A stretch of 64,000 nt of DNA. Source: a virus. The position numbers and the translations under genes are program-made. Of the stretch, positions 1 to 64,000 are shown in pieces (position 1 is the first letter of the stretch; every line of letters starts with the position of its first letter). Under the pieces are notes generated by a model. The model had not been told where the DNA came from. It saw nothing but the letters and a program-made list of their open reading frames with translations, and ran no database searches. The DNA lies in IMG/VR virus record IMGVR_UViG_3300045988_173816, positions 1 to 64,000 of that record. One strand, written 5' to 3'.

Positions 1-2
1 AT

Positions 3-93
3 GGAAGATTACCCAAGTCTGGCTATAAGGGGACGGTCTTGAAAACCGTTAGGTCGGTAAAACGGCACGTGGGTTCGAATCCCACATCTTCCG
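3..93 (+). tRNA. tRNA-Ser (anticodon TGA), long variable arm
   Basis: Acceptor GGAAGAT/ATCTTCC, anticodon stem ACGGT/ACCGT around loop CTTGAAA, T-arm GTGGG-TTCGAAT-CCCAC; folded by eye. Confidence 0.8.
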
Positions 94-406
94 TTGAGTT
101 AGTGTTTAACTCAAGAAAAAGGCTTTTGACACTAGTGTAGTGTACAATAGAAGTTATAACTTAGTTTTAATTTGGTTTAATTTAATTCAATTAAATTAGA
201 ACTAGTATTTGTTATTGCTTAATACAATCTGAAGACAAGATACGGAAAGATTGTGAAGTTAAGTAATATACTTTAGTGTTTGGGACAAATTTTATTGTTT
301 TGAAATAAAATGGACTCTTAAACTATTTAAAGAACTGACCGTACAGTTCGTCTAATTGAAATATTAGATAAGAGGAATAGGGTAACTATTTATAGTTACT
401 TCTTTA

Positions 407-427
407 CGGAAGATGTGGGATTCGAAC
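407..427 (-). repeat. 21-nt perfect inverted copy of the 3' end (T-arm 3' half plus acceptor) of tRNA-Ser at 73-93
   Basis: CGGAAGATGTGGGATTCGAAC is the exact reverse complement of GTTCGAATCCCACATCTTCCG at 73-93; flanks do not fold into a tRNA. Confidence 0.85.
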
Positions 428-489
428 ACTTCGATAAACTATAACATTATTCAAAGTGTTAAATCGAAAGTAATCTAACCCAGTTTGGG

Positions 490-826
490 GTATCCACTGT
501 CAAAGGTGGGTACTTTGTAAGTCTAATTAGATTTTATTCTTTTATCTTCTTAGACTAGCTCTAGCGTTTCGTTAGACTTTCTTTTTCTAATTTATTTGGT
601 GTAACAATTGTCAAAGGTTGTTACATCGTTTCTCTTATTATTATTTGGATGTGATAAGGGAGAGATTAGCTTTCATTAAACCTTCCTTTCGGTTTAGGGG
701 TATCTACTGTTAAAGGTGGTTGCCTCGTTTCCTCTCTGCCTTTTTCTTGAGTTTTAGGTGTTGAGGGGAATTAGTCATATTGTTATCCTTTTAGGATAAA
801 GTTACTAACTGTAAAAGGTTAGTGAC
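490..826 (+). ncRNA. Array of 4 hairpins with conserved 8-nt loop TGTNAAAG and unrelated stems (same family as 35.7-36.5 kb)
   Basis: Hairpins at 490-513 (GTATCCAC/GTGGGTAC), 601-624 (GTAACAAT/GTTGTTAC), 700-723 and 801-826 (GTTACTAAC/GTTAGTGAC); loops TGTCAAAG, TGTCAAAG, TGTTAAAG, TGTAAAAG; no ORF. Confidence 0.6.
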
Positions 827-976
827 TATTTGAATCGTTAAGGTTCCTAAATATCGTCATTTGAGGAATGACAAAATCCTCTAACCTACAAAAGTTAGGG
901 TTTTAAAGAACCTCCGTTACGCTCATGTTCGCGACAAGAAGCGTAGAAGTATTGTCAACTTCGGATAAAGACAGGT

Positions 977-1047
977 TGAGCTATGTCTAAGCGGTAAAGA
1001 TAGACTTTGATAGTCGAAATGCGTGGGTTCGATTCCCACTAGCTCGA
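977..1047 (+). tRNA. tRNA-like gene with non-canonical anticodon arm (identity unresolved)
   Basis: Acceptor TGAGCTA/TAGCTCG and T-arm GTGGG-TTCGATT-CCCAC are good; putative anticodon loop TTTGATA sits in a mismatched stem. Confidence 0.4.
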
Positions 1048-1109
1048 TAACTTTCTGAGTAAGACTTTAATAAAACTTTGTTCATCACTTACTTGCTTAG
1101 AAAGGTTTT

Positions 1110-1195
1110 GGAGAATTACTCAAGAGGTTGAAGAGGATGGTTTGCTAAGTCATTAGGTCGTTCGCGGCGCAGGGGTTCGAATCCCTTATTCTCCG
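1110..1195 (+). tRNA. tRNA-Ser (anticodon GCT), long variable arm
   Basis: Acceptor GGAGAAT/ATTCTCC, anticodon loop TTGCTAA, T-arm AGGGG-TTCGAAT-CCCTT. Confidence 0.75.
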
Positions 1196-1397
1196 TAGTT
1201 TGTTGAAGCGAGGTGAATGGACAGAAGTCTAAAACGCTTTTGAGGTACTTGTTTTCTAGAGTTAAGTCTTTCAAAAGTAAGACTCGCTATATAAATCACA
1301 TAATGTCCCCGTTTACTGGTATAACCTCTTGCTGGTAAACTTTTTTATTAGGCACAGATATACTTTTAATGAGTAAAGAGAGTGAGGTATCCGAGAA

Positions 1398-1685
1398 ATG
1401 CTAACCTACAACAAAATGTTGAAATTACATAAGGAATTATCTTCTAGTTTAGATGATTTGCGACAATATTTGGAACATGTACTTGGAGATATTGGGTATG
1501 ATAATGGAGTTTCCACCCAATTTAGAGTGGATGAAAGAACTTGTTTAACTATAGGTTTTTACGATTCAACACAAGGTATGGACTTTGAAGTTATGATTGT
1601 TGATGAAAAAGAGTTTAAACAAATGATGAAACTTCAAACAACAGAAGACCTTATTGCGTTCTTATCTGCTCGTACAATTGCTTAA
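1398..1685 (+). CDS. hypothetical protein (95 aa)
   Basis: ORF track; RBS GAGTGAGG upstream; terminator follows. Confidence 0.7.
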   Translation: MLTYNKMLKLHKELSSSLDDLRQYLEHVLGDIGYDNGVSTQFRVDERTCLTIGFYDSTQGMDFEVMIVDEKEFKQMMKLQTTEDLIAFLSARTIA

Positions 1686-1692
1686 TAAGTTC

Positions 1693-1723
1693 AGTGAACA
1701 TTTCAACAACTGTTCACTTTTTT
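1693..1723 (+). terminator. Rho-independent terminator
   Basis: Stem AGTGAACA/TGTTCACT followed by a T-run. Confidence 0.7.
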
Positions 1724-1842
1724 ATTGCCAATTTTAAGATTTTTCTTAGAAAATAGTTGCTTTAATTTAAAGACTTTGGTACAATAAGTTCAACATTAAG
1801 TCATAGAGGTTTAATGATTTCAAATTTTCGTGAGGTTAATTC

Positions 1843-4800
1843 ATGTTAAAAGTAAGTGGACACGGTTCAATTCGTAAAATTAAAGGTGGAGCTGCGGGTA
1901 TCATTACGCTTTCTGCTCTATTTTTGGGGTTGCAAGGAGTGAGTGCTGATGAGGTAACATCAACAAGTACAAATGAACTAACAACTGAGCTTTCATCTGC
2001 AACGGATAAGGGAGAAGTTTCCAAGGAAGAGACTAAAGTTGAAGATAAGAAAACAGAAGAAAAAACTGAGGTTAAATCTGATGTAGTTTCAACTGAAGCT
2101 TCTACTGAGAAGAAGGAAGAAGTAAAACCTTCTGAAAAAGAAGTCCCAAAAGATACAGATACAGAAACTTTTACTAAAGCTGAAAGTAAAGAGTTTGATA
2201 TTGCTAAGAAAGATGCTGTGGAAAATGGGGTTTCTGTAAAAGAAGACACTAAACCAAGCATTAAAGATTCTGAGAAAGAAGCTCAAGAAGATTTAGCAAA
2301 ACAAACAAAAGACTTGAAAGATGCTCAGAAAACACAAGTAGGTTCTGATGCGATTACTTCTTTGGATAAAGAAAAACTAACAGAAGCAGGAATTAAGGTT
2401 AAAGATGGGAAAGTCGAAATCTTTACAGACCTTGAAAAAATGGCTGCTTTTGTAAACCAACAAAGTAAAAATATTGCTAAAGATATTGAGTCTAAACACG
2501 GTATCGAAAAAGATGTGGCTTTAGCAACTAAAGAGCTTAAAGGTGCAGGTATTGAAGTAGTTGTTGGTGCAGAGGTTGTTAAATCTTCACCAGATGAAGC
2601 TTTAAAAGCAGTAGCTGAACTTCAAACACAAGTAGCAAGTGCTCTTAAAACTAAACAAGAGTTGGATAGTGCTTTTCTTGCTTTACAAGAACGTGCTAAA
2701 GCAGCAGGTTTGTTAACTAAAGAAGGTAAAACAGTTACTTTAGAAAGTGCTAAAGATGCTAAAGACTTTCTAGCAAAACAAACTGAAGAAGTAAATGCTT
2801 TGATTAAGTCTCTAACTGAGGGGAATAAACAAGTTAAAGCTGCAGTAGCTAAAGTTGAATCTTATGGTGTTAAAGTCACTACAACTGAGGGTACTAAAGT
2901 TGACACTGTTGAAAACCTAACTAAATTGGTTTCTGCACAAGTAAGTAAATTTGATGCTTTGATTAAGTCAATTGATGAAAGCAAAGGTCTAATTGATTCT
3001 ACCGTAGCTAAAGCAAAACAAGCAGGTGTATCCTTGGAGGGTGAAACTGTTGTTAATTTGGCTAAAGGTGAAGAAACTAGCTTGAAAGAAAAAGTTGCAA
3101 GTGCTTTGAAAGAGTTGGATGCTGCAACTCAAGTGCAAACTTCAACTAAAGCTGAGTTTGAGAAATTAGTTTCTGATGCACGCGCTAAAGGTTTAACTGT
3201 AAATATTACAGGTGCTAAGAAAGTTGAAGTTTCAGGGGTATCAAAAGAACTTGAAGCGATTAAAACTAAGATTGCACAGGCTTTGGCAAATAAAAATAAA
3301 GCACAAGTTGATTATGAGACTGCTTTGAAGAACTCACAAGAAGCTAGTCGTTTAGCAGAAGGTTCAACGGCTAAAAAAGAGGGTAATGTTTATAAACAAA
3401 GTTTGACCATTAAGTCCAATGGTACAAAAGGTTCTGTAAGTGTGAAGGTTACGGGTAGCGCTGAGATTGTATCTGTAGAATTGGTTGATCCTACAGGTGC
3501 AAAAGTACCTTCTGTTAAAACTTTAGCAGACTTAACTGCGTACACTGATTTTAGTAAGACTGGAAATTACACAGTTAATTATACTTTCCGAGCTAAAGAT
3601 AACGGTACAGGTTCAGTGGTATCTTCTGCAAACACTCAAGGTGTAGCAGCAGTAGAGGGTAAAGCTACAGGTACTTTGTCAGTTACTACTAAGGCTCCAG
3701 TTTCTACAAATGTAACTAATGAGTCTAAACCTACTGTTTTGGATATTGTTTTAGACTTTAGTTCATCTTACCGTTATAAGATTTTCGATTCAATTGATCA
3801 AGCTAAGATGTTAATTAAAGAGGCTTTGACAAATGATAAGTCAAAAGTAATTATTCAAGCTTATAATTACAATAGTAAAACTTCTTATGGCGTTCAAACT
3901 GGTGATTCCGAGGGGTATTCAACTACTTTATTAACTAAACAAGAAGCTTTAGATATTTTAGACAAACTAAAAGCATTGGCTAAACGTCAACCGTCCTTGG
4001 GTAGTTCAGATGCTTTGGGGTACAACGAGTATTTCGCTGCTATCGGTAAAACTTTTGGAGATAAAAATTACACAGATTCAACTTCTGCAACAGCCATTAT
4101 CCCATTCGAGGATGTAGTTCGTAAGTTCATCACAGATACAGATATCGTTTCAGTTATTCAGTTTACAGATGGTTGGACTGCAGGAGTATCTAGTAATGGT
4201 ACAACTGCTTCAGTCGAAAATATTGATATTACTTTTGCTGAATGGGCTAAGCATAGAGCTAAAACTTTCATGACTGTTATTAACAAAAACGTTACAAAGG
4301 CTTCTGAGGGTGATTCAGATAAAGACACAAACTCCGACCAGGCATTTGAAGCTATGCAACGCGTAGGACACCCAAATATCTATGATATGACAGGTAAAGA
4401 TCGTGCAGTTGTGGATAAAGAGTTGTTAGCTAAATTTAAAGAAACTGCAATTGAAAAAGTAACTTCTACAAAAGGCGAAGACCAACTAGTAACTGTATCT
4501 ATCACTGGTACTAAAACTGCAAAAGTTACTAAAGCAACTCTCAAAGGTGCTACTAACAAAGACTTACCTATTAAAGATGGTAAAGTTAACTTCTCTGAAA
4601 AACTACCAGACGGAACTTGGACAGTTAACTACGAACTTTCAGGAGATGGTGATGTTACCGTAACTGCAACTGTCGCAGGAAAAGAAGTAGTAAAAGAAAC
4701 TAAGAGTCTTAAAGAAGTTAAAGGTGCTGAAGGTACTTCTGCAACTAAGACTGATAACATTAAAGCATTGGTTGTTCCAAACAAACCTTCTACTGCTCCA

Positions 4801-5151
4801 ATTTCAGTTGAGGGGTTAGTTGTAACTGCTAAGTCTGTACGTTTAGGTACTGTTGAGTCTGACGCTACTACAGTAACTATTGAGAAAGAAGTTAAGAAAG
4901 CTACTTTCAAAGAAACTGTTTCTCCGATTACATTTGAGCGTGAGGTTGTTCCTACACAAGCAGAGGTAACTACGCATGATGTTTACGTTAAGACTCCAAA
5001 ACCTCAACCTAAACCTCAACCAGAAGGTAAAACATTGCCTAAAACTGGTGAATCTAGTGATATTTCTGTACAAGCTGCGGGTGCGGGTATCGGTTTAGTA
5101 GGTCTTCTAGCTTTAGCTGGAGCTTCAAAACGTTCTCGTAAAGAAGACTAA
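1843..5151 (+). CDS. Cell-wall-anchored surface protein: YSIRK-like signal peptide, long helical Ala/Lys/Glu-rich repeats, vWA-like domain, LPXTG sorting signal
   Basis: N-term GSIRKIKGGAAGIITLSALFLG; DxSxS-like motif VLDFSSSY; C-term LPKTGE plus hydrophobic stretch plus KRSRKED. Confidence 0.85.
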   Translation: MLKVSGHGSIRKIKGGAAGIITLSALFLGLQGVSADEVTSTSTNELTTELSSATDKGEVSKEETKVEDKKTEEKTEVKSDVVSTEASTEKKEEVKPSEKEVPKDTDTETFTKAESKEFDIAKKDAVENGVSVKEDTKPSIKDSEKEAQEDLAKQTKDLKDAQKTQVGSDAITSLDKEKLTEAGIKVKDGKVEIFTDLEKMAAFVNQQSKNIAKDIESKHGIEKDVALATKELKGAGIEVVVGAEVVKSSPDEALKAVAELQTQVASALKTKQELDSAFLALQERAKAAGLLTKEGKTVTLESAKDAKDFLAKQTEEVNALIKSLTEGNKQVKAAVAKVESYGVKVTTTEGTKVDTVENLTKLVSAQVSKFDALIKSIDESKGLIDSTVAKAKQAGVSLEGETVVNLAKGEETSLKEKVASALKELDAATQVQTSTKAEFEKLVSDARAKGLTVNITGAKKVEVSGVSKELEAIKTKIAQALANKNKAQVDYETALKNSQEASRLAEGSTAKKEGNVYKQSLTIKSNGTKGSVSVKVTGSAEIVSVELVDPTGAKVPSVKTLADLTAYTDFSKTGNYTVNYTFRAKDNGTGSVVSSANTQGVAAVEGKATGTLSVTTKAPVSTNVTNESKPTVLDIVLDFSSSYRYKIFDSIDQAKMLIKEALTNDKSKVIIQAYNYNSKTSYGVQTGDSEGYSTTLLTKQEALDILDKLKALAKRQPSLGSSDALGYNEYFAAIGKTFGDKNYTDSTSATAIIPFEDVVRKFITDTDIVSVIQFTDGWTAGVSSNGTTASVENIDITFAEWAKHRAKTFMTVINKNVTKASEGDSDKDTNSDQAFEAMQRVGHPNIYDMTGKDRAVVDKELLAKFKETAIEKVTSTKGEDQLVTVSITGTKTAKVTKATLKGATNKDLPIKDGKVNFSEKLPDGTWTVNYELSGDGDVTVTATVAGKEVVKETKSLKEVKGAEGTSATKTDNIKALVVPNKPSTAPISVEGLVVTAKSVRLGTVESDATTVTIEKEVKKATFKETVSPITFEREVVPTQAEVTTHDVYVKTPKPQPKPQPEGKTLPKTGESSDISVQAAGAGIGLVGLLALAGASKRSRKED

Positions 5152-5167
5152 ATAAAGAAATTTAAGA

Positions 5168-5193
5168 GCAATCCCTTATAGGGGTTGCTTTTT
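5168..5193 (+). terminator. Rho-independent terminator
   Basis: Stem GCAATCCC/GGGGTTGC, then TTTTT. Confidence 0.75.
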
Positions 5194-5240
5194 CCTATGT
5201 TTCACAGAGTTCTTAATTTTAAAATTACTCTGAATAGTTC

Positions 5241-5269
5241 TTGACAAGATAGGGTTTTTCTGATATAAT
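5241..5269 (+). promoter_or_regulatory. sigma-70-type promoter with extended -10
   Basis: TTGACA, 17-nt spacer, TGATATAAT. Confidence 0.75.
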
Positions 5270-5295
5270 AAGGTTATCTTAATGAGGAGGGGAAT

Positions 5296-5565
5296 ATGAA
5301 TCTTAGAGTAATTGTAAAGGGTTGTGACGATAGTACAGACTTTGAATTAGTTTGTACTGATGAGCAATACGCTTTCCTAAGAGAGTTTGCAAGTGCAACA
5401 CAAACGGTATCCACTTTTTCTTGCATGCCTATTGTCAAATTGCAAACTAGTTCAGGGGAGGAGGAAGATATTCCAACTAACTCAGATAACCTTAAATGGG
5501 TTGAAGAGGTCGAAGAAAATGGGGATGATAATTCTCACTATGTGTTAGACACCACCAAACTTTAA
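5296..5565 (+). CDS. hypothetical acidic protein (89 aa)
   Basis: ORF track; strong RBS GAGGAGGGG. Confidence 0.75.
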   Translation: MNLRVIVKGCDDSTDFELVCTDEQYAFLREFASATQTVSTFSCMPIVKLQTSSGEEEDIPTNSDNLKWVEEVEENGDDNSHYVLDTTKL

Positions 5566-5571
5566 TATTAA

Positions 5572-5944
5572 GGGGTCGTCTGGATTCGACAGGCGGTTAG
5601 ACTTTTTAACCTCGCACCGAGTGACTACGTTATAGTCGAACTTAAACATAACTGCAAATAACAATGCACCAGTTCGTATGGCTGCCTAAGCCTTTGGCTT
5701 CGGTAGTTGATATGAACACAAGTAAAATAGTCGAATAGACGAGCGACTGAGATAGGTACCGGTATCTTTTAGTTGCTATAAATCTCGGTACTCGCAACTA
5801 AGGTTTCTCAACTTAGTGTGTTAAATAGAGATATAACTTTTAGTTTTGTGCGTTTCCTAAAAGTCGAATGTTGAAACGTAGCAGTGCGCAGTAAGGTTAA
5901 CTGGAAAGGTCGTTTGGACGTGGGTTCGACTCCCACCGGCTCCA
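5572..5944 (+). ncRNA. ssrA: tmRNA (transfer-messenger RNA), predicted tag ANNNAPVRMAA
   Basis: 5' GGGGTCGTCTGGATTCGACAGG hallmark; 3' T-arm GTGGG-TTCGACT-CCCAC with acceptor CGGCTCC pairing the 5' end; internal frame GCA AAT AAC AAT GCA CCA GTT CGT ATG GCT GCC TAA. Confidence 0.85.
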
Positions 5945-5977
5945 TAAACTAACGAAAAAAACATACACAAAGGGGAT

Positions 5978-6319
5978 ATGATGTCATTTCTTACGAAAAA
6001 CTTAGCTAAAGAAGCTTTAGATGAATACCCTTGTGGTGTTCATATTTGTATCAATCCTTATTATTGGCAATTGGGTAATTCTATTTGTGGTTTAGGTGAT
6101 TTTAAACCTACTGATGTAGATAAATTAGCGGAAATTTTAGATGAAGTTTCTGCACAGATTTATGAAGAAACAGGTTTTCACCCCACAAGTTTAGATTGGT
6201 TAGATATTTTCCCAGAGGATATGTCTTTACTTGATGCTCGCAATAAAAAAGCTAATGAGGACCTTGACGCTCTACTAGATTCTTTACAGTCTGAGTTAAT
6301 TGAGGAAAGTGAGAGGTAA
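5978..6319 (+). CDS. hypothetical acidic protein (113 aa)
   Basis: ORF track; RBS AAAGGGGA. Confidence 0.7.
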   Translation: MMSFLTKNLAKEALDEYPCGVHICINPYYWQLGNSICGLGDFKPTDVDKLAEILDEVSAQIYEETGFHPTSLDWLDIFPEDMSLLDARNKKANEDLDALLDSLQSELIEESER

Positions 6320-6326
6320 GTAGTAA

Positions 6327-6548
6327 ATGGCTAAAGAACACTATCGATGTAGCTTAGGAACTAAAAAGGTCACTAAGTGGGGAAACAGTAAGGGTATCCT
6401 TATACCAACTGCGGTTTTAGAAAACTTAAATTTGTCTGAGGGTAGTGAGGTAGAGTTTATTTTTGAAGATGGGAAGATTGTTTTAAGAAATAAGTCTGAG
6501 CAGTTGGATATTCCAAACTATGATTTAGATGAACTTTTAAAAGAATAG
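6327..6548 (+). CDS. AbrB/MazE/SpoVT-type antitoxin-like DNA-binding protein (73 aa)
   Basis: KVTKWGNSKGILIPTAVLENLNLSEGSEVEF matches the swapped-hairpin MazE/AbrB signature; no toxin gene adjacent. Confidence 0.65.
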   Translation: MAKEHYRCSLGTKKVTKWGNSKGILIPTAVLENLNLSEGSEVEFIFEDGKIVLRNKSEQLDIPNYDLDELLKE

Positions 6549-6603
6549 GAACCTTCAAGTGAATTGTTGTAAGTAAGTCTTAGCTGACTTACTTATTTTA
6601 TAC

Positions 6604-6632
6604 TTGTAATTTTTAGGTTTATTTGATATACT
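6604..6632 (+). promoter_or_regulatory. sigma-70-type promoter
   Basis: TTGTAA, 17 nt, TGATATACT. Confidence 0.55.
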
Positions 6633-6664
6633 ATAATAAATAAAGAGATTTAAGGTGGCTTACT

Positions 6665-7159
6665 ATGAAATTACTAAGAATGAGTGAGGGTTCTACTCTT
6701 ATATACAGTGAAACTATTCGTTACTTTTCACTTCCTAAGAGCTATCCTAGGTTATTAAAGATTTTTGAGAGATGTGGGTATCAATCTAATACTGATATGC
6801 TTTCGTTACTAGATACTTCCTCATTTAATCCTTTGTCTGGGGAATATAAAACTACTCAGAGTAATGAAAATGAACGTATGGGTTTCACTTTTGAGCAACT
6901 TGCTTTAAACCCATTAAATGAGATTCTAAACTGTGGGATTCAACTAATTTTAAATACTAAAACAAATCCTAATGGAGCTAATTTTCTTTGGTTTGTTGTT
7001 GTAGACTTCAATGATACTTATGAGTTGTTTACTCATAATTACGCCTCAATGCTTTCTGAAATCCCTATGACTGAAGAAACAAAGTTTGAACGACTACATC
7101 TCCAACGTGAGTACGAAAGAGAGATTAAACTATTGCAAGAGTACCGAAAAGCTCTCTAA
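6665..7159 (+). CDS. hypothetical protein (164 aa)
   Basis: ORF track; RBS AAGGTGG. Confidence 0.7.
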   Translation: MKLLRMSEGSTLIYSETIRYFSLPKSYPRLLKIFERCGYQSNTDMLSLLDTSSFNPLSGEYKTTQSNENERMGFTFEQLALNPLNEILNCGIQLILNTKTNPNGANFLWFVVVDFNDTYELFTHNYASMLSEIPMTEETKFERLHLQREYEREIKLLQEYRKAL

Positions 7160-7214
7160 ATTTTTCTAAGTATCACTCTTTTCTAGTAAAAACGAAACTT
7201 TTCAAGAAAACTTG

Positions 7215-7243
7215 TTGACAAATATACCTAAGTGTGTTATAAT
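7215..7243 (+). promoter_or_regulatory. sigma-70-type promoter driving the tRNA island
   Basis: TTGACA, 17 nt, TGTTATAAT. Confidence 0.75.
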
Positions 7244-7408
7244 ATAAAACATAGAAGTTAAGTTTTTGCAGTAGACGGATTTAACTGAGCAGTAACGACT
7301 ATAAACATCTGCACATATTTGTCTACAAGGAGTTGGGGTCGCCTTTAAAGAACACGGTCGCGAAAGCCAAATCTGTCTGCGGAAAAGCAGAGACTTACCT
7401 CAAGTTGA

Positions 7409-7468
7409 GACTTGATTGCTGATGATGGATGAGCATTTAGAACGGAGGTTCGATTCCTCCTCAAGTCA
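7409..7468 (+). ncRNA. 60-nt tRNA-like minihelix (acceptor plus T-arm, no recognisable D-arm)
   Basis: GACTTGA/TCAAGTC acceptor, GGAGG-TTCGATT-CCTCC T-arm; central arm TGCT/AGCA with an 11-nt loop. Confidence 0.35.
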
Positions 7469-7601
7469 TTGTTGGAAATAGCATACCATTTCTCAGAGTG
7501 GAGGTGTGGGTTCAAGTCCTTCCTAGATCGTTAATCTAGTAGTATAAGCAACAAATGTTTAAAAGAGGTTACGCAACTGAGATAAGGGTATCCTCAAACA
7601 T

Positions 7602-7673
7602 GCACCATTGGTCAAGTGGTTAAGACACTGCCTTTTCACGGCAGTAACAGGGGTTCGATTCCCCTATGGTGTA
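7602..7673 (+). tRNA. tRNA-Glu (anticodon TTC)
   Basis: Acceptor GCACCAT/ATGGTGT, anticodon stem CTGCC/GGCAG with loop TTTTCAC, T-arm AGGGG-TTCGATT-CCCCT. Confidence 0.85.
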
Positions 7674-7945
7674 TTGTCGGAAACGACAAGGGCGACAGCC
7701 AGCCCCTAAATGGTGTACAACATTTAGAAGTTGCATTAGTGGTAACATACTCTAAGTACAAGGGTATGGGCGCATTAGTGGGTTTACGGTGTTTTGTGTG
7801 TTATAAGCCTTGGACGAAGGTCTAGTTAGTTATCAGAATTAAAAACACATGTGGCTTTGACATGGAGTTACTGTACTGCAGTGCAGTAGTGGGTTCGAAT
7901 CCCATCTTAGTCGTATCATTTATCAAAAAGAAAGAGGGGAGTAGA

Positions 7946-8230
7946 ATGAAACGGGTTAGAAAACCGTTACCAGTGAGTCTCAGACGTTTGATTATCAAAC
8001 ACAGAAATAGAGCTAGAGATGTATATTTTATAGCAGGTACTAAAGCAGTTATGGTGCGTAATCGACATACAGGAGAACTTCTTGGTAATGTTTATTATAA
8101 TGGTACTGAGTTCTACTTTTCAAAGCAGTTGATAAACTATGAATGTAAATTAGGATATCCAAGTTATCTTAAGTTTCGCAAGCTTGTTCTCAGACCTTTG
8201 GAAGAGTGTTTAGTTCTTGGTGGTTTTTAA
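7946..8230 (+). CDS. hypothetical basic protein (94 aa)
   Basis: Track ORF 7862-8230 trimmed to the ATG at 7946 behind RBS AGAGGGGAG; the upstream part overlaps a T-arm-like RNA element. Confidence 0.65.
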   Translation: MKRVRKPLPVSLRRLIIKHRNRARDVYFIAGTKAVMVRNRHTGELLGNVYYNGTEFYFSKQLINYECKLGYPSYLKFRKLVLRPLEECLVLGGF

Positions 8231-8246
8231 TACTTAATTTTGTTGA

Positions 8247-8329
8247 GTGATAGAAGCATTTGTAGGGTGATGCAGTAAGGAGAAGTAGCGCTACTTCTAG
8301 GGAAGTTGGTTCAAGACCATCCTATCACA
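8247..8329 (+). ncRNA. 83-nt tRNA-like element with aberrant anticodon arm (8-nt loop)
   Basis: Acceptor GTGATAG/CTATCAC, D-like arm GCAT/ATGC, arm AGAAG-TAGCGCTA-CTTCT, T-like arm GTTGG-TTCAAGA-CCATC. Confidence 0.35.
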
Positions 8330-8349
8330 TTAGTTTAGAGGTGTTTTAC

Positions 8350-8463
8350 ATGTATGAGATGTTGCTAGATGATTTATTAAGTGCTTTAGAATTAAGAGGT
8401 ATAGACACTTCTAAATTGCATTTAGTTGAGGAACTTGACGGTGATGTTGAACCTCTTAATTAA
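8350..8463 (+). CDS. small ORF (37 aa, MYEMLLDDLLSALELRG...)
   Basis: ATG behind RBS AGAGG; below the ORF-track length cutoff; lies between tRNA genes. Confidence 0.5.
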   Translation: MYEMLLDDLLSALELRGIDTSKLHLVEELDGDVEPLN

Positions 8464-8469
8464 ATTTTA

Positions 8470-8542
8470 GGTCTCGTAGCGTAGAGGTTATCGCGCTGCC
8501 TTGTCACGGCAGAGATCGAGGGTTCGATTCCCTTCGAGACCG
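8470..8542 (+). tRNA. tRNA-Asp (anticodon GTC)
   Basis: Acceptor GGTCTCG/CGAGACC, stem CTGCC/GGCAG with loop TTGTCAC, T-arm GAGGG-TTCGATT-CCCTT. Confidence 0.9.
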
Positions 8543-8589
8543 TTTGTTGGTTTATATGTGCGAAATCCTAAAGGATATCCACATTTTTC

Positions 8590-8670
8590 GGAAAGGTAGC
8601 GAAGAGGTTAAACGCGGCGGACTGTAAATCCGCTCTTTCGGGTTCGGGGGTTCAAATCCCTCTCTTTCCA
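8590..8670 (+). tRNA. tRNA-Tyr (anticodon GTA), long variable arm
   Basis: Anticodon stem GCGGA/TCCGC with loop CTGTAAA; T-loop TTCAAAT; acceptor GGAAAGG/TCTTTCC. Confidence 0.85.
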
Positions 8671-8675
8671 TTATT

Positions 8676-8746
8676 ACGAGTATAGTTTAAAGGTAGAACT
8701 ACGGTCTCCAAAATCGTCAGTGTGGGTTCAATTCCTACTGCTCGTG
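8676..8746 (+). tRNA. tRNA-Trp (anticodon CCA)
   Basis: Acceptor ACGAGTA/TGCTCGT, anticodon stem ACGGT/ATCGT with loop CTCCAAA, T-arm GTGGG-TTCAATT-CCTAC. Confidence 0.85.
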
Positions 8747-8760
8747 TTTAATAAAATATA

Positions 8761-8831
8761 GCGGAATGGTAGCAGTGGTAGCTCGCTTGGTTCATACCCA
8801 AGAGGTCGCAGGTTCGAGTCCTGTTTCCGCA
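8761..8831 (+). tRNA. tRNA with anticodon CAT (Met or Ile2)
   Basis: Anticodon stem CTTGG/CCAAG with loop TTCATAC; T-loop TTCGAGT; acceptor GCGGAA/TTCCGC. Confidence 0.8.
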
Positions 8832-8866
8832 ATAAAATTATTATTATAACTTTAAAGGAGGATAAA

Positions 8867-9034
8867 ATGGTACGTAGATTGTTCCCAAATCATAAACGAT
8901 ATACTAAAAAGGGTGTTACAGCTTTTTATCATCCTGTTTATAAGTGGGTTCATTTGATTTACCCAGATACGATAGACAATCCCTTTTTAGGAGGGAGTTT
9001 GATTGAGGACTCTATAGATAAGTTTAAACAATAA
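8867..9034 (+). CDS. small ORF (55 aa)
   Basis: Strong RBS AAAGGAGGA 7 nt upstream of the ATG; below the ORF-track cutoff. Confidence 0.65.
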   Translation: MVRRLFPNHKRYTKKGVTAFYHPVYKWVHLIYPDTIDNPFLGGSLIEDSIDKFKQ

Positions 9035-9327
9035 ACAGGCTTGAGGGTATCTAACACCCCTGTAGGTTCCTTGTACGGTTTAAAAGATGATAGAAATGAA
9101 CTAGTTGGTGTGGAAGAGGTGCTTTTGTGAATTCTTCTAGTCAACAAAGTAACAAAGAACCGAGATATTCGGATTATTTGAGTTTAAACACTTTAAACAG
9201 TATGTTTCAATCTATAGCTTCAGTTTCTTATGTTGATTACAGAGTTGTAGCAACTGTTTTACATTTAATTATTGAACTTTGTTTAAAGAAAAGGTGTTCT
9301 CCCACCTATTAAGCGGAGGCGATAAAG

Positions 9328-9860
9328 ATTGTCCTAAATAAGACAATTAAACTGTTTCATTATGTAACTTAAATCTAATGGTAAAACCATTATTATCGAG
9401 CTTTGCTTGTAAATTTTGCCACTTGCCGATGAGGTGGGATATAAATGATTCGGTTCGTGAAATTTTGCCACATACTAGGTTGTGGGATATAAATAATCTA
9501 GTTTGTAAAAAAAATTGCCCTAAATAAGACAACTAAACTGTTTCGTTAAGTAAAACGTTAAACCAACGGAGATACCATTACCGTCAAGCTTTGCTTGTAA
9601 AGTTGGCAATTAAATCGACCTGAGTAAGTCACCTTAACTGCTCTAGGTGATACCATACCTTTGTACTTAGATACATAAAGTTGGCAAAAATTTGTCCTAA
9701 ACACGACATTAAACTATTTCGTCTCTTAGACGTTAAACGAGCGTTGACTTTAGGTAGCTACCTCACGGTTATCTAAACGAGCTTCTGATTAGGGTTTTCG
9801 GTATACACCGCGGGTGGGGATTCAAAACCGAAGTTTACTTGTAGTTGATTTGTAAATTTG
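9328..9860 (+). ncRNA. Three tandem units of about 180 nt, each opening with the box (A/T)TTG(T/C)CCTAAA(T/C)A(A/C)GACA-N-TAAACT(G/A)TTTC (orphan guide-RNA-scaffold-like units)
   Basis: Unit starts at 9328, 9514 and 9691. The same box follows the stop codon of the TnpB/Cas12-like ORF at 15951. Units A and B also share AGCTTTGCTTGTAAA. No credible ORF. Confidence 0.55.
9792..9833 (+). ncRNA. Hairpin GGTTTT/AAAACC with loop core CCGCGGGTGGGGA
   Basis: Same stem and loop core as 10301-10332; loop core shared with 10171-10213. Confidence 0.45.
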
Positions 9861-10072
9861 ATATAACATGGCCCCCTGTCTAACATAGTCATTTATGGAA
9901 AACGTGTTAAGAACTTCTAACTGCTTGTTCCCTGCTTTGTCAAAATAACTTTTAGGGGAGAACACATTTGCAAAATTGAAATTATAAGTAAATAATTTTA
10001 TGGTGTAGTCCAGTCGCGCTTAGCGATTGGTGCAAAAGAAAGGTCGTGCGCAAGACTAATCTGCTACACATA

Positions 10073-10145
10073 GCCGATCTAGCTCAGTTGGTAGAGCCTC
10101 TGATTTGTAATCAGACGGTCAACGGTTCGAATCCGTTAATCGGCA
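10073..10145 (+). tRNA. tRNA-Thr (anticodon TGT)
   Basis: GCCGATC-TA-GCTC-AGTTGGTA-GAGC D-arm, anticodon stem TCTGA/TCAGA with loop TTTGTAA, T-arm AACGG-TTCGAAT-CCGTT. Confidence 0.85.
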
Positions 10146-10170
10146 TGGAGCATAGCTCCCAAGTATACTT

Positions 10171-10213
10171 GGTAGGTCTGTACATCCCCGCGGTTGGGAA
10201 GATACAGACCTAC
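10171..10213 (+). ncRNA. 11-bp hairpin with loop core CCCGCGGTTGGGA
   Basis: GGTAGGTCTGTA/TACAGACCTAC stem; loop related to those at 9792 and 10301. Confidence 0.45.
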
Positions 10214-10300
10214 TTACTTACTTAGACTGTTACCTATAGTATGGTCAAGCGTTATAAAGTTTTTAGACTACCCACAGGTCTAATTACAAGCTTTGTTTAG

Positions 10301-10332
10301 GGTTTTCGGTGAAGACCTCGTTGGGGAAAACC
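10301..10332 (+). ncRNA. Hairpin GGTTTT/AAAACC with loop core CCTCGTTGGGGA
   Basis: Near-copy of 9792-9833. Confidence 0.45.
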
Positions 10333-10426
10333 GAGTTTTGTCAGATAAGAGACATTAAATCTTATCGAGTGAATGTGCGGAAGATAAAATCTTTCGCATT
10401 TTTGATAGAAAGGGAGTGGTTTCACA

Positions 10427-10573
10427 ATGTACAAAGAAGTTGTTTTAGATGAGTCTATTTTGGACTTAGAATCTTGGTTGCCACAATCTACAATAGATGA
10501 GGTTGCTGCTTTAATTTTATATTTAGAATCACAGGAAGAAAACACTCAGTCGGTATCCTCAACAAACCTTTGA
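10427..10573 (+). CDS. small acidic ORF (48 aa, MYKEVVLDESILDLESW...)
   Basis: RBS AAGGGAGTGG upstream; below the ORF-track cutoff; the track only shows an antisense ORF here. Confidence 0.55.
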   Translation: MYKEVVLDESILDLESWLPQSTIDEVAALILYLESQEENTQSVSSTNL

Positions 10574-10598
10574 TTTTTCAAGGTTTTTATGTTATACT
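10570..10598 (+). promoter_or_regulatory. sigma-70-type promoter overlapping a terminator-like hairpin
   Basis: TTGATT, 17 nt, TGTTATACT; hairpin CCTTTGA/TCAAGG spans the -35. Confidence 0.6.
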
Positions 10599-10635
10599 TA
10601 ATTTAAATTTTAGAAACACAAAGAGAGAAAGAAAG

Positions 10636-11382
10636 ATGATAAAGAAAATAATGAGTCAGTCACTTACTGGTACAAACCACGACAATGAAGACATTTATAA
10701 AGTCTATAAGAACTATGTTTGGGTTATGGATGGTGCTACAGATTTATTTGATACACCTAGTAAGTATGGGTTTTCGGTATCCCAAGTCATGCAAACTTTA
10801 AATCAAGCTTTACCTAAAGAATGTAAAGCTTATAAAGGGTTGAAAGACATTTTAGCTTCTGCAATCTCACAAGTGCAAGCTACATATTTATCCTCTGATT
10901 TAATTTATGATTACTCTGAGTTACCAACTTTTGCTTTTATGTTTGGTCGCTTTATTGGAGATATTTTTGAGTATATTTACTTAGGAGATTGTTATTTAGT
11001 GGTAAATCAAGTAGATTTGATTACAGATAATTCCTTTGCTCCTTTTGTACAAGCAAATAGAGAAGAAATTGCTCACTTAAAGACTCTCAGCGATATTGAT
11101 TTAGAGTTTGAGGTTAGAGAAGTTTATAAACGAACTCGCCACTTAGCAAACCATCCTCAAGGGTATCGAATTGGGAGTCTCGATCCAGAGTGTGCTTATT
11201 TGAGTAATCAAGGTTATTTCCCTTATAATGGTCAAGAGTTGATGTTTATGACAGATGGTTTTTACAATATGTTTTCCAAGTTTGGTTCTATAAGTCGAAC
11301 ACTTTACGAAATTCAAAACTTGCATTTAGAAGGTTCAGTTAAACTAGACGATGCAACCGTTGTAGTAGTGAGAGGGAGTTAA
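10636..11382 (+). CDS. PP2C-like protein phosphatase domain protein
   Basis: GTNHDNEDIY...VMDGATDLF near the N-term and DDATVVVV at the C-term; start moved to the ATG at 10636 behind RBS AGAGAGAAAGAAAG. Confidence 0.5.
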   Translation: MIKKIMSQSLTGTNHDNEDIYKVYKNYVWVMDGATDLFDTPSKYGFSVSQVMQTLNQALPKECKAYKGLKDILASAISQVQATYLSSDLIYDYSELPTFAFMFGRFIGDIFEYIYLGDCYLVVNQVDLITDNSFAPFVQANREEIAHLKTLSDIDLEFEVREVYKRTRHLANHPQGYRIGSLDPECAYLSNQGYFPYNGQELMFMTDGFYNMFSKFGSISRTLYEIQNLHLEGSVKLDDATVVVVRGS

Positions 11383-11383
11383 G

Positions 11384-12118
11384 TTGTTTATTCCTTTTCA
11401 AGAGGGGTATTCTATTTCATATGTACCCTCTACATATACTCCTTACTTCTCTAATGAGTTTCAACAAGATTATATTTCTAGTAATTATCCAACTGCCTTT
11501 AATGGTTCTACTGTTCGGTTAGAAAATATAGACAGACATGAGAGTGGTGCAGTTTCCTTAACTTGTTCACCTTTAGACTTTTACTCATTTCTAATAAGTA
11601 ATTTATTAGTAACTCCTACAGAGATAACTTCAGACACCTTTGAAAACTATCTTACTTGTTCCTATTTAGCGAATGTGATAGCAGTAAGTGTTTTGATATA
11701 TGACTCAAAATCCGTGTTGTTAACTAAACGAAGTGCGACTGTTTCTATTAGTCCAAACTCAGTAGGGGTATCCGTCACAGGTGGAGTTACTTTAAATGAC
11801 CTAAGATCATCTGATTGTTTGCGCTCTGCAGTTCAAATTGAGGTAAAAGAAGAGTTAGGTTTGTCTGTTTCTTTTGCAGATATAATAGTTTCAGGTCTTT
11901 ATATCAGTAAAGATAAACTTCAACCTGTTGCAATTTGTTTTGTTAAGGTGTCTGACATAAGGTCATTATGTTTGTGCGGTGAGGATATTGAGTTTGAGGT
12001 GCAGTCTTTTGAATTTGTGTCTTTTCACGCTTTATCTAAACTAGATTTAACCTCATCTACGGACACTACACAGTTTCACTTGAATTATTTTATTTCTGAG
12101 GTTGTTCCCACTCCCTAG
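11384..12118 (+). CDS. Nudix-like hydrolase (degenerate Nudix box)
   Basis: GGVTLNDLRSSDCLRSAVQIEVKEELGL resembles GX5EX7REUXEEXGU with R replaced by I; TTG start abutting the upstream stop. Confidence 0.4.
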   Translation: MFIPFQEGYSISYVPSTYTPYFSNEFQQDYISSNYPTAFNGSTVRLENIDRHESGAVSLTCSPLDFYSFLISNLLVTPTEITSDTFENYLTCSYLANVIAVSVLIYDSKSVLLTKRSATVSISPNSVGVSVTGGVTLNDLRSSDCLRSAVQIEVKEELGLSVSFADIIVSGLYISKDKLQPVAICFVKVSDIRSLCLCGEDIEFEVQSFEFVSFHALSKLDLTSSTDTTQFHLNYFISEVVPTP

Positions 12119-12140
12119 TTGAAACAAACTAACTAAAACC

Positions 12141-12169
12141 TTGACTTTTCAAGGTTTTTATGGTATAAT
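12141..12169 (+). promoter_or_regulatory. sigma-70-type promoter whose -35 lies inside terminator hairpin 12137-12159
   Basis: TTGACT, 17 nt, TGGTATAAT; hairpin AACCTTGA-CTTT-TCAAGGTT plus T-run. Confidence 0.75.
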
Positions 12170-12201
12170 TAAGAAAATTAACTTGGAAAGAAGTAAAGAA
12201 A

Positions 12202-12882
12202 ATGAAACTTACTAAGAAAATGGAACATGATTACCAAACTTACTTAGATCAGTTTGGTTCGCAAACAACTGTAGATGAGTATAAGCACCTTATACGAAAG
12301 TGCAATCCGAATGCTTTGTCTGATAGCTTAACTCATTATTTAAAACGTTTCTTCTTCGATATTGTAGAGGTTTCTGTTTCAGAAGACAAACTTAAAGTTG
12401 TAGTAAAGGATAGAGGAGAAGTAGAGCTAGGAGTGATTACTAGCCACTACGCAAACTTTCCTATGCTATACTCGGTATCCACACATGATGCAGTCAAATT
12501 GTTGTCTCACATTTGGTACAGTTTTGAAGATGGTTTTGATTTAGCTTGTCTGACTGGGTATTGGGATTACCCGGAGAAGTTTGAGGGTAGTGATGTTCTT
12601 CAGTTTGAACAACCTATTCCTCAAATCACCTCGGTTCAATTCAGAACTTCGATTGAAGAGGTTTTTATTACAAATAAAAGTGCAGGAAAACGAGTTTACC
12701 TAGAAAAGTTAGAGCATTTGCATGAGTTAAGTAAAGTTTTAGATTGGTTGTCTTGTTCTAACTATGTAGAACTTCCCAATTCCGATTGGGTATCCTCACT
12801 AGAAGTTTTACCTTACACATCTGAGTCTACGATTAACACTCAAGTTTGTGTTCGTCCATTTATTGAGGTGAAGGTCATTTAA
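12202..12882 (+). CDS. hypothetical protein (226 aa)
   Basis: ORF track. Confidence 0.7.
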   Translation: MKLTKKMEHDYQTYLDQFGSQTTVDEYKHLIRKCNPNALSDSLTHYLKRFFFDIVEVSVSEDKLKVVVKDRGEVELGVITSHYANFPMLYSVSTHDAVKLLSHIWYSFEDGFDLACLTGYWDYPEKFEGSDVLQFEQPIPQITSVQFRTSIEEVFITNKSAGKRVYLEKLEHLHELSKVLDWLSCSNYVELPNSDWVSSLEVLPYTSESTINTQVCVRPFIEVKVI

Positions 12883-12884
12883 CT

Positions 12885-13235
12885 ATGGTCAAGTTATATA
12901 ATACACAAACAGTAGGTGTTCGTTACTTTTCTGATAAAATTGTTGAGCAAAATGAAGTCACTCTTGAAAATCCAACCTCAAATTGTAAAATTGTTAAAAT
13001 AAAAGCAGACAGGATTTGTAAAGACTGTGAAGCAGTTATTCCAAAGGGTACAAGATGTTATACTTTCAATCCTAGGTTGAAATCTCGCTATTGGGATTGT
13101 TTTGATTGTCTTCCAGAACCGGACCAGATGGTTGAGAGGGAAGTTGGGGTAGTAACTAGTAGTGACCATTTACTTTATTACTCCGACCGTTTCGGTAGAT
13201 TGGGTCAGCGTGTTTCAAAAAAAGCAAGCTACTAG
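12885..13235 (+). CDS. zinc-ribbon-like protein (116 aa)
   Basis: CKDC...CYTF...CFDC cysteine pairs; RBS GAGGTGAAGG; an A7 run sits just before the stop. Confidence 0.65.
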   Translation: MVKLYNTQTVGVRYFSDKIVEQNEVTLENPTSNCKIVKIKADRICKDCEAVIPKGTRCYTFNPRLKSRYWDCFDCLPEPDQMVEREVGVVTSSDHLLYYSDRFGRLGQRVSKKASY

Positions 13236-13438
13236 AGAAGAGATAAAGCACTTTTATTCTGTAAAAGAAGAAGTGGAAGAAGAGTCTTTATTTGGCTTGC
13301 ATTTTGATGATTATTAAACCGAGGGGTATCTTAAAATTTCCTTGTTTATTTGTATAATAGCTTTTGCAAATGAGATAGAGTCATTTATTCGAAATAAAAT
13401 GATTGAAATTTAAAAATTAGAGAAAGGATTGGTAAATT

Positions 13439-14287
13439 ATGTCTTATATCAAACCACCCACTAAAGAGGAAAAAGCAGCTTATTTGGAGAAATTTCAAAC
13501 TGTATTTTTGTTTACTTTTTTAGCTTCAGTTTTTGTAGTTTTACTTTTTGTTTTAGGTTATTTATTGTATCGTCACGCGGATACAATAAATTATATAGGT
13601 TTACCATTATTGATGGTAGTTATTCTTTCGGGAGTTATAGGTTCCACTTATGTTGAAGTTTATGAAAATTGGAATGTGATTTACAATCGCCATAGAGTAG
13701 GACATTATGCTTACTACATGAACTCCATATTCGTAGCCTTATTTATGACTGTGGTATCCTTTGGTTCTTACTTTGCTTTACCTCTAGTTGGTGTGCAGGT
13801 ATTAAACCCATACTTGTTATCTTTTATCTCTATAGTCTTGACTACTATATTTACTTTGTACTACATATTTAAAGTAAAGAAAGACAAACCTCCTTTACCT
13901 TCTTTGACTACAGAAGAGAGTGAAGCTAGAGAGTTTTTAAAAGACCTTTATTACAGAAAACTTGGCTTAAACAGTTCACTTAATGGTACAGAGTACCTTT
14001 TACTATCTGATAATTATTCTAGGTTAGGTTGTCTTGATTATTACATCAATTACGGAGTATTTAATCTCTCGCAAGTTGCTGAGTGGGTAGAACATTTAGA
14101 GAATAATGAGATAACAGTAAGTACGCTCTTTGTTCAAATGGATCAACTTAATAAAGAGCATAACAAAGAGAAGTGCAAAGAAGTGTATGAAAAAGCCAGT
14201 GATTTACTGAGTTACTGGAGAGAGCTACCAGCACTTATGAGAGATTCTAAAAGACTTAGAAGTAGACTTCAACGTTATTTAGACTAG
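13439..14287 (+). CDS. membrane protein (about 4 TM helices) with charged C-terminal domain
   Basis: Hydrophobic segments FLFTFLASVFVVLLFVLGYLL, LPLLMVVILSGVIGS, FVALFMTVVSFGSYF and LLSFISIVLTTIFTLYYIF. Confidence 0.7.
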   Translation: MSYIKPPTKEEKAAYLEKFQTVFLFTFLASVFVVLLFVLGYLLYRHADTINYIGLPLLMVVILSGVIGSTYVEVYENWNVIYNRHRVGHYAYYMNSIFVALFMTVVSFGSYFALPLVGVQVLNPYLLSFISIVLTTIFTLYYIFKVKKDKPPLPSLTTEESEAREFLKDLYYRKLGLNSSLNGTEYLLLSDNYSRLGCLDYYINYGVFNLSQVAEWVEHLENNEITVSTLFVQMDQLNKEHNKEKCKEVYEKASDLLSYWRELPALMRDSKRLRSRLQRYLD

Positions 14288-14435
14288 TTAGTTGCTTAAA
14301 ACAAACACCTTTGAAGAAATAGTGCTTGTTTCTCTTTACGTACACTTAAGGTTAATTTCGGTATCCTACTTTTAGGTTATTTCTTTGCACTTTCAATACT
14401 TTTTAATAAGTTTTTCAAATTTAGCTAATTTTTTA

Positions 14436-14464
14436 TTGACAAAATTTACCTAATGTAGTAAAAT
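14436..14464 (+). promoter_or_regulatory. sigma-70-type promoter
   Basis: TTGACA, 17 nt, TAAAAT. Confidence 0.55.
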
Positions 14465-14499
14465 AAATACAGTTAAAACTTGAAAGGAGGTCTCTTCAC

Positions 14500-15948
14500 A
14501 TGGAGAAAGGTAAACAAATCTTTATCTATACGCGTAAACTAAATGCAAATAAGTCTCATAAAGAGCAGTTTGCAAAACGTTTCCATATGGCAGAAGATAT
14601 TTATAAGAAAACGCTGATTACATTGTTAAAGCGTTACTCCAAGATGAAGAAAGACCCCCTGTACAAGAGAGCTTACAAGTTCCCTAAAGGAAAAGAGCGT
14701 AATGCGATTTTGAAAGATTTAGGGGTTAAGTACGACCTTGTAGGTAAGTTCACGGCAGGTAAGATTGCTAATGATTACCGTAATGCTCGTAATTACAGTG
14801 ATTATATTCCCTCTGATACTGCTGTTCGATTAGGACATAGAGCTTGGGGTGCTTTTAGCAAAGTTAGGTTTGCTAAAGGTGCGGATAAAGTAAATCTTAA
14901 AGGTACGTTGATTTCATTTGAGGGTAGTAGAGATATAGGAATTAGCGTAAAAGGTAATGTTTTCACTATTTCTACTCGCAAAAAGAAAGTTTCATGTACT
15001 ATTCGTAACGAAAATGATGATTTTGAAGAAGAAGTCTTGCGTAATACATTGAAGTACAATCGTCTCGTTCGTAGGTTTGAGTTTGGAGAGTGGAATTATT
15101 ATGTACAATCTATTTTTGAAGGAACTCTCCCAACAAAGTACACTTCCGAACTTGAAGGTTCTGTAGGGATTGATATTGGTATATCAACCATTGCGGTATC
15201 TTCTTATTACCAAACAGAGTTAGAAGAACTAGCTAAAGATGTAACTTTGGATCAACAAGAGGTTACTCGTTTAAGTCGCAAACTTGACCGTCAACGACGA
15301 GCAAATAACCCTCATAAATACAATGAAGATGGTACTATTAAATGTGGTGTTTGTCAACCTTGGGTTGACTCTAAAGAGTATTTGAAAACCAAAGCAGAAC
15401 TTTCTGAGTTACACCGTAAATCAAAAGAACAGCGTAAATTGGCTCATAAAACTCTAGCTAACAGAATCGTCCGTATGGGTTCTACTTTTGTGGTTGAGCA
15501 GATATCCTTTAAAGAATTACAAGCTCGCACTAAGGAAACAAAAATCAATGAACATACTGGTAAATTTCAATCTAAGAAACGCTTTGGTAAAACTATTTTA
15601 CACAAAGCACCAGCTATGTTGATTGAGCAAATTCGTTATAAAACCATGTATCAAGGTAAAACTTTCATTCTTGCAAATACCAGAGAAGTAAAGGCTTCTC
15701 AGCTAAATCATTTAACTGAAGAGTACACAAAACCTTCTTCAAGTACACGTGTGAAGATGATTGGTGATGATTTAGTTCAACGTAACTTATACTCTGCTTA
15801 TTTACTTCAGCATGTAGGGTTAGATGGTGTAACAGTAGACATTAAGGGATGTAAATCAGATTTTGACACATTTTTACGCAATCAAGAGTTTACAATGTCT
15901 CAACTAACTACAGATTTAAAATCTATAGGTAAAGAATACTTTAATTAA
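14500..15948 (+). CDS. TnpB/Cas12-like RNA-guided-nuclease homolog (482 aa) without zinc-ribbon cysteines; third RuvC acidic residue apparently Asn
   Basis: RuvC-I VGIDIGISTIAV and RuvC-II FVVEQISFKEL present. TnpB-typical RRANNPHKYNEDGTIKCG present. The C-terminal motif reads DDLVQRNLYSAYLL where TnpBs carry (R/A)DxNAAxNI. No CxxC pairs. Strong RBS GAAAGGAGG. Confidence 0.7.
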   Translation: MEKGKQIFIYTRKLNANKSHKEQFAKRFHMAEDIYKKTLITLLKRYSKMKKDPLYKRAYKFPKGKERNAILKDLGVKYDLVGKFTAGKIANDYRNARNYSDYIPSDTAVRLGHRAWGAFSKVRFAKGADKVNLKGTLISFEGSRDIGISVKGNVFTISTRKKKVSCTIRNENDDFEEEVLRNTLKYNRLVRRFEFGEWNYYVQSIFEGTLPTKYTSELEGSVGIDIGISTIAVSSYYQTELEELAKDVTLDQQEVTRLSRKLDRQRRANNPHKYNEDGTIKCGVCQPWVDSKEYLKTKAELSELHRKSKEQRKLAHKTLANRIVRMGSTFVVEQISFKELQARTKETKINEHTGKFQSKKRFGKTILHKAPAMLIEQIRYKTMYQGKTFILANTREVKASQLNHLTEEYTKPSSSTRVKMIGDDLVQRNLYSAYLLQHVGLDGVTVDIKGCKSDFDTFLRNQEFTMSQLTTDLKSIGKEYFN

Positions 15949-15950
15949 AA

Positions 15951-16198
15951 ACTTGTCCTAAATAAGACTTTAAACTGTTTCGGAGTTAATTTGGAGACTT
16001 CGTGAGGAGGTCGTTAATTCAAACACAGGTTTGATTGACTTCTGAGTGACTAGGTGTTTATTCTTGACTCAAAAAAGCAATGTACATAAGAGGTAACTCT
16101 CACTTGAGGGGTATCCAGTAGTAACTTCTGAGTAGACAATAACATTTATGTTGCAGCTTTGTCTAATAGATAGGTTCATTAAAAAACTAAATATTCGA
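15951..16198 (+). ncRNA. Putative guide-RNA scaffold or leader between the TnpB/Cas12-like ORF and its array
   Basis: Starts 3 nt after the stop with the box CTTGTCCTAAATAAGACTTTAAACTGTTTCG, also found 3 times at 9.3-9.7 kb; no ORF. Confidence 0.45.
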
Positions 16199-16433
16199 GG
16201 TTTTGGTACTTATTTGAACATCAAGTTTCCAAAGGTACTAGATGCTGAGTTATTGAGGTGAGGAATTTTTGATATCTGTTTGAACGTCAAGTTTCCAAAG
16301 GACATCGTAATTAACAAGTATGATTTGTCATGTTTGGGTACCTATTTGAAACTCAAGCTTCCAAAGGATATCTTTTTCTTTTTCATTATACTTTATTGGT
16401 TTGGCACCTTCTTAATTTAATACAGTTTCAAAG
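16199..16433 (+). CRISPR. Mini CRISPR-like array 1: three 37-nt repeats plus a degenerate fourth, 29-nt spacers, 66-nt period
   Basis: Repeats at 16199-16235, 16265-16301, 16331-16367 and a degenerate one at 16397-16433. The 3' halves are nearly identical (TTTGAACATCAAGTTTCCAAAGG); the 5' halves diverge (GGTTTTGGTACTTA versus ATTTTTGATATCTG). Confidence 0.65.
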
Positions 16434-16551
16434 ACGTGTGAGCAAATTATATAAGGTTTGGTAATACTATGTTTATCAAGGATTTATAACCTATATATAA
16501 GGGAAATTTTGATTTAGATTTAATAGAACACTTACTTTAAGTGTTTTTTTT

Positions 16552-16580
16552 TTGACTTTTTATAAGTTTTTTGATATAAT
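16552..16580 (+). promoter_or_regulatory. sigma-70-type promoter just after a terminator
   Basis: TTGACT, 17 nt, TGATATAAT; preceded by hairpin AACACTTA/TAAGTGTT plus T9. Confidence 0.75.
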
Positions 16581-16611
16581 AAAGAAAATAAATGAAAGAG
16601 AAGTTTAAAAT

Positions 16612-17886
16612 ATGTATGTTTTGTCTATTAAATTAGATCCTAGAGGTTACGAAAAGCAGTTAGAAAAACGCTTTTGGTTGATGTATAAGTTGAAAAGAGC
16701 TACTATTCAGTGGTTCAATACACAGGAGCACAGAAGGGTATCCTCAGAAGAATATAAACTCCTAGCAACTGAATTTAAAGAGTATTTAGAGGTTAAAGAT
16801 ACTTTATCTAAAGCAGACCAAAAAGCTCAAGATAAAGAGTTCATGAAGAAGTGGGGCGAGTTAAATTCGACATTCAAGTTAGACTCTAGTAAGTTTGTGA
16901 AGTATACTGATTTGGGGCAAGCGACTAATATGTTCAGACGCTATTCCGAAGAAGGTTATGTGAATTGGTCTACCTTTGAAGATTTAGCTTTAGCAGTTAA
17001 GAAAGGGTATTTGAAGCGCAGAAAACAACCTAACTCAGAGAATACTATGAAAATTCCTCGCTATGTAGACTTTCATGGTTTTATTGTTCGTAAGCGTAAT
17101 TTAAATATCACTCAAGATGGGTTATATTTAGGTGGAAATAGAGGAGCTGAGAAAGAGAAGGGTATTTACTTACCGTTTGATTTTGAAGCAAACAAAGGTA
17201 AAGATATTGAGTTAGCTTATGCCTTATCTGAACAAAAGATGTCATATTGGGGTATTTATCGAAAACAAGACAAGTTTGGAAATTGGGTTTATTACGCACA
17301 GATTATATTTGATGGAGAACCTTATCGTTACCAGCTTGTTAAAGGTAACGAAAAAGTTCTTATTTCAGTTGATGTAGATACTTTAGAGTTGACTGCAACC
17401 AATAGTAAGAATACTATTCGTTATGATTTAACTAGAGATTTCGGTATCTCAGATAAATTATCTAATTTGGATCGTTTGATTGAAAACTCTCGTCGAGTAA
17501 ACAATCCTCAAAATTTCAATGAAGATGGTACAATTAAACAAGGTCGTCTCAAGTGGAACAATACGAAGACTTATTACAAATTGTTAGGTAAGCGCAGATA
17601 TATTTGGCACAAGCTAACTCAGACTCGTAAGAACTTTTATGGTCGCGTAATCAATGATTTGTTAGGTTTTGGTTCTGAATTTGAGGTTCACATGCAAGAC
17701 TTCAAAGCATTGCAGGAGCGTATCCAGTATAACAAGGAAACTATGTCTTGGTTTGACTCTCGCAAGTCAAGAGGTGCTGAGATTATGTTCAATGCCCCTT
17801 CTGAGTTTATTCGAATGTTAGATACTAAATTAGCGTATAATGGTTTATCAGCAGTAAAACAAATAAAAGTAAAAGAAAAACAATAA
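16612..17886 (+). CDS. Truncated TnpB/Cas12-like protein (424 aa), predicted nuclease-dead
   Basis: Aligns by eye to the 482-aa neighbour (RRVNNPQNFNEDGTIKQG; FEVHMQDFKALQ versus FVVEQISFKELQ, so RuvC-II Glu is His). It ends before the zinc-ribbon/RuvC-III segment. Confidence 0.65.
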   Translation: MYVLSIKLDPRGYEKQLEKRFWLMYKLKRATIQWFNTQEHRRVSSEEYKLLATEFKEYLEVKDTLSKADQKAQDKEFMKKWGELNSTFKLDSSKFVKYTDLGQATNMFRRYSEEGYVNWSTFEDLALAVKKGYLKRRKQPNSENTMKIPRYVDFHGFIVRKRNLNITQDGLYLGGNRGAEKEKGIYLPFDFEANKGKDIELAYALSEQKMSYWGIYRKQDKFGNWVYYAQIIFDGEPYRYQLVKGNEKVLISVDVDTLELTATNSKNTIRYDLTRDFGISDKLSNLDRLIENSRRVNNPQNFNEDGTIKQGRLKWNNTKTYYKLLGKRRYIWHKLTQTRKNFYGRVINDLLGFGSEFEVHMQDFKALQERIQYNKETMSWFDSRKSRGAEIMFNAPSEFIRMLDTKLAYNGLSAVKQIKVKEKQ

Positions 17887-17891
17887 ACCTC

Positions 17892-17920
17892 TTGACAATC
17901 AAGAGGTTTTATGCTATACT
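17892..17920 (+). promoter_or_regulatory. sigma-70-type promoter for array 2, with its -35 inside terminator hairpin 17888-17910
   Basis: TTGACA, 17 nt, TGCTATACT; hairpin CCTCTTGA-CAA-TCAAGAGG plus TTTT. Confidence 0.75.
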
Positions 17921-18018
17921 TATAAATAGTTAGGGCAGTTCACAGTCCTGTGGAGATATTTTATATCTTTGCGAATAACCTTGCATAAAGGGAAACTACG
18001 GTAAGAACTTAGTTGTGA

Positions 18019-18684
18019 GGTTTTGGTACTGGCTTGTTTGTACACATAGTGAAACATCGGTTGCTTGAACTTGTATATAACAAGCGTTTTAATAACTGTT
18101 TGTATACTTAGTGAAACGACTGCCTGTTTTTCAGCAATGAGTCAGATGTTTAGGTGCTTAGTTCTTCATTTGGTGAAATACTAGACTAGATAACTCTTGA
18201 TTGCTAAAGGTGTTGGTACTCGTTAATTTGTACACTTGGTGAAACTCCGTTACTAGCCACATGAACAACAAAGAAGTTTTGGTTCTTGTATATGTAAATT
18301 TAGTGAAATCTGGTTAACCGAATAATGTAAAACAAACCTATTTTGGTATCGGTTTATTTGTACAATTAGTGAAATTCGTTTTTGTTAACAACTTTAGATT
18401 TCTATTAAGTTTTGGTACTAGTTAATTTGTATAGGTAGTGAAACTCAGTCAAAGCAGATATAGTAGTGAACTCATTTATTTGTAACTCTTTGGTATTCAA
18501 AATTTAGGTGTTTGTTTATTTGTACACTTAGTGAAACTTCATCGAAAATCAGGTAAAACTCTCTTCTGAGTTTTAATCTTAGTGAAATAAGCTATATTTA
18601 CGAATATTAGTAGTTGATTTAGTGTATTTATCATTTTAAACGGTGTTAAATATATAGCGTAAAGCTGATTACTTTACGTGAAAC
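18019..18684 (+). CRISPR. CRISPR-like array 2: about 9-11 strongly degenerate repeats (19-37 nt) with 29-33-nt spacers
   Basis: Repeat 3' ends (TTAGTGAAAC/T) at 18055, 18117, 18179, 18245, 18309, 18375, 18444, 18537 and 18588, possibly 18684. Consensus GTTTTGGTACT...TTTGTACANTTAGTGAAAY. The 5' GGTTTTGGTACT is shared with array 1. Confidence 0.7.
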
Positions 18685-18798
18685 AAATTATACATATAGA
18701 AAGGTTCTTATTTTCCGACTTTTACTTGTCTTAAAGGAACGTACTCTAGGTTTAATTTGTGATGTTTCATATTTTCTTCTTTTTAGCAGCGCTAGAAA

Positions 18799-18874
18799 GA
18801 AGGTGGAGATTAGTAGAACTGTTGCTCCAATTACAGTTCGGTCTAAGTTTGAGGTTCGAGTCCTCAAGTCTTCA
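18799..18874 (+). ncRNA. 76-nt tRNA-like element with a 10-nt loop containing CTCCAA
   Basis: Acceptor GAAGGTG/AGTCTTC (6 of 7 pairs), T-arm TGAGG-TTCGAGT-CCTCA, central stem AACTGT/ACAGTT with loop TGCTCCAATT; D-arm poor. Confidence 0.35.
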
Positions 18875-18905
18875 TTCCAATTTAGCAGTTTGGACAGAAG
18901 AATAA

Positions 18906-18929
18906 AGCAGATGTTTGTCTGCTCTTTTT
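18906..18929 (+). terminator. Rho-independent terminator
   Basis: AGCAGA-TGTTTG-TCTGCT followed by CTTTTT. Confidence 0.65.
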
Positions 18930-18946
18930 CGTAGGGAGAAAATTTT

Positions 18947-18990
18947 ATCTCAGATAGCTCTCAGAAGTCCCAGATTGCCTCAGATTAAAT
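18947..18990 (+). promoter_or_regulatory. Four CAGAW repeats phased about 10 bp apart
   Basis: atCTCAGATAgctCTCAGAAgtcCCAGATTgcCTCAGATTaaa; a related pair plus an inverted copy lies at 39931-39990. Confidence 0.4.
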
Positions 18991-19066
18991 TCTAAATGTG
19001 AGGTTGATAATTTATATCTCCTAAACTTAAAACTCGTTAGAAAGCAAATTAGAATGGTTTTACGTT

Positions 19067-19279
19067 ATGAATGAAAAAGATAAGAAAGTAGTAGACTTTT
19101 TAAAAGCACAGAGACTCTTCATAGCAGATAAGAATCGGTATCAATACTTGACGGACTTGATTTCTGCTTTTGAAAACGGTATTTATTCCTCAGATATGTC
19201 AGAGGAAGAGTTGCCACATAAGGTTTGGTTGAACATTCAAATGGCTCTAGGTGGGTGGTTTGAGCGAGACCTTGATTAG
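19067..19279 (+). CDS. hypothetical protein (70 aa)
   Basis: ORF track; weak RBS. Confidence 0.55.
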   Translation: MNEKDKKVVDFLKAQRLFIADKNRYQYLTDLISAFENGIYSSDMSEEELPHKVWLNIQMALGGWFERDLD

Positions 19280-19282
19280 GGG

Positions 19283-19999
19283 GTGCGAATTTTGTTTTTA
19301 AACAAGTCTGAAATTTTAGCTCGATTGAGAGACTTAGATTTAAAGTCAGAAGGAGTATCTTCACCAACTGAGGTGCTAATTGTAGGTGGTTCTGCACTAG
19401 CCTTACTAGGTGAACCTCGACTAACTTCGGATATTGATTACCTTGGTTCTCTTAACTATTTACCTAAAGAGTACCTAGCAAGTTTAGGTTTTTCAAATAA
19501 TGTGAAGACTTTTTTCGCTTTGTACGGTACTGATGAATATAGCGCTTTAGAACTGAGTGGGTTTAAGAATTTAATCGTTAAAGTTCTGTCTTACGAGGAC
19601 ATAACAGTTATGAAGTTGTTCTCTTCACGCAAGAAAGATTTAGAAGACCTAATTCAATACATACTTCCTAAATTGACAAGTTATTCTAAATTAAAGCAGA
19701 AGATTGAAACTTATAAAGAGTATTATTTCTTTAATTCTGACTTACCTGAATTGAACCTGAACCAGTTTGACTTAATTAGAGACAGATTAAGAAAAGAACA
19801 GAGGGTTATTTTGGTAGAAGATGCTTCAGTTTCTTTAGGTACTTTCTTAAAGTCACTTCGATTATTGACTTATACTCAGAACACCTATGGAAGAGATTCT
19901 ATGTCTCACTGGTTAGATAAACCTTTAATTGAAGTTGCAACTCAAACTAGTCTGCTGGGGTATCTTTATGCTCACAAGGGTTTAAAAGTTTTAATTTAA
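19283..19999 (+). CDS. minimal nucleotidyltransferase (MNT/DUF6036-like) domain protein
   Basis: LIVGGSALALLGEPRLTSDIDYLG NTase-fold motif; start uncertain (GTG 19283 or TTG 19292). Confidence 0.5.
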   Translation: MRILFLNKSEILARLRDLDLKSEGVSSPTEVLIVGGSALALLGEPRLTSDIDYLGSLNYLPKEYLASLGFSNNVKTFFALYGTDEYSALELSGFKNLIVKVLSYEDITVMKLFSSRKKDLEDLIQYILPKLTSYSKLKQKIETYKEYYFFNSDLPELNLNQFDLIRDRLRKEQRVILVEDASVSLGTFLKSLRLLTYTQNTYGRDSMSHWLDKPLIEVATQTSLLGYLYAHKGLKVLI

Positions 20000-20009
20000 G
20001 GGGAAGTTC

Positions 20010-20471
20010 ATGACACTAAAAACATTACAAAAACTAGACAAGGAACTTAATTACTTGTTGAAAGATGGAACGCTCGAAGAGGTTCTAACTTTTCTCGGTA
20101 TCCGATACTACGAAGGTAGTCTAAACTATGGTAATGAGAATAGACTTGTCTACGAATTTGAAGGTAATGGTCTGATAGCCATTTCGATTTCTACTATAGA
20201 CGGTTCGGTTAAATTATGGGGTAAAGTTCATAATTCTATTACTAGTGGACGCTATCGTTCCTTTTGGGTATGGTTGATTCAACACTATAATCTACTATTT
20301 GAGCGTTTGATTTATTTGTTGAATGAGGAGTATAAGTCTCTAGGTGATTTAGAATACACAATCGATATTCAAGGTGAATGTTTCAATCTTGAATTACCTT
20401 CTAATAATTTAGATTCACTGGAAACTGTAAAACTCGTTTTACTTTCAGCGGTTGACTTAGAGAAATTATAA
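20010..20471 (+). CDS. hypothetical protein (153 aa)
   Basis: ORF track; RBS AAGGGGAAG. Confidence 0.7.
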   Translation: MTLKTLQKLDKELNYLLKDGTLEEVLTFLGIRYYEGSLNYGNENRLVYEFEGNGLIAISISTIDGSVKLWGKVHNSITSGRYRSFWVWLIQHYNLLFERLIYLLNEEYKSLGDLEYTIDIQGECFNLELPSNNLDSLETVKLVLLSAVDLEKL

Positions 20472-20473
20472 TC

Positions 20474-20731
20474 ATGAATTATTCACACTTGTGGAAAACT
20501 CTCCAAAATTATGTGCATAACTTTTTAAGTTTCATGGATCAACATCCTTACGTATTCGTAGGTTTGTTAATCTTTCTGTTTTTGAGTTGGTTTCGAATTG
20601 GTTGGCTCATGTTTCATAGAGCTAAGACTAAAGCAGATAAGAAGAAAACTGTGCAATGGTTTTTCAATGGGTTGATTGTCTTACTTTTAGTATCCCTTTT
20701 GTTGCTTTTATTAGTTATGGGAGTGTTTTGA
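20474..20731 (+). CDS. small membrane protein (85 aa, 2 TM)
   Basis: YVFVGLLIFLFLSWFRIGWLMF and GLIVLLLVSLLLLLLVMGVF. Confidence 0.65.
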   Translation: MNYSHLWKTLQNYVHNFLSFMDQHPYVFVGLLIFLFLSWFRIGWLMFHRAKTKADKKKTVQWFFNGLIVLLLVSLLLLLLVMGVF

Positions 20732-20743
20732 GTAGTATAATAC

Positions 20744-20772
20744 TTGACTTATTCTTTTATTTGTGTTATAAT
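20744..20772 (+). promoter_or_regulatory. sigma-70-type promoter
   Basis: TTGACT, 17 nt, TGTTATAAT. Confidence 0.75.
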
Positions 20773-20813
20773 AAGACATACTTAAAATAAAAGATAAATA
20801 GGAGAGCAAAATT

Positions 20814-21161
20814 ATGGCTACAACATATAAATTAGGTTTGTGTGACAACCGACATGAAATAAAAGATGTAACAACTTACATCTTTTCTGAAGGTGATATT
20901 AGCTTCCCTATTAACCCTAAGACTTTGAGAAATAAAGTTGTAGAAAAGTTCAATGAGTTAGGCTTTACTGATGGTGATGATTTAGTCATTTATGTGACTG
21001 GATTGACTCCAGCTTTAACTGCGGTTATTAGAATTGCATTTAAACATTCTATGACTTTAACTGCGATGCACTATGATAAGGATTCTAAGTCCTATATTAA
21101 AGATGTAATCTTCTCTCAGAATGATGTAGATGATTCGTCAACAGTTTCTACAAACTATTAA
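20814..21161 (+). CDS. hypothetical protein (115 aa)
   Basis: ORF track; RBS TAGGAGAG. Confidence 0.7.
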   Translation: MATTYKLGLCDNRHEIKDVTTYIFSEGDISFPINPKTLRNKVVEKFNELGFTDGDDLVIYVTGLTPALTAVIRIAFKHSMTLTAMHYDKDSKSYIKDVIFSQNDVDDSSTVSTNY

Positions 21162-21198
21162 ATAGTTAAAACTTTATTTAACTATTTAATAGTTTTTT

Positions 21199-21228
21199 CT
21201 TGCACTTTATTTTGATTTGTAGTATAAT
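21199..21228 (+). promoter_or_regulatory. sigma-70-type promoter
   Basis: TTGCAC, 18 nt, TATAAT. Confidence 0.55.
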
Positions 21229-21253
21229 AAACTTATCACAGATGGAGGTTTCT

Positions 21254-21778
21254 ATGTATAGAGATAGTGAATTAACTCAGTCTACTTATAAATTAAACCA
21301 AGTAGCAAAGATGTTAAGTGTAACTCCTACTACATTAAGGAATTGGGAGAAGATAGGGAAGGTTGAGTTTGATAGAACTCCTACAAATATTAGATGTCTC
21401 CCTAGAAATAAGTTGATAGACTTGTTAGATGAACAAGGTTTGTATTACAATGACAGTAATACTCAACAAAAAGATGTTATTTATGCTAGAGTTTCGTCTC
21501 ATGACCAAAAGAAACAAGGTGATTTAGATAGTCAAGTTCATTTCTTAGTGACTGAGATTAAAGATTTACAAAATGTCGTTGTACTTTCAGAAGTTGGTTC
21601 TGGTGTAGATGATAAACGAAAGAAACTCCAACAACTTATTAAAATGGTTATGAGCAATGAAGTGAATAGGGTTTTTATTGCTAATAGAGATAAATTGGCT
21701 CAAGTGGGTTTTCACTATTTAGAGACAGTCTTTAATGCTAAAGGTGTTGAGATTATAGAAGTTAAACAAGATATGTAA
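21254..21778 (+). CDS. tnpA: IS607-type serine recombinase (MerR-like HTH plus resolvase catalytic domain)
   Basis: YKLNQVAKMLSVTPTTLRNWEKIGK HTH and VIYARVSSHDQKKQGDLDSQ catalytic-Ser motif; start set to the ATG at 21254 behind RBS GATGGAGG (the track start lies in the promoter). Confidence 0.7.
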   Translation: MYRDSELTQSTYKLNQVAKMLSVTPTTLRNWEKIGKVEFDRTPTNIRCLPRNKLIDLLDEQGLYYNDSNTQQKDVIYARVSSHDQKKQGDLDSQVHFLVTEIKDLQNVVVLSEVGSGVDDKRKKLQQLIKMVMSNEVNRVFIANRDKLAQVGFHYLETVFNAKGVEIIEVKQDM

Positions 21779-21819
21779 GAACGGTCTATATAATAAACCT
21801 ACATAGAAAGGAGACATAC

Positions 21820-23154
21820 ATGCGTAAGCGAAAATATATTGTGGTTACACAATTACACGAGCAAAATAACAAAGATTTGATTGAATATGTAGAAGTTGCT
21901 CGTCATGCTTACGCTAAAGCTGTGCGTGAAACTTTCTATTGTATTAAAAACTTAGAAGAGTTTAATAAGTCTAGTTTTAACACTTATTTACAAGACTCTT
22001 ACAGTATTACCAAACGAACTGCTAACTCAATTATATCAGATGCTCAAGGTCAAATAAATAGGCTCAAAGGGTTAAAATGTTATGAGAAAACTCAGTTAGA
22101 GCGAAAAATAAAGCAGTTGGAAACAAATGTTATTCCAAAACTAGAACAAAAACGAGATGATACCTCAACTATGTTGAGGTTAGGTTTAGCGGTATCCTTA
22201 GTTTCTCAACGAAATTTAAGGCGCAAGATAGTTGCTAAGAAACAAAAGTTAAATCGCTTAAAACAAAAATTAGCTAATTTAACTTATCAGATTGAAACTT
22301 CTAGTTTTAAATTGTGTTTTGGTACAAAATACTTGTTGCAAAGAGATTATACTGCCTTTGTAGAAGGTAGAGACAGTCAGATGTCTTTCGTGGGTGCGAA
22401 ATGTGAAACCTCTTGTAATCATCAACTACAACTTAGGTATAACTCTAAAAATAATCAATTTGAACTTAAGATGCGAAAAGATTTTGGTGGATTTAAAGAC
22501 TTAAAAGGCTCTGGTCGTTTCGTACTTGGTAAACTTTACTTTAGACATCATAAGGATAAGATAGTCCGTATCCTTAAAGAGAAGAATAGTCCTCTAAGTT
22601 TTAAAATTATCAAGAGAAATAATAGATACTATCTCTATTGTACGTTTGAAGTACAACTTGATTCTGATGATTTCTTAACACGTTCTACTTATGGTACTAT
22701 TGGTTTAGACTTCAATAAAGGGTTCATTACTTTGTCTGAGATTAATCGATATGGTCACTTAGTTCAAACTCAGTTTTTACCTTATCGGTTTAAGTCTGGG
22801 AATAGAACTAGAACCGATTTACAACAGATTGTAGCTAATGTAGTGCATTTGTCATTGAATGAGGGTAAGGATTTATGTATTGAAAATTTGAACTTTGATA
22901 GAAAAAGAGCTAAAACCGAAACAAAACAAGGTAAGAAGTATAATGATATGATTCATTCTCTTGCATATAGTCAGTTTGTAGATTTAGTAGAAACTATAGC
23001 TTACAGGAATAAAGTATTTATTAGGAAGGTCAATCCAGCTTGGACGAGTTGGATTGCAAAACAGAAATATTGTCCACAAATGAAGCTAAATGTTCATGTC
23101 GGAGCTTCATTTGTAATTGCAAGACGTGGACAAGGTTACAAAGACACCGTATAA
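21820..23154 (+). CDS. tnpB: TnpB (IS607-associated type, 444 aa)
   Basis: RuvC-I IGLDFNKG, RuvC-II LCIENLNF, C-term NPAWTSWIAK...HVGASFVIARRG. Confidence 0.75.
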   Translation: MRKRKYIVVTQLHEQNNKDLIEYVEVARHAYAKAVRETFYCIKNLEEFNKSSFNTYLQDSYSITKRTANSIISDAQGQINRLKGLKCYEKTQLERKIKQLETNVIPKLEQKRDDTSTMLRLGLAVSLVSQRNLRRKIVAKKQKLNRLKQKLANLTYQIETSSFKLCFGTKYLLQRDYTAFVEGRDSQMSFVGAKCETSCNHQLQLRYNSKNNQFELKMRKDFGGFKDLKGSGRFVLGKLYFRHHKDKIVRILKEKNSPLSFKIIKRNNRYYLYCTFEVQLDSDDFLTRSTYGTIGLDFNKGFITLSEINRYGHLVQTQFLPYRFKSGNRTRTDLQQIVANVVHLSLNEGKDLCIENLNFDRKRAKTETKQGKKYNDMIHSLAYSQFVDLVETIAYRNKVFIRKVNPAWTSWIAKQKYCPQMKLNVHVGASFVIARRGQGYKDTV

Positions 23155-23421
23155 GTTCTTTGAACAGACAACCTTATACAAATGTATTAACTGCAAGACA
23201 AGTTAGCATTTCCCTGTAAGGTGGTGTTAAGTAGAAGCTTTAACAATAAGTGCTATTGTGTAGCTTTTAAAGTTGAAATAGTATGAGTTAAAGTGGAATA
23301 GGTTAACTGTAAGACCTTAAGTTGAAAAACTTTAAAATTGACCTTAATGATTTTATAATTATTGAGTTACGGTTGCTTGTCCGTAGTATTTTAATAGAAT
23401 TAAAAGTGAAGGAGAATTACC

Positions 23422-24258
23422 ATGTCTATTGTTACATTTAAAGATTTTACGATTGACAATATTACAGATAGAGTCCATAATGTACGTGAGTTTCACGGTA
23501 CTTTCGCAGATAACTACACAAATATTTGTGAGATTTTAATTGAGATTTCAACTACTATTGACGGTAAAGAGGTTGAGTTAGATATGACAATCGAACCACA
23601 AGAAATTGGAGAATATGGTTGTTATGGAGATGATAGAGACAAAGGTTTCGGTATCTCTACTGAAATTTTCAAAGATTTGATTTCTCATGCTATTGAAGGT
23701 GTAGATACTTTGACTTTGAATGACTTTATTCATCATTATTTTGAAAAGTTTGGGCATACACATAGCGTAGAATTGCGTTATGGGAAACGTGCTTATCTAG
23801 GTCACACAAGTTTGTATTTGACAACTGAGGAGTCTAAGACTAAGAACGCTGTGTCTTTGGTAGATATTCTAGGTGATAAAGTACAGTTAATAGATTTAAC
23901 AACTGAGGTTATTTCATTTACTTTAGATGATGTGACCGTAGAGCAAGTTGAAGAATTAGTTGAGGGTGTGAAACTTAGTAAATCGAATCACAGAGCCTAT
24001 GAATTATCTTTAGACCACTTGCAATATGCAAAAGAGGTAGCAGAGAAGCGTAGTTCTTTTGTTTATTACAAGTCAGCTTTGGAGTTATTACTAGAAGTTA
24101 AATCAAAACACCCTTGGGGAATCCTTCCATTGGAGCTTGTTTGCAAAAACAATATTGTCAGAGGAGAGCTTAAATCTTTGCTCCCAAGTTCAATTAAGAA
24201 AATGGAAGGTGATAACCTTGTTTATAGTTTGGAAGAGTTGTTGAGAAGGGTTAAGTAA
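23422..24258 (+). CDS. hypothetical protein (278 aa)
   Basis: ORF track; RBS GAAGGAGA. Confidence 0.7.
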   Translation: MSIVTFKDFTIDNITDRVHNVREFHGTFADNYTNICEILIEISTTIDGKEVELDMTIEPQEIGEYGCYGDDRDKGFGISTEIFKDLISHAIEGVDTLTLNDFIHHYFEKFGHTHSVELRYGKRAYLGHTSLYLTTEESKTKNAVSLVDILGDKVQLIDLTTEVISFTLDDVTVEQVEELVEGVKLSKSNHRAYELSLDHLQYAKEVAEKRSSFVYYKSALELLLEVKSKHPWGILPLELVCKNNIVRGELKSLLPSSIKKMEGDNLVYSLEELLRRVK

Positions 24259-24259
24259 C

Positions 24260-24679
24260 ATGACAGTGCCAAAAATAAGAGCTTGGGATTCAGAGCTTTG
24301 TCTTATGATCCCAGATAATTGTTTAGAAAAAGATGTAAGTGGTAAAATTTATGTAGTTTGTTCACCTGTTACCGGTAGGAAGTTACTGATTGCGCATGAA
24401 ATAGATCCACAACATGTTATGCAATCTTTCCATGTCTTTGATAAAAGATTGAACGGTACTGAGCTTTATGAGGGTGATATTGTAGAGTTTGAAGATTATA
24501 ATTCAGACTATGGCGATACCTATATGAATTTTGGTGTCGTGGAGCTTACTGACTTAGGTTTAAACATAACTAATCGTTTTGAGGTTGAGTTAGAAGATTT
24601 ATTACTAGGTAATAATCAACTTGACGTGAAAGTTGTTGGTAACATTTATCAGAACAAAGATTTGTTAGAGGAAAATTAA
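24260..24679 (+). CDS. YopX-family protein
   Basis: IRAWDSE... ELYEGDIVEF ... VVGNIYQNKDLLEEN, the C-terminal hallmark of YopX. Confidence 0.7.
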   Translation: MTVPKIRAWDSELCLMIPDNCLEKDVSGKIYVVCSPVTGRKLLIAHEIDPQHVMQSFHVFDKRLNGTELYEGDIVEFEDYNSDYGDTYMNFGVVELTDLGLNITNRFEVELEDLLLGNNQLDVKVVGNIYQNKDLLEEN

Positions 24680-24680
24680 G

Positions 24681-25098
24681 ATGACATTTAATTTGAAACA
24701 ACTGCAAAAAACTATATACAGAAAGTCAGTTGACTGATTTTGCTTTGAAAGATTTACCAACTTATCCAGACTCTTATACATTGGTGAGTTTGACTGAGTT
24801 GATAGAGTTTGAGTCTGAACTACGTAAGCAGTTTCGTGGAGTCTTTGTAAAACAAGAGGTTCAACATTATCAATATGATTTTGAAACTGGTACAGTCTTT
24901 CTTTATAATGAGTATGTTGGCTTCTGAGACTTGTATCACTACAAAGTAACTATCTCAGAATTAGTAGATATTGTAAAAGGTAAGCGCTCTTTGGACGAAT
25001 TTCCGATTGACTCTGATTTAGACCTGTATTGGTTCCTAGAGAACCAAGAAAAGGAAGTCTTGCTAGGTTTGCTTTACAAAGCGTTGAAAGGGAAGTAA
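24681..25098 (+). pseudogene. Disrupted ORF: 18-codon head, +1 shift into 24730-24927, then an in-frame TGA with 57 further open codons
   Basis: Good RBS AGAGGAAAA precedes the ATG at 24681. The frame of 24730 has no ATG or RBS. Sequence after the TGA at 24925 reads DLYHYKVTISELVDIVKGKRSLDEF... up to the TAA at 25096. Confidence 0.45.
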
Positions 25099-25106
25099 AG
25101 GATTTC

Positions 25107-25601
25107 ATGAATAAGACAATGACTTACAAAGTTTGGGACACTAAGACGAAGCAGTTGTTCCAAGTAACTGGGATTGATTATACCCAACAAGAGATTTACC
25201 CAGTAACGGAAGATGAAGATAAACGGTTAATCCCAATGTCTGAGGGTCTCCTCTTACCCTAAACTCCTTTCGTAGACTCCAAAGGTCAACCTTTGTTTGC
25301 AGGACACATTATTGAAGATGCTGATACAGTTTATTTTTCTGATGGTTCTTTCTACGAAAACCAAGATGAAGCTTATGGTGAAACTGAAACTAAGAACTAT
25401 TTTGCTTTAGAGTTTGATGATTTTAAATTTCTGCTTACTAAGAGTAAGTATGGTTTATTGGGAGATTCTGCTTTGTGGTCTTCTATTTGTGAGGATAATA
25501 TGCGAGTTTTGAGTGATTTTCTACGGTCGTCAGAGGATTTCACGATTGTAGGGAATATTTACGAGAGCAAAGATTTGATTGAAAATAACGAACAAAATTA
25601 A
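25107..25601 (+). pseudogene. YopX-family gene interrupted by an in-frame TAA (25260-25262)
   Basis: Track ORFs 25029-25262 and 25293-25601 share one frame. Read-through gives ...EGLLLP*TPFVDSKGQPLFAGHIIED...IVGNIYESKDLIENN, a continuous YopX domain. Confidence 0.65.
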
Positions 25602-25614
25602 AAGAGGTTAAGTT

Positions 25615-25881
25615 ATGAATGAATTAGTAAATGAATTGAATGCAGTAATGGACAGCAGTTTCGAGCGCATTGTGGGTATAGGTAAATGGATTTTGTACTT
25701 TGAGCGCTTGAAAGCCAACAATGTAAAAGAGATTTTCCGAGTAAGTGTTAAATCTAAGAATATTCGATATTACTGTGTGAGTCATGATACCTCTGTAATA
25801 GATGTGTCATTGCAACGACCTACGGATAAGGTTACATTTAATACTGTTGATGAGATTTTAGAGTACATTTACGGTGGGTAG
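25615..25881 (+). CDS. hypothetical protein (88 aa)
   Basis: ORF track; RBS AAAGAGG. Confidence 0.7.
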   Translation: MNELVNELNAVMDSSFERIVGIGKWILYFERLKANNVKEIFRVSVKSKNIRYYCVSHDTSVIDVSLQRPTDKVTFNTVDEILEYIYGG

Positions 25882-25938
25882 TCCAAAATATCCTCAACGT
25901 TTATAAAAGTTTTAATAAATAGAAAAGAAGGACTTTGT

Positions 25939-26391
25939 ATGTTTAATAATTTAAAACCAGAGGAGCTAGACTCCATTGTACGCAGCATTTCACTCTTTAA
26001 ATTACCAAAAGATGTTGTTTATTATAGTGAGCGTACTTTAGAAGATAACCTCCCTCACATGTTGGAAGAAACCAAAGAGCAAGAAGGTTGGCTCTTTGTT
26101 GAAGGTAACAAAAAGTTTTACTACAACCCTCACAGAGAGTCTTTACTAGTGAAATTTTCTGATTCGGTACTGAGCAAACCTTACAGGGTATCCCTTTCTG
26201 AGCTACCTTCTGTACTGCAAGGAGAGTGTAACTTATCTGAGTTCTCCGTAGATAAAGAAATTTACCTAGCAGATTTTGTTCAGGAGTTGACTCCAACAAC
26301 TAGATTGATTTTGTTATATCAACTATTGCTAGAAGGTGCTGATTTTGATGTAGAAGCTTTTTTAGAACGACAAGGAAACAAAGATGATTAA
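25939..26391 (+). CDS. hypothetical protein (150 aa)
   Basis: ORF track; RBS AAGAAGGA. Confidence 0.7.
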   Translation: MFNNLKPEELDSIVRSISLFKLPKDVVYYSERTLEDNLPHMLEETKEQEGWLFVEGNKKFYYNPHRESLLVKFSDSVLSKPYRVSLSELPSVLQGECNLSEFSVDKEIYLADFVQELTPTTRLILLYQLLLEGADFDVEAFLERQGNKDD

Positions 26392-26902
26392 AAATGAACT
26401 AAAAGAAATGCCCCTCTTAATTGCCAAAATAGAAGAGTGGTCTAAGGTTAGGGGTATCGACAAACTTCCTTACGAAACCCAACGCTACAAAATTATGGAA
26501 GAGTTTGGAGAGCTTTTCGGTGCTTATTACCGAGGAGATTTAGAATTATTAAAAGACTCTCTAGGCGATATTGTTGTCACTTTGATTATCTATGTTCAGC
26601 AGTTCTCAAAAGGTGAGCGTAATTTCTTTGAAGAATATTGGTGGATTGACAAGGGTGGGTTTAATTACTTAGGTTTCCATCTAGACCAAATCGCTATTTC
26701 GACTAATTTAATTTGGTCAGGTGCAAGCGGTATCTGGGTTTTACGAGATGTTGTTGCAGACTTGAAGCATATTGCGAAGTATTATGGTTGGAGTTTGACT
26801 GAATGTGTAGAACACGCTTGGGACGAGATTAAAGATAGACGGGGTAAAGTTGTGGATGGAAAATGGATAAAAGAGAAGGATTTGAAAGATGCAACAAATT
26901 AA
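26384..26902 (+). CDS. mazG: MazG-like nucleoside triphosphate pyrophosphohydrolase
   Basis: IMEEFGELFGAY...LKDSLGDIVVTLIIY (EExGE...D motifs of all-alpha NTP-PPases). Confidence 0.6.
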   Translation: MIKNELKEMPLLIAKIEEWSKVRGIDKLPYETQRYKIMEEFGELFGAYYRGDLELLKDSLGDIVVTLIIYVQQFSKGERNFFEEYWWIDKGGFNYLGFHLDQIAISTNLIWSGASGIWVLRDVVADLKHIAKYYGWSLTECVEHAWDEIKDRRGKVVDGKWIKEKDLKDATN

Positions 26903-27185
26903 AATTTTTACAACGGATTCTGGTTTTAGAGAAAACTGGGTTTCGGCAGATGACAAAGCAAACAAGTGGCTTTCTGAAAACCCAAATGTCCGAGTCTTAG
27001 ATATGCGTTATCAAGCAAATGTCTCAGGTTTTGCTGACAGTGGGGTATCCGCTTCTGACTTCCACGAGTCGATTTGTTTGTTGTATGAAATTTCTGACAT
27101 AGTTATTACATCTCGCACAGAGGATGTTCTTTTAAGTGATAAGAGAGACTATTCTAGCGAGAAATATAAAGTTGATTTTGATTGA
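26889..27185 (+). CDS. hypothetical protein; N-terminus paralogous to the next ORF (Cse60-like?)
   Basis: MQQIKIFTTDSG...ANKWLSENPNVRVLDMRYQ versus MLQTKIFLSDSD...FNAWVKDNPTVEIKDVKFQ. Confidence 0.65.
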   Translation: MQQIKIFTTDSGFRENWVSADDKANKWLSENPNVRVLDMRYQANVSGFADSGVSASDFHESICLLYEISDIVITSRTEDVLLSDKRDYSSEKYKVDFD

Positions 27186-27198
27186 GAGGGTATTTAAT

Positions 27199-27690
27199 AT
27201 GTTACAAACAAAGATCTTTCTAAGTGATAGTGATGGTAACTCTTCACAATTCTGCAGTGCTGCAGATTATTTCAATGCTTGGGTAAAAGATAACCCTACT
27301 GTAGAAATTAAAGATGTGAAGTTCCAACACGCTATGACTACTGATAAGTATAATGATGATTCTGTTATGCAAGCTAGTTCTATCTTTGTTTTGTTTGAGC
27401 TACCTCTTGGTTTAGAGCCTTTTACACGCTTTAAATGGAACTCTATTTGGAATCGCGCTTCTTTATTTAAAGATAAGCTTGAAGATAGAGATTGGGTGTT
27501 CGATAAGCGAAAGGAAGACCTACATTTTCCTTTAGTTGGTAATATTCCTTCGGCTGATATCTCAGTATTGGTAAAACTAACAGATGGTACTTATAGAATT
27601 TCTGAATTAGTTTACAGTTATGAATATGGTTACTACTATTTCAAGGGTATCACTGCAGAGCATTTTTCTTGGCAATATTTACCGGAATAG
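27199..27690 (+). CDS. hypothetical protein; N-terminus paralogous to the previous ORF
   Basis: Start moved to the ATG at 27199 behind RBS GAGAGGG. Confidence 0.65.
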   Translation: MLQTKIFLSDSDGNSSQFCSAADYFNAWVKDNPTVEIKDVKFQHAMTTDKYNDDSVMQASSIFVLFELPLGLEPFTRFKWNSIWNRASLFKDKLEDRDWVFDKRKEDLHFPLVGNIPSADISVLVKLTDGTYRISELVYSYEYGYYYFKGITAEHFSWQYLPE

Positions 27691-27706
27691 AAAGAGGTTG
27701 GTTTTT

Positions 27707-28072
27707 ATGGTAAAAGAACAGTTAGTAAAAATAAATCCTAGAAATTTGGAGTATTGTTCGATTGAGTTGAAGTCCTTACTCAATAAGAAGTTGAACGATA
27801 GAGACTTAAAGTTAGAAGTTAATATCTACTCTGACACGAATAGTCCTTTAAACGTTGAAATTGAAGAGAACTCCTTAAATGGGGCTACAGTTTGTTCGGG
27901 GTTTATTTGGTGTAACACTACTGATATGGTGTGGAACAGGAAGAGTTCTCTTCTTCCTCTGAGTGCTATTTCCATGCTTGACAATAATCAACTTGCAAAA
28001 ATCAAACGTTGGACAAAGCGTTACATGGCTGAGCTTGCAACTTATTACACAGATGAATTGAAAGGAAAATAG
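27707..28072 (+). CDS. hypothetical protein (121 aa)
   Basis: Start moved to the ATG at 27707 behind RBS AAGAGG. Confidence 0.65.
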   Translation: MVKEQLVKINPRNLEYCSIELKSLLNKKLNDRDLKLEVNIYSDTNSPLNVEIEENSLNGATVCSGFIWCNTTDMVWNRKSSLLPLSAISMLDNNQLAKIKRWTKRYMAELATYYTDELKGK

Positions 28073-28073
28073 T

Positions 28074-28217
28074 ATGACTAAAACACAGATGGTATCATTA
28101 CCTTTGGCTGAGTTAAATGAGCTTTTGGTTAAGGAATTTGTAGTAGAAGAAGCTTTGAAACAAGGTTTAATCTCAGACGATTTTGTTGAAGAAATGCGTA
28201 GTGAATTTGAGGGGTAA
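28074..28217 (+). CDS. small acidic ORF (47 aa)
   Basis: ATG 2 nt after the upstream stop; below the track cutoff. Confidence 0.5.
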   Translation: MTKTQMVSLPLAELNELLVKEFVVEEALKQGLISDDFVEEMRSEFEG

Positions 28218-28330
28218 GGTATGGCTTGGAGAATACATGACTTGGTTCATATAGATATCTAAACGATGGAAACCTTTGATTTCAATTGAGGTGAAAATCT
28301 TTTTTAGTTGTCAATGATTTGACTTTTTAT

Positions 28331-28359
28331 TTGTTTTCACTTAAATTTTATGGTATAAT
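28331..28359 (+). promoter_or_regulatory. sigma-70-type promoter
   Basis: TTGTTT, 17 nt, TGGTATAAT. Confidence 0.6.
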
Positions 28360-28393
28360 TATTTTATGAAGTTTAGTGAAAGGGGTTCGAAAA

Positions 28394-29620
28394 ATGGAAA
28401 TTAGTTTGACATCCAAATTACGTATTGTGTTTCAATCTGAAGATGATAGAAAAAGTGTTTTTGCTACTCTCATTGCTTATCGTGACGCGTGTAATTTTGT
28501 TTCACAATATATTTTCGATCATAATTTTGTTCTAAAACAAAGAGAATTACAAGCTACTCTTTATCATGAGCTTCGTAATCGATTTGGTTTGAAATCGCAA
28601 ATGGTATTATCTGTTTTTAGAACAGTTATTGCGCAATATAAAACGGTTCAAACGCAACTTCGTAAACAACGAGTTTGGGATGGTTATAAAAAGGATAATC
28701 ACGGAAAAGATGTTCCTAATTATATTAAAAAGGATTTGACTTTTTTATGGAAACCAATTAAATTTAAACGTCCGCAATTAGATTTAGTACGTAATCGCGA
28801 CTATAGTTTCAAAAATGATATGTTGTCTATGAACACAATTAATGGACGTGTTTTCGTCAAAGTATATTATCTTGAAGAAAATCCGTATTTCGATGGTTCA
28901 TGGAAATTAGGAACAGGGAAAGTAGTTCGAAGTGGAAAGCATTGGTTCTTTCATGTCTCAGCAACTAAAGAAGTTTCTGATTTCGAGATGCAAAACTTAA
29001 AACATGTAGTTGGAATCGATCGTGGATTGCGTCAAGTCTTAACGACTTATGATGAAAAAGGTCAAACTCGTTTCGTTAATGGTGCATTTATTTCGAAGAA
29101 ACGCAAACATTATGTTCAATTAAGATCCTGTCTTCAAGCTAAAGGGACGAAATCAGCTAAACGTCGTTTACGTTCTCTAAGTGGACGAGAATCCCGTTGG
29201 ATGAGTGATGTTAATCATCAACTATCTAAGACACTCGTTGAAACTTATGGTAAACAGACGTTGTTTATACTTGAAGATTTAACTGACGTAACCTTCGACA
29301 CGGTTCACTCACGTAGAAAAGAGAATCGATATGAGCATCATTCTTGGTCATTTTATGACTTGGAACAAAAACTGAGATATAAAGCTCGCTTAAACGAAAG
29401 TGAAGTCGTTTTAGTGGGTGCTCATTATACTAGTCAGCGATGTCCTAAATGTGGAACAATTGATAAATCGAACCGTGATAAAAACATTCACCAATATACC
29501 TGTTCTAATTGCGGTTACTCGAGTAATGACGACCGAGTAGGTGCTATGAACATTTATGAACTAGGTAAATGGTTTGTATCAGGTATTGAGAAACCCTCTT
29601 TTGTAATTTCAAATGAATAG
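28394..29620 (+). CDS. tnpB: TnpB, IS605/IS1341-type RNA-guided endonuclease with an intact catalytic set
   Basis: RuvC-I VVGIDRGL, RuvC-II FILEDLTDV, zinc ribbon YTSQRCPKCG...CSNCGY, RuvC-III NDDRVGAMNI; no tnpA nearby. Confidence 0.85.
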   Translation: MEISLTSKLRIVFQSEDDRKSVFATLIAYRDACNFVSQYIFDHNFVLKQRELQATLYHELRNRFGLKSQMVLSVFRTVIAQYKTVQTQLRKQRVWDGYKKDNHGKDVPNYIKKDLTFLWKPIKFKRPQLDLVRNRDYSFKNDMLSMNTINGRVFVKVYYLEENPYFDGSWKLGTGKVVRSGKHWFFHVSATKEVSDFEMQNLKHVVGIDRGLRQVLTTYDEKGQTRFVNGAFISKKRKHYVQLRSCLQAKGTKSAKRRLRSLSGRESRWMSDVNHQLSKTLVETYGKQTLFILEDLTDVTFDTVHSRRKENRYEHHSWSFYDLEQKLRYKARLNESEVVLVGAHYTSQRCPKCGTIDKSNRDKNIHQYTCSNCGYSSNDDRVGAMNIYELGKWFVSGIEKPSFVISNE

Positions 29621-29800
29621 ACACGCGTATACGTATGTCATTGCCGTAGTTCGTCAATCTGCGGATTTAGAAAGTTATTTCTGAAAAGAAGTCTCAATTG
29701 TTTTACTCAAATGAGTAAAGAAGGTGGGAGGGAGTTTCTTCTGTTTGACCACCTTCAAATTAGGGACAAGCCACTTACCTTAGTTGGTGGTAATTGACTT
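29621..29800 (+). ncRNA. Probable omega-RNA (reRNA) region of the IS605-type tnpB
   Basis: Structured, ORF-free 3' flank (for example GGTGGGAGGGAG...GACCACC); position as in known TnpB loci; extent uncertain. Confidence 0.4.
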
Positions 29801-29901
29801 GCATTTAACGAATATTCGACTTCCAGATTTAAAGATGTCTCAGTATCCTTCAAGTTTATGTGATGATTTACTGGTGGTTATAGAATTTGAGGACTAAAAT
29901 A

Positions 29902-30168
29902 ATGTTAGAAATACAAGAAAACAAACCATTCCGTATCAACTTCAAAAACGGAGATCAAACTATTTATATGGTCAAAGACCGATTTCTAAAAATATTCTTC
30001 AGAAATGATTTTGGTTGGAGAATTGTGCCAGAGGAAATGTATAACCGCACTTGGTCTTACATAAAGCGTAAGGGTATCACCTATATTTCTGAGTCTGAGC
30101 TTCTAGAACTTTCTAAACAGTTCACAAACGGCTCAGAGTTGCTAATTTCAAAAATAGAAAAGGAATAA
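29902..30168 (+). CDS. hypothetical protein (88 aa)
   Basis: Start moved to the ATG at 29902. Confidence 0.6.
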   Translation: MLEIQENKPFRINFKNGDQTIYMVKDRFLKIFFRNDFGWRIVPEEMYNRTWSYIKRKGITYISESELLELSKQFTNGSELLISKIEKE

Positions 30169-30171
30169 TTT

Positions 30172-30750
30172 ATGGATAATTTAACTAAACCAGTGAAGAT
30201 TGGAATTGCAGTAGTTTTAGGACTTGTCCTCCTTGGACTTTTCCGTTTAACCGCAGTAAAACGAATCCCAGCTAACACAGTGGGGGTGAAAGTCAGTGCT
30301 TTTGGTGGTGTTCAAGATACTACACTTCAAACGGGGTATCACTTACTTGTGCCTTTTATTGACAAAGTTTATACTTTGCCTACTTCGGTGCAGACTAAAA
30401 CGATGGAGAAAATCACAACTCAGACCAAAGATGGTCAGTGGCTCAATACCAATATTGACGTGAAGTACCGTGTTAACAAAGAAAAAGCCATGACGGTCTT
30501 CTCTAACTATACCACTTTGGAAAATGTTAACAATAGTGTGGTATCACCAGCAGTTCAACGTGCAATTGAGTCTGTCACAGGCAGTTATGACATTTATGAT
30601 ATTTTGGGAGATAAGCGTACAGAGGTGTACGAAATGATTGACAAGGCTCTAAAAGATAAGTTTGAGTCTTATGACTTGGAATTTGTTTCATTCACAATCA
30701 CCGACCAAAAGGTCTTGCTTTTTATAATTGACAAATTTATCTATTTTTGA
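30172..30750 (+). CDS. SPFH/band-7 (prohibitin-like) membrane protein
   Basis: N-terminal TM helix followed by TVGVKVSAFGGVQDTTLQTGYHLLVPFIDKVYTLPTSVQT. Confidence 0.6.
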   Translation: MDNLTKPVKIGIAVVLGLVLLGLFRLTAVKRIPANTVGVKVSAFGGVQDTTLQTGYHLLVPFIDKVYTLPTSVQTKTMEKITTQTKDGQWLNTNIDVKYRVNKEKAMTVFSNYTTLENVNNSVVSPAVQRAIESVTGSYDIYDILGDKRTEVYEMIDKALKDKFESYDLEFVSFTITDQKVLLFIIDKFIYF

Positions 30751-30756
30751 TATAAT
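30728..30756 (+). promoter_or_regulatory. sigma-70-type promoter inside the 3' end of the SPFH ORF
   Basis: TTGACA, 17 nt, TGATATAAT. Confidence 0.75.
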
Positions 30757-30785
30757 AGAGAAAATATAGGAGGAACAATAATTAC

Positions 30786-31100
30786 ATGAGAAAGAAATTT
30801 ATGGTTTATTCAGCAGAAGAAGTAAGTAAGAAGTTAAAGAAAGTTTTAATAGATGACGAACAACTGTATATAGTTTCTGTTTTTGAAACGGACTTGTTTG
30901 GAAATGACTCTATTTCGCAACAACATAACTACTTAACTTTAGATGATGTACATACGTTGCTTTTAGACTTGTTGGAAGAAACTTATGTTACTTTTTCGGT
31001 TAGCAAAGATTCCAAATGGGTATCATTAGGTGTTGTTAACAAAAATTCCAAGATTGCGATTATGAGTATAGAAGATTTGAGAAAACGTAAGAAGTGGTAG
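30786..31100 (+). CDS. hypothetical protein (104 aa)
   Basis: ORF track; RBS TAGGAGGAA. Confidence 0.7.
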   Translation: MRKKFMVYSAEEVSKKLKKVLIDDEQLYIVSVFETDLFGNDSISQQHNYLTLDDVHTLLLDLLEETYVTFSVSKDSKWVSLGVVNKNSKIAIMSIEDLRKRKKW

Positions 31101-31111
31101 GAAATAAAAAA

Positions 31112-31486
31112 ATGGACAAACTATTTGATGAATTGGCAAAATCGCTAAATGTAAGCACAGACTTAGTTCAACAATTTGTAGGGAATTACCCACAATTACG
31201 CTCCCAGTGGCAAATATATAAGGTTTTCGACCTTTGGGACGATTTCCTCAGTTTCACTGCCTTGGTTGTACTAGGTATAATGATTTACCTTGGTTTTAAG
31301 TACCATTCTGATTTAGAATATGAGTCAGAAGTTGAAGTGAATAACATTCGCAAGAGGTGGATTAAGCACCTAGTGGTATCCTTCCTTGTGCTTTGCTTGG
31401 TTGACTATACCTTGTTGTCGATTCAAACCTATTTGGCGCCAGATATTACCATGCTCTTTGAGGTTTTAAAGCAGTTGAAGAAATAA
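31112..31486 (+). CDS. membrane protein (2-3 TM)
   Basis: Start moved to the ATG at 31112; FLSFTALVVLGIMIYLGF and LVVSFLVLCLVDYTLL. Confidence 0.6.
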   Translation: MDKLFDELAKSLNVSTDLVQQFVGNYPQLRSQWQIYKVFDLWDDFLSFTALVVLGIMIYLGFKYHSDLEYESEVEVNNIRKRWIKHLVVSFLVLCLVDYTLLSIQTYLAPDITMLFEVLKQLKK

Positions 31487-31508
31487 GTAGAGAGTCAACT
31501 TAGTTAGG

Positions 31509-31537
31509 TTGACTTTTAACTTAGTTCATGATAAACT
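31509..31537 (+). promoter_or_regulatory. sigma-70-type promoter
   Basis: TTGACT, 17 nt, TGATAAACT. Confidence 0.6.
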
Positions 31538-31566
31538 AAATTAAAATATCGGTAAAGGGGTTTTAT

Positions 31567-32346
31567 ATGTTATTTACAACAAATAAGAAAGACTATCATG
31601 ATAGATTGCTGCAATTAGCCTACCAAGTTTTGTGTGAAATCGGTGATATTGCAGATAAAGTAACACTAGGTGGTGCTTATGCTATTTATTCTTCCTATTT
31701 CGGGGGTATCTACTCTTTGAGTTCTAGTTCTCGCGAAACTTCTGACTTGGATATTGATTTATACATGAAAGTTGGAGATTTAGATTATACAGAGTTTCAA
31801 CAACGGTATATTCGGAAAGTACAATCCACATTTGGTTTAAGTTCTAAAGTAGATTTTTTTGCTTTAAAGACAAGAGATACTTCTGTCACTTATCCATTTA
31901 AAGTCTATACCGAAGAATTTGGAACGTCAGGTCGTTTGAAGATTGACTTTAAAGAGACTGAGGGTGAACGTTTGTTTTCAATTGCTCCTTTAGAATTATC
32001 TTTTATTCGTAAGTTGAGTGTTTCAAACACTTATGTAGACAGAAGACCTAAAGATAAAATAGATGTTTGTAGTATTTTAGTTTACTTTTACACAAATGGT
32101 ATTTCTAAGGGTGAGATTTTAGAATTAGGTCAACGTTATGGGTTCACTTTTGAATTAAATCCTTCTTGGTATTCCATAGATGCAATCGATAAAGGATTAT
32201 ATTCTTTGAGAAATTTTAAACCTTCACCTTCTATCCCTCATTTATCAAATGATACTTGTTTGTTTTGGGTTCAAGCTTTATTATTGGGGTTGTTTAATTC
32301 AAATATACCGGTTAGTGCAGTATTTAAAGAAGGAGTTTGGTATTAA
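31567..32346 (+). CDS. AbiEii/AbiGii-like nucleotidyltransferase
   Basis: VTLGGAYAIYSSYFG...SRETSDLDIDLY matches the GG...S-D-x-D NTase motif of AbiEii toxins. Confidence 0.5.
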   Translation: MLFTTNKKDYHDRLLQLAYQVLCEIGDIADKVTLGGAYAIYSSYFGGIYSLSSSSRETSDLDIDLYMKVGDLDYTEFQQRYIRKVQSTFGLSSKVDFFALKTRDTSVTYPFKVYTEEFGTSGRLKIDFKETEGERLFSIAPLELSFIRKLSVSNTYVDRRPKDKIDVCSILVYFYTNGISKGEILELGQRYGFTFELNPSWYSIDAIDKGLYSLRNFKPSPSIPHLSNDTCLFWVQALLLGLFNSNIPVSAVFKEGVWY

Positions 32347-32793
32347 GTGGTGCCTGTATTTTTTGGAGTAGATGGTGGTGTTTTGACAGGGGTTAGTGCT
32401 TGTGCAGAATATGGTTTGTGCGCAGGTTCTGATTTTTATACTGAATATAGAGTTCAAGGTTCTTCAAATTATTTAGCAGAAGGGTCTTATATTCATATTA
32501 TTTCTTCATCTAAACCATTTGAAGTTGTGGAGATGGGGGGACAACCGTTAGTTAGCAAATACCAAGCTATAGTGGATGCTTGTTACTTTTATCATGATGA
32601 TTCTGCTTTAGCTGAAATTTTTGAAGAACTAGAATATGAGGGTGAACTAGATGTTTGGGTATCTTATGCTAAATCAGTAAATATGGATTCATCTTTATTA
32701 CAGTTTATTTTATCTATGTTTACAGACGCTTATAGAGACACTTACGATGGTGGTTTTCCTTTAGTTTTATCTAATCGATCATTGTTTACTTAG
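32347..32793 (+). CDS. hypothetical protein (148 aa) abutting the NTase gene
   Basis: GTG start 1 nt after the upstream stop, behind RBS GAAGGAG. Confidence 0.6.
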   Translation: MVPVFFGVDGGVLTGVSACAEYGLCAGSDFYTEYRVQGSSNYLAEGSYIHIISSSKPFEVVEMGGQPLVSKYQAIVDACYFYHDDSALAEIFEELEYEGELDVWVSYAKSVNMDSSLLQFILSMFTDAYRDTYDGGFPLVLSNRSLFT

Positions 32794-32830
32794 GTATAAA
32801 GAGAAACAAGTTTAGAGCTTGTTTTCTTTT

Positions 32831-32859
32831 TTGACTTTTTTGTACTTTTGTGCTATAAT
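32831..32859 (+). promoter_or_regulatory. sigma-70-type promoter after a terminator
   Basis: TTGACT, 17 nt, TGCTATAAT; preceded by hairpin GAAACAAG/CTTGTTTTC plus T-run. Confidence 0.75.
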
Positions 32860-32893
32860 AAAAGAAATTTAAAGGAAAGGAAGAACTTAAAAT

Positions 32894-33664
32894 TTGAGAA
32901 CCAAAGAAGAGGTCTTTGAGTTGGTTAAATCACATCTTATTGATTTAGATTCGGTATCAGAAGTCGCCACTCAGCGTAAGTATATTCATGATGAGATTAA
33001 GTCTTATTTAGTTGAGAATTATTTAGGTTTCGCAACAAGTCCTTCGGTCAATATTGAGTTGATGAACGCTTTAGATGAGGTTGGTTGGCTTGACAAAGGT
33101 ACATTTACCTTGGAGGGTAGAGTAGTTGTACCTATTCGCAACGCAGATGGTTCGATTGCTACCTTGGTAGGTTGGCGAAAAGGATTTCCAAAATACTACA
33201 CGATTGCAGATAAGGATTTTTCTAAAGAAAGTCATTGGTTTAATTTAGACAGAGCCTTGGATAAGTCCTTTAATGGAGATAAGCGGTATCGAGGTTCTAT
33301 TGTGGTGGTTGAGGGTATATTTGATGCTCTTCATTTGGATGCTTATGGTGTACCAGCTATTGCGACTGTGGGAGCGGACGTAAATGCTTATAAGGGAGCA
33401 GTTCTTAACTTGTTCGACAAAGTGATTTGTGTCCCGGATAATGATAGAGCAGGGCAGAGAGCTTTACTAGAGAAGAAATGGCAAGTACCGACTAGTGCAA
33501 CTTTCTTATATGTAGAAGAAAAGCGGTATCAATTTGGAGAAGGTCTTTCTTTTCAAGTAAAAGATATTGATAACTTTTTAAGTCTATTCGGTTCTCAAAT
33601 TCATGAGGTTCTAGTGCCTTTGGTGGAGAACAAAGCAGCAGTAGTGGAGAGGTTGAGTTTATGA
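32894..33664 (+). CDS. TOPRIM-domain DnaG-like primase
   Basis: IVVVEGIFDALHL and CVPDNDRAGQRA (TOPRIM E and DxD motifs); TTG start behind RBS AAAGGAAAGGAAG. Confidence 0.6.
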   Translation: MRTKEEVFELVKSHLIDLDSVSEVATQRKYIHDEIKSYLVENYLGFATSPSVNIELMNALDEVGWLDKGTFTLEGRVVVPIRNADGSIATLVGWRKGFPKYYTIADKDFSKESHWFNLDRALDKSFNGDKRYRGSIVVVEGIFDALHLDAYGVPAIATVGADVNAYKGAVLNLFDKVICVPDNDRAGQRALLEKKWQVPTSATFLYVEEKRYQFGEGLSFQVKDIDNFLSLFGSQIHEVLVPLVENKAAVVERLSL

Positions 33665-33927
33665 GTTTATTACAAGATTTAGAGAAAAGTTATGAAGAAA
33701 TACCAATAGGTTCCCTTTGGCGACACCTCAAGACAGACAACCTTTATACTGTCAAAGATATTGTAGTAGTTGAGTCTGATTTAACTCTCGCGGTATCTTA
33801 CAAGCGCCTTGGAGATACTAATCGTCTACATTGGCTTCGTCCATTAGATGAGTTTTTAGATGGTCGCTTTAAAAGAGAAGTTCTGTTCAAAGATGAGGTG
33901 GAAAATGGGAGTAACAGTGGAAGATAA
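33661..33927 (+). CDS. DUF1653-like protein
   Basis: LWRHLKTDNLYTV...AVSYKRL...WLRPLDEFLDGRFKRE. Confidence 0.55.
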   Translation: MSLLQDLEKSYEEIPIGSLWRHLKTDNLYTVKDIVVVESDLTLAVSYKRLGDTNRLHWLRPLDEFLDGRFKREVLFKDEVENGSNSGR

Positions 33928-34141
33928 GGTAAATTATTGGAAGAACTGGATTGGCATAGGTTCTGAGTGGTTAACTGTCGATTTTGAGCCAATAGCAATA
34001 ATGGTTACAGACATTGTATATAATAGTGATACTGGCTCGATTGAGGTAGAGTATATCTCTGAGGATAATCCTCATTCGATTAACTTTAGTTCAGTAGATC
34101 AATTTGTAGATGGTCGTTTTATTCGCGATTATAGAAATTAA
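33905..34141 (+). CDS. hypothetical protein, paralog of the previous ORF
   Basis: Start moved to the ATG at 33905 behind RBS GAGGTGGAA; C-term VDQFVDGRFIRDY parallels LDEFLDGRFKRE. Confidence 0.55.
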   Translation: MGVTVEDKVNYWKNWIGIGSEWLTVDFEPIAIMVTDIVYNSDTGSIEVEYISEDNPHSINFSSVDQFVDGRFIRDYRN

Positions 34142-34160
34142 AAGTGAAAGCAGGAAACAC

Positions 34161-34499
34161 ATGAAAATTGTAAAACGTGATGGTGCAGTAGAAGACTTCG
34201 ATGCAAATAAGATTTATGGTGCTTTGATTAAAGCAGCGCAGTCTGTATTTGTAGTGAGTGATGATTTGAGACAGAATTTAGCTAGGATTGCACAGAGCGT
34301 AGCTAATCAACTTGAGGAGACGCACTCAGAGAATATTACTATTTCTATGATTCAAGCTTTGGTTGAGGAAAAACTCCTCTCCGCAGGGTATCTTCACATT
34401 GCTGAACACTATATTTCGTATCGTTTGCAACGAGACATTGATCGTACAGACTACAAGGATAATGTAGTTGTGCATTTGCATTTGGAACGCATTCGCTAA
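34161..34499 (+). CDS. stand-alone ATP-cone-like protein
   Basis: MKIVKRDGAVEDFDANKIYGALIKA resembles the N-terminal ATP-cone of ribonucleotide reductases and NrdR; start moved to 34161. Confidence 0.45.
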   Translation: MKIVKRDGAVEDFDANKIYGALIKAAQSVFVVSDDLRQNLARIAQSVANQLEETHSENITISMIQALVEEKLLSAGYLHIAEHYISYRLQRDIDRTDYKDNVVVHLHLERIR

Positions 34500-34535
34500 T
34501 AACTTCCTAATTGTTGAAAAGAAAGAAGAAATAAG

Positions 34536-35207
34536 ATGATTGATATGAGACTGTGGCACTTATACAAGCAGAAGTGGGTTTATGATTTTACACTTACGAG
34601 TGATGGATTGGTTTACTTAACTGAGTGGAACAAAAACTCCCTTTTAACTCCACAACCTTTTGAGAAAGCTGGAGTTGTACCTTGTCGAAAAACTCATTTG
34701 CTTTCCGATGAGGGTGAGCCGATTTATGAAGGTGATTATATTCACATTCGGTATCATTTACTTGGTTTGGACTTCAAACACTATGAGGGTTTTGTCACTT
34801 ATACTCCTTTAGGTTTCTACTTAACTAGTGTAGATGGTGCCGTTTTGCCTTTAACTGAGATTATAACTATGTCCTTAGAAGGTACTGTACATATTGACTT
34901 ATTAGGTACTCGTTTTGAAGATTATTATGAGCAATATAAAGAACTAAGTAAAATTGAATATGTAATTTCAGCAACCGGTGTTTCTTTAGGTATTCCAATA
35001 GGATTTCGTTATTACTATGCTGGTTTTAAGGATTTTGATGAAGAATTGAATTTTTTAGAGGATGAGAGTCCTCAAGCAGTTTGTCGTTATGATTCTTATT
35101 ATCTAGCAGTTCAAACTATGTTGAATTTAAGGTCTGAAGTTCCAGATGAGCGTTGGTACTTTAGAATTGAAATAGCGGGCACTAAGAAAGATGCACATTT
35201 GGAGTAA
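34536..35207 (+). CDS. hypothetical protein with a YopX-like core
   Basis: DEGEPIYEGDYIHIRY...GFVTYTPLGFYL. Confidence 0.4.
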   Translation: MIDMRLWHLYKQKWVYDFTLTSDGLVYLTEWNKNSLLTPQPFEKAGVVPCRKTHLLSDEGEPIYEGDYIHIRYHLLGLDFKHYEGFVTYTPLGFYLTSVDGAVLPLTEIITMSLEGTVHIDLLGTRFEDYYEQYKELSKIEYVISATGVSLGIPIGFRYYYAGFKDFDEELNFLEDESPQAVCRYDSYYLAVQTMLNLRSEVPDERWYFRIEIAGTKKDAHLE

Positions 35208-35211
35208 AAAT

Positions 35212-35616
35212 ATGAGTGATTTCCACCAAGAATTAGTAAACGCATACCCTTTGGTAAGTCAATTAAACGAACTAGCTTACAATTTAGTTTATCAAGATAC
35301 TTCTTTTCTTGACTTTGTAGATTCCATTTGTCAACAAGCTAATGTTGAGTATATAGAGTTTCGAGATAAACCTAGCACTATTCCTAGTGGTATCTTTGTT
35401 TTGCGCTTCAAGTACAAAAATATAAACAGTGAAATTGAAGTACATATTTTTGAGTTGGTCAGTAATGCCTTGCCTTACACAGATTACGATTTAGTTGGTC
35501 GCATTTCAGAAAAGATTGATGCTAGAAAGCGTGAGTTAGACGTTGTTTTAGGTAATTTAGATTATCAAATCAACCAACATTTAGAAAAAGTAGCAAAAAT
35601 CACAGAAAACCATTGA
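35212..35616 (+). CDS. hypothetical protein (134 aa)
   Basis: Start moved to the ATG at 35212 behind RBS GGAG. Confidence 0.6.
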   Translation: MSDFHQELVNAYPLVSQLNELAYNLVYQDTSFLDFVDSICQQANVEYIEFRDKPSTIPSGIFVLRFKYKNINSEIEVHIFELVSNALPYTDYDLVGRISEKIDARKRELDVVLGNLDYQINQHLEKVAKITENH

Positions 35617-35641
35617 CATTTCACTTAGTTTGTGCTATACT
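35613..35641 (+). promoter_or_regulatory. sigma-70-type promoter driving the 35.65-36.6 kb noncoding island
   Basis: TTGACA, 17 nt, TGCTATACT. Confidence 0.75.
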
Positions 35642-35649
35642 ATTTATTG

Positions 35650-36560
35650 TTGGTTGGTAATCGTTTGTGAATCTAACTTTAGTGATCGGTTGGATGATTT
35701 GGATACTTCACAACGATAAGGCTTACAGTTTGTGAAAGGACTGTAAGTCGTAGGTGTCTTACGACACCGAAAGACGTTTCAAATGAACTTCTTTTCTTTT
35801 TCGGATTTAGGACTGTCGAAGGTTCTAGGTTCGTAGGTGAGTTATAGTTCACCTAACGATTAGGGTTCATGTTTGAACCTCTAGTTTTATTTTGCGTAGG
35901 TACTTGTGAAAGGGTATCTATGCATAAAGTTGCTTCATTTATAGGTTGTAACTTTAGTTAGACATAAAAGTAAAACATGATAAGACTGAAATAGTCTTGG
36001 ATTGTATAGAGGGTAGTTGCAGTCGCCTCAACTCCGACTCTTGTGCAGTACACTGCACAAGAGTAAGGTGAGAAACAACATTAGTTGGAAACTTTAATTT
36101 TGTTAAGCAATTAAAGAACTGTTTCGTCTAATTGGTTTTCTGGATAATTTGCGTGATTCAGAAATACTTCCTTTCTATTTATTTTTGGCTTGCAATCTGT
36201 GATAGGATTGTGAGTCTTAGAAACCTATAAAGTTTCTAACTTACGTTTAAAAACGTTAAGTTCACCTTATATTATTTTGCTAGGTTACAGATTATAAAAG
36301 GTCTGTAGCTTATAGAAACTTTTAGGTTTCTTAACGTTCCTACGTGGTAGGTTCTCCAAATATTATTCTAGGTTGCAAATTGTCAAAGGTTTGCAACTTA
36401 TAGAAGCCTTTTGGTTTCTAAAACAATGATTTGATTCGTTGTTCATCGTTCTTCTTTAATTTAAATGGGTTGTAGACTGTCAAAGGTTTATGACTCTTAG
36501 GTAACATTGTTACCCTACTGTACCGAACTATCGGTACCTTTTAGACTGTCGAGATGATAG
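35650..36560 (+). ncRNA. About 0.9-kb ORF-free transcript with at least 7 hairpin modules bearing the loop TGTNAAAG, each followed by 1-2 further hairpins
   Basis: Hairpins at 35722-35747, 35808-35827, 35897-35920, 36189-36214, 36284-36309, 36372-36397 and 36469-36494. Loops are TGTGAAAG, TGTCGAAG, TGTGAAAG, TGTGATAG, TATAAAAG, TGTCAAAG, TGTCAAAG. Stems are all different but complementary. Box TTAAAGAACTGTTTCGTCTAATTG lies at 36111-36134. Confidence 0.6.
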
Positions 36561-36842
36561 GCGAAACCAATGAATAGAACACTTTTCTTAAAGTGCTTTT
36601 TCGTTGGTTTTTAAATACGGCTGAGAAGTCGCATAATTGGTTTTATAAGATTACCTCAAAAGGCTAGAATTGTTGTTAAACTAAGGTCTTAAGTAAATTT
36701 GTTGGTGGTTTGATTTTGGTTATCTTAGTAACTCTTCTTTAAAATTTGTTACACGCTAGTTTATCTAGCTTCTTTAAATACTAAATAAACTAAAACAGAA
36801 AGCTTTACAAAAGAAATAGACAGTTTGCAACAGTTCGGTTAA

Positions 36843-36899
36843 TTGCTAAGAAAATGCTTAAATAATGCTAAGAAAATTGCTAATTATTGCTAAGAAAAA
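36843..36899 (+). promoter_or_regulatory. Three (A/T)TGCTAAGAAAA direct repeats at exact 22-bp spacing upstream of the 36912 gene
   Basis: Copies start at 36843, 36865 and 36887, plus a partial TTGCTAATT at 36877; no TTGACA/TATAAT promoter here. Confidence 0.5.
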
Positions 36900-36911
36900 T
36901 TGAGGTAAAAC

Positions 36912-38288
36912 ATGGTAAAAATCGATCTAAATCAAATCTCTGCTGAACAAATGGCTCAAATGCAACAAGTGTTGGCTAAAGACACTGCGGGAGCTAAACG
37001 TTCACCACTTACTGAGCTTGGTGAAGAGCTTGGAATTCAAATTTTCAACCGTGCCAAAGACGGTTACACAAACCAAAAACTCTTGGTTTACATTCCTCGC
37101 ATGGGGTATCCTACTGTTGATGAAAAAGGTGACTTGATTCCGTTCCGTGTTCCTATGCGTAGCGTAACAATGAAAGCCTTCAACAACGGTGATTCTAAGA
37201 GCAACTGGAAAGGTTCTATGCCTTACTTTGAAGAAGCTAAAGAAGAGAACCGTATCTTTGCACCTTGGGGTCAATCAGGTAACAATGAGTACCTTCGTGA
37301 CTACATTAGTGCTGCATTTGACATGCGCCGTGCGAAAATTGAGCTTGAAGTAGCTCGTCAAGGGTATTCTTCTGTTGCTGAGTTGGTTGCAAACGAACCT
37401 CAGTACAAAGAAGAAAAAGACTTCACTAAAACGTTTATGGAATATGTGTTCTTGCAAGTTCAAAGTAACTCAGACATGTGGTTCCCAATCGTAGTGATTC
37501 CTACTAAAAAGGATGCTCATGGTAAGTTCACAACTACACCAGAAACAAAACCTTTGCTTGATGAAGATGGAAACCCAACTTCTGTGACGAAACCAATTCC
37601 ACGTATTGACAATTATGGGAAACCTATTTGTGATAACGATGGAAACCAATTGTTTGAGGAACGTGTCTTTGCTCACACGATTGAAGGCGAATTGAAGTGG
37701 CATAAACTCACTACAAAAGCTTTCACTGAAAAATTGGTGAAAGCCCTAGAGTTGCAAGCACAACAACCGGGTATCACTGAGCTTGGTGGGTTCTTCGTTC
37801 TCTTCAATTATGAAATTGACGAGAAAGCTCTTGAAAAAGCGAAGAACAACGGTGGTGCTGCTTACGAAAGTGAAGATTCTAAGTCAGGTGCTTCATTGAA
37901 TATTCAAGTTATGCAAAAAGTGGCTCCGTTCACAGACTTGTACGACTTGACTGAGTACCTTGGTCTTCAAGAGCAGTGGGATAAAGAAGCGCAAGCTCAC
38001 TACAACGCTCTTCATCTTGTACAGACTGTTCGTGCTTGTGAATTGCTTTCTGACGAAGAGGTAAATGACAAGCTGGATAAATTGTATGGTGGACTTGAGA
38101 AAGTGAAAGCTGAGATTGAAAACATTCAAGCGACTGCTGAAAACCTTAAAAAAGGTGTAGCAGCAGGTGGTTCGACTAACCATATCGCTAATTCTGCAGC
38201 TAACCGACTAGGTGCTAACGCTGGTCAACTTCCTCCAGGTGTGGATGTTGACCCAGCAAGTGCTTTGGATTTCGGTGCTGACGAATAA
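36912..38288 (+). CDS. abundant-looking protein with acidic C-terminal tail, possible ssDNA-binding protein
   Basis: Codon usage differs from neighbours (CGT, GGT, AAC, TTC rich); C-term DVDPASALDFGADE; replication/recombination gene context; function not established. Confidence 0.35.
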   Translation: MVKIDLNQISAEQMAQMQQVLAKDTAGAKRSPLTELGEELGIQIFNRAKDGYTNQKLLVYIPRMGYPTVDEKGDLIPFRVPMRSVTMKAFNNGDSKSNWKGSMPYFEEAKEENRIFAPWGQSGNNEYLRDYISAAFDMRRAKIELEVARQGYSSVAELVANEPQYKEEKDFTKTFMEYVFLQVQSNSDMWFPIVVIPTKKDAHGKFTTTPETKPLLDEDGNPTSVTKPIPRIDNYGKPICDNDGNQLFEERVFAHTIEGELKWHKLTTKAFTEKLVKALELQAQQPGITELGGFFVLFNYEIDEKALEKAKNNGGAAYESEDSKSGASLNIQVMQKVAPFTDLYDLTEYLGLQEQWDKEAQAHYNALHLVQTVRACELLSDEEVNDKLDKLYGGLEKVKAEIENIQATAENLKKGVAAGGSTNHIANSAANRLGANAGQLPPGVDVDPASALDFGADE

Positions 38289-38370
38289 AAACAAACACTC
38301 TATTTTAAGAGTCTTTAACCTTTAGACTCTCCTTAATTGGTAGAGAAGTGTATCTTATAAAACCGAGAAG

Positions 38371-38395
38371 GTCAAACCATTTGGGTTTGACTTTT
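38371..38395 (+). terminator. Rho-independent terminator
   Basis: GTCAAACC-ATTTG-GGTTTGAC followed by TTTT. Confidence 0.65.
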
Positions 38396-38482
38396 AATAA
38401 AGAAAGAAATTTCTTTATTTTCTCTAAGTTCCTAGCATTTTCTAGGAATTTTGCGAAGATAAAGAAGAAAGGAAGAACAAAT

Positions 38483-39928
38483 TTGGCAACAGTAGATGAA
38501 CTATTTGCTGACTTACAGGTTAGTAAAGGTGAGAGTAAGAGTGAGTTGAAGCAAACTTCACTATTTGACTCAGAAGAACATCGTAATTACCTAGAGGGTA
38601 TTATTGCTAGGGGTCAAAAATCCAAGTTATTGGCTTGGGAAATTGAGAACTTTGCTCAATATGAGAAAGAACGCTTTGAGTTTGGTTCTCATTGGGTTTT
38701 GTTATTGAAAGCTTTCAACTCAACTGGAAAATCCAACGCTTTAAAGGCTTTGGAATATAACCTAACAACTAAGGGTATCGGCTTGCAACTAGCGAAAGGT
38801 TTTATTAAACATGGAGCGTTAGAATCGAAGATTACAACTTTTTGGTCGGATGGTTTGGAAGTTGAGTATTACTTAATCCGAACTAGTTTGGGTGCTCGTT
38901 CAGTATTTAAGAATGGTTATAGAGTTTACTTAAATGAGGACGGTAAGCGCACTGAGGTATATAATACTCTTGTAGATGGTCGCTTTGTAAAAATAACTGA
39001 GATTCCAAGTTTCTTGAAACGTTACTTCAACTTAGCAGAGGTTGGAGGTCGTTACTTGAACTTAATGAGGGGTGCAGAAGGTCTTCCAGTATTGGAACAG
39101 TCTCCAGCTTCTCTTAATCGAATGCTATCTCAAGCAGCAGATTTAGAAACTGCAGAGCAAGCGATTAAACAAATGACGGATGATAACAAGGAGACGTTCC
39201 AACAGTTAGAGGTTGTGGAAGGTCGGATTCGAGTCTATTCACAAGATATTGTAGAGCGTAGGCACTTAACCAAAGAGGTTATTCGACAATTAGAGGGTAA
39301 AACAACTCAATTTGAGCTATTAGAAAAAGGCTCAGAGGGTATCCTTGCAGTTGCAAGCGACTTAAAAGCTATGTCGGATTTAGAAGGTACGACTATGGTT
39401 GAGGGAGTTGACTTAAAGGCACTTAACCAAGTTTACGCTATTCAAACCAAGTTAAATGAATTTGGCTCAGAAGTTTCATTACCAACGGTAGAAGTTGCGA
39501 ATTTAAGTGATTTAGCTACTCTTGATAAGATTTCAAAAGGCTTAGTTGCTTTAAATGAGGTTGAAAGTTTTGGACAAGCGCCTAGTGTCTCTTCCACTCA
39601 AGTTTTGAAAGTTGTTTCAACTTTAAACTCAGCTTTAGAAGATTTAGATACTGCACCTAGTTTTGGTTTAGTTGAAGAAAGTAGAAGTGATGAAGTTCTA
39701 TCTCTCTTGGCTTTAGAGTCTCAGTTCTCAGAATTGAGTACCTTGGATAAGCAGTTAGAACTTGAGGGTTCAGAGAAAGAGTCTTGCTTTAAAGAGAGCG
39801 AAGAACTCTTACAAGAGTTAAAAACCCAAGGGTATCCAGTAGGGGTATGTTCACACTGTGGTCATCTTTCAATTACTGAACCTTTTGAGATTGGTTCAAC
39901 CGTAGTGAATCCACATGAGCATAGCTGA
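38483..39928 (+). CDS. Rad50/SbcC-like ATPase, N-terminal half (Walker A, coiled coil, terminal CxxC)
   Basis: WEIENFAQYEKERFEFGSHWVLLLKAFNSTGKSNALKAL, a long heptad-rich region, CSHCGH near the C-term. Start set to the TTG at 38483 behind RBS AAAGGAAG (the track start at 38348 runs through the terminator). Confidence 0.55.
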   Translation: MATVDELFADLQVSKGESKSELKQTSLFDSEEHRNYLEGIIARGQKSKLLAWEIENFAQYEKERFEFGSHWVLLLKAFNSTGKSNALKALEYNLTTKGIGLQLAKGFIKHGALESKITTFWSDGLEVEYYLIRTSLGARSVFKNGYRVYLNEDGKRTEVYNTLVDGRFVKITEIPSFLKRYFNLAEVGGRYLNLMRGAEGLPVLEQSPASLNRMLSQAADLETAEQAIKQMTDDNKETFQQLEVVEGRIRVYSQDIVERRHLTKEVIRQLEGKTTQFELLEKGSEGILAVASDLKAMSDLEGTTMVEGVDLKALNQVYAIQTKLNEFGSEVSLPTVEVANLSDLATLDKISKGLVALNEVESFGQAPSVSSTQVLKVVSTLNSALEDLDTAPSFGLVEESRSDEVLSLLALESQFSELSTLDKQLELEGSEKESCFKESEELLQELKTQGYPVGVCSHCGHLSITEPFEIGSTVVNPHEHS

Positions 39929-39930
39929 GG

Positions 39931-39990
39931 AGTCTCAGATTGGCTCAGAATTGATTTTAAATTATCTTAGGTCTATTTCTACCTCTGAGA
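39931..39990 (+). promoter_or_regulatory. CTCAGAW repeats (two direct at 10-bp spacing, one inverted) upstream of the Mre11-like gene
   Basis: gtCTCAGATtggCTCAGAAtt ... cCTCTGAGATtt; the same word is repeated at 18947-18990. Confidence 0.4.
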
Positions 39991-40040
39991 TTTAAAATCG
40001 AATAGAGAGTAAATGAGAGCATTTTGAGAGGTAAGTAAAT

Positions 40041-41078
40041 TTGAAAAAAGTAATCGGCAACACCTCAGTTACTTTTGGAGACCGCCACATTGAAAATGTG
40101 TATAGAGGTCAACACATCAACTACCAAGAGAACTGTTATTGGTGTATGGATCAAACTTTGGAGAGGGTTCAACTCCTTGAGCCAGAGTTATATAATGAAA
40201 CAGGCGACTTTATTGGAGTCAGAACAGGGGTATCATGGCTCTCTGGCGACCGCATTATGTTGAGTCGCACTATGAAATTCTTAGATTCAATTAAAGGTCA
40301 CAAGGTCATAAATCGTGGAAATCATGACTTGCATGGGTCTGAGGAGCGAAACGACTACTTGTTCTTGTCTTCTCTTGGGTACTTTGACTCCCCAGCTCAT
40401 TTAGCAGAAGAGGACAAGCAAGTAGGTCGAGTGATGTTAGAGTCACCTGACTTGATTGACCCAGACACAAATGAACCTATGAGAGTGGTTTTCCACTATG
40501 TTCCTTACGGTAAAGAGTTTGAGAAATTGGATATTGTAGAAGGTATCACTAATATTGCGATAACTCACTATGATTTCCGAGTTGGTTTAACAAACTTTAC
40601 AAACAATCCTGAAGCGATTGACTTAACAACTCATGAACCGTTTTATGGAGTGGATTTGGTTTTAAATGGTCACATCCACCAACCAAGTGAGTTGAAAGCC
40701 TTTAAGACTGAGGGTGGTACGAAGTGCGCCTTTATGAATTTAGGTTGTATGGCTCGTCCGAAACGCTCAGAAGATTATAGCTTTGTATGGTGTGCAGTAG
40801 TGAAGATGCGTAAGAATCCAATTACAGGTTTACCAGAGGTTCACTTTGACCCACAAGTATTTGAATTAAAACCACCTTTTGAGATTTTCTTGGAGGAGAC
40901 AGAAGGTTCAGTAGCAGAACAAGTCAAAGCAGAGGGAAAACAAGCTCAACTCTCAGAAGCCTTAGAAGGGTTGAGAGATTTCAACTGGGCAGGGGTATCT
41001 CTCGCAGAGCGCTTAAATCTTATGGTCTTAGAACCAGAGATTAAAGACTTGATTAAGCACTACTTGGCGCTTAATTAA
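40041..41078 (+). CDS. Mre11/SbcD-like metallophosphoesterase nuclease
   Basis: INRGNHDLHG and LVLNGHIHQP phosphoesterase motifs; TTG start behind RBS GAGAGG. Confidence 0.65.
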   Translation: MKKVIGNTSVTFGDRHIENVYRGQHINYQENCYWCMDQTLERVQLLEPELYNETGDFIGVRTGVSWLSGDRIMLSRTMKFLDSIKGHKVINRGNHDLHGSEERNDYLFLSSLGYFDSPAHLAEEDKQVGRVMLESPDLIDPDTNEPMRVVFHYVPYGKEFEKLDIVEGITNIAITHYDFRVGLTNFTNNPEAIDLTTHEPFYGVDLVLNGHIHQPSELKAFKTEGGTKCAFMNLGCMARPKRSEDYSFVWCAVVKMRKNPITGLPEVHFDPQVFELKPPFEIFLEETEGSVAEQVKAEGKQAQLSEALEGLRDFNWAGVSLAERLNLMVLEPEIKDLIKHYLALN

Positions 41079-41219
41079 CAGTTATTTCATTATGAAGATA
41101 ATGATAGCAGTAGGTTTGTTGATTGTTTTTCAACTTTCCTACTTAATTTTAGAAATTGTGAAGTTTTCGTTAGTGAACGATAATCGAAGAAAACAAGAAG
41201 AAAATAGGAAGGACGTAAG

Positions 41220-41975
41220 ATGTCAGTAGAACAAACATTGGCTCGTTTGGAGTCATTAAATAAAAAAGCATTGGAACATAACCGTAAAGAGCAAGAAATT
41301 CGAGGGTCTAAAAAAGCACGTGTTCAAGCAATTTTGAAGGAAGTTGAAGTTCTTAACTCTCTTGGGTATCCGATTAAAATGGAGCTCGCTAGTGAAACTG
41401 AGTTCACAACAGAGTCGATTGAAGCTTACAAAGCACTTGCAAGTAAAATTTTGGCTGAGAAAGTTTCTGAAGCAGAGCGTTTAGAGAAGTTCTTTGAAGC
41501 TGTAGAGAAGAAAGACTATGACACCATTAAGGAAATTACAGGAGAAGATGTGTCTGCGGTTTCTTATGATGTTGAAGTAGCAGATAGTAAAGAAGTCAAA
41601 GCAGAAGCAAAAGAAATTACAAGTCAGATGCTCGACAATGATGCAGTCGTTGATATTGCAAATGGTGAGTCTCCTTTGATTCCAGAACCAACAAAAGAAG
41701 TTAAATTTGACGGGGTTTCAGCAACTGAACAAGTGGTATCTCCGACTTCTGTTGAGGTTCAAGTCGAAGAACAGACTCCAACTCAATCTACTGAGACTAA
41801 AACAGATACAAGTGCAGTAGACCTTCTGACAAATGCTTTCGGTAGTGCAACTACAACAGAAACAGTAGAGGTTGAAGTACCTAAAGCAGAAGAAACACCT
41901 AAACCAAGTGATACTTCAAATCCATTTGCAGATTTTAGTATGGGTTCTTGGGAAGATGGTTTCAAGTTAGATTAA
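41220..41975 (+). CDS. hypothetical acidic protein (251 aa)
   Basis: ORF track; RBS TAGGAAGGA. Confidence 0.7.
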   Translation: MSVEQTLARLESLNKKALEHNRKEQEIRGSKKARVQAILKEVEVLNSLGYPIKMELASETEFTTESIEAYKALASKILAEKVSEAERLEKFFEAVEKKDYDTIKEITGEDVSAVSYDVEVADSKEVKAEAKEITSQMLDNDAVVDIANGESPLIPEPTKEVKFDGVSATEQVVSPTSVEVQVEEQTPTQSTETKTDTSAVDLLTNAFGSATTTETVEVEVPKAEETPKPSDTSNPFADFSMGSWEDGFKLD

Positions 41976-41991
41976 GGAGAGCGTTTGAAGT

Positions 41992-43218
41992 ATGTTTTTA
42001 AAGATTGAATTTAACACTTTGGCAGAAGAAAGTCGTTTGCTGATTGATACTGTAAAGCGTTCTATGATTGACCCTCGAAGTAAAAATGTCGTTATTAAGG
42101 TAGAACCTAATGGTTCGGTATCCTTCCTAGCTCTTACGGATATTGTAGTAGCTAAAACAGAAGTTACTGCTTCTGCGGTAGAGGTTACGGACTTTGAGGG
42201 AGAAGAACCTATTTACTTCCAAGTACCAGCTCTTACATTAGAGAAATTAGTTTCAACTTATGCTGCAAGTGAATTAACTACGCCACTGAGTGTAACTTTC
42301 CATCCTCTAACGGATATTGAGGTTGCCATCACGGTTCAAGAAAGCTTGAAGTTACCAGACAAAGATGAAGAGATTCGCAACTCTTCTCTCATTGCAACTA
42401 CTTCACCGTTTTATGTTTCGGACTTGTACCGTTTGGAGTATATTAGCATTGCAGATAATGAAGAGGTTCCGTTTGTGGAGTTGACAGAGCAACAACGTGA
42501 GGATATGATTCAAACTTTGAATGACTTAGCTCCTTACACTCCAACAACGAATGAAATCCACAACGATTTAATGTTCAACCCAAGTACAAAGGCTTTGGAG
42601 TTCTACAAAGACACTTATATGCCTAGTGTTCAGAACAATATGGACTTCTTCTTGGAAGAAGGTGGTCTTCGTCCAATGAGTTTGATTGCTTTGAAAGACT
42701 TGTTGGCTAAAGGCTTATTCTCATTCTACAAAGATGAAGAAAAACACTTCTTTGTCTTGAAACAAGGTGCTACTGTATTAGGTGTTCTTTATGATGTAGA
42801 TGTGGCTTACCCACCAAACTCTTTGGATCAACTAGGCGACTTACCTTGGGTATCCTTGTCTCGTCCCCTTGTCGAAATGTACTTGAAGCGTATTAACGCT
42901 TTAAGTGGTCTTATGTCTGCAGAGCGTATTCAAGTTATTATTTCTGAGGATTTGAAGAATGTGACTTTCAAGTATGGAGACTTGGACTTAACTGCTCCTA
43001 TTGAACAAGTACATAAGGTGACAGAAGGTAACCAAGCGAAGTTGGAGCTAGGTGGTTTCCAATTCGGACTTTCGCCAGTTTACTTCGATTACTTGTTGTA
43101 TGGTAGGGGTGAGTTTGCTGATGATATTCGCTTTGGTTTTGCTGGTGCGGGTAAATATGTCTTTATCAAGAGTTTTGACTCATCTAACATTTGGTCGGTT
43201 GCTATGAGTAGTAATTAA
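41992..43218 (+). CDS. possible DnaN-like sliding clamp (408 aa)
   Basis: The N-terminal pattern (FNTLAEESRLLIDTVKRSM...VVIKVEPNGSVSFLALTDIVVAKTEV...FQVPALTLEKLV) resembles beta-clamp domain I; size fits. Confidence 0.4.
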   Translation: MFLKIEFNTLAEESRLLIDTVKRSMIDPRSKNVVIKVEPNGSVSFLALTDIVVAKTEVTASAVEVTDFEGEEPIYFQVPALTLEKLVSTYAASELTTPLSVTFHPLTDIEVAITVQESLKLPDKDEEIRNSSLIATTSPFYVSDLYRLEYISIADNEEVPFVELTEQQREDMIQTLNDLAPYTPTTNEIHNDLMFNPSTKALEFYKDTYMPSVQNNMDFFLEEGGLRPMSLIALKDLLAKGLFSFYKDEEKHFFVLKQGATVLGVLYDVDVAYPPNSLDQLGDLPWVSLSRPLVEMYLKRINALSGLMSAERIQVIISEDLKNVTFKYGDLDLTAPIEQVHKVTEGNQAKLELGGFQFGLSPVYFDYLLYGRGEFADDIRFGFAGAGKYVFIKSFDSSNIWSVAMSSN

Positions 43219-43251
43219 ACCAAAGTTAGTGAATAGAAAAAGGAGGTTTCC

Positions 43252-43914
43252 TTGGTTTCAGAAACATTCGCAAATCGTCTTGGTGCAATTAAACAAGATT
43301 ACTCCTTAAAAGAGGATAGACTTAGAAAGCGCCAAGATGATATTGCACAACTAGAAGATTTGCGTACTCTCTATTTGAATAGAGCGAAAGCCTTGCAATA
43401 CGTTGTTATGTTAAGTAATGATGGTACAAAAGGTTTGCGTGACTATATGGAGGGTATCATTAACCGAGCTTTGGCTTTGGTCTTTGGAGAAAATGTCTAT
43501 AAGTTCTCCTTGATTTCTGATTTGAAAGCTCAGAAAGTTCACTTGAACTTATTGGAGTTTAAGAACGGTCAGTGGAACGAACTAGTGATTGGTAAACAAA
43601 CTGGTGATGGTATGGGTCAAATCATTGCCTTTCTGTTCTCTGTAGTATTGACTGAGATTACAAATCACCGTATGTTGTTTGTAGTAGACGAGTTGATGGG
43701 TGGTCTTCACGAAAAGGCAGTAGAATTGGTACAACGTTGTATTGCTGAGTTTGAAGGTCATGGTGGTCAGTTTGCTATGATTGAGTACACCTTTGAGGGC
43801 TTTGGTAAAGAGTTGATGTTGGCTTTCGACAACAAGAAAGAGCGTACTAACATTGTGGATTCGAGAGAATATCCATTGTTACCGGAAGAAAAAGAAAGCA
43901 CAGTTGTTGCTTAG
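43252..43914 (+). CDS. Rad50/SbcC-like ATPase, C-terminal half (signature-like motif, Walker B)
   Basis: N-terminal coiled coil, GKQTGDGMGQIIAFLFSVVL, then MLFVVDELMGGLH; TTG start behind RBS AAAGGAGG. Confidence 0.5.
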   Translation: MVSETFANRLGAIKQDYSLKEDRLRKRQDDIAQLEDLRTLYLNRAKALQYVVMLSNDGTKGLRDYMEGIINRALALVFGENVYKFSLISDLKAQKVHLNLLEFKNGQWNELVIGKQTGDGMGQIIAFLFSVVLTEITNHRMLFVVDELMGGLHEKAVELVQRCIAEFEGHGGQFAMIEYTFEGFGKELMLAFDNKKERTNIVDSREYPLLPEEKESTVVA

Positions 43915-43925
43915 TTATTAAAAAG

Positions 43926-43958
43926 AGAGGATCATCTTTAAGAGGTATCCTCTTTTTT
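43926..43958 (+). terminator. Rho-independent terminator
   Basis: AGAGGAT/ATCCTCT stem followed by T6. Confidence 0.65.
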
Positions 43959-44009
43959 CTTGCTTTTTTAATGTGGTTTTGCTAAACTAGACGAATAAAG
44001 AAACGAAAG

Positions 44010-44222
44010 GTGGTTTGCGCTTTGAACTTAACGGAAAATAGACTTTATAAACACAGGCTGGATTCCAACAAAGTTGTTGTAGTTAAAGAAATAAAACAAG
44101 GTCAAGTCACGTTTCTTCACGCACCTCCAATGAATAGTGACATACAGTGGCTTGTACCTCCGAAACGTGACACTTTGTCTTTAAGTGACTTTAAGTCAAT
44201 TTACCAACTTTTTAAGCATTAA
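44010..44222 (+). CDS. hypothetical protein (about 66-70 aa)
   Basis: ORF track; the TTG at 44022 behind AAAGGTGG is an alternative start. Confidence 0.55.
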   Translation: MVCALNLTENRLYKHRLDSNKVVVVKEIKQGQVTFLHAPPMNSDIQWLVPPKRDTLSLSDFKSIYQLFKH

Positions 44223-44270
44223 AACACTTGCGGTATCTACCTCTGCCAACCAAATCGAAAATGTAACAGA

Positions 44271-44295
44271 GTCGTAATAGAACTTACGACTTTTT
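44271..44295 (+). terminator. Rho-independent terminator followed by an extended -10 (TGTTATAAT at 44297-44305)
   Basis: GTCGTAA-TAGAAC-TTACGAC followed by TTTTT. Confidence 0.6.
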
Positions 44296-44343
44296 CTGTT
44301 ATAATAGAGACTATCAATTGAATGAAAAGGATGAAATTCTCGT

Positions 44344-45603
44344 ATGAAAAAGAAAACCGTATCGACATTATTATTAAGTACAGTTCTATTGAGTCAATTT
44401 TTCACAGTAGTTCCATCAGTTCACGCTGGTGTTTTACAATCGGACACTAATTTAGAAAAACAAACTCAAAAAGTGGAACAGTTGACAGATAAACAATTAG
44501 AAGCTACTAAACAGTTAGATGAAGTTCAAGCTAAAGTAATGGTTTTAGAAACTGAGCAGTCTAATTTAGAGAGTGAAAATGAGCATTTAGAGTCGGTGTC
44601 TAAGACTTTGGAGCAAGATATTGATACTTTATCTAAGAATATTGTGTCAAGACAAAGTTCGTTAGAGGAACAAGCTAGAAGTGCTCAAACAAAAGGTACT
44701 GCGCTTGATTATGTGAATGCAGTTATCAATTCTAAATCTATTTCTGATGCTATTTCTAAAGTTTCTGCTATGAGTCAGATTGTAGAAGCTAGTAACAAGA
44801 TGTTAACTGAGCAGAAGAAGGATAAGGAAGCTATTTTAGCGAAGCAAGAAGAAAACAATAACGCTATTAACACAGTTATTGCAAATAAAGAGAAATTACA
44901 AGATGATGCACAGTCTTTAAATGCTCGCAAAGCAGAGTTAGAAGTAGCGAAGTTAAATTTGGAAGTTGAAAAGAATGAAGCAGAAGATAAGAAAGCTGAA
45001 CTATTAGCACAGAAAGAAGAGTTGGAGCGTAAAGCTACACAAGCTTTGGAAGAAGAAAAAGCATATTTAGCTCAAAAAGAGAGTGAAAAAGCAGTAGTTA
45101 CTAACTCTGCCAACACTTCTTTAGAAAAAGAGGTTTCAGCGGTATCAGCACCGTCTGCACCAATTACCTCAGAAGAAGAAGTAACTTCAAGCTCTGAACC
45201 TCAAGAAGAACTTTCAACACCAGCAGTAACTACAACTGTTACTACAACAAGTCATCCTAAGTACAATACAGACGCTTCAAGTTACCCAATGGGAGAGTGT
45301 ACTTGGGGAGCTAAGACATTAGCACCTTGGGCTGGAGACTATTGGGGTAATGGAGCGCAGTGGGCGACAAGTGCTACCGCCGCAGGATTTAGAACAGGTT
45401 CAACTCCACAAGTCGGTGCGATTGCTTGTTGGAACGATGGTGCTTATGGTCACGTGGCAGTTGTAACTGCGGTTGAGTCTAATACTCGTATTCAAGTTTC
45501 TGAGTCTAACGTTGGTGGAAAACGTTACATTGGCAACCACCGTGGCTGGTTTAACCCAACTACAACTTCAGAAGGATTCGTAACTTACATTTATCAAAAC
45601 TAA
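44344..45603 (+). CDS. Secreted PcsB/GbpB-like protein: signal peptide, coiled coil, C-terminal CHAP amidase/peptidase domain
   Basis: [29 protein letters not shown], a long heptad region, then [24 protein letters not shown]...[13 protein letters not shown] (CHAP Cys and His). Confidence 0.8.
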
Positions 45604-45619
45604 GAAAATAGTAAATTTT

Positions 45620-45650
45620 ATCCAGTATGTGAGGGCATGCTGGATTTTTT
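45620..45650 (+). terminator. Rho-independent terminator
   Basis: ATCCAG/CTGGAT stem followed by T6. Confidence 0.6.
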
Positions 45651-45682
45651 CGTGTTCTCGTTTGGATAGTAAGTAGAAAATC

Positions 45683-47941
45683 TTGAAAGTTGAGATAAAA
45701 CAAATGTTTGAACTACTAAAAGGTTCCCAACCTGTTTCAACTCAAAACCAACAAGGTCAAGGAGTTGTACAAGGTAAAGTAACCAATAAATACGTTGAAA
45801 ATTTTGAAAGGCTCTTGTGTGCAGGAGCATATAAACAGTTAAAAGAGAGAAAAGACAAGGGAATTACTGAGGGTATCATTTCCAAGTTCTCGCCTAACAA
45901 TGTGCGTAGAGTTGTTCTTGGGTTAGATGGTATTTACGTTCAGTTTTATGTTTCCCCGGTTAATTTTAAGGCAAAGGAGCAGTTCGTACCAATTACCTTT
46001 ACAGAGCAGTTAGGTACAGAATTATCAGCAGAAAGCAAGTCTACTCCAATTACTAAAGTGTTGAGAGGTGACAGTCGCTCTCTCTTTGGTTCACGTGTCT
46101 TCTCTAGTGTTGAAGAGATTATTATCTTGAGCAGTAGTCCAGAAGTTCAAGGGTATCTTTTAGACAACCACGGTCTCGATTGGTTCTTAGACCCAAGTAG
46201 AAAACAAACTGTGGAGTCTTCCTTTAAGCGATTGAGAGCAGTTGGTTTAGTGGAAGATAGTGTGACTTGTAAAGAGTTTGTCGAAAGTCATAGAGAACAA
46301 ATCAATGATCCGTATGGTTTAATTTTGAGAGACACCGAATTGAACTATGTTGGTGCTTTGTTCAATGATGATTTGTATTATACCCACACGGCTCTTCGTC
46401 CTCAATATTATGAGATGGATGAAGAAGGTGGCGCTCTGTGGAATTATTTCCAAGAGGTTAAGAAAGGTTCTCCAAGTAGAGCAAAGGCTTCAACTACGGA
46501 TAGTAAAGAGATTGGTAAAGGGTTCTTAAAAGAAACCGACTTAACCTTAGTAAACAATTTCTTAGGTTTAGTACATGTGCTAGAGGGGTATCAACAAGAT
46601 ATTTCGGCTGATTTTCCAACTTTAAAGGAGACTTTAGAAGTAGGAGAGCATAATAAAGCTCTAGCAAAAGAGTATGTAAACTCTATGGTTGCTTTTGTAA
46701 AAGAGCATCGAGATATTACTTCTTATCCAACTCCAAAAGTAGCTATTACAACTGATACAACTTATTTAAGAGCAGTTTCTGTCGCTAATTACCTCTTGAA
46801 GAACAAAGACAAGGTGGGGTTAAGTAAAGGTGTGGATTCAGTATTTGTAGGGTATCTCACTGCGCTCACCACTTGCTTGGAGTTGGCTTTAGAACATATC
46901 ACCTTTGACTTTATGAGTTCAGAGTTTGTTTCAAGTTATAAGAGTGGGTTAGAGTTGTATTTTAGCAACTTATCTGATGAAAGAGAAGAAACAGAAGAAC
47001 CTTTGGAAACAGAAGAAGAGGTCTCAGAAGAACCAACCGAAGAAGACAACATTATTGAGAAGTACCAAGGACTTTATGATAAATTAGATAGTTTCGGTTT
47101 TGATTTAGAGGGTGTAGACTTTAAACCTTTAGAGAGAGAAATTACTTTAGAGGGTGTAGATTTCTTACCAGAGAGTGTGTTAGACACAGTAGGAGAAGTT
47201 TCTCCTTTATTTGCAGTAATCAGTTGGTTGTCTATGAACTCGGTTTACTCTTTCGATACATTCTTTAACGAAAAAGATTTCTTCCAACTAGCTTGTTCTT
47301 TAAAAGACCTTGATTTATCAGATGAAGAAGCACTTAAACTAGCAAGTTTCGGTATCTTTGGTTTAGAGTCAGATTCTGTATTTGAGGGTTACAATGATTT
47401 TATTGATAAGAACTCTAAGTTAAAAGAGCAGTTCGGAGAGTTTGATAGTTACTTCGTAAATGAGGGTAAAGGCTCAGAGTTTAAACAAATTAGACCGTCC
47501 TTTAAAGAGTTTGCAGAGCGTTTTGCTAATGAAGTCTCAGTTGAATTACTGACTGCTCCTAACTATTTAGCAGTAGATGTCTTACGTTCTGCTTATGGTT
47601 TCAATGCTTGGGGTGTTCCATTACCTAAAGTTTCTCAACTACCTAAATTGAGTAAACTTCTGACTGATTTGGTAAACACCACACGGGTATCCTATCGTTT
47701 CCGTCGAGATTTTGAGAAGTTTGAAAAAGAGTTTGGAGCTGATGTTATTAGTCGTTTGAGTAGTAAACACTTAACAAAAGAGGGTGATTTCCTAAGTTGT
47801 ACTATTGACCCTAATACTTTTGTGAAGGTAGTAAGTAGCATTTTCAGTTATTATCCGCCTAGCGAAGTAAGAGACATTAGTGGAGTCTTCCAAAAAGCAT
47901 TAGAATTAGTAGAGAAGAAAGAAGGTGATGAGCGTGAGTAA
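45683..47941 (+). CDS. large hypothetical protein (about 750 aa) with an acidic linker
   Basis: ORF track; the start could be the ATG at 45704. Confidence 0.65.
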   Translation: MKVEIKQMFELLKGSQPVSTQNQQGQGVVQGKVTNKYVENFERLLCAGAYKQLKERKDKGITEGIISKFSPNNVRRVVLGLDGIYVQFYVSPVNFKAKEQFVPITFTEQLGTELSAESKSTPITKVLRGDSRSLFGSRVFSSVEEIIILSSSPEVQGYLLDNHGLDWFLDPSRKQTVESSFKRLRAVGLVEDSVTCKEFVESHREQINDPYGLILRDTELNYVGALFNDDLYYTHTALRPQYYEMDEEGGALWNYFQEVKKGSPSRAKASTTDSKEIGKGFLKETDLTLVNNFLGLVHVLEGYQQDISADFPTLKETLEVGEHNKALAKEYVNSMVAFVKEHRDITSYPTPKVAITTDTTYLRAVSVANYLLKNKDKVGLSKGVDSVFVGYLTALTTCLELALEHITFDFMSSEFVSSYKSGLELYFSNLSDEREETEEPLETEEEVSEEPTEEDNIIEKYQGLYDKLDSFGFDLEGVDFKPLEREITLEGVDFLPESVLDTVGEVSPLFAVISWLSMNSVYSFDTFFNEKDFFQLACSLKDLDLSDEEALKLASFGIFGLESDSVFEGYNDFIDKNSKLKEQFGEFDSYFVNEGKGSEFKQIRPSFKEFAERFANEVSVELLTAPNYLAVDVLRSAYGFNAWGVPLPKVSQLPKLSKLLTDLVNTTRVSYRFRRDFEKFEKEFGADVISRLSSKHLTKEGDFLSCTIDPNTFVKVVSSIFSYYPPSEVRDISGVFQKALELVEKKEGDERE

Positions 47942-50900
47942 AGTACAAGATCAGATGGAGAAAATCTCAAATCAGCTTGGGCTTGGTTTGGATAATCAAC
48001 AGATTGTAGATGTAGTTTATAGTTCAGTTGAGGAACTAGTAGAGAATGGACTTGAAGGTTCAGATGAGGTCGTTTATTTCTATGCTACTTGTATGTTAGC
48101 TTGCGCCTTCGGTCAGCTTTCTTTAGATAGAAAAGAGAGTGGCTTTACTTTTGGGTTCAGTGATTTAAAACCAATTTACACTCAATTAGAGTCAGAATTG
48201 GCAGTCCATTCCGTTGAAAACCAACTAAAAAACCAACTAGCGGTATCCGACTTGCGTTCAACTTCTTTGAGAGAATTGAAAGCAGAGCAATTAGAATACT
48301 TCTTAATTGATGATATTGCAACTGTTTCAAAGGCTTTAGATTTAGAGTTTGACCCTACTTCGGTATCTACCGAGGTCAAAGATAGCTTGGTTTCTGTAGA
48401 AGATGAGACCTTTGCACGAAAGATTAAAGCTTTAAAATCTTCAAGTAAATTGAACGCTGATGTTGTGTCTTTAGTTGATTCTTTACTTGATATTTATGAT
48501 TTTGCCTTTGAAGCAGGTTATGAGCTAGATAAATACGAAGGGGTTGTAGTTGGTTTACCAGATTTGCCTATGGTTATTATCCAAGGAGAGCAAGCAGTTC
48601 AACCAAATTATACTGCATCTTATTATGCAGGGGAAGCGATGTTTTCTCCTCTTCGTTCTATTTCTGTAAATACTTCAAGACAAGTGGATTTAAAAGAAAT
48701 TGTAGAGTCAAGCAAACCGATTTATTACCCTTACAAGATGTTAGAGTTTGCATTAAGTCGTAAAGTAACTGTTCAAAAAGATGATTTGAACTTTCCTTCA
48801 GTTCCTATGAAGTGGAAAGGTTCAGACGGTCAACGTGAAGCGATTAAAGATTACTTAACAAAGAGAGCTTGGGAATATTTAGTTTTAGTTTGTGATACTT
48901 ACCAAGATGGGTATTTTTGGTCTGATAAGGTTGCTTATTTTGGGAAAGGCGCAACAAGACCGATTACTCCAACAGATAACCAAGTATTTAAAGAGTATTT
49001 AGCTAAATTTAAAGCGACTTTCTCAACATTTTCTATATTGAAAAACCACGTTGGCATGATGGAAGATGAGAAATGGGCTTCCGCCGAGTGGGTGGTATCA
49101 GCTCCAATTTCTGAACTTCAAAACAGCGAATTTAATCATAGTAGTGCTTTATACACTGATGTATTTGAATATGGTGGTGACTTTGAAGTTCCTTTGGTGA
49201 GAGATTTTAAAGATGTTCGTGTAAGTCACTACACCCACATTGCTAAACCAGAAATTGCCGAGAGCGAACCTTTGTTTGCATATAAGGCTTTAGAGTCCTT
49301 ACAACGTAAAGGTGAGAAACTAACTTATGGCTACCAGTTATTGGGTAAAGGTCTTGATGGTCGTATTCTAACTGCTTCAAACGATATGACTGCAGCAGTA
49401 AATGCTGGAGCTAAGTTAGTTCTCACTTATTGGGCTGGTTCTCGCTCGGGTAAAGGAGTCTCCATTTCAAACGGTCTAGCGGTATCGATTGCGAATGGTC
49501 GTCCAGTGTTTGGTGGTGATGGTAAACCAGACACAATGGTTCCTTACTATATTGCCTTTGGTGGAGCTGATGAAAACGGTATTCCTAAAGGTTATTTCAT
49601 TCAAGCGGGTGTTTTCAATAAATCTGCTATGCCAGTAGTCAATAACATTTCTGAGCAGTTGGATTGGGATAATAACTCTACTATCATGGGTTGGTTCGAT
49701 AAATCTATTCCTAAATGGTTTAGTGGTGTAAGTAGTTCTCAAAAGCGCTACACAGGTGCTTGGGGAGATATGGCTTTCTATCGCCACATGTTGCTTGTTA
49801 TGGGTATTGTTTCACTTCGTGCTACGGTTAAAGCTAGTGACGTTGCTCTTTACGAAAAACTTGGAGGTGATGAAGGTATCCTCGGAATTTTTGATGAGGT
49901 AACAAACTGGTCGAATTTGTTTGGGTCTAAGGCTCTCAGCTCGAATGGTGGTTGGTTCCAAAGCATCATGTCTGACCCAGAACTTGAAGAATTTGTGGAT
50001 TTAGGTCAAAATTACTTAGGTGGTTTACTGAAAGAACAAGCAACTCGCAAATTTGAACGTACTTTAGATGATAAAGCAGGTGAGCTGAGAAACAGAGCAT
50101 ACTTACGAGATTTGTACGATAAGCTTGATGAAAGCATGCAACTGTTGAACAAGCTGAAAAAAGCAGGTTTCCAAAACGAGGAGAGCTTGCGCTCAAGTAT
50201 TTACTTAGTAGGTCAAAGTTTCAACATGGGTGGTTTTGATAAACTTCCTAGAAACAAAGGGAATGATGCATCCTCATTTAAAGCAGCTTGTGATTATAAG
50301 AACGGTGTAGTAGATCCTTGGTTGTATACTCTTTTAAATTTGGACACTGGGTTTATGGTTGGGTACAAAGGTACTGAAAAATCTCAGTATTGGTCTAGCC
50401 AAAACGGGTCAGATTCCAAGCGGTATCTCACTTCAAGTTCTCGAAGGTTTGCTTATTTTGGTAGTGTGGATTTCCCAACCATTCGAGATGAAAACCCTCA
50501 AAATAAAGGGTTGGCTCGCTCTGTAAATTCTCAAATGGAAGGTGGAGCAGTCTACTTTAAACCTTATTTGATTTTAGGTGACTCCCAAGGTTCCTGTGTC
50601 ACTCAGTTGGAGAAGAACTTAGGAAGTAAAGCTGAGTCTATCAAGTCTCGTAATTCAAACCCTAACAATCCTAATGAGTGGGATGAAAGAATTGGTGTTC
50701 TAGGGTATCTGAAGGCTCTCGGTTCTAGTGATATTAGTAAGTCTTTTGTCCGAGCTAGAGAGATTGCTGATTTGGTTGTAGCTCAAATGGGTTATGAGGG
50801 TTCTTACTTGGAGTTTCTTTTAGACCTAAGACCTGAGTGGAATTTCTCTTGTGAAGATGTCGTTATGGCTTTCACAAACCAAGACGCTTATTTAGCTAAG

Positions 50901-52181
50901 AAAAAAGAGACTATTTACTACAAAGTGGATTCATTGTTAACTGAATTGGTTGAGTTTAAACAAAGTGGTGGAGCTACAGAAGGTAGTGATTTAACTACAT
51001 CAAACACAGTAGACCTCCGCCCAGAGTTTGCAACTAAAGAGATAAAAGCAGATGAAGTAGAAGAACCAACCTCTCTTTCTGAGGAAGAAGACACTTCCCA
51101 CTTCTCAAACCTCCATGAAGAAATTACCTCAGAACCTACCTCAGAGTTCCCAGTTTCGTCTGAGAGCGACTTAAATCAGTCAGTCGATAATTTAGAGGGT
51201 GAACCTCAAAAATGGACTAGAGAGCAATCTGAACCTTCTGAGAGCGTACAGGGGAAAATACCTAATGTAGCTGACTCTGTAAATGTTGCTTCTGCTTTAG
51301 CGAGTCAGCTAGGGGTATCCGAATCGACACTTATGTCCGTTTTGCAGTCTGCTTTTGGTTTACAAGGTTCTAGCATTCCTAAAGTAGACACGATTGTGTC
51401 TACTGAAGAATTAAACGATAGAACGACAATGAGTCGAGTTGCTGCAAATAAAGCAGATGAAAGCAAGTTGCTCATTCAAAACGACCAAGACTTGAGAGAA
51501 TACTTGTTAGAAGACATTTACACTTACTTTGGAGATTGGAGTCGCGTTCGTAAGATTGAAATTATTGGTCGTCAGTTGTACTTCAATGGTTTGCTTTATG
51601 AACCAGAGAAAGAGGGTATCCAATTTAGCCCAGAAGTTTCTCCATATTCTATTTCCTTGTGGGATAGTGATGGGTTTGGGGAATTGTTTGATTGGAAATT
51701 GATTAGACAGTATTTAAATCCAACTTCTTTGGTATTTGACTCTATGGATTATGCTTATAGAGAGTTTGACCTTATGGAGTCAAGTAGTTCTAAAGCAGTT
51801 GTAGAAACTGCGTTTAAGCGTTATTCTATGTTGCAAGACTTACAAGTAGGTACATATACTTTTACAAGAGCAGAAGTTGAGGAAATGATACTTGAAAGAC
51901 AACCATTCCTATCAAGTTATGACCGCAGACAACAAGTTTTCCGTAGAGGAAATAGCAAAGGTAAGTCTTTCCGTCAAAAACGTTGGCAGAAAGCAAGAGA
52001 ACACATGGCTGAGGGGCATACAGGTCGAGCAGTAGCTTCGGCTTTAGGTGCTGGTCTTGGGGTTGGTTTCCAAGGAGCAAGTCATGTAGGTGGTTTCTTC
52101 AATAAGGCAGCTAGGGTATTCCGCCAAGCAGGTTCTTCTGTTGCTGAGAATTGGAAGGAAGCCGATAAGTCGAAACACTAA
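47928..52181 (+). CDS. giant protein (about 1417 aa) with a P-loop-like motif and Gly/Ala-rich basic C-terminus
   Basis: YWAGSRSGKGVS (Walker-A-like), ILGIFDEVTNW (Walker-B-like), C-term GRAVASALGAGLGVGFQGASHVGGFF; overlaps the upstream ORF end. Confidence 0.65.
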   Translation: MSVSKVQDQMEKISNQLGLGLDNQQIVDVVYSSVEELVENGLEGSDEVVYFYATCMLACAFGQLSLDRKESGFTFGFSDLKPIYTQLESELAVHSVENQLKNQLAVSDLRSTSLRELKAEQLEYFLIDDIATVSKALDLEFDPTSVSTEVKDSLVSVEDETFARKIKALKSSSKLNADVVSLVDSLLDIYDFAFEAGYELDKYEGVVVGLPDLPMVIIQGEQAVQPNYTASYYAGEAMFSPLRSISVNTSRQVDLKEIVESSKPIYYPYKMLEFALSRKVTVQKDDLNFPSVPMKWKGSDGQREAIKDYLTKRAWEYLVLVCDTYQDGYFWSDKVAYFGKGATRPITPTDNQVFKEYLAKFKATFSTFSILKNHVGMMEDEKWASAEWVVSAPISELQNSEFNHSSALYTDVFEYGGDFEVPLVRDFKDVRVSHYTHIAKPEIAESEPLFAYKALESLQRKGEKLTYGYQLLGKGLDGRILTASNDMTAAVNAGAKLVLTYWAGSRSGKGVSISNGLAVSIANGRPVFGGDGKPDTMVPYYIAFGGADENGIPKGYFIQAGVFNKSAMPVVNNISEQLDWDNNSTIMGWFDKSIPKWFSGVSSSQKRYTGAWGDMAFYRHMLLVMGIVSLRATVKASDVALYEKLGGDEGILGIFDEVTNWSNLFGSKALSSNGGWFQSIMSDPELEEFVDLGQNYLGGLLKEQATRKFERTLDDKAGELRNRAYLRDLYDKLDESMQLLNKLKKAGFQNEESLRSSIYLVGQSFNMGGFDKLPRNKGNDASSFKAACDYKNGVVDPWLYTLLNLDTGFMVGYKGTEKSQYWSSQNGSDSKRYLTSSSRRFAYFGSVDFPTIRDENPQNKGLARSVNSQMEGGAVYFKPYLILGDSQGSCVTQLEKNLGSKAESIKSRNSNPNNPNEWDERIGVLGYLKALGSSDISKSFVRAREIADLVVAQMGYEGSYLEFLLDLRPEWNFSCEDVVMAFTNQDAYLAKKKETIYYKVDSLLTELVEFKQSGGATEGSDLTTSNTVDLRPEFATKEIKADEVEEPTSLSEEEDTSHFSNLHEEITSEPTSEFPVSSESDLNQSVDNLEGEPQKWTREQSEPSESVQGKIPNVADSVNVASALASQLGVSESTLMSVLQSAFGLQGSSIPKVDTIVSTEELNDRTTMSRVAANKADESKLLIQNDQDLREYLLEDIYTYFGDWSRVRKIEIIGRQLYFNGLLYEPEKEGIQFSPEVSPYSISLWDSDGFGELFDWKLIRQYLNPTSLVFDSMDYAYREFDLMESSSSKAVVETAFKRYSMLQDLQVGTYTFTRAEVEEMILERQPFLSSYDRRQQVFRRGNSKGKSFRQKRWQKAREHMAEGHTGRAVASALGAGLGVGFQGASHVGGFFNKAARVFRQAGSSVAENWKEADKSKH

Positions 52182-52189
52182 GAGATGAA

Positions 52190-52216
52190 AGAGAACTTAG
52201 GTTCTCTTTTGTTTTT
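52190..52216 (+). terminator. Rho-independent terminator
   Basis: GAGAAC-TTAG-GTTCTC followed by TTTTGTTTTT. Confidence 0.7.
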
Positions 52217-52218
52217 CC

Positions 52219-52247
52219 TTGACAATAGCATAGAATTTTGATATAAT
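52219..52247 (+). promoter_or_regulatory. sigma-70-type promoter
   Basis: TTGACA, 17 nt, TGATATAAT. Confidence 0.75.
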
Positions 52248-52278
52248 AAAAGAAAATAAAAGCAAAAGGATTAAAAAG

Positions 52279-52515
52279 ATGAAAGAACTAAGAGAGCGAG
52301 TTGAACTTAACACTGAAACACTTCCTATGTTGTTAAGTAAGTAGTATCGATTTCAAAATCAAGTCCTTGTAAAACTTGAAGGGGGAGTTATTTTAGAGAT
52401 GCTTGAGCTTGTTGACTTAAATGACTTTTTAGTTACCAAAGGGTATCCTTATGTAACTGTGGTTTCCAAAAGCTACGGTTATGAGTTAGAAGTTCCAACT
52501 TCGATAGAAAGATAG
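52279..52515 (+). CDS. small ORF(s): 21 codons, an in-frame TAG (52342), then 56 more open codons
   Basis: MKELRERVELNTETLPMLLSK*YRFQNQVLVKLEGGVILEMLELVDLNDFLVTKGYPYVTVVSKSYGYELEVPTSIER*; the internal ATG at 52399 is an alternative start. Confidence 0.35.
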
Positions 52516-52522
52516 GCTTGTT

Positions 52523-52978
52523 ATGTTAATTTTAAAATCAGGCATTACAAAAGCTCCCAAACTAAAAGGGGTATCCTTAGTTTCTGCTTGCGGTTTGTCT
52601 TTGCGTTTCTCGTCTAAAGAGAATTTAACTAGAGTGGACTCTTTTATTGAATATAGAGCTTCTGATATTTCTAAGGTTTGTTTGAATAAACCAGAGGCTT
52701 ATTTCCATAATTATGATTTATATGACTTTGCGAAACATCTTGCAATTCTACTAAACAAAGGGGTTCACATTGAGATTTCTGTTCATACTGATGAACTGGT
52801 AAATATAGTTGGTAGAATGATTGGAGATGGGCTTATTTCAGAGGATTTGGTTGAGTTGCAGTTAGAAGTCTCACCTATGGCTTTGGAGGGTCGAGGTGAA
52901 ATTGACCTTATCCACTATGATTCTGAGGGGTATTTGAAAGAGCCTTACGGAGTTGGTTACTTTACGCCTAGATGTTAG
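52523..52978 (+). CDS. hypothetical protein (151 aa)
   Basis: ORF track. Confidence 0.6.
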   Translation: MLILKSGITKAPKLKGVSLVSACGLSLRFSSKENLTRVDSFIEYRASDISKVCLNKPEAYFHNYDLYDFAKHLAILLNKGVHIEISVHTDELVNIVGRMIGDGLISEDLVELQLEVSPMALEGRGEIDLIHYDSEGYLKEPYGVGYFTPRC

Positions 52979-52992
52979 AAAGTGGTGCTATT

Positions 52993-53265
52993 ATGGTTAC
53001 TGTAGAAGAAATTGAACAGTTCGTAGTTGGACAGTTGTACTACACGGATATTCAGAGAGTTCAAAACACTTTGGAAGTAGTTTTCAAGCGAGAAAACGGT
53101 GAGTATGTTGTACTCATAACAGTAGTTGACGGTATTGCCAAGGTAGTTGAGACTTATTTCTCAAGAGAACTTGCTGGGGATATTTCCAAGGTTCGCAGAT
53201 ATAAGTCTTTTAAGCGATTGCAGTCGTTTTTGCGATTGTTTAGTGAAGGTTGCATAACAAAATAA
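52993..53265 (+). CDS. hypothetical protein (90 aa)
   Basis: Start moved to the ATG at 52993 (MVTVEEIEQF). Confidence 0.6.
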   Translation: MVTVEEIEQFVVGQLYYTDIQRVQNTLEVVFKRENGEYVVLITVVDGIAKVVETYFSRELAGDISKVRRYKSFKRLQSFLRLFSEGCITK

Positions 53266-53286
53266 TTAGTAAGGTAGGTAAAAGAA

Positions 53287-53565
53287 ATGACTGTAGCAGA
53301 ACTAGTCCAAAAGATTTTTGACGAACCTGACTTTGAAAACGATGGTAATTGTTCTGATTTCAGATTGGAGCGTATATCTGACACACTTAGTGTGCGTCTT
53401 GTTGAACGAGACTCTGACTTTATAGTACTTGAAGTCTTAAATAGAGTTAATAGAATTGGTAAAATTAAGCGTACTCACGAATTAAAAACGATTGAAGAAT
53501 TGGAATTGCATTTACGAAACATTCGAAAAGAGTATCCTAGTTTTAGGTTCCATTCTCGGTTTTGA
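53287..53565 (+). CDS. hypothetical protein (92 aa)
   Basis: ORF track; RBS AAGGTAGG. Confidence 0.7.
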   Translation: MTVAELVQKIFDEPDFENDGNCSDFRLERISDTLSVRLVERDSDFIVLEVLNRVNRIGKIKRTHELKTIEELELHLRNIRKEYPSFRFHSRF

Positions 53566-53583
53566 GTTTAGTTAGGAGACTTC

Positions 53584-55014
53584 ATGTTCGACAAATTAAG
53601 AAACTTAATCAAAGGACAACCTTCCTTTGATTTGTCTCTTTCTCGGAACTACACGGAAAAGGAATTACAAAATATTGCGTTACTCCTTAAAGATAACCCA
53701 GATCGACAAAGAGAATTTGAAAACCTTTATACTCAGTTTGGGATTGATACAGAGAACTTGAATTTGTTTCAACAAAATGCTGCAAAAGTGATTGATAAAT
53801 TAGATAAGTTTGTTTCTTTGTCTAAGAGTGCAGAGAATTTAGTTGAGCAATTAGTTGAAGAATTAGTTTCTCAAACAGTTATTTGGGACTCTACAAAAGG
53901 AGAGGTTTTACCTTCTCCTAAACCAGTGCGATATCTAGCAGATGCGAAAACTCTCGTTTCCTTGCAAGAGCAAGGTGTTCAGTTTAGTGGGTATATGTGT
54001 AAGACAGATATACCAGAGTCAAGCTCTAAAGTTCTTCTAAGTCAATACAACTCGTATGTAAAGACTGGGAACAAACTTTTCTATGACTTATTTAGACAAG
54101 GGTTGGACATTTTAGATTTAGACCCTTTTGTATATGAGTTATTAAACCACGACCCAAACACAATGTCAAATTGGCTCTTTGCGATTAAAGAGGTTGTAGA
54201 TAAAACTCAGTTCTTCAAAATTCCAAAGACTCGTATCATAAAAGTACCTTTAGCTTTATTACAAAGTACACGTGTATACGAGTTTCAAGATTTAAACCCT
54301 TTAAGTTTGGAGATTATTAACCGTTTTGCTATGAAGGTTTTTGATTTAGACTTGGAAAAAGATTACTTTATCAAAACAGGTACGTTCTCGTCTAAGTTTG
54401 ACTTTAGAAACGCCAAAGTTACCAAAGGTCAAGAAGTTTCAGAGCTAGGTTCGTACTTGTGGTTTATTCAACACCAAGCAAGTCAGTTCGCTTCTCCATT
54501 AAATAATAAAGTGGTTTATGGTGTTTCTTCAAACAATGAATGGGTGGTTCGTGAATTTATTGAGGATAAAGAAGACAATCCTACAATTTACAATGGTTTA
54601 CCTTTGCACACCGAATACCGAGTGTTTGTAGACTTTGATACAAAAGAGATTATCGGTATCTCCCCGTACTGGGAACCCTCAGTTATGAAAGAACACTTCT
54701 TAGACTTAGGTAGTTTAAATGATGTTCAAAAACAACACGATTACATCAACTACATCAACCATGAAGAAACTTTAATGAAACGCTACGAAGATAACAAAGA
54801 CCTAGTGGTATCCGAAGTTACCAAGTTGCTCAAAGATTGTAAATTGAATGGTCAATGGTCTATAGATATCATGCAAAATGGGTCTGATTTTTGGTTAATT
54901 GATATGGCCAGAGCTTCTGAGTCTGCTTTGTCAGAGTGCGTACCAAAGGAAAAATTAAAACAAGCACCGTTGCCTTTTATGATTGAAGATAGGTTGCTTG
55001 AACTAGGAGATTAA
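53584..55014 (+). CDS. hypothetical protein (476 aa), possibly ATP-grasp-like
   Basis: FIKTGTFSSKFDFRNAKV and WSIDIMQNGSDFWLIDMARASES recall phage R2K-type ATP-grasp proteins; weak. Confidence 0.3.
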   Translation: MFDKLRNLIKGQPSFDLSLSRNYTEKELQNIALLLKDNPDRQREFENLYTQFGIDTENLNLFQQNAAKVIDKLDKFVSLSKSAENLVEQLVEELVSQTVIWDSTKGEVLPSPKPVRYLADAKTLVSLQEQGVQFSGYMCKTDIPESSSKVLLSQYNSYVKTGNKLFYDLFRQGLDILDLDPFVYELLNHDPNTMSNWLFAIKEVVDKTQFFKIPKTRIIKVPLALLQSTRVYEFQDLNPLSLEIINRFAMKVFDLDLEKDYFIKTGTFSSKFDFRNAKVTKGQEVSELGSYLWFIQHQASQFASPLNNKVVYGVSSNNEWVVREFIEDKEDNPTIYNGLPLHTEYRVFVDFDTKEIIGISPYWEPSVMKEHFLDLGSLNDVQKQHDYINYINHEETLMKRYEDNKDLVVSEVTKLLKDCKLNGQWSIDIMQNGSDFWLIDMARASESALSECVPKEKLKQAPLPFMIEDRLLELGD

Positions 55015-55016
55015 AC

Positions 55017-55397
55017 ATGTTACATCGAATTGAAATTTTTAAGGAGCCATACTCCCTCGCAAAAGATAACAACTCAGATTTCAAATTAAAGTTGCTACAA
55101 ACTATTGAAAGTGAACACTTATCTACAGTTGTTGATTTCGGTATCGACTTCATGCGCTCAGAGTTTGAGTTTGCTGATTTGAGTGCTGATGATATAACTG
55201 TAGGTAGTTTTATATGTTCTGATCCAAGTGGCTCGGATAATTCTGTAAAAGAAGATGCTTTAAGGCTACTATATCAATACTTAGTAGGAGATTTGTACTC
55301 TTTCATTCTCATTACTTTTTATGATAAGAGGGTTTGGTCTAAGGTTTCTTATATTGTCAAATATGAAGAACTGATTTCTGAGGAAGTAGGTGACTAA
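55017..55397 (+). CDS. hypothetical protein (126 aa)
   Basis: ORF track; RBS TAGGAGA. Confidence 0.7.
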   Translation: MLHRIEIFKEPYSLAKDNNSDFKLKLLQTIESEHLSTVVDFGIDFMRSEFEFADLSADDITVGSFICSDPSGSDNSVKEDALRLLYQYLVGDLYSFILITFYDKRVWSKVSYIVKYEELISEEVGD

Positions 55398-55399
55398 CT

Positions 55400-55630
55400 G
55401 TGGTTTCCAAAGAAAGAAAATTTCTAAAGACGGTTGACTTATATTCTAGGGTAGTTGATGCAGGTTTAACTTGGGGTTTTACAGATTATGAAGAAGTTGC
55501 TGAACACAAGCGGTTAACGGGGTTGTTTGCAACTCAAATTAGTCGCCAAAATCTTTGTACAAAGAGAAACCAAAAGAGTACACTCGGTATCTCTCGCAGA
55601 TTTTTGCTTATGTTTTTGGTTATTTGTTAG
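55400..55630 (+). CDS. hypothetical protein, possibly the 5' part of a frameshifted gene
   Basis: GTG start behind RBS GAGGAAGTAGG; overlaps 55555-55890, which has no RBS or ATG. Confidence 0.45.
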   Translation: MVSKERKFLKTVDLYSRVVDAGLTWGFTDYEEVAEHKRLTGLFATQISRQNLCTKRNQKSTLGISRRFLLMFLVIC

Positions 55631-55890
55631 CTTTTTTGCTTGCTTTTGTTACTGCTTTTAGTATTGTTTACCTTTTTCTGATACACTCTGAATATTGTGT
55701 AGACAGTAGATTAGTTCAAATGCCTATTATATTTTCAGTTGCATATATTCTATTTTTGTCTTTTATTTTAGAGATGACTTACACTGATATTTATATGTGG
55801 TGGTTTAGGAAAACTTCTTTAAGCAAGAGAATTAGTGATGTTTTACATTTTGGTTATTTAGATTCCATTGACAAACCTAAGGTTTTATGA
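55555..55890 (+). CDS. membrane protein segment (-1 frame relative to 55400 ORF)
   Basis: Hydrophobic LSQIFAYVFGYLLAFLLAFVTAFSIVYLFL and PIIFSVAYILFLSFILEM; TTG start without RBS. Confidence 0.4.
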   Translation: MYKEKPKEYTRYLSQIFAYVFGYLLAFLLAFVTAFSIVYLFLIHSEYCVDSRLVQMPIIFSVAYILFLSFILEMTYTDIYMWWFRKTSLSKRISDVLHFGYLDSIDKPKVL

Positions 55891-55896
55891 TATAAT
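55868..55896 (+). promoter_or_regulatory. sigma-70-type promoter
   Basis: TTGACA, 17 nt, TGATATAAT. Confidence 0.75.
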
Positions 55897-55934
55897 TTTT
55901 AATTATAATAGAAAGATTTTGAAAGGTAATTTTT

Positions 55935-56576
55935 ATGAAATTGTTTAAAGATAGGTCTTACTCTGAGTTACTTGTAAAATATCAAGCGTTGCTAACTGAT
56001 AATAGTGCTTTGAATGCAGAGCGTAAAAAACTTGAACAGTTAACGGAGTTGATTAAACCAGAGGTTGAAAAAGCCAAAGAACTTGATATGATTGAGTTTA
56101 CAGTTGATGTAACTGATGTAAAAACTATGGAGTATGATTACTTGGGTATCATTATGGGGAAACTAGAAAGTCCTTATATTTACTGTAAGTATTTCAAGGT
56201 AAAGGATCGATTGTACTTGACTTGTGCTAAAGAGAAGTTTAAAGCTTATAAGCGATTAAGTCACTTGGAAAATTGGATGCTTCTATTCTCTGCTTTAATT
56301 GCATTGACAATTAGTCCTTTAGTTCATTGGATTATTGTTTGGTTGTTTAGAGGGTACTATGACACTTCTATACCTTATCCATTTACCGACTGGAATGCTA
56401 CTGTTACAGGTGAGCAAATAGGTACTTACATCAGTACTCATGGGTTTGTACCAGCTTTTACTTTCTTAGTAAGTGTAATAATCGGCATGCTTTCCGTATT
56501 GATTTTTACTCGTTACAGTAAGTTTAGTCCTTACAATAAGGATTTAATTTACTGGTCAAATGTTAAGAAAAACTAA
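55935..56576 (+). CDS. membrane protein (coiled-coil N-term, 2-3 C-terminal TM helices)
   Basis: ORF track; LLFSALIALTISPLVHWIIVWLF and FVPAFTFLVSVIIGMLSVLIF. Confidence 0.7.
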   Translation: MKLFKDRSYSELLVKYQALLTDNSALNAERKKLEQLTELIKPEVEKAKELDMIEFTVDVTDVKTMEYDYLGIIMGKLESPYIYCKYFKVKDRLYLTCAKEKFKAYKRLSHLENWMLLFSALIALTISPLVHWIIVWLFRGYYDTSIPYPFTDWNATVTGEQIGTYISTHGFVPAFTFLVSVIIGMLSVLIFTRYSKFSPYNKDLIYWSNVKKN

Positions 56577-56581
56577 TAAAA

Positions 56582-56602
56582 AGAGCAGTTTTGCTCTTTT
56601 TA
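56582..56602 (+). terminator. Rho-independent terminator
   Basis: AGAGCA-GTTT-TGCTCT followed by TTTT. Confidence 0.7.
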
Positions 56603-56604
56603 TG

Positions 56605-56633
56605 TTGACTTTTTCTTTTTATTTTGATATAAT
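56605..56633 (+). promoter_or_regulatory. sigma-70-type promoter
   Basis: TTGACT, 17 nt, TGATATAAT. Confidence 0.75.
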
Positions 56634-56660
56634 AAAGGAAATAGAAAAGAGGTTTTGGGT

Positions 56661-57005
56661 ATGGTCGTTTTAAGTACAAATCATATAAACAAACTGACTA
56701 CTTTGATTGAAGATAATCCTTTAGTTAAAACGTTTTCTGATGTAGAGCTGGTACTTACGCATTTATATGGTTCCAGTTACTTTTCTGAAGTTTCTAGTGA
56801 GATAGTGTCTCCAAAAGTTCAACTTGTGGGTATAGATACGGAGCCAACACCAGAGGTTTTGGTTGTTAAAACTTATAAGATTGACTTTGAGTCACAAACG
56901 TTTAGTATTAAAGTTGAGCAATTTGTTAGTGGTGGTGTCGGTAGGTTTTTATTGAACTTTATCTATGAAGAGGGTTCTGGAACTTACGTAACCACCTTGT
57001 TGTAA
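56661..57005 (+). CDS. hypothetical protein (114 aa)
   Basis: Start moved to the ATG at 56661 behind RBS AAGAGG. Confidence 0.65.
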   Translation: MVVLSTNHINKLTTLIEDNPLVKTFSDVELVLTHLYGSSYFSEVSSEIVSPKVQLVGIDTEPTPEVLVVKTYKIDFESQTFSIKVEQFVSGGVGRFLLNFIYEEGSGTYVTTLL

Positions 57006-57036
57006 GGGTATCAACGTTATTTAGGGGGTTAAAGGT

Positions 57037-57366
57037 GTGAAACTATATGCAATTTACTTAAATTTTGTGGATAACTTAGTTGGTACTTATAGCGCGAGAC
57101 ATTGTGTTTGTTTATCTACGGATAGAACGGTAATGGAGTATTTAGGTAGAAAGTACTTAAAGCGCACAAATAAAGATTGTTTTCCACAACAAATTTATAC
57201 TTTTGAGACTCTTGATTGGGATGAATTACAGGAGAAATTTGATTTAACACCACAACAAGTTCAATATTTTCTAAATCGTATGGATGATAAGATGATTGTA
57301 AGCGAGTTTGAGATGAACAACTACGATTTTAGTCTTGCTAAGCTTATAGCTCATTATGTTGATTGA
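57037..57366 (+). CDS. hypothetical protein (109 aa)
   Basis: GTG start behind RBS TAGGGGG. Confidence 0.6.
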   Translation: MKLYAIYLNFVDNLVGTYSARHCVCLSTDRTVMEYLGRKYLKRTNKDCFPQQIYTFETLDWDELQEKFDLTPQQVQYFLNRMDDKMIVSEFEMNNYDFSLAKLIAHYVD

Positions 57367-57379
57367 GAGGGTTTAGCTT

Positions 57380-57790
57380 ATGTGTAAGAAACGTTTGATT
57401 TTAGCTAGTTATTCATTGATTTACCTTAGTGTATTTAGTTTTACTTATTGGCTCACGTGGTTACAGGTTAGTCAAACAGAGGTAACTAATTTAGGTAAAC
57501 TCTTACTTATATTAGGTGTATTAACTAATTTTATTGTAATACCGTTTATGCTTGATGATTCTTATTTTGAGGGGTTGCTTGGCTCTTTTTCTCAAGAAGT
57601 ACAAAGTAAGTATAGGATTTACACTAATTATTTAGATAAAGTTTCATTGATTTTGTTTATTGGGTTGGGGGCATCTCTCTTCTTTGGAGAGTTTATTTAT
57701 GTACTCTTAACTAAGATTTTATTTTATGTTGCTTTAGGTTTTTATTTAAGTTCAAGCGCAGTAATTCTGCTAGTTTTAAGTCGAAAATAA
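57380..57790 (+). CDS. membrane protein (4 TM)
   Basis: ORF track; strongly hydrophobic throughout. Confidence 0.7.
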   Translation: MCKKRLILASYSLIYLSVFSFTYWLTWLQVSQTEVTNLGKLLLILGVLTNFIVIPFMLDDSYFEGLLGSFSQEVQSKYRIYTNYLDKVSLILFIGLGASLFFGEFIYVLLTKILFYVALGFYLSSSAVILLVLSRK

Positions 57791-57814
57791 TTTGAAAGAT
57801 AGGGGTTAACATAA

Positions 57815-57946
57815 ATGAATGAAGGTTATGTTGTAGTTGAGTGCCTTGTTTGTGGTAAAACAGAACAGGTTCCTATGTTTACGGGTGATACAGTAGAAGA
57901 TTTATACTGTTCAAGGTGTGAGTCTAAGGATATTGAGGTTTGGTAA
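57815..57946 (+). CDS. small zinc-ribbon ORF (43 aa)
   Basis: MNEGYVVVECLVCGK...YCSRCES, with two CxxC pairs; RBS TAGGGG; below the track cutoff. Confidence 0.6.
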   Translation: MNEGYVVVECLVCGKTEQVPMFTGDTVEDLYCSRCESKDIEVW

Positions 57947-57958
57947 AAGGAGTGGAGA

Positions 57959-58186
57959 GTGAATTTAGCAGTAAGTTTTTATAAATCTTTGAACTTCGGT
58001 AGGCGGGTTCAAATTATTCGGACTTTAGTACTGATTCAAGTACTTGGGTTTCAATTGATTTGGTATTTTGCAGCTACTCAATCAGTTCGTTTCTATTTAG
58101 AAACTTGGGTAGGTGCTTCATGGTTTGTAGTAATCGCTTTGTTGCTAGTAGAGATTGCTTATGAGGTAAAAACCTATGACGATTAA
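57959..58186 (+). CDS. small membrane protein (75 aa)
   Basis: GTG start behind RBS AAAGGAGTGGAG. Confidence 0.6.
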   Translation: MNLAVSFYKSLNFGRRVQIIRTLVLIQVLGFQLIWYFAATQSVRFYLETWVGASWFVVIALLLVEIAYEVKTYDD

Positions 58187-58325
58187 AGAGCTACATGAAC
58201 TTGCGGTATCTTTGAAAATTGAGGATTTTGAGATTTACGCTAGGGGTAATGATGGCGACTTTTCTTGTTTTTATGACTTAGATTATGATAAGTCTGGAAC
58301 AAATAAAGAAGTCTATTTATATTAA
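58176..58325 (+). CDS. small ORF (49 aa)
   Basis: The ATG overlaps the upstream stop region; below the track cutoff. Confidence 0.45.
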   Translation: MTIKELHELAVSLKIEDFEIYARGNDGDFSCFYDLDYDKSGTNKEVYLY

Positions 58326-58338
58326 GAAAGGAATAAAA

Positions 58339-58584
58339 ATGAAATTTAACCAAACACCTACCGTTATCGGTATTATAGACTTTGACTTTCCTACGCAAGA
58401 TAGCGTAGAGAATACTGTTACTGCATTTTATCATAGTAAAGTAGGTGTTATTTTACCTAATGGTAAGATTTTAACAAGTACGGTTGAAAGTTTGTACGTT
58501 CAAACGGAAACAGGTTTAACGTTCTTTTGGACAGCTCACAAAGACAAGCGTTACATCAGACGTAGTTTCAAGTCTTATCGTTAA
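58339..58584 (+). CDS. hypothetical protein (81 aa)
   Basis: Start moved to the ATG at 58339 behind RBS AAGAAAGGAA. Confidence 0.6.
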   Translation: MKFNQTPTVIGIIDFDFPTQDSVENTVTAFYHSKVGVILPNGKILTSTVESLYVQTETGLTFFWTAHKDKRYIRRSFKSYR

Positions 58585-58631
58585 AACACCTAGCGGTATC
58601 TTATAAAATCAATAAAAGTCAAGGTTAAACC

Positions 58632-58660
58632 TTGACTTTTTATTTTATTTTTGATATAAT
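58632..58660 (+). promoter_or_regulatory. sigma-70-type promoter whose -35 is the 3' arm of terminator hairpin 58619-58640
   Basis: TCAAGG-TTAAA-CCTTGA, CTTTTT; TTGACT, 17 nt, TGATATAAT. Confidence 0.75.
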
Positions 58661-58691
58661 AAAGATAAGAAAATGAAAGAGGTTATTCTTT

Positions 58692-59486
58692 ATGAAACAG
58701 TCATCACAGTTGGATCAAGAGATTAAAGAGCTAGAAGACAAATTAGGTTCTTTGAGAGCAGAACAACAACTATTAAAAGCACAAGAGAGTTTGGCAAGAG
58801 AGAAAGCTTCTAGTTTGCTTGAAGACGAAACTTTGAGCAATTTAATTCAAAAACTTCAGAATGAGCTAGTGAAATGTGACTTAGGTTTGGCTTTAGGTAT
58901 TGACTACAAGCGTAATTGGGTATTTATCGTTAGTGATCGAGAGTCTAAAGACGGTCTTTCTAGCTTTAAAATCTTAGACCCTAAAGATAAACGTGTATTC
59001 TTTGGTTTAGTAGAATCTTTTAACCAAACAATTACTTTTGAAGGTATCCAAACTTGGTTGCAAAGCTCCTTGAAATTGGTGGTTAGTTTATTGAAAATTA
59101 AAAACTTGATTTGTTTGAGTGGTGCAAGTTTAACTTTTAGGTCTTATGATAATGTTTTGGATAACCTACACTTTACTCTAAATGGTTTAGATTTAGTAGC
59201 TTATGAGTGTGTACTAACAGTAAAAAGACCATATACATTAGTTATGACTCGGTTGTTGAACTATGACTCTGAATTTTCAGATATTTATTTCTTAGGTGAT
59301 GGGGTATCGCTCCAAACACGGGCTAACTTCTACAATATTCATGATGACGGTTACCTCGGAAATTTTGAACAAAGATTATCTGTACATCAGTCGTTTACAA
59401 AGTTCAGCGAACTTACTAAAGTAGCAAAAGAGTTGGAAGACAAACTTATTGCATTTTATGAAGCCATAGAGATTCGATTTGAGTAG
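58692..59486 (+). CDS. hypothetical protein with N-terminal coiled coil (264 aa)
   Basis: ORF track; RBS AAAGAGG. Confidence 0.7.
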   Translation: MKQSSQLDQEIKELEDKLGSLRAEQQLLKAQESLAREKASSLLEDETLSNLIQKLQNELVKCDLGLALGIDYKRNWVFIVSDRESKDGLSSFKILDPKDKRVFFGLVESFNQTITFEGIQTWLQSSLKLVVSLLKIKNLICLSGASLTFRSYDNVLDNLHFTLNGLDLVAYECVLTVKRPYTLVMTRLLNYDSEFSDIYFLGDGVSLQTRANFYNIHDDGYLGNFEQRLSVHQSFTKFSELTKVAKELEDKLIAFYEAIEIRFE

Positions 59487-59511
59487 AATTAACTAACAGA
59501 AAGGACTTGTA

Positions 59512-60126
59512 ATGATTACAGAAGAATTGGACTACACAGATTTGAAGAGAGTTTTCTATGATGAAAATTCTCAAACTCCTAGTACACAAAGGTTTAATGA
59601 ATTACTTAAAGAAAATGATATTGACTTTGAGGTTTGTATTAGTAGAGAAGATAACCACTTATACATGTACACGGAGTTTCTAAAAAGACCATTATTTAAG
59701 TCTCGATATACCTGTGATGACAACTCTTGGGCATCCAACCAAACCAAACTCATTCCATTGTATAAAGTTTTAAAAACTTTTAGTTCTGATATTAAACATG
59801 GAAAGTTTGAATTTTCAACAAAATCTGAACTTGCCTTTGTTTATGCTAAAGAATTTGAAGTAAATTTGGAGCTTTTAGATAACGATGAGGTAAAAATTAC
59901 TCTTACTTATTACTACAAAAGAGGGAAGTTTTCTTCTTTCGATTTTAATGTAGGAGAAGGTTTTTTGACTGTTTATTCTACTGAGTGGAGTGGTTCTAAT
60001 CAATTTTGTTTTGGTTTAACTGAGATAGTGCCTTTGAGTGATTTTACAAGTTCTACACTTTATCATTTGAAAGTTAAACTCAAGACTAACTTAAAAGCTT
60101 TAGGGTATAATCTTTGGGAGGATTAA
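59512..60126 (+). CDS. hypothetical protein (204 aa)
   Basis: ORF track; RBS GAAAGGA. Confidence 0.7.
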   Translation: MITEELDYTDLKRVFYDENSQTPSTQRFNELLKENDIDFEVCISREDNHLYMYTEFLKRPLFKSRYTCDDNSWASNQTKLIPLYKVLKTFSSDIKHGKFEFSTKSELAFVYAKEFEVNLELLDNDEVKITLTYYYKRGKFSSFDFNVGEGFLTVYSTEWSGSNQFCFGLTEIVPLSDFTSSTLYHLKVKLKTNLKALGYNLWED

Positions 60127-60129
60127 ATT

Positions 60130-60939
60130 ATGAAAACAACAGAAGAATTGAGAAAAGAAGTAGAAAAGTTGAGACGAGAAGAGTTTGATGCTTGTTTAGA
60201 CTTTTCTCATGAAATTAAACCTTTAGAGGAGCAATTAAAGGCAGCAAAACAAGGCGATTTGCTTTTTGAAGATGTTCAATTACAAAGTAAACTTGCGTAT
60301 GTAAATGATTTACTCAGCAATAGCGGTATCCCACTTGTGGTTGCTCGCAAGTCTGATGTGTTGGGAATTACTTCAAAAGAACAAACCTTAAATGTTTATA
60401 AACAACTTGGTTTGTTTTTTAGAAATAATTATGATGTAGGACTTCAGCTCTTAGATTCTTTTGAGGTTGCAGAGTCGGTTGGAGAATTATTAGCTCAACT
60501 GAACTTAGTGGAACAACAACTAGATTTTCTAGGTTTCTTGTGTTCTTTAAATCCAAATTGGGAATTTCCACCTTACTTCATAGGTACGCTTGGTGAAGAA
60601 GTTTCCCTTTTATATTATGAATTGGGAGGTTTTCCAGTCATTGATACAAAGTTGCTTGTGTCTTATGACAAAGAAACTGACCGCTATACAGTTAAGCTCA
60701 AAAACCTGATAGAGTGGTTCTGTGAAGAAGATGTTGAAGTGCCTTCTGATACATTTAAAGATGTCAAAACAACTGTAGGTTTTAAGGACGTAGAGAGTTT
60801 GACTTTAACTGTTAGTAAAGAAGGTGTTCGCTCTACCGATTTAAAGAGCGCCTTAGAAGAACTGAAAGCTCGCTTGTTAGAACTCAATGAAAAAGGTAAA
60901 GACAAAGTACCTGTGCAGATTACCTTAGTTACAGAATAG
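60130..60939 (+). CDS. hypothetical protein with N-terminal coiled coil (269 aa)
   Basis: ORF track; RBS GGGAGGA. Confidence 0.7.
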   Translation: MKTTEELRKEVEKLRREEFDACLDFSHEIKPLEEQLKAAKQGDLLFEDVQLQSKLAYVNDLLSNSGIPLVVARKSDVLGITSKEQTLNVYKQLGLFFRNNYDVGLQLLDSFEVAESVGELLAQLNLVEQQLDFLGFLCSLNPNWEFPPYFIGTLGEEVSLLYYELGGFPVIDTKLLVSYDKETDRYTVKLKNLIEWFCEEDVEVPSDTFKDVKTTVGFKDVESLTLTVSKEGVRSTDLKSALEELKARLLELNEKGKDKVPVQITLVTE

Positions 60940-60953
60940 AGAAGGAGATTTAC

Positions 60954-61634
60954 ATGATTGATTTACTAAAAACAAAACCGAACTTGATTTGCGAGTCTGA
61001 GACTGTCTTTGATTGGTTAGAGGGTAAGCTACTCGTTACTGGTTCGCTACTGTCTTTTTTGGATGCATTAGAAGTTCATGATATACCTTACTTTGTAGTT
61101 CTAAATTTAGAGGGTATCGTCAGTCCTCCGACTTTTTTAACTGTCACTTTACAAAACCCTTTAGCTTGTTCTAAACGGACAAACCTTAACCTAGCGACTT
61201 ATTACCGTAGTCTCGAATCCCAAGAGGAAAGCTTGGACTTATTTAACACTTTAAGATCTTATGTGCCTTTGATGGAAGTTCTCTATACTTATAACAAAAG
61301 AAAACCAAATTTGGTTATAAATTACACTGAGATACTTCAAGGTGTAGTTACCATGAGTTACTATGACTTCTCAGTTCGTTTGACTCATGATTCTAAATTT
61401 GGACTAACAGATGTATTTGTAAGTACCTATTCAGACACGGCTAACTACTTTGAATTGAAAACTCAAGGTGCACAAGGTTCTCCATTAGTTGTTCAACTTT
61501 CTGTAGATGAACAAACTGAGTTAACGCTTACAAGTAAGAATAACTATGTACGTTTGAGTCTTTTAACTGAGACTTTGGACTCTATGTTCTCAGACCTTGC
61601 GCAGTACAAAGAAACGGGTCTTAAAATTGATTAA
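60954..61634 (+). CDS. hypothetical protein (226 aa)
   Basis: ORF track; RBS GAAGGAGA. Confidence 0.7.
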   Translation: MIDLLKTKPNLICESETVFDWLEGKLLVTGSLLSFLDALEVHDIPYFVVLNLEGIVSPPTFLTVTLQNPLACSKRTNLNLATYYRSLESQEESLDLFNTLRSYVPLMEVLYTYNKRKPNLVINYTEILQGVVTMSYYDFSVRLTHDSKFGLTDVFVSTYSDTANYFELKTQGAQGSPLVVQLSVDEQTELTLTSKNNYVRLSLLTETLDSMFSDLAQYKETGLKID

Positions 61635-61651
61635 AAGAAAAGGAAGTAAAC

Positions 61652-62353
61652 ATGAAACAAAAACTAAAACAGTTCGCCACTTCTCAGTGGTTCGATTTAC
61701 TAGGTGTAGTGATGGTTCTCACCATAGCAATTTCTGCAGGGTATCATACTAAATGGCTCAACCAGTTAGTTGATTGGGGTGCTTGGACTGTCTTCATTCC
61801 TTTTGGTTGGATTTCCGTAGTAAATGTAGTGATTTCTATGATGTCCACTCGATTTACGGGAAAATTGAGTAAGTTAGGAAATTATCTTGGAATTATCAAT
61901 GCAGTTTTGTCTGGTTTGATTGACTACATTTTGGGTAACAAAGCTGCGATTATCACTTACCCAGTAACTTTCTTGATTTATCTAGGGGCTATTTATTGGT
62001 GGGGTAAATCACAAGAGGGGAAAGCGAATACGTTGTCTAAAGCTCAACTTAATTGGATTGTACCAGTTATGATTGTGGGTTCTTTTGCCTTTTCTTATTG
62101 GACTAACTACTTGGGGTATCAGGGAAATATGAACCCTCTCGCTTATGTAACAACTGTAGCATTTGCTTTGTCTTTGGTGGCTAATGGTTTGAATGTACTT
62201 AAACTCACAACTCAATGGAGTTTTTGGTTGTTTTATAACTTCGTACAATTAGCAAAAGCACTTATTCAAGGGAACTTTGCTAATGTTGGTAAATATATTT
62301 TCTATATTCTGAATAGTCTTGGTGCTTTGTTTATTTGGAAGGACAGTGAATAA
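61652..62353 (+). CDS. pnuC: PnuC-like nicotinamide riboside/NMN transporter (about 7 TM)
   Basis: Multi-TM, Trp-rich pattern (WFDLLGV..., IYWWGK, WSFWLFYNFVQL) and a size typical of PnuC. Confidence 0.45.
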   Translation: MKQKLKQFATSQWFDLLGVVMVLTIAISAGYHTKWLNQLVDWGAWTVFIPFGWISVVNVVISMMSTRFTGKLSKLGNYLGIINAVLSGLIDYILGNKAAIITYPVTFLIYLGAIYWWGKSQEGKANTLSKAQLNWIVPVMIVGSFAFSYWTNYLGYQGNMNPLAYVTTVAFALSLVANGLNVLKLTTQWSFWLFYNFVQLAKALIQGNFANVGKYIFYILNSLGALFIWKDSE

Positions 62354-62354
62354 A

Positions 62355-62615
62355 ATGGGTGTTGAATTAGGTAAACAATTAGAAGATAAAGTAGTTATTT
62401 TAGGTAGGACTTCTGATGACTACTTTAAAGATACTCGTAAGTTAGATTTCTTGCTGGGACGTCTTTCTTCCCAACTTTCTTCTGAAGTTATTGATTTAAC
62501 TACTAGAAAGAGTGGGTTAGATTGTCTAATTGAATATAATGATATGATTCGAAAACTACATAGTAAAAACTTTGATTGGCTCAAGAATAACAGAAGTTGG
62601 ATTCGTAAATTTTAG
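62355..62615 (+). CDS. hypothetical protein (86 aa)
   Basis: Start moved to the ATG at 62355. Confidence 0.6.
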   Translation: MGVELGKQLEDKVVILGRTSDDYFKDTRKLDFLLGRLSSQLSSEVIDLTTRKSGLDCLIEYNDMIRKLHSKNFDWLKNNRSWIRKF

Positions 62616-62635
62616 AAAGGTAAAGGTGTTAGTTG

Positions 62636-63097
62636 ATGGTAGTAGAAGATAACTTTGCAGGTCAGCAAGACTTACTGTCTCAAAACTCTTTTTATATGAA
62701 CTTAGGTAAGGATAAGGTTGAGTACCTTTTTAGTTCTATGGAGAGAGCTAAGCAAGTTTCAAATCTTGTGGGAATAGCAGAAAGTTTAGGTTTAAAACAT
62801 TCTCAAAATTTTGTAGATACTCTTGCTATTCGAGTCAATTCTAGCTTTTATATCTCGCAAGATTTGGATGGAAATATTTATATGGTTGGGAAGTATTCAG
62901 ACTTCACCTATATTTCATCTGATACTATAAAAGAGCTAGTCTCAGAGGGGTATGACTTGGAGTTGGATGGTCTTCTAATTTTGATAACTACAAACAAAAG
63001 TGAAACTGAACGAGAACAAATAGAGTCTCTAAAGGCTTTAGGGGATAAGTATCCTCTTGGTTTTTCTAGGTTTAACTCTAATGTCACAAGTCAGTAA
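62636..63097 (+). CDS. hypothetical protein (153 aa)
   Basis: ORF track; RBS AAAGGTAAAGG. Confidence 0.65.
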   Translation: MVVEDNFAGQQDLLSQNSFYMNLGKDKVEYLFSSMERAKQVSNLVGIAESLGLKHSQNFVDTLAIRVNSSFYISQDLDGNIYMVGKYSDFTYISSDTIKELVSEGYDLELDGLLILITTNKSETEREQIESLKALGDKYPLGFSRFNSNVTSQ

Positions 63098-63115
63098 ATG
63101 GGTAAGGATATAGAT

Positions 63116-63508
63116 ATGACAATAATTTTCACAAAAGCAGACATAGAGTCAATGTATATGACTCTTGAAAAATTAGGTTCAACCTTTGATGAAAAGCAAT
63201 TGCAGTTTAAATTAGATGTCTTAAAAGCACGTGGTTTTTACATTGTAGATATTTCTTTGGTATCTTCTCATGTAGGTTCAACTTTCAATACAAATACTTA
63301 TCTTATTCGAGTTGTAAAACCTAAGTACGAAGTTAAAATTGAAAACCAGAACTATGATTCTGATACTAATAATTGGACTTCAACAGGTTCTAAATCGGTA
63401 GGTCTTTATTCTTCGCAGGAGGTTGCTCAAAGGGTTGTTGACAATAAAAAGAAAGATGGTTTCAAAGCAACTATGGTAGTTCATAGTCCTTTAGATTTGC
63501 CTTTATAA
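63116..63508 (+). CDS. hypothetical protein (130 aa)
   Basis: The ATG at 63116 sits behind AAGGA; the ATG at 63098 is an alternative. Confidence 0.6.
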   Translation: MTIIFTKADIESMYMTLEKLGSTFDEKQLQFKLDVLKARGFYIVDISLVSSHVGSTFNTNTYLIRVVKPKYEVKIENQNYDSDTNNWTSTGSKSVGLYSSQEVAQRVVDNKKKDGFKATMVVHSPLDLPL

Positions 63509-63524
63509 GACAAAAGGGGTTTTT

Positions 63525-64000
63525 ATGGTGTTTTACACTGACTTAAATCATCATCAACGTAGTTTAGTAGATTTAGGGTTGATTTTACATGTTGTTTATA
63601 CTTTAAGCAACTTACCCTCTCTAAGTGAAGTTTCTTCTTGTATCAATGTAACTACTGAAGGCTTACATAAACATATTATTTACACAGATGAATACGGAAA
63701 CTGTTTAGAATTTGAGCTTTCAACGAAGATTTGTTCTTCTAAAGCTAATCAAGTTATACGGTTTATGGCTTTTCACTTTTATCATGTTTGCTTTCCAGAT
63801 AATAAATTAACTGTTGATTTAGGAGGACAAATATTGAGAAGTTCTGATATTTCTTTTAAATTAACAGAGTTTATTTGGTATAAAATCTTTGGGGAGTCTT
63901 CTCTTCTCATGAAGAGATTGTTGTTTAGCAGAGATGATTTTCTTGCTTGTTTAAACAAGGATGATACCGAATTAGAGGTACTGATTCAAACTTATGTAGA
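63525..64000 (+). CDS. hypothetical protein, 3'-truncated by the window edge
   Basis: ATG behind RBS AAAGGGG; the frame stays open to the end of the window; absent from the track because no stop is reached. Confidence 0.6.
   Translation, partial: MVFYTDLNHHQRSLVDLGLILHVVYTLSNLPSLSEVSSCINVTTEGLHKHIIYTDEYGNCLEFELSTKICSSKANQVIRFMAFHFYHVCFPDNKLTVDLGGQILRSSDISFKLTEFIWYKIFGESSLLMKRLLFSRDDFLACLNKDDTELEVLIQTYV

What the first reader, a model, noticed from the sequence alone, without database searches (positions are those of the whole stretch)
14436..18690. Tandem hypercompact TnpB/Cas12-like genes, each with its own mini CRISPR-like array, on a mobile element
Two co-oriented ORFs of 482 aa (14500-15948) and 424 aa (16612-17886) share TnpB/Cas12 core motifs. 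Each is followed by a repeat-spacer array. Array 1 (16199-16433) has a 66-nt period and 29-nt spacers. Array 2 (18019 to about 18684) has a 62-66-nt period and 29-33-nt spacers, with its own TTGACA/TATACT promoter at 17892. Both repeat families begin GGTTTTGGTACT but have different conserved 3' halves (...CAAGTTTCCAAAGG versus ...TTAGTGAAAC), as expected for two cognate effector-guide pairs that diverged from one ancestor. No cas1, cas2, cas4 or other cas genes are present. At 424-482 aa these proteins are TnpB-sized, far below typical Cas12 sizes, so the locus looks like a TnpB-to-CRISPR transitional or miniaturised type V-like system carried by a phage-like element.
Basis: partly seen in the sequence, partly recalled or inferred. 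Interest (0 to 1): 0.88.

Follow-up and report, generated by a model that had tools for sequence, protein, structure and literature searches.

The report
Twin TnpB-derived phage mini-CRISPR systems
A probable giant phage of oral Gram-positive bacteria carries two very small TnpB-derived, Cas12-like RNA-guided proteins, one of them clearly nuclease-dead, each with its own short CRISPR array whose spacers match a rival integrative element in saliva metagenomes.

Summary
ORF1 (482 aa) and ORF2 (424 aa) are paralogues with a TnpB/Cas12f fold. Each is followed by a conserved structured RNA "scaffold" and a repeat-spacer array, best read as 36-nt repeats and 30-nt spacers.

The arrays behave like real CRISPRs:
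- Sister phages with an identical ORF1 protein differ by extra units at the gene-proximal end.
- Distal repeats decay.
- 10 of 84 spacers, including two from this window, match one roughly 1-kb region of an integrative element in metagenome contigs, one of which is from human saliva. That element has an integrase, an Xre regulator and a Rep-helicase. Shuffled spacers gave no hits.
- The 5' flanks look like type V PAMs: YYN for ORF1-type spacers and CCR for ORF2-type.

New points:
- The ORF2 family has lost RuvC-I and RuvC-II and lacks the RuvC-III region, yet is under strong purifying selection, so it is probably a binder or silencer.
- ORF1 in this window has Asn in place of the RuvC-III Asp.
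- The wider family consists of IS200/IS605-type TnpBs of Bacillota.
- The repeats and the leader junction (GAG/GTTT) mimic streptococcal type II-A arrays, and no cas1 or cas2 was found.

It is closest to TranC and type V-U systems, and I class it as a new variant of a known kind.

The parts
14436..14464 (+). Promoter-like site upstream of ORF1 (TTGACA-17-TAAAAT). It probably drives ORF1, scaffold 1 and array 1 as one transcript.
   Evidence: Scores 11/12 in the consensus scan. There is no strong promoter or terminator between ORF1 and array 1. The single-transcript reading is an inference.
14500..15948 (+). ORF1, 482 aa, a TnpB/Cas12-like effector. RuvC-I D225 and RuvC-II E333 are present. The RuvC-III position is N429 (VQRNLYSAY) where the family has D. 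There are no zinc-finger cysteines.
   Evidence: Pfam OrfB_IS605 E 9e-8; NCBIfam guided_TnpB E 2e-16, below the curated cutoff. PADLOC gives weak Cas12f/Cas12u2 hits. The AF2 model has pLDDT 85.8, and the top Foldseek PDB hits are ISDra2 TnpB, AsCas12f, Cas12p and LaTranC. Catalytic columns are from alignment A1. dN/dS is 0.11 against L001.
15949..16199 (+). Scaffold 1, a conserved structured non-coding RNA that looks like a tracrRNA or omega-RNA. Its anti-repeat ATTTGGAGACT (15989-15999) is complementary to the 3' end of the array-1 repeats (AGTTTCCAAAG). The region ends in the leader junction GAG (16197-16199).
   Evidence: It is 94% identical to L001/L002, while synonymous sites of ORF1 differ by 33%. 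RNAalifold predicts 79 pairs, 12 of them with compensatory changes. The anti-repeat duplex is 10 bp at -11.8 kcal/mol and changes in step with the repeat in L040/L042. The helix count is 84.5% paired, with covariation reached in only 2 of 500 shuffles.
16200..16433 (+). Array 1. Its 36-nt repeats are at 16200, 16266, 16332 and 16398 (the last is decayed). Its 30-nt spacers are at 16236, 16302 and 16368. A further decayed remnant extends to about 16481.
   Evidence: Spacer 2 (16302-16331) matches the target element at 27/30 in four target-sequence variants.
16528..16553 (+). AT-rich hairpin (AACACTTA-CTT-TAAGTGTT) followed by a run of T. It is the probable terminator of the ORF1-array 1 transcription unit.
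   Evidence: Read directly from the sequence. The scan tool did not call it because the stem has fewer than 3 G-C pairs. This is an inference.
16552..16580 (+). Promoter-like site upstream of ORF2 (TTGACT-17-TATAAT with an extended TG).
   Evidence: Scores 11/12.
16612..17886 (+). ORF2, 424 aa, a truncated nuclease-dead TnpB/Cas12-like paralogue. The RuvC-II position is H. The RuvC-I column is not conserved across the family. The protein ends before the RuvC-III/TNB region.
   Evidence: BLASTP to ORF1 E 7e-23. There are no Pfam, NCBIfam or PADLOC hits. The AF2 model has pLDDT 83.8, and the top Foldseek hits are ISDra2 TnpB (2.7e-8) and Cas12f structures. Family alignment A2 has 23 sequences of 420-436 aa in all but three, with about 90 invariant columns. 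dN/dS is 0.05-0.06.
17885..17920 (+). ORF2 terminator hairpin (CCTCTTGA-caa-TCAAGAGG followed by TTTTAT), overlapped by promoter P3 (TTGACA-17-TATACT, 17892-17920) for scaffold 2 and array 2.
   Evidence: (inverted repeat I4). An equivalent TTGACA-17-TATAAT promoter sits at the same distance from the scaffold in L008, L025, L029 and L030.
17927..18019 (+). Scaffold 2, a structured non-coding RNA of about 90 nt with three helices. P1 is AGGGC/GTCCT, and its loop GTTCAC (17938-17943) is complementary to the repeat 3' end GTGAAAC. P2 is GTGGAGATAT/ATATCTTTGC. P3 is AACCTTGCA/TGTGAGGTT and encloses the invariant loop GAAACTACGGTAAGA (17992-18006). The region ends in the leader junction GAG (18017-18019).
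   Evidence: The loop motif is invariant in 12 loci whose proteins are only 44-93% identical. In P3, 9 of 12 pairs show compensatory double changes. The loop/repeat pairing covaries: GTTCAC with GTGAAAC, against TTTGC with GCAAAA.
18020..18620 (+). Array 2, with 9 repeat copies (36 nt, increasingly decayed and carrying indels) and 28-33-nt spacers. Spacer 4 (18246-18275) is identical to a protospacer in the target element.
   Evidence: The 30/30 match is at L206 5437, minus strand, with 5' flank CCA.

Best explanation
This is a pair of phage-borne, TnpB-derived type V-like (TranC / V-U-like) CRISPR systems. They are directed against an integrative mobile element that lives in the same host.

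How each unit is built (shown from sequence): a small effector gene is followed by a structured scaffold RNA, and the scaffold is followed directly by a short array.

How it probably works (inferred):
- Transcription runs from the gene side, as repeat then spacer.
- Each guide consists of the 3' part of a repeat plus the downstream spacer.
- An anti-repeat in the scaffold pairs with the repeat 3' end. This happens within one RNA molecule for the first unit and between separate RNA molecules for later units. It rebuilds an omega-RNA-like fold.
- The ribonucleoprotein recognises DNA carrying a 5' PAM. The PAM is about YYN for ORF1-type guides and CCR for ORF2-type guides.

What is shown:
- Both proteins have a TnpB/Cas12f fold.
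- The arrays gain units at the gene-proximal end.
- Spacers from both array types, taken from several phages, converge on about 1.1 kb of one integrase/Xre/Rep-helicase element, mainly on a 130-aa ORF.

What is inferred about activity:
- ORF1-type effectors with an intact D-E-D triad cut the element. In this window the third residue is N, so ORF1 here is probably impaired or binds only.
- ORF2, which has no catalytic residues and no RuvC-III region, acts by binding alone, for example by blocking transcription or replication of the element.

Speculative: new spacers are inserted by the host's type II-A Cas1-Cas2-Csn2 machinery. The phage repeats (36 nt), the spacers (30 nt) and the leader junction (GAG/GTTT) all imitate type II-A arrays.
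For: Protein fold and family:
- Foldseek gives TnpB/Cas12f as the top hits for both proteins.
- Weak HMM hits place ORF1 in the TnpB/Cas12 family.
- ORF2 is a paralogue of ORF1.

Selection:
- dN/dS is 0.05-0.11.
- The scaffolds are more conserved than synonymous sites.

Array dynamics:
- L001 and L002 encode the same ORF1 protein.
- L002 has 2 extra gene-proximal units in array 1.
- L001 has 1 extra gene-proximal unit in array 2.
- The rest of both arrays is shared, and distal repeats decay.
- The array in L039 is clean, with 7 units.

Co-occurrence of protein and repeat type:
- Each protein family keeps its own repeat type across distant loci.
- Single-unit versions exist in L040 and L042.
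- Relatives without arrays carry one 65-nt element with the same 5' and 3' ends as the repeats.

RNA structure:
- Scaffold 1 has 12 compensatory pairs, and its anti-repeat helix is supported.
- In scaffold 2, 9 of 12 pairs of helix P3 are compensatory, and the loop-repeat pairing covaries.

Targets:
- 10 of 84 spacers hit contigs L198-L210 with 0-6 mismatches. Shuffled spacers gave 0 hits.
- Window spacers hit at 30/30 and 27/30.
- The target encodes an integrase, an Xre regulator, an LPXTG protein, an FtsK-like ATPase and a Rep_OBD+SF3 helicase.
- One target contig is from human saliva.
- GC content is 35.5% for the window and 34.9% for the target contigs.

PAM:
- 7 of 7 ORF1-type flanks are YY at positions -3 and -2 (p about 1e-4).
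- 3 of 3 ORF2-type flanks are CC (p about 2e-5).
- Mismatches are mostly far from the PAM.

Catalytic status.

Ancestry:
- 452 relatives occur in Bacillota genomes.
- One of them lies next to a Y1 TnpA.

Type II-A mimicry:
- The repeats are 17-27/36 identical, in register, to the streptococcal II-A repeat. Shuffled repeats averaged 10.
- The GAG/GTTT junction is the II-A signature (PMC5382924).
- No cas genes were found in the window.
Against: - There are no RNA data. Orientation, processing and use of the scaffold between separate RNA molecules are all inferred.
- The anti-repeat covariation in scaffold 1 rests on one lineage (L040/L042). Sliding the pairing by one column still gives 78% paired.
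- The scaffold 2 loop-repeat pairing is only 5-6 bp.
- The PAMs rest on 7 and 3 protospacers, and the pattern was chosen after looking at the data.
- Most spacers (74 of 84) have no known target. None was found in INPHARED or, for the five 20-22-mers tried, in IMG/VR.
- About half of the ORF2 relatives in IMG/VR have no array within 4 kb.
- Array 2 in the window is visibly decaying, with indels and degenerate repeats, so some units may be non-functional.
- Protospacers show no 3' Cas9-type PAM. This weakens the idea that a complete type II-A machinery picks the spacers.
- Neither the host nor its CRISPR type was identified.
- Phage identity rests on IMG/VR relatives, the tRNA/tmRNA cluster and weak phage protein hits. 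The large ORFs tried had no match in cultured phages.
Confidence: 0.78

Rival explanations
1. The arrays are ordinary virus-borne mini-arrays of type II-A. They are read by the host's Cas9 and tracrRNA, and the phage uses host interference against a competitor. The neighbouring TnpB-like genes are incidental IS-derived passengers.
For: - The units are 36-nt repeats with 30-nt spacers.
- The repeats are 17-27/36 identical, in register, to the streptococcal II-A repeat.
- The leader-repeat junction is GAG/GTTT, as in II-A groups 1 and 2.
- No cas genes were found in the window.
- The ORF2-type 5' flank CCR is the reverse complement of YGG.
Against: - Each repeat type is tied to its own protein family across phages whose proteins are only 44-68% identical.
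- The best conserved part of the repeat is the 3' end next to the spacer, as type V needs. Cas9's tracrRNA pairs with the 5' part instead.
- The scaffolds carry anti-repeats to the repeat 3' end.
- No Cas9-type anti-repeat exists in the window.
- Protospacers have no common 3' flank but do have a consistent 5' flank.
- Single-unit versions and array-less versions with an omega-RNA-like element exist next to homologues.
- Both proteins are under strong purifying selection.
Confidence: 0.1
2. ORF1 and ORF2 are selfish or decaying IS200/IS605 tnpB copies. The arrays are relics of tandem duplication of the omega-RNA end and have no present function.
For: - The family is an IS-type TnpB lineage.
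- The window holds two further tnpB-like genes and an IS607 tnpA.
- Array 2 is degenerate.
- ORF1 has lost the RuvC-III Asp and ORF2 has lost all catalytic residues.
Against: - dN/dS is 0.05-0.11, and lengths are conserved across 37 ORF2 clusters and more than 100 ORF1 clusters.
- Spacers turn over at one end between near-identical phages.
- Spacers match an unrelated element with PAM-like flanks. Controls gave 0 hits.
- Duplication alone cannot create new, foreign 30-nt spacers.
- There is no tnpA next to these genes, and they occupy a fixed syntenic position.
Confidence: 0.07
3. The periodic repeats are protein-binding iterons, or sites for replication or partition, and have nothing to do with guide RNAs.
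For: Regular spacing of about 66 nt in intergenic DNA.
Against: - The inter-repeat segments are replaced wholesale between close relatives while the repeats are kept.
- Those segments match foreign DNA.
- A promoter, a structured leader and a terminator bracket the arrays.
Confidence: 0.02

Closest known systems
TranC (transposon-CRISPR intermediate) systems, e.g. LaTranC (PDB 9jfq) and CauTranC9
   Same: - The effector is TnpB-sized and nests among IS605-type TnpBs.
- A short array (3-9 repeats of about 36 nt) lies downstream of the gene.
- The guide appears split into a scaffold (tracr-like RNA) and a repeat-derived crRNA.
- No adaptation genes are present.
- Some TranC systems are phage-borne, and CauTranC9's native spacers target phages (bioRxiv 10.64898/2026.03.27.714800).
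- LaTranC is among the Foldseek hits.
   Different: - There is no detectable sequence similarity to LaTranC or to any solved TnpB/Cas12, even with profiles. Assignment to one of the published clades could not be tested.
- The locus has a tandem arrangement with a truncated nuclease-dead paralogue that has its own array.
- The repeats and leader junction look like type II-A.
- The spacers aim at an integrative element rather than at phages.
Type V-U / Cas12f-like miniature Cas12 (C2c8 = V-U2; the Cas12u2, Cas12u4 and Cas12f models)
   Same: - Weak HMM hits over the RuvC half.
- A small protein with an array downstream and no cas1/2/4, as described for V-F, V-M and most V-U groups (PMC10691335).
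   Different: - Scores are far below family cutoffs: C2c8 gives 45 bits against a cutoff of 350.
- There is no zinc finger.
- ORF2 matches none of these models.
TldR (TnpB-like nuclease-dead repressors)
   Same: ORF2 is, like TldRs, a TnpB derivative that has lost its RuvC catalytic residues and the C-terminal part. TldRs include prophage-encoded members and are thought to act by RNA-guided binding.
   Different: - Known TldR clades (fliC-, csrA- and oppF-associated) use one fixed omega-RNA-like guide against a host promoter and have no arrays.
- ORF2 has a multi-spacer array that turns over, and its spacers match a mobile element.
Naturally nuclease-inactive type V effectors (Cas12m, Cas12k, Cas12c; the inactivated V-U24/43/44 groups)
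   Same: An inactive RuvC domain combined with a CRISPR array, with interference or targeting by binding (PMC12669027; PMC10691335).
   Different: - These effectors are much larger and belong to different lineages.
- ORF2 lacks the whole RuvC-III/TNB region and is phage-borne.
Phage ICP1 type I-F CRISPR-Cas directed against the PLE island of Vibrio cholerae
   Same: A lytic phage carries its own CRISPR system, and its spacers target a host-integrated mobile island (PMC6452262).
   Different: - ICP1 has a complete class 1 system with cas1 and cas2-3.
- Here the effectors are single TnpB-sized proteins without an adaptation module.
- Anti-phage or satellite behaviour of the target element is not shown here.
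Other phage-encoded type V effectors (Cas12p 'hacker', CasPhi/Cas12j, Cas-lambda)
   Same: They are phage-borne and compact, with small arrays and no adaptation genes. Cas12p uses a tracrRNA (bioRxiv 10.1101/2025.01.20.633832).
   Different: - Those proteins are 500-800 aa and active nucleases.
- Cas12p is a structural hit only, with no sequence-level relationship.

Membership tests
TnpB/Cas12 superfamily | RuvC-containing bilobed fold (WED/REC/RuvC) | tested here: met
   Foldseek gives probability 1.0 to ISDra2 TnpB, ISFba1 TnpB, AsCas12f, Cas12p, Cas12m and LaTranC for both models.
TnpB/Cas12 superfamily | Catalytic D-E-D triad of RuvC | tested here: not met
   ORF1 has D225 and E333 but N429, where the family has D in 106 of 120 clusters. 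In ORF2 the RuvC-I column varies, RuvC-II is H/Y/R/K/S/L, and the RuvC-III region is absent.
TnpB/Cas12 superfamily | Curated HMM score above the family cutoff | tested here: inconclusive
   ORF1 passes Pfam OrfB_IS605 (32.7 bits against a cutoff of 30.5) but not NCBIfam guided_TnpB (60 against 100). ORF2 matches nothing.
Type V CRISPR-Cas (Cas12 with array) | Conserved adjacency of the effector gene and a repeat-spacer array, with the array downstream | tested here: met
   For ORF1-type: window, L001, L002, L004, L038, L039, L044, L045. For ORF2-type: window, L001, L006, L008, L012-16, L030, and upstream of the gene in L025/L029. About half of the distant ORF2 relatives lack a nearby array.
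Type V CRISPR-Cas (Cas12 with array) | Spacers of foreign origin that turn over | tested here: met
   Unit gain at one end. Ten spacers match an integrative element, and shuffled controls gave 0 hits.
Type V CRISPR-Cas (Cas12 with array) | PAM on the 5' side of the protospacer | tested here: inconclusive
   5'-YYN in 7 of 7 ORF1-type and 5'-CCR in 3 of 3 ORF2-type protospacers, with no 3' consensus. The sample is small and the pattern was chosen after looking at the data.
Type V CRISPR-Cas (Cas12 with array) | Guide-dependent DNA binding or cleavage; mature crRNA | not testable with these tools
   This needs small-RNA sequencing and biochemistry.
TranC | Effector nested within IS605/IS607 TnpB diversity and close to TnpB in size | tested here: met
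   There are 452 relatives in Bacillota genomes, at most 40% identical to ORF1 and multi-copy in some genomes. One lies next to a Y1 TnpA, E 2e-44. Array-bearing members form a subclade at least 64% identical to ORF1, seen only in phage-like contigs among the loci examined.
TranC | Guide split into a tracrRNA (omega-RNA scaffold) and a crRNA whose repeat derives from the omega-RNA 3' end | tested here: inconclusive
   Computational support only: structured scaffolds, anti-repeats to the repeat 3' end, and array-less relatives with a 65-nt element that shares both ends with the repeats. There are no RNA data.
TranC | Membership of a published TranC clade | not tested
The only solved member, LaTranC, is not detectable by sequence profile.
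C2c8 / type V-U2 (NF038192) | HMM score at or above the curated cutoff | tested here: not met
   45.3 bits against a cutoff of 350, covering the RuvC half only.
TldR | Nuclease-dead, C-terminally shortened TnpB homologue | tested here: met
   This applies to the ORF2 family.
TldR | A single fixed guide next to the gene that targets a host promoter; association with fliC, csrA or oppF | tested here: not met
   ORF2 has arrays of 3-9 variable spacers. Its neighbours are unrelated phage genes. The known clades are described.
Type II-A CRISPR array (for the arrays only) | 36-nt repeat starting GTTT, 30-nt spacers, leader ending GAG | tested here: met
Type II-A CRISPR array (for the arrays only) | cas9-cas1-cas2-csn2 and a tracrRNA with an anti-repeat to the repeat 5' part; 3' PAM | tested here: not met
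   No such genes were found among 55 window ORFs. There is no anti-repeat of at least 16 nt in the window. Protospacer 3' flanks show no consensus. The host genome could not be examined.

The most novel reading that the evidence does not exclude
A lineage of giant phages has turned one IS605 TnpB into two adaptive RNA-guided tools. One is a cutter. The other is a truncated, nuclease-dead binder that would act as a natural, phage-encoded and reprogrammable CRISPRi. The phage keeps both loaded with fresh spacers without any cas1/cas2 of its own. It does this by imitating the repeat and leader-anchoring sequence of the host's type II-A array, so that the host adaptation machinery writes into the phage's arrays. 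The phage uses the pair against an integrative element that interferes with it, possibly a satellite.
Probability: 0.3. Interest if true: 0.92.

Novelty: new variant of a known kind. Interest (0 to 1): 0.8.

Why it matters
It would matter for four reasons.

1. It captures the TnpB-to-CRISPR transition within one clade. That clade contains array-less members carrying a single omega-RNA-like element, single-unit members, and members with 3-9 unit arrays that turn over. The origin of type V arrays therefore becomes directly comparable across close relatives.

2. The ORF2 family would be a TldR-like dead effector that still has an adaptive array. That combination is not described for TldRs, and the protein is much smaller than Cas12m, Cas12k or Cas12c. 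At 424 aa it is an attractive minimal programmable DNA binder.

3. Spacer gain at one end without phage cas1/cas2, together with repeats and a leader junction that look like type II-A, suggests a phage that borrows host adaptation machinery across CRISPR types. This idea is testable.

4. The convergence of spacers from both systems and several phages on one small ORF of an integrative element points to a conflict like that between phage ICP1 and the PLE island, but in the human oral microbiome.

Tried and rejected
- **Sequence and profile searches against PDB chains.** Nothing relevant was found. Only structure comparison linked the proteins to TnpB/Cas12.
- **Rfam over the locus.** No family matched.
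- **TRF.** It did not see the arrays.
- **DNA similarity to cultured phages.** Only a 185-nt stretch of a Geobacillus virus E3 'transposase' matched.
- **All 84 spacers against INPHARED by blastn.** No match.
- **Five spacer 20-22-mers against IMG/VR.** The only hits were the spacers' own arrays.
- **Spacers against the window and the fetched related loci.** One cross-hit was found: L039 spacer 3 against L044 and L012, in the region homologous to window ~18700-18730. I did not follow it further.
- **Cas9-type anti-repeat in the window.** None beyond chance, so I rejected a phage-encoded Cas9 tracrRNA.
- **Genome scan to find the host.** It returned only distant IS-type relatives, at most 40% identical, and no host.
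- **PHROGs, PADLOC and Pfam on the targeted 130-aa, 179-aa and 305-aa proteins.** No function emerged.
- **tblastn of three large window ORFs against cultured phages.** No match, so no hallmark gene confirms the phage label.
- **Locating the PADLOC 'Csx1' hit.** It was not among the ten ORFs I tried.
- **Iteron and relic explanations.** I considered and rejected both because spacers turn over and match foreign DNA.

Full report
**1. Observation**

The two co-oriented ORFs are present: 14500-15948 (482 aa) and 16612-17886 (424 aa). They are paralogues, with 30% identity over 211 aa and E 7e-23.

Both intergenic repeat families are real:
- Downstream of ORF1 there are three good copies and one decayed copy with a 66-nt period.
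- Downstream of ORF2 there are eight to nine copies. Their 3' end, TTAGTGAAA(C/T), is the best conserved part.

The leader ends ..GAG and the repeat starts GTTTT. The natural parsing is therefore 36-nt repeats (array 1 from 16200, array 2 from 18020) with 30-nt spacers.

Three promoter-like sites score 11/12: 14436, 16552 and 17892. It overlaps the ORF2 terminator hairpin, and a matching promoter sits at the same distance from the array in distant relatives.

**2. The proteins**

ORF1:
- It passes Pfam OrfB_IS605 marginally.
- It hits NCBIfam guided_TnpB, C2c8 and IS607/IS200 TnpB below their cutoffs.
- It gives weak PADLOC hits to Cas12f and Cas12u2/u4.

ORF2 matches no library.

Neither protein, nor a profile built from its family, finds any PDB chain by sequence.

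AlphaFold models built on family alignments have pLDDT 85.8 and 83.8. Foldseek matches them to ISDra2 and ISFba1 TnpB, AsCas12f, Cas12p, Cas12m, dCas12f and LaTranC with probability 1.0. The best E-values are 6e-12 for ORF1 and 2.7e-8 for ORF2.

Catalytic residues in the ORF1 family:
- RuvC-I D225, RuvC-II E333 and RuvC-III D429 (motif VQRDLYSAF) are nearly invariant.
- There are no zinc-finger cysteines.
- The window protein and its closest relatives have N429. Among the 120 best clusters, 106 have D, 6 have N and 2 have K.

Catalytic residues in the ORF2 family:
- The RuvC-I column varies (D/N/K/S).
- The RuvC-II column is never E.
- All 23 aligned members end about 25 residues after the MFNAP.EF motif, so the RuvC-III/TNB region is missing.
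- About 90 columns are nevertheless invariant.

Both genes are under strong purifying selection. dN/dS is 0.11 for the two N429 copies of ORF1 and 0.05-0.06 for ORF2.

**3. Family context**

ORF1 has 884 detectable relatives, many on contigs of 200-500 kb. ORF2 has 37. No source gives either anything more than 'hypothetical protein' or 'transposase'.

In bacterial genomes the family has 452 members across Bacillota. They are at most 40% identical to ORF1 and are multi-copy in some genomes. One of them, in Trichococcus, lies directly downstream of a Y1 (IS200-type) TnpA. The lineage is therefore an IS200/IS605 TnpB.

Among IMG/VR contigs, arrays occur only next to close ORF1 relatives of 84-89% identity (L038-L045); the 64%-identical L004 from ENA also has one. 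The relatives of 31-41% identity have none. Ten of those carry, right after the stop codon, a single element of about 65 nt. It starts GGTTTTGATAC and ends GATAGTGAAA, which are the same ends as the array repeats. L040 and L042 have scaffold 1 plus one repeat-like unit only.

At one syntenic site, upstream of a 70-aa gene and a DUF6036 gene, related phages carry one of three arrangements:
- ORF1(D) with array 1;
- ORF2 with array 2;
- ORF1(N) with array 1, followed by ORF2 with array 2, as in this window.

**4. The arrays behave as CRISPR arrays**

L001 and L002 encode the identical ORF1 protein. L002 has two additional units at the gene-proximal end of array 1. L001 has one additional unit at the gene-proximal end of array 2. 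The remaining units are shared and in the same order. Gene-proximal repeats are nearly identical and distal ones decay. L039 shows a clean seven-unit array. None of the window's spacers is identical to a spacer in L001 or L002; two of its array-2 spacers are diverged variants of spacers in L012 and L013.

**5. RNA components**

*Scaffold 1.* The 250 nt between ORF1 and array 1 are 94% identical to L001/L002, although synonymous sites differ by 33%. RNAalifold on eight loci predicts 79 pairs, 12 of them with compensatory changes. One is a long-range helix between TTTGGAGAC (15990-15998) and the repeat 3' end GTTTCCAAA. In the window the duplex is 10 bp at -11.8 kcal/mol. The anti-repeat is found in all ten loci examined and pairs with the repeats in nine; the repeat pattern used picked up no copy in L038. 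The pairing changes in step in L040/L042 (AAGTGGAAAC with GTTCCTCTT). On the named helix, 84.5% of cells pair, and the covariation score is reached by only 2 of 500 shuffles. Sliding the pairing by one column still gives 78% paired, so I rate this support as moderate.

*Scaffold 2.* It covers about 90 nt between promoter P3 and array 2. It has three helices and an invariant loop, GAAACTACGGTAAGA, in 12 loci whose proteins are only 44-93% identical. In helix P3, 9 of 12 pairs show compensatory double changes. The 3' strand of P3 runs into the first four bases of repeat 1. The loop of helix P1 is complementary to the repeat 3' end, and the two covary: GTTCAC with GTGAAAC, against TTTGC with GCAAAA.

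Rfam has nothing for this locus.

The repeats themselves can fold, bringing their 5' and 3' ends together. I read this from the sequence and did not test it further.

**6. Targets**

I extracted 84 distinct spacers from the arrays of the window and related loci. They have no match in cultured phages.

An exact 20-mer from the second-newest spacer of L002 found 13 metagenome contigs. In each, the full spacer matches at 27-29 of 30 inside an ORF, with no repeat next to it.

Re-searching all spacers against these contigs gave ten spacers with 0-6 mismatches in 30. Seven are ORF1-type and three are ORF2-type. Shuffled spacers gave none. The window contributes two:
- array 1 spacer 2 (16302-16331), 27/30;
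- array 2 spacer 4 (18246-18275), 30/30.

All but two of these spacers match within about 1.1 kb (L206 4350-5470). That stretch covers a 305-aa gene, a 130-aa ORF hit by six spacers, and a 179-aa membrane-protein ORF.

The element also encodes:
- an Xre-type regulator;
- an FtsK-like P-loop protein;
- a Rep with an origin-binding domain and an SF3 helicase;
- an LPXTG surface protein;
- a tyrosine integrase.

Its Rep is 34% identical to Rep proteins of small Lactococcus plasmids. One target contig belongs to a human saliva data set (PMC7782811). GC content is 34.9% for the target contigs and 35.5% for the window.

The 5' flanks of the protospacers are as follows:
- ORF1-type: CTG, CTA/TTA, TTT/CTT, CTA, CCT, CCA, TCG. 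All seven have pyrimidines at positions -3 and -2 (p about 1e-4).
- ORF2-type: CCA, CCG, CCA. All three have CC (p about 2e-5).
- The 3' flanks show no consensus.

Mismatches lie mostly far from the flank. In the region of the 130-aa gene, the ORF1-type spacers are all sense and the ORF2-type spacers are all antisense. I do not interpret this.

**7. Who adds the spacers?**

No Cas1, Cas2, Cas4, Csn2 or Cas9 model matches any of the 55 window ORFs of at least 100 aa. The other roughly 200 kb of the phage genome is not available to me.

The arrays resemble streptococcal type II-A arrays:
- They have 36-nt repeats and 30-nt spacers.
- In-register identity to GTTTTAGAGCTGTGTTGTTTCGAATGGTTCCAAAAC is 17-27 of 36, where shuffled repeats average 10 with sd 2.6. 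One search confirms that this repeat sequence appears in papers on S. thermophilus and S. agalactiae type II-A systems.
- The leader-repeat junction is GAG/GTTT, the II-A group 1/2 signature. According to that paper, the last 10 leader bases plus one repeat are sufficient for adaptation (PMC5382924).

This suggests that the host's II-A adaptation proteins write into the phage arrays. The lack of a 3' PAM on the protospacers argues against full Cas9-dependent selection. I hold this step at about one in three.

**8. Rival readings**

*Host Cas9 reads the arrays.* This fits the II-A resemblance, but several results argue against it:
- each repeat type is tied to its own protein family;
- conservation is strongest at the repeat 3' end;
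- the scaffolds carry anti-repeats to that 3' end;
- the window has no Cas9-type anti-repeat;
- the protospacer flanks are on the 5' side.

*Decaying IS copies.* This is contradicted by the dN/dS values, by spacer turnover and by the foreign spacers.

*Iterons.* This is contradicted by the wholesale replacement of spacers between relatives and by the matches to foreign DNA.

**9. Comparison with known systems**

The closest are TranC and type V-U/Cas12f-like systems. They share TnpB size, a nested position among IS605 TnpBs, short downstream arrays, a scaffold-plus-crRNA arrangement, and the lack of an adaptation module. Membership of a particular published clade or V-U group could not be tested. 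The C2c8 and Cas12f models are not met.

ORF2 resembles TldRs in being dead and truncated. Known TldR clades, however, use a single fixed guide and have no array.

In function, the best analogy is phage ICP1's CRISPR-Cas against the PLE island. For the present target, anti-phage or satellite behaviour is not shown.

**10. Caveats**

- The phage label is probable only. It rests on IMG/VR UViG relatives of 230-290 kb, a cluster of nine tRNAs and a tmRNA, nearly all genes of at least 100 aa lying on one strand, and two PHROG families of unknown function plus weak hits to Bacillota phages. Three large ORFs have no match in cultured phages.
- The host was not identified.
- All statements about RNA processing, binding and cleavage are inferences.

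**11. Verdict**

It is a new variant of a known kind, TnpB-derived and TranC/V-U-like. Four features stand out:
- a nuclease-dead truncated paralogue with its own adaptive array;
- a RuvC-III Asp-to-Asn change in the partner protein;
- type II-A-like array architecture without phage adaptation genes;
- spacers from both systems that converge on one integrative element.

Interest: 0.8.

Noticed in passing
window 1-10145: There is a cluster of nine tRNA genes (Ser x3, Glu, Asp, Tyr, Trp, Met, Thr) and a tmRNA at 5572-5944 with tag peptide ANNNAPVRMAA. This is typical of large phages.
   Followed up: no
window 21200-23154: An IS607-family serine transposase lies at 21200-21778 (NF033518, 120 bits, above cutoff; MerR plus Resolvase domains). 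It is followed by a 444-aa ORF with only weak TnpB-related hits. That ORF shows no similarity to ORF1.
   Followed up: partly
window 28376-29620: A third, canonical TnpB of 414 aa scores 198.8 bits on guided_TnpB, above the cutoff, and matches PHROG 506 'transposase'. It is unrelated in sequence to ORF1 and ORF2, and my periodicity scan found no array near it.
   Followed up: partly
window, an ORF of at least 100 aa that I could not identify: One of the 55 window ORFs matches the PADLOC 'Csx1' model at E 3e-28. Others give weak hits to RT_UG29, mad1 and PD-T4-4_A. The Csx1 hit was not among the ten ORFs I re-tested.
   Followed up: partly
window 18690-18900: The stretch between array 2 and the next gene contains a tRNA-like T-arm (GAGGTTCGAGTCCTC, about 18852-18866) that ARAGORN does not call. 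The homologous stretch in related phages (L044 5030, L012 6044) is matched on the opposite strand by spacer 3 of the L039 array, with 1 and 3 mismatches in 22 nt. The window's own version (about 18700-18730) is diverged. This may be targeting between related phages.
   Followed up: partly
window 19067-19999: A 70-aa ORF and a DUF6036 nucleotidyltransferase-like ORF (238 aa, Pfam E 3e-13) lie immediately downstream of the locus. The pair is conserved at this position in all three locus arrangements. It may be a toxin-antitoxin-like pair.
   Followed up: no
L008 8448-8760 and 10761-11150: One phage with a 45%-identical ORF2 relative has two separate modules, each consisting of promoter, scaffold and array. 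In L025 and L029 the module lies upstream of the gene. In L004 a 118-aa gene is inserted between the ORF1 homologue and its scaffold.
   Followed up: partly
L076 5050-5230; L114 4570-4720: Two distant ORF1 relatives (37% and 33% identical) sit next to unrelated three-repeat mini-arrays with palindromic repeats (GTTGCAACCCACACGGGTTGCGTTAGATTGAAAT, and a repeat containing CCCCACAGGTGTGGGGG). These may be independent array associations, or they may be coincidence.
   Followed up: no
L206 5437 and other ORF2-type protospacers: The ORF2-type 5' flank CCR is the reverse complement of YGG, which is an NGG-type Cas9 PAM read from the other strand. With only three cases this may be chance. It bears on the idea that the host's II-A machinery selects the spacers.
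   Followed up: no
L006 817-5655; L018 about 3300-3600; L209 5816-8488: LPXTG-anchored surface proteins, with a faint MucBP-repeat hit in L006, are encoded both by related phages and by the targeted element. This points to a Gram-positive, probably Lactobacillales, host.
   Followed up: no
L010 13021-13318: A tandem repeat of 66-nt units lies near a 57%-identical ORF1 relative that has no array. It appears to lie in a called gene next to a run of N and is not a CRISPR array.
   Followed up: yes

Follow-up and report, generated by a model that had tools for sequence, protein, structure and literature searches.

A giant phage of the human mouth, as yet uncultured, carries two islands of short hairpins that raise a question: why should stems that vary freely all be capped by the same 8-base loop? 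The full phage is about 285 kb long, and the window that we analysed is a 64 kb stretch of it. We find the hairpins to be small, clustered RNA structures with a constant loop that resembles an anticodon loop, and they belong to a family recorded in no database. Most likely the family soaks up, or is cut by, a protein that handles tRNA. Stable RNAs with no assigned role are a long-known feature of phage tRNA clusters.

Hairpins of the window

The window contains exactly 11 hairpins, all on the + strand, with four at 487–828 (island A) and seven at 35720–36496 (island B). The first-pass annotation had listed 11 copies in two islands together with their loops, and all were found where it had placed them. 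A covariance model run with its filters off returns these 11 at 33–52 bits, the next hit scoring 13.5 bits. A loose form of the loop occurs 82 times on the + strand; a stem of at least 5 bp is present in 12 of these cases, and the clustered copies account for 11 of the 12. The motif TGTNAAAGG is found 11 times against an expectation of 3.7 ± 1.9.

The principal hairpin of each module is termed H1. In island A, H1 occupies 487–516 (loop TGTCAAAG at 498–505; 41.3 bits; −15.0 kcal/mol, z −4.5), 598–627 (the same loop at 609–616; 42.1 bits), 697–726 (TGTTAAAG at 708–715, with one internal mismatch in the hairpin; 33.1 bits) and 799–828 (TGTAAAAG at 810–817; 38.9 bits). In island B the first three copies lie at 35720–35749 (TGTGAAAG at 35731; 42.6 bits; hairpin 2 at 35753–35768), 35803–35832 (TGTCGAAG at 35814; 42.4 bits) and 35894–35923 (TGTGAAAG at 35905; 35.6 bits). 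The remaining four are at 36187–36216 (TGTGATAG at 36198; 38.3 bits), 36282–36311 (TATAAAAG at 36293; 46.2 bits), 36370–36399 (TGTCAAAG at 36381; 52.4 bits) and 36467–36496 (TGTCAAAG at 36478; 44.4 bits). TGTCAAAG is used four times, TGTGAAAG twice and each of the others once. The H1 hairpins of the window fold with −12.4 to −16.3 kcal/mol each, with z-scores of −3.9 to −6.9. Modules are spaced 83–111 nt apart in the window and 83–118 nt across the family.

The two groups of island B, of three and four copies, are separated by a full-length IS605-orfB-II omegaRNA scaffold at 35976–36122 (+ strand; 145.7 bits), which is no member of the family and was absent from the first-pass annotation. The only matches to omegaRNA models in the window are this scaffold and 23171–23376 (Rfam RF02998 / RF03065), and TnpB-type ORFs lie elsewhere in the window. 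Since the scaffold is missing from the corresponding island in the relatives L001, L007, L009, L011 and L015, we regard it as an insertion unrelated to the hairpins. A linkage of the hairpins to omegaRNA and TnpB is discarded on this ground, and also because the hairpins themselves give no hit at E ≤ 5.

Anatomy and covariation of H1

The module is built on a helix of fixed length, H1, which consists of 11 contiguous covarying pairs (G·U allowed) and a U·G closing pair, 12 bp in total, where the closing U0·G7 is a possible pair. The stems are longer than the 6–9 bp originally proposed. The loop that caps them reads U-n-U-n-R-n-A-G, with U0, U2, R4, A6 and G7 fixed and n1, n3 and n5 variable. 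Among copies collected by the covariance model, not by a fixed loop pattern, Y-1, U0, U2, G7 and U+20 are conserved in 100%, R4 is a purine in 100%, A6 is kept in 94% and G+8 in 96%. The variable positions have their own preferences: n1 is G (83%), U (11%) or A (5%), n3 is A (46%) or C (44%) and n5 is A (85%), U (10%) or C (4%). In the variants UUUCAACG and UUUAAACG it is A6 that is changed.

The length of H1 is constant, as an alignment of 79 copies is free of gaps, and a loop of other than 8 nt occurs in only two of 105 copies. The helix also ends sharply, the next possible pair (−12, +19) forming at chance level (44%). Within the helix a G·U pair at (−10, +17) is kept in about 80% of copies. 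On its 3′ side H1 is flanked by three unpaired bases, N-U-A, of which the U, two bases past the helix, is invariant (N+19 is A in 52%, G in 23% and U in 23%; U+20 100%; A+21 77%). One or two hairpins of free sequence follow, and then a linker that is rich in U and C and poor in G. Between H1 and hairpin 2 there are 1–3 unpaired bases, and the second hairpin begins at +22 in 83 of the 105 family members compared with 17% of shuffles. The structure of hairpins 2 and 3 is maintained from phage to phage; neither they nor the linkers have any conserved sequence.

The covariation of the stems, claimed from the first inspection, is borne out. Of all alignment cells, 93.7% pair, compared with 34–46% when the partners are slid, both sides change in 11 of the 12 pairs, and the observed covariation score was reached by none of 500 shuffles. 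Compensatory changes are also seen between related phages in copies at equal positions of the array. More than 100 covarying copies provide statistical support that is rare for so short an RNA.

The hairpins had been described as RNA or single-stranded DNA structures. G·U pairs make up 273 of 1155 stem pairs (24%), and the mean fold energy is −13.9 kcal/mol for the forward strand versus −4.8 kcal/mol for the reverse complement. In 105 of 105 copies it is the transcribed strand that gives the more stable fold. The G·U content and this strand bias together decide for RNA and against DNA, so the first half of that description stands and the second falls. A DNA cruciform or single-stranded DNA element is rejected for the same reasons, given that the reverse strand folds poorly.

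Occurrence in related phages

The hairpin arrays constitute a lineage-specific RNA family that is read from the + strand. The family amounts to 105 distinct copies in relatives, with 4–13 per island, and recurs at matching places in a clade of phages of about 230–290 kb from human saliva and HMP assemblies. The clade is present in well over a hundred such assemblies, and matches with real stems in IMG/VR are confined to it. Among GenBank phages there is no DNA or protein match to the phage, and the hairpin family was not found there. A strict pattern gave seven matches in the GTDB genomes, all due to chance, and a loose pattern gave only chance matches without stems in bacterial genomes and other viruses. 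When a PcsB-like hydrolase was used as a clue to the host, its matches were to the phage clade only. The covariance model can serve to annotate such islands in oral viromes, whichever reading of their function holds.

The covariation and the comparison with known families support the proposal of structures under selection that are recognised through their loop and have no place in any known family. Rfam, searched at the gathering thresholds and at E ≤ 5, matches none of the hairpins, the omegaRNA being its sole hit. They are not elements of the REP or BOX type, as their stems are unconserved, they lie on one strand in two islands and the family is not found in 185,579 bacterial species genomes. 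Nor are they intrinsic terminators; a scan flags one of the 11 H1 hairpins, and N-U-A and a second hairpin follow. A literature search for anticodon-mimic hairpin arrays in phages returned nothing relevant.

Genomic setting and expression signals

Some islands are embedded in the phage's cluster of tRNA genes; others form an operon of their own, with a strong promoter and an end that resembles a terminator. Island B is of the second kind and is without tRNAs. It is preceded by a near-consensus promoter of the sigma-70/sigma-A type at 35613–35641 on the + strand (TTGACA, a 17-nt spacer and a TG-extended TATACT; 11 of 12 matches), and this region is one of the few patches of DNA conserved in relatives. 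At its other end, 36546–36612 on the + strand, a small hairpin (36546–36560) is followed by a long hairpin and a U run (36563–36612), an arrangement that we describe as the terminator-like end of a non-coding operon. The terminal hairpin has a folding energy of −23.4 kcal/mol (z −4.4). An element at this end, GACTGTCGWGATGATAGGCAAAGCCAA, is conserved in relatives, and the genome L271 has a similar one.

Island A lies between tRNA genes of the same strand. Promoters had been placed upstream of both islands; that of island B is well supported, whereas a scan upstream of island A yielded none that is convincing, a TTGACA/TACAAT combination at 125–147 having a spacer of only 11 nt. tRNA genes lie among the copies in the window as well as in the relatives L137, L074 and L266, and there is no positional link between the type of loop and the neighbouring tRNA gene.

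The DNA of the islands aligns between relatives only in short patches, and the neighbouring proteins are 76–93% identical. Most window proteins belong to no known family, and approximately 50 window ORFs that were scanned gave no match to a tRNA- or RNA-binding family. We considered the ORF at 36912–38288, which always adjoins island B, as a partner. It has no match in Pfam or PHROG, and its predicted model (pLDDT 66) has no fold match in the PDB with E < 0.4. Its homolog in L271 (27% identity) lies downstream of a different hairpin set, and L271 carries this ORF yet lacks the hairpin family. The ORF was rejected as a partner on these grounds. The upstream ORF differs between relatives, and no gene that could be a candidate neighbours the arrays consistently.

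Possible function of the arrays

The conserved positions point to the world of tRNA at both ends of the module, with an anticodon-like loop at one and an acceptor-like base, of the CCA-less kind, at the other. What had been suggested as a class of phage small RNAs narrows to two questions: the identity of the protein that binds the loop, and whether the base is cut by RNase P and RNase Z. A decoy for a reader of the loop and a processing substrate are the two leading explanations.

We favour, at somewhat less than even confidence, the idea that an array acts as a multivalent RNA decoy, aimed at a factor that recognises anticodon arms. Only the loop and the helix geometry are conserved, the rest turns over fast and the copy number varies, from which we infer a stoichiometric role; the range of 4 to 13 copies per island in relatives is in keeping with an effect of dosage. 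The transcript would be a multivalent display of one loop that titrates or occupies a trans-acting factor, following the logic of sponge RNAs of the CsrB/RsmZ type and of phage RNA decoys. Guide-like targets are also lacking, as neither the stem arms nor the linkers match the window more often than chance would allow. More speculatively, the factor would read the anticodon arms of tRNAs; early in infection, the array would then shield tRNAs of the host or the phage, or divert a tRNA enzyme.

When the reading starts at the base that precedes the loop, the motif becomes Y32-U33-N34-U35-N36-R37-N38, the signature universal to anticodon loops, here with its central U fixed. Y-1 and U0 are invariant, R4 is a purine and n5 is mostly A. 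U-G-U-N is present in 83% of copies. This element is what tRNA-guanine transglycosylase (TGT) and anticodon nucleases of the colicin E5 type recognise, and both act on the tRNAs for Tyr, His, Asn and Asp. The substrates of these enzymes are anticodon stem-loops, with which the hairpins have Y-U-G-U-N-R-N in common; the loop motif covers the four GUN anticodons and a minority of UUN. Corresponding loops in the phage's own tRNAs are CUGUAAA (tRNA-Tyr), CUGUUAA (tRNA-Asn) and UUGUCAC (tRNA-Asp). The 11–12-bp helix has the length of stacked anticodon and D stems.

The likeness is incomplete. The hairpins have an 8-nt loop (6 nt if U·G closes) on a helix of 11–12 bp instead of 7 nt on 5 bp, and would therefore be imperfect copies of an anticodon arm; there is no cloverleaf. 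Mimicry leaves the extra invariant bases A6 and G7 unexplained, and G at n1 is missing in 17% of copies. Against a decoy it can be said that no partner protein was found among approximately 50 window ORFs scanned, that a processing site would account no less well for the invariant U+20 and the sharp end of the helix, and that the structure of hairpins 2 and 3 is conserved, as mere spacers would not need. Moreover, the 7-nt loops of the phage tRNA-Gln and tRNA-Glu are exactly complementary to the same motif. The conserved pattern fits central-U anticodon loops either as mimic or as complement, and sequence alone cannot separate a mimic from a binder.

Sponge and decoy RNAs are in general poorly conserved outside their motif, vary in copy number and act on a protein by stoichiometry. 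CsrB/RsmZ sponges, pseudo-ToxI and RNA anti-CRISPRs resemble the arrays in carrying many hairpins with one shared loop motif on a transcript, and the seven copies of island B are enclosed by a single promoter and a single terminator-like hairpin. The GGA motif and a CsrA/RsmA partner are lacking, the loop here being UnUnRnAG. In contrast to CsrB, ToxI and the RNA anti-CRISPRs, the family has a fixed helix length and a fixed 3′ junction, is phage-encoded and lies among tRNA genes. Its stems are not sequence repeats, as those of ToxI and RNA anti-CRISPRs are, and a type III toxin–antitoxin array would consist of identical tandem repeats of 34–36 nt beside a toxin gene, whereas the units here differ from one another and are 83–118 nt apart.

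A bolder version of the decoy, which we judge unlikely as it stands, would make the arrays the first RNA-based counter-defence against tRNA-targeting immunity, with rod-shaped look-alikes of the anticodon arm flooding the cell. The look-alikes would serve an anticodon nuclease as sacrificial substrates or inhibit it by competition, or would hijack tRNA-guanine transglycosylase; most of them have the U-G-U-N that is characteristic of the queuosine-family tRNAs (Tyr, His, Asn and Asp), and the arrays would complement the phage's own tRNA genes. To our knowledge, phages have so far met anticodon nucleases only with tRNAs, repair enzymes and protein inhibitors. The decoy, if real, would add an RNA arm to this contest.

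The constant helix length and the invariant junction U of H1 suggest another role, which is possible but on balance improbable. H1 may be a processing handle that imitates the 12-bp stack of acceptor and T arms in a CCA-less pre-tRNA. RNase P of the host would cut at the 5′ base of H1 and RNase Z after the unpaired N+19, before U+20, so that the long transcripts would be punctuated into an H1 minihelix, possibly CCA-tailed, and fragments made of hairpins 2/3 and linker. A dedicated phage endonuclease that measures the distance between loop and helix base would produce an equivalent anatomy. The constant helix length, the sharp end of the helix, its 12 bp with U0·G7 counted, the 3′ flank of an unpaired discriminator-like N+19, U+20 and a frequent A+21, and the position of modules among tRNA genes all agree with a handle. 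All 26 phage tRNAs checked lack an encoded CCA, and about 24 of the 26 have U (T) after the discriminator; the script scored 20, and some four more were added by inspection once mis-set registers had been corrected. The tRNAs of Streptococcaceae are likewise all CCA-less, RNase Z cutting just 3′ of the discriminator to leave a trailer that begins with U (PMC8549757), and CCA-less precursors of Bacillus subtilis continue with U74 A75 or UAA (PMC1874595). A precedent is offered by the TMERs of the herpesvirus MHV68, eight viral units in a cluster, each with a tRNA-like element and two hairpins, that are processed by tRNase Z (PMC4838037); the plan in common is a tRNA-like element and then one or two hairpins. 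A handle, if confirmed, would make the arrays a bacterial-virus counterpart of the TMERs.

Several features sit poorly with a processing handle. RNase P and RNase Z recognise shape, which leaves the invariant loop unexplained. There is no T-loop: a 7-nt T54-Psi55-C56-R57-A58 loop, or the pattern UUCRANY, is absent, the loop being UnUnRnAG of 8 nt. The tRNA model (Rfam RF00005, cloverleaf) and ARAGORN are blind to the modules, with no tRNA call overlapping any of them, and island B is devoid of tRNA genes. Hairpins 2/3 and the linkers, without conserved sequence or targets in the window, make an odd payload, and only 1–3 unpaired bases separate H1 from hairpin 2. Other tRNA-like processing signals are mascRNA and the t-elements of plant mitochondria. 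Compared with these and with TMERs, H1 is a mere minihelix without T-loop sequence, and its role as a handle is putative. The species 1 and 2 RNAs of phage T4, stable RNAs of no known role in a phage tRNA cluster, are similar in being non-tRNA products beside phage tRNAs that are presumably co-processed, but they are single-copy and share no loop motif, whereas the family here is multi-copy.

It is rather improbable that the hairpins are sites for a dedicated phage RNA-binding protein with no connection to tRNA, the anticodon likeness being coincidental. Such a protein might, for example, stabilise, localise or package the RNA or assemble an RNP. A phage-encoded partner would suit a family that is limited to one phage clade and absent from bacterial genomes, and the alternating loop positions, the favoured G·U at (−10, +17) and the junction U suggest a single protein surface that reads several points; most window proteins also lack a known family. 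Weighing against this are the lack of a gene consistently beside the arrays, where the upstream ORF varies and the downstream ORF also occurs in L271, which lacks the family, and the position among tRNA genes, which it leaves unexplained.

The complementarity to tRNA loops noted above underlies a further proposal, which we find doubtful and less probable again. The loop may be a tRNA binder with a codon-like triplet n3-R4-n5 (mostly AAA, CAA, CGA or GAA) flanked by U2, A6 and G7, which would pair with A37, U33 and Y32. The hairpin would kiss the anticodon loop of a given tRNA (Lys, Gln, Arg or Glu), with the array hiding these tRNAs from anticodon nucleases or sequestering them. The entire 7-nt loop of the phage tRNA-Gln (CUUUGAC) has its exact complement in GUCAAAG, GUGAAAG pairs at seven of seven positions with tRNA-Glu (UUUUCAC), one as G·U, and GUAAAAG at six of seven with tRNA-Lys (CUUUUAA). 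Fixed loop positions would face the universal Y32, U33 and R37, and variable ones positions 34, 36 and 38. One array position alternates between CGA and CGU in different phages, both of which are read by tRNA-Arg(ICG); other switches at equal positions are non-synonymous (AAA/AAU, CAA/CAU). The tRNAs for Lys, Gln and Glu carry xm5s2U34, and tRNA-Lys is the target of PrrC, which would suit a masking role, but the t6A37 of tRNA-Lys would block the pair with U2. In addition, UUUCAACG and UUUAAACG alter A6, the proposed partner of the universal U33, loop type and adjacent tRNA gene are unlinked in position, and a masked tRNA would also be lost to translation.

Comparison with guide arrays and other candidates

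An array of guide RNAs, whether of TIGR-Tas (stem-loop) or CRISPR type, in which the variable arms would be spacers, is contradicted by the anatomy and by the protein tests and is most improbable. It was worth considering since stem-loop TIGR arrays are likewise phage-borne tandem units with variable palindromes, a short conserved loop-like element and variable linkers; here a conserved loop of some 8–9 nt starting with UG lies between variable flanks of 11 nt, and TnpB-type genes and omegaRNAs occur in the window. TIGR spacers measure 8–12 nt and TIGR loops are mostly 9 nt (PMC12045711; bioRxiv 10.64898/2026.09.09.750476). In place of two unpaired spacers with box C and box D, however, the two 11-nt arms are mutually complementary and form a helix, and the palindrome reaches the loop itself. 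The period is 83–118 nt (83–111 nt in the window) and not the regular unit of about 36 nt of dual-repeat arrays. No Nop domain, as found in Tas, was detected with Pfam in approximately 40 ORFs of the window, 64 kb of a phage of about 285 kb, a search of limited sensitivity for divergent Tas, and the adjoining ORF has no Nop-like fold match. Near-identical CRISPR repeats of 25–36 nt are absent, the units having no more in common than the 8-nt loop and a few bases beside it, and the scanned window ORFs contain no cas domains besides the TnpB-type ORFs. The omegaRNA, as described, is missing from the islands of relatives.

Three sequence-matching roles were also rejected. As guides, the stem arms have no exact matches elsewhere in the window and one-mismatch matches only at chance level. 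Linkers as antisense to phage mRNAs gave 87 10-mer matches versus 86 in a reversed control. A target of the loop in cis is not indicated either, as CTTTNACA occurs 25 times against an expectation of 22.7 and is thus not enriched. Finally, the complement of the loop reads TTGACA, and one site on the minus strand was flagged as a promoter; as all genes lie on the + strand, we take this match to be a by-product of the loop motif.

Definition of the hairpin family

The hairpins are a real, well supported and previously undescribed family of phage RNAs with a tRNA flavour and a putative function. Reading both regions of the window and extending stems round every loose match to the loop recovered all 11 copies listed in the first-pass annotation with their loops, four in island A (487-828) and seven in island B (35720-36496), all on the + strand. 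The stems had been put at 6-9 bp; they are longer, with 10-12 contiguous pairs counting G.U, and RNAfold adds a closing pair, U0.G7, to give a helix of 12-13 bp with a 6-nt loop (the loop is numbered U0 to G7, the 5' arm is negative and the 3' arm and flank run from +8). Each of the 11 folds far more stably than shuffled sequences (-12.4 to -16.3 kcal/mol; z from -3.9 to -6.9), and TGTNAAAGG occurs 11 times in the window compared with 3.7 expected. A covariance model run with filters off scored these copies at 33-52 bits and everything else in the window, on either strand, at 13.5 bits or below.

The proposed covariation of the stems was borne out in an ungapped structure alignment of 79 distinct copies. 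Here 93.7% of cells are paired, a figure made somewhat circular by a sample picked partly by pairing, compared with 34-46% when the partners are slid. The circularity is offset because the model parts members from noise cleanly and because copies at the same position change compensatorily: the stems GGACTTTAAAT/GTTTAAAGTTC, GGGCTTTGCGC/GTGCAAGGTTC and GGATTTTGGAC/GTCTAAAATTC occupy the same array position, with the same second hairpin after each. Double-sided changes affect 11 of the 12 modelled pairs (266 cells in total), and none of 500 shuffles reached the observed covariation score. Pairing at (-12, +19), the outermost position modelled, is no more frequent than by chance, so the helix of the family hairpin, H1, stops sharply at 11 pairs. 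G.U accounts for 273 of the 1155 stem pairs, and all 105 copies fold more stably as the transcribed strand than as its complement (-13.9 versus -4.8 kcal/mol). Judged from these folds, the family is RNA made from the + strand.

Conservation was assessed over 105 distinct copies found by the covariance model and not by a fixed loop pattern. Y-1, U0, U2, G7 and U+20 are present in 100%, followed by G+8 (96%), A6 (94%), U+9 (90%), A-2 (87%), G+22 (83%) and A+21 (77%). The remaining loop positions are n1 (G 83%, U 11%, A 5%), n3 (A 46%, C 44%, G 7%, U 4%), R4 (A 85%, G 15%) and n5 (A 85%, U 10%, C 4%). The pair (-10, +17) is a G.U wobble in about 80% of copies, and the unpaired N+19 is A in 52%, G in 23% and U in 23%. 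In 83 of the 105 copies, compared with 17% of shuffles, position +22 begins a second hairpin, and a third is frequent after it; at the same array position both are conserved in structure and not in sequence. The linker, about 20 nt 5' of each H1, is U/C-rich and G-poor, with CTCCT in 27 and TCCTT in 41 of 105, where composition predicts about 4 and 10. These two motifs, 10-30 nt upstream of H1 in the window and relatives, are anti-Shine-Dalgarno-like, and AGGAG or AGGGG begins many second hairpins.

Occurrence in relatives

Through the ORF at 36912-38288, downstream of island B, we gathered 18 related loci. Every one that includes the upstream region carries 4-7 hairpins of the same type there, on the + strand only; remoter relatives carry eight copies at 60% protein identity and 13 at 53%. 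At 27% identity (contig L271) there are no family hairpins. Other repeated hairpins occupy the same spot in that contig (9270-9570), with 9-11-bp stems each followed by the motif GGGGAARAYGAATGAGTCTCTCC. Pattern scans of IMG/VR found real arrays in this clade only, and the strict three-hairpin pattern has no match in 185,579 species genomes of bacteria and archaea. Between relatives the island DNA aligns only in short patches (promoter, single hairpins and 3' end), despite a flanking protein that is 76-93% identical. In three relatives (L137, L266 and L074) tRNA genes are interspersed with the hairpins.

Likeness to tRNA

The stretch Y-1 U0 n1 U2 n3 R4 n5 of H1 equates to Y32 U33 N34 U35 N36 R37 N38, the universal anticodon-loop signature, with the middle U fixed. 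The implied anticodons are GUA (37%), GUC (34%), UUC (9%), GUG (7%) and GUU (4%) over the 105 copies, and they match the phage's own loops in tRNA-Tyr (CUGUAAA), tRNA-Asn (CUGUUAA) and tRNA-Asp (UUGUCAC). tRNA-guanine transglycosylase has U-G-U as its identity element, and colicin E5 has YGUN. G1-G7 is also the exact complement of the entire phage tRNA-Gln loop (CUUUGAC); it complements the entire tRNA-Glu loop (UUUUCAC) with one G.U pair, and six of seven bases pair with the tRNA-Lys loop. Mimic and complement are inseparable by sequence alone; the anticodon-loop consensus is nearly self-complementary, and both would point to tRNAs decoding NAN codons.

With U0.G7 included, H1 has 12 bp, the same length as the acceptor and T stems together. 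On its 3' side an unpaired base, mostly a purine, is followed by U and then A. CCA is missing from all 26 of the phage tRNAs that were checked, and a U follows the discriminator in 20 of the 26 by script and in about four more after mis-set registers were corrected by eye. Streptococcaceae tRNAs are all CCA-less, with RNase Z cutting immediately 5' of that U (PMC8549757), and B. subtilis precursors carry U74 A75 (PMC1874595). Loop mimic, loop complement and helix base are three readings that fit tRNA biology.

Possible function

We tentatively read the arrays as sponge or decoy RNA, in which the display of loops would be the active part and dose would matter. Three observations favour this reading: the loop and helix geometry alone stay constant, copy number varies from 4 to 13, and everything else in the island, also hairpins 2 and 3, changes rapidly between relatives and yielded no targets in the window. 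A protein reading anticodon arms would be the likeliest client. The working logic resembles that of CsrB-type sponges and of tRNA-like processing signals, and the hairpins are members of neither.

The main rival, and a somewhat unlikely one, is a processing handle that resembles tRNA, as in the MHV68 TMERs (PMC4838037); it accounts better than a decoy for a helix of constant length and an invariant U+20 but leaves the loop unexplained. The two are compatible, since the decoy could be a minihelix that RNase P and RNase Z have excised. The same constant loop and helix might serve as a site for an unrelated phage protein, which we consider improbable, and the complementarity to tRNA loops might make H1 a codon-like binder of tRNA, which is less probable again.

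The hairpins were tested for the hallmarks of CRISPR arrays, REP/BOX repeats, ToxI-like repeats, terminators, tRNA genes and omegaRNAs and fit none of these classes, and the earlier view that they belong to no known family stands. TIGR arrays, the closest recent candidate, depend on unpaired dual spacers, box C/D motifs and a Tas protein with a Nop domain (PMC12045711; bioRxiv 10.64898/2026.09.09.750476). The variable arms of H1 pair with one another, contradicting a TIGR array, and a scan of about 40 window ORFs found no Nop domain; a TIGR or CRISPR-like guide array is very improbable. No fold could be recognised for the ORF at 36912-38288, adjoining island B: its model has a pLDDT of 66, and no match in the PDB falls below E = 0.4.

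The family is relevant to phage RNA and anti-defence research; its value lies in a clean definition more than in the proposed mechanism.

The islands and their surroundings

The relatives, found in IMG/VR, ENA, Logan and NCBI, are contigs of 226-297 kb from HMP and saliva metagenomes, and no GenBank phage matches the window, which is thus assigned to an uncultured giant phage of the human oral cavity. Every sizeable ORF in the window is on the + strand. Nine tRNA genes and one tmRNA accompany genes for an SbcCD-like pair, a Toprim protein, an LPXTG protein and a PcsB-like CHAP hydrolase; the last two proteins suggest that the host is probably Gram-positive and Streptococcus-like.

Both islands had been placed downstream of promoters. 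For island B this is upheld by a near-consensus promoter on the + strand (35613-35641; TTGACA-17-TG-TATACT); island A has no convincing promoter of its own. In island B the promoter is followed by three modules, an omegaRNA scaffold, four modules and terminal hairpins, the end (36546-36612) being a small conserved hairpin and then a long hairpin with a U run. Read from this order, island B forms an independent non-coding operon about 960 nt long. The short element GACTGTCGAGATGATAGGCGAAACCAA (36546-36575) closes every island B, and a similar one, GAAGATAGTAGGCGAAAGCCAAC, lies upstream of the homologous ORF in L271 (9330-9375), the contig at 27% identity that is without the family; elements of this type may be regulatory sites for the downstream gene.

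Island A has four modules between tRNA-Ser genes. Positions 408-427 are a 20-nt perfect reverse complement of tRNA-Ser(UGA) 73-92 (T-arm 3' half plus 3' acceptor strand), on the same strand and 315 nt downstream; a 20-bp duplex could form if the two are co-transcribed. This copy is absent from L074 and L137. Directly after the island is an ORF of 1102 aa whose C terminus carries an LPXTG cell-wall anchor (1843-5151). The tmRNA (5572-5947) encodes the tag peptide ANNNAPVRMAA, identical in L137 and ANNNAPVEMVA in L074.

The full-length IS605-orfB-II omegaRNA scaffold (35976-36122; 145.7 bits), between modules 3 and 4, is not preceded by a TnpB gene. Five relatives do not have it in the corresponding island, so it looks like a solo (MITE-like) insertion; we treat it as unrelated to the hairpins. 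A remnant 5' of island A (318-357; TTTAAAGAACTG...TTCGTCTAATTG) resembles the 3' end of this element (TTAAAGAACTGTTTCGTCTAATTG at 36106-36135), and IS605-type debris seems to collect in both non-coding islands. Elsewhere, Rfam detects no omegaRNA 3' of two TnpB-like ORFs, one (14500-15948; OrfB_IS605) followed by a 660-nt gene-free gap and the other (28376-29620) combining OrfB_IS605 with a Cas12f1-like TNB domain. An IS607-like unit (21200-23376) comprises a MerR and serine-resolvase ORF (21200-21778), a 444-aa ORF without a Pfam match (21820-23154) and, directly after it, an IS605-orfB-I RNA (23171-23376; 174.8 bits); the RNA also occurs in L015 and the resolvase ORF in L272.

A DUF6036 nucleotidyltransferase ORF (19283-19999) is conserved in relatives (34-741 in L272) and could be relevant if the 3' ends of the RNAs are modified. 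In another relative, L007, a RAGATH-18 RNA (15912-15988; 56.6 bits) lies about 6 kb downstream of island B.
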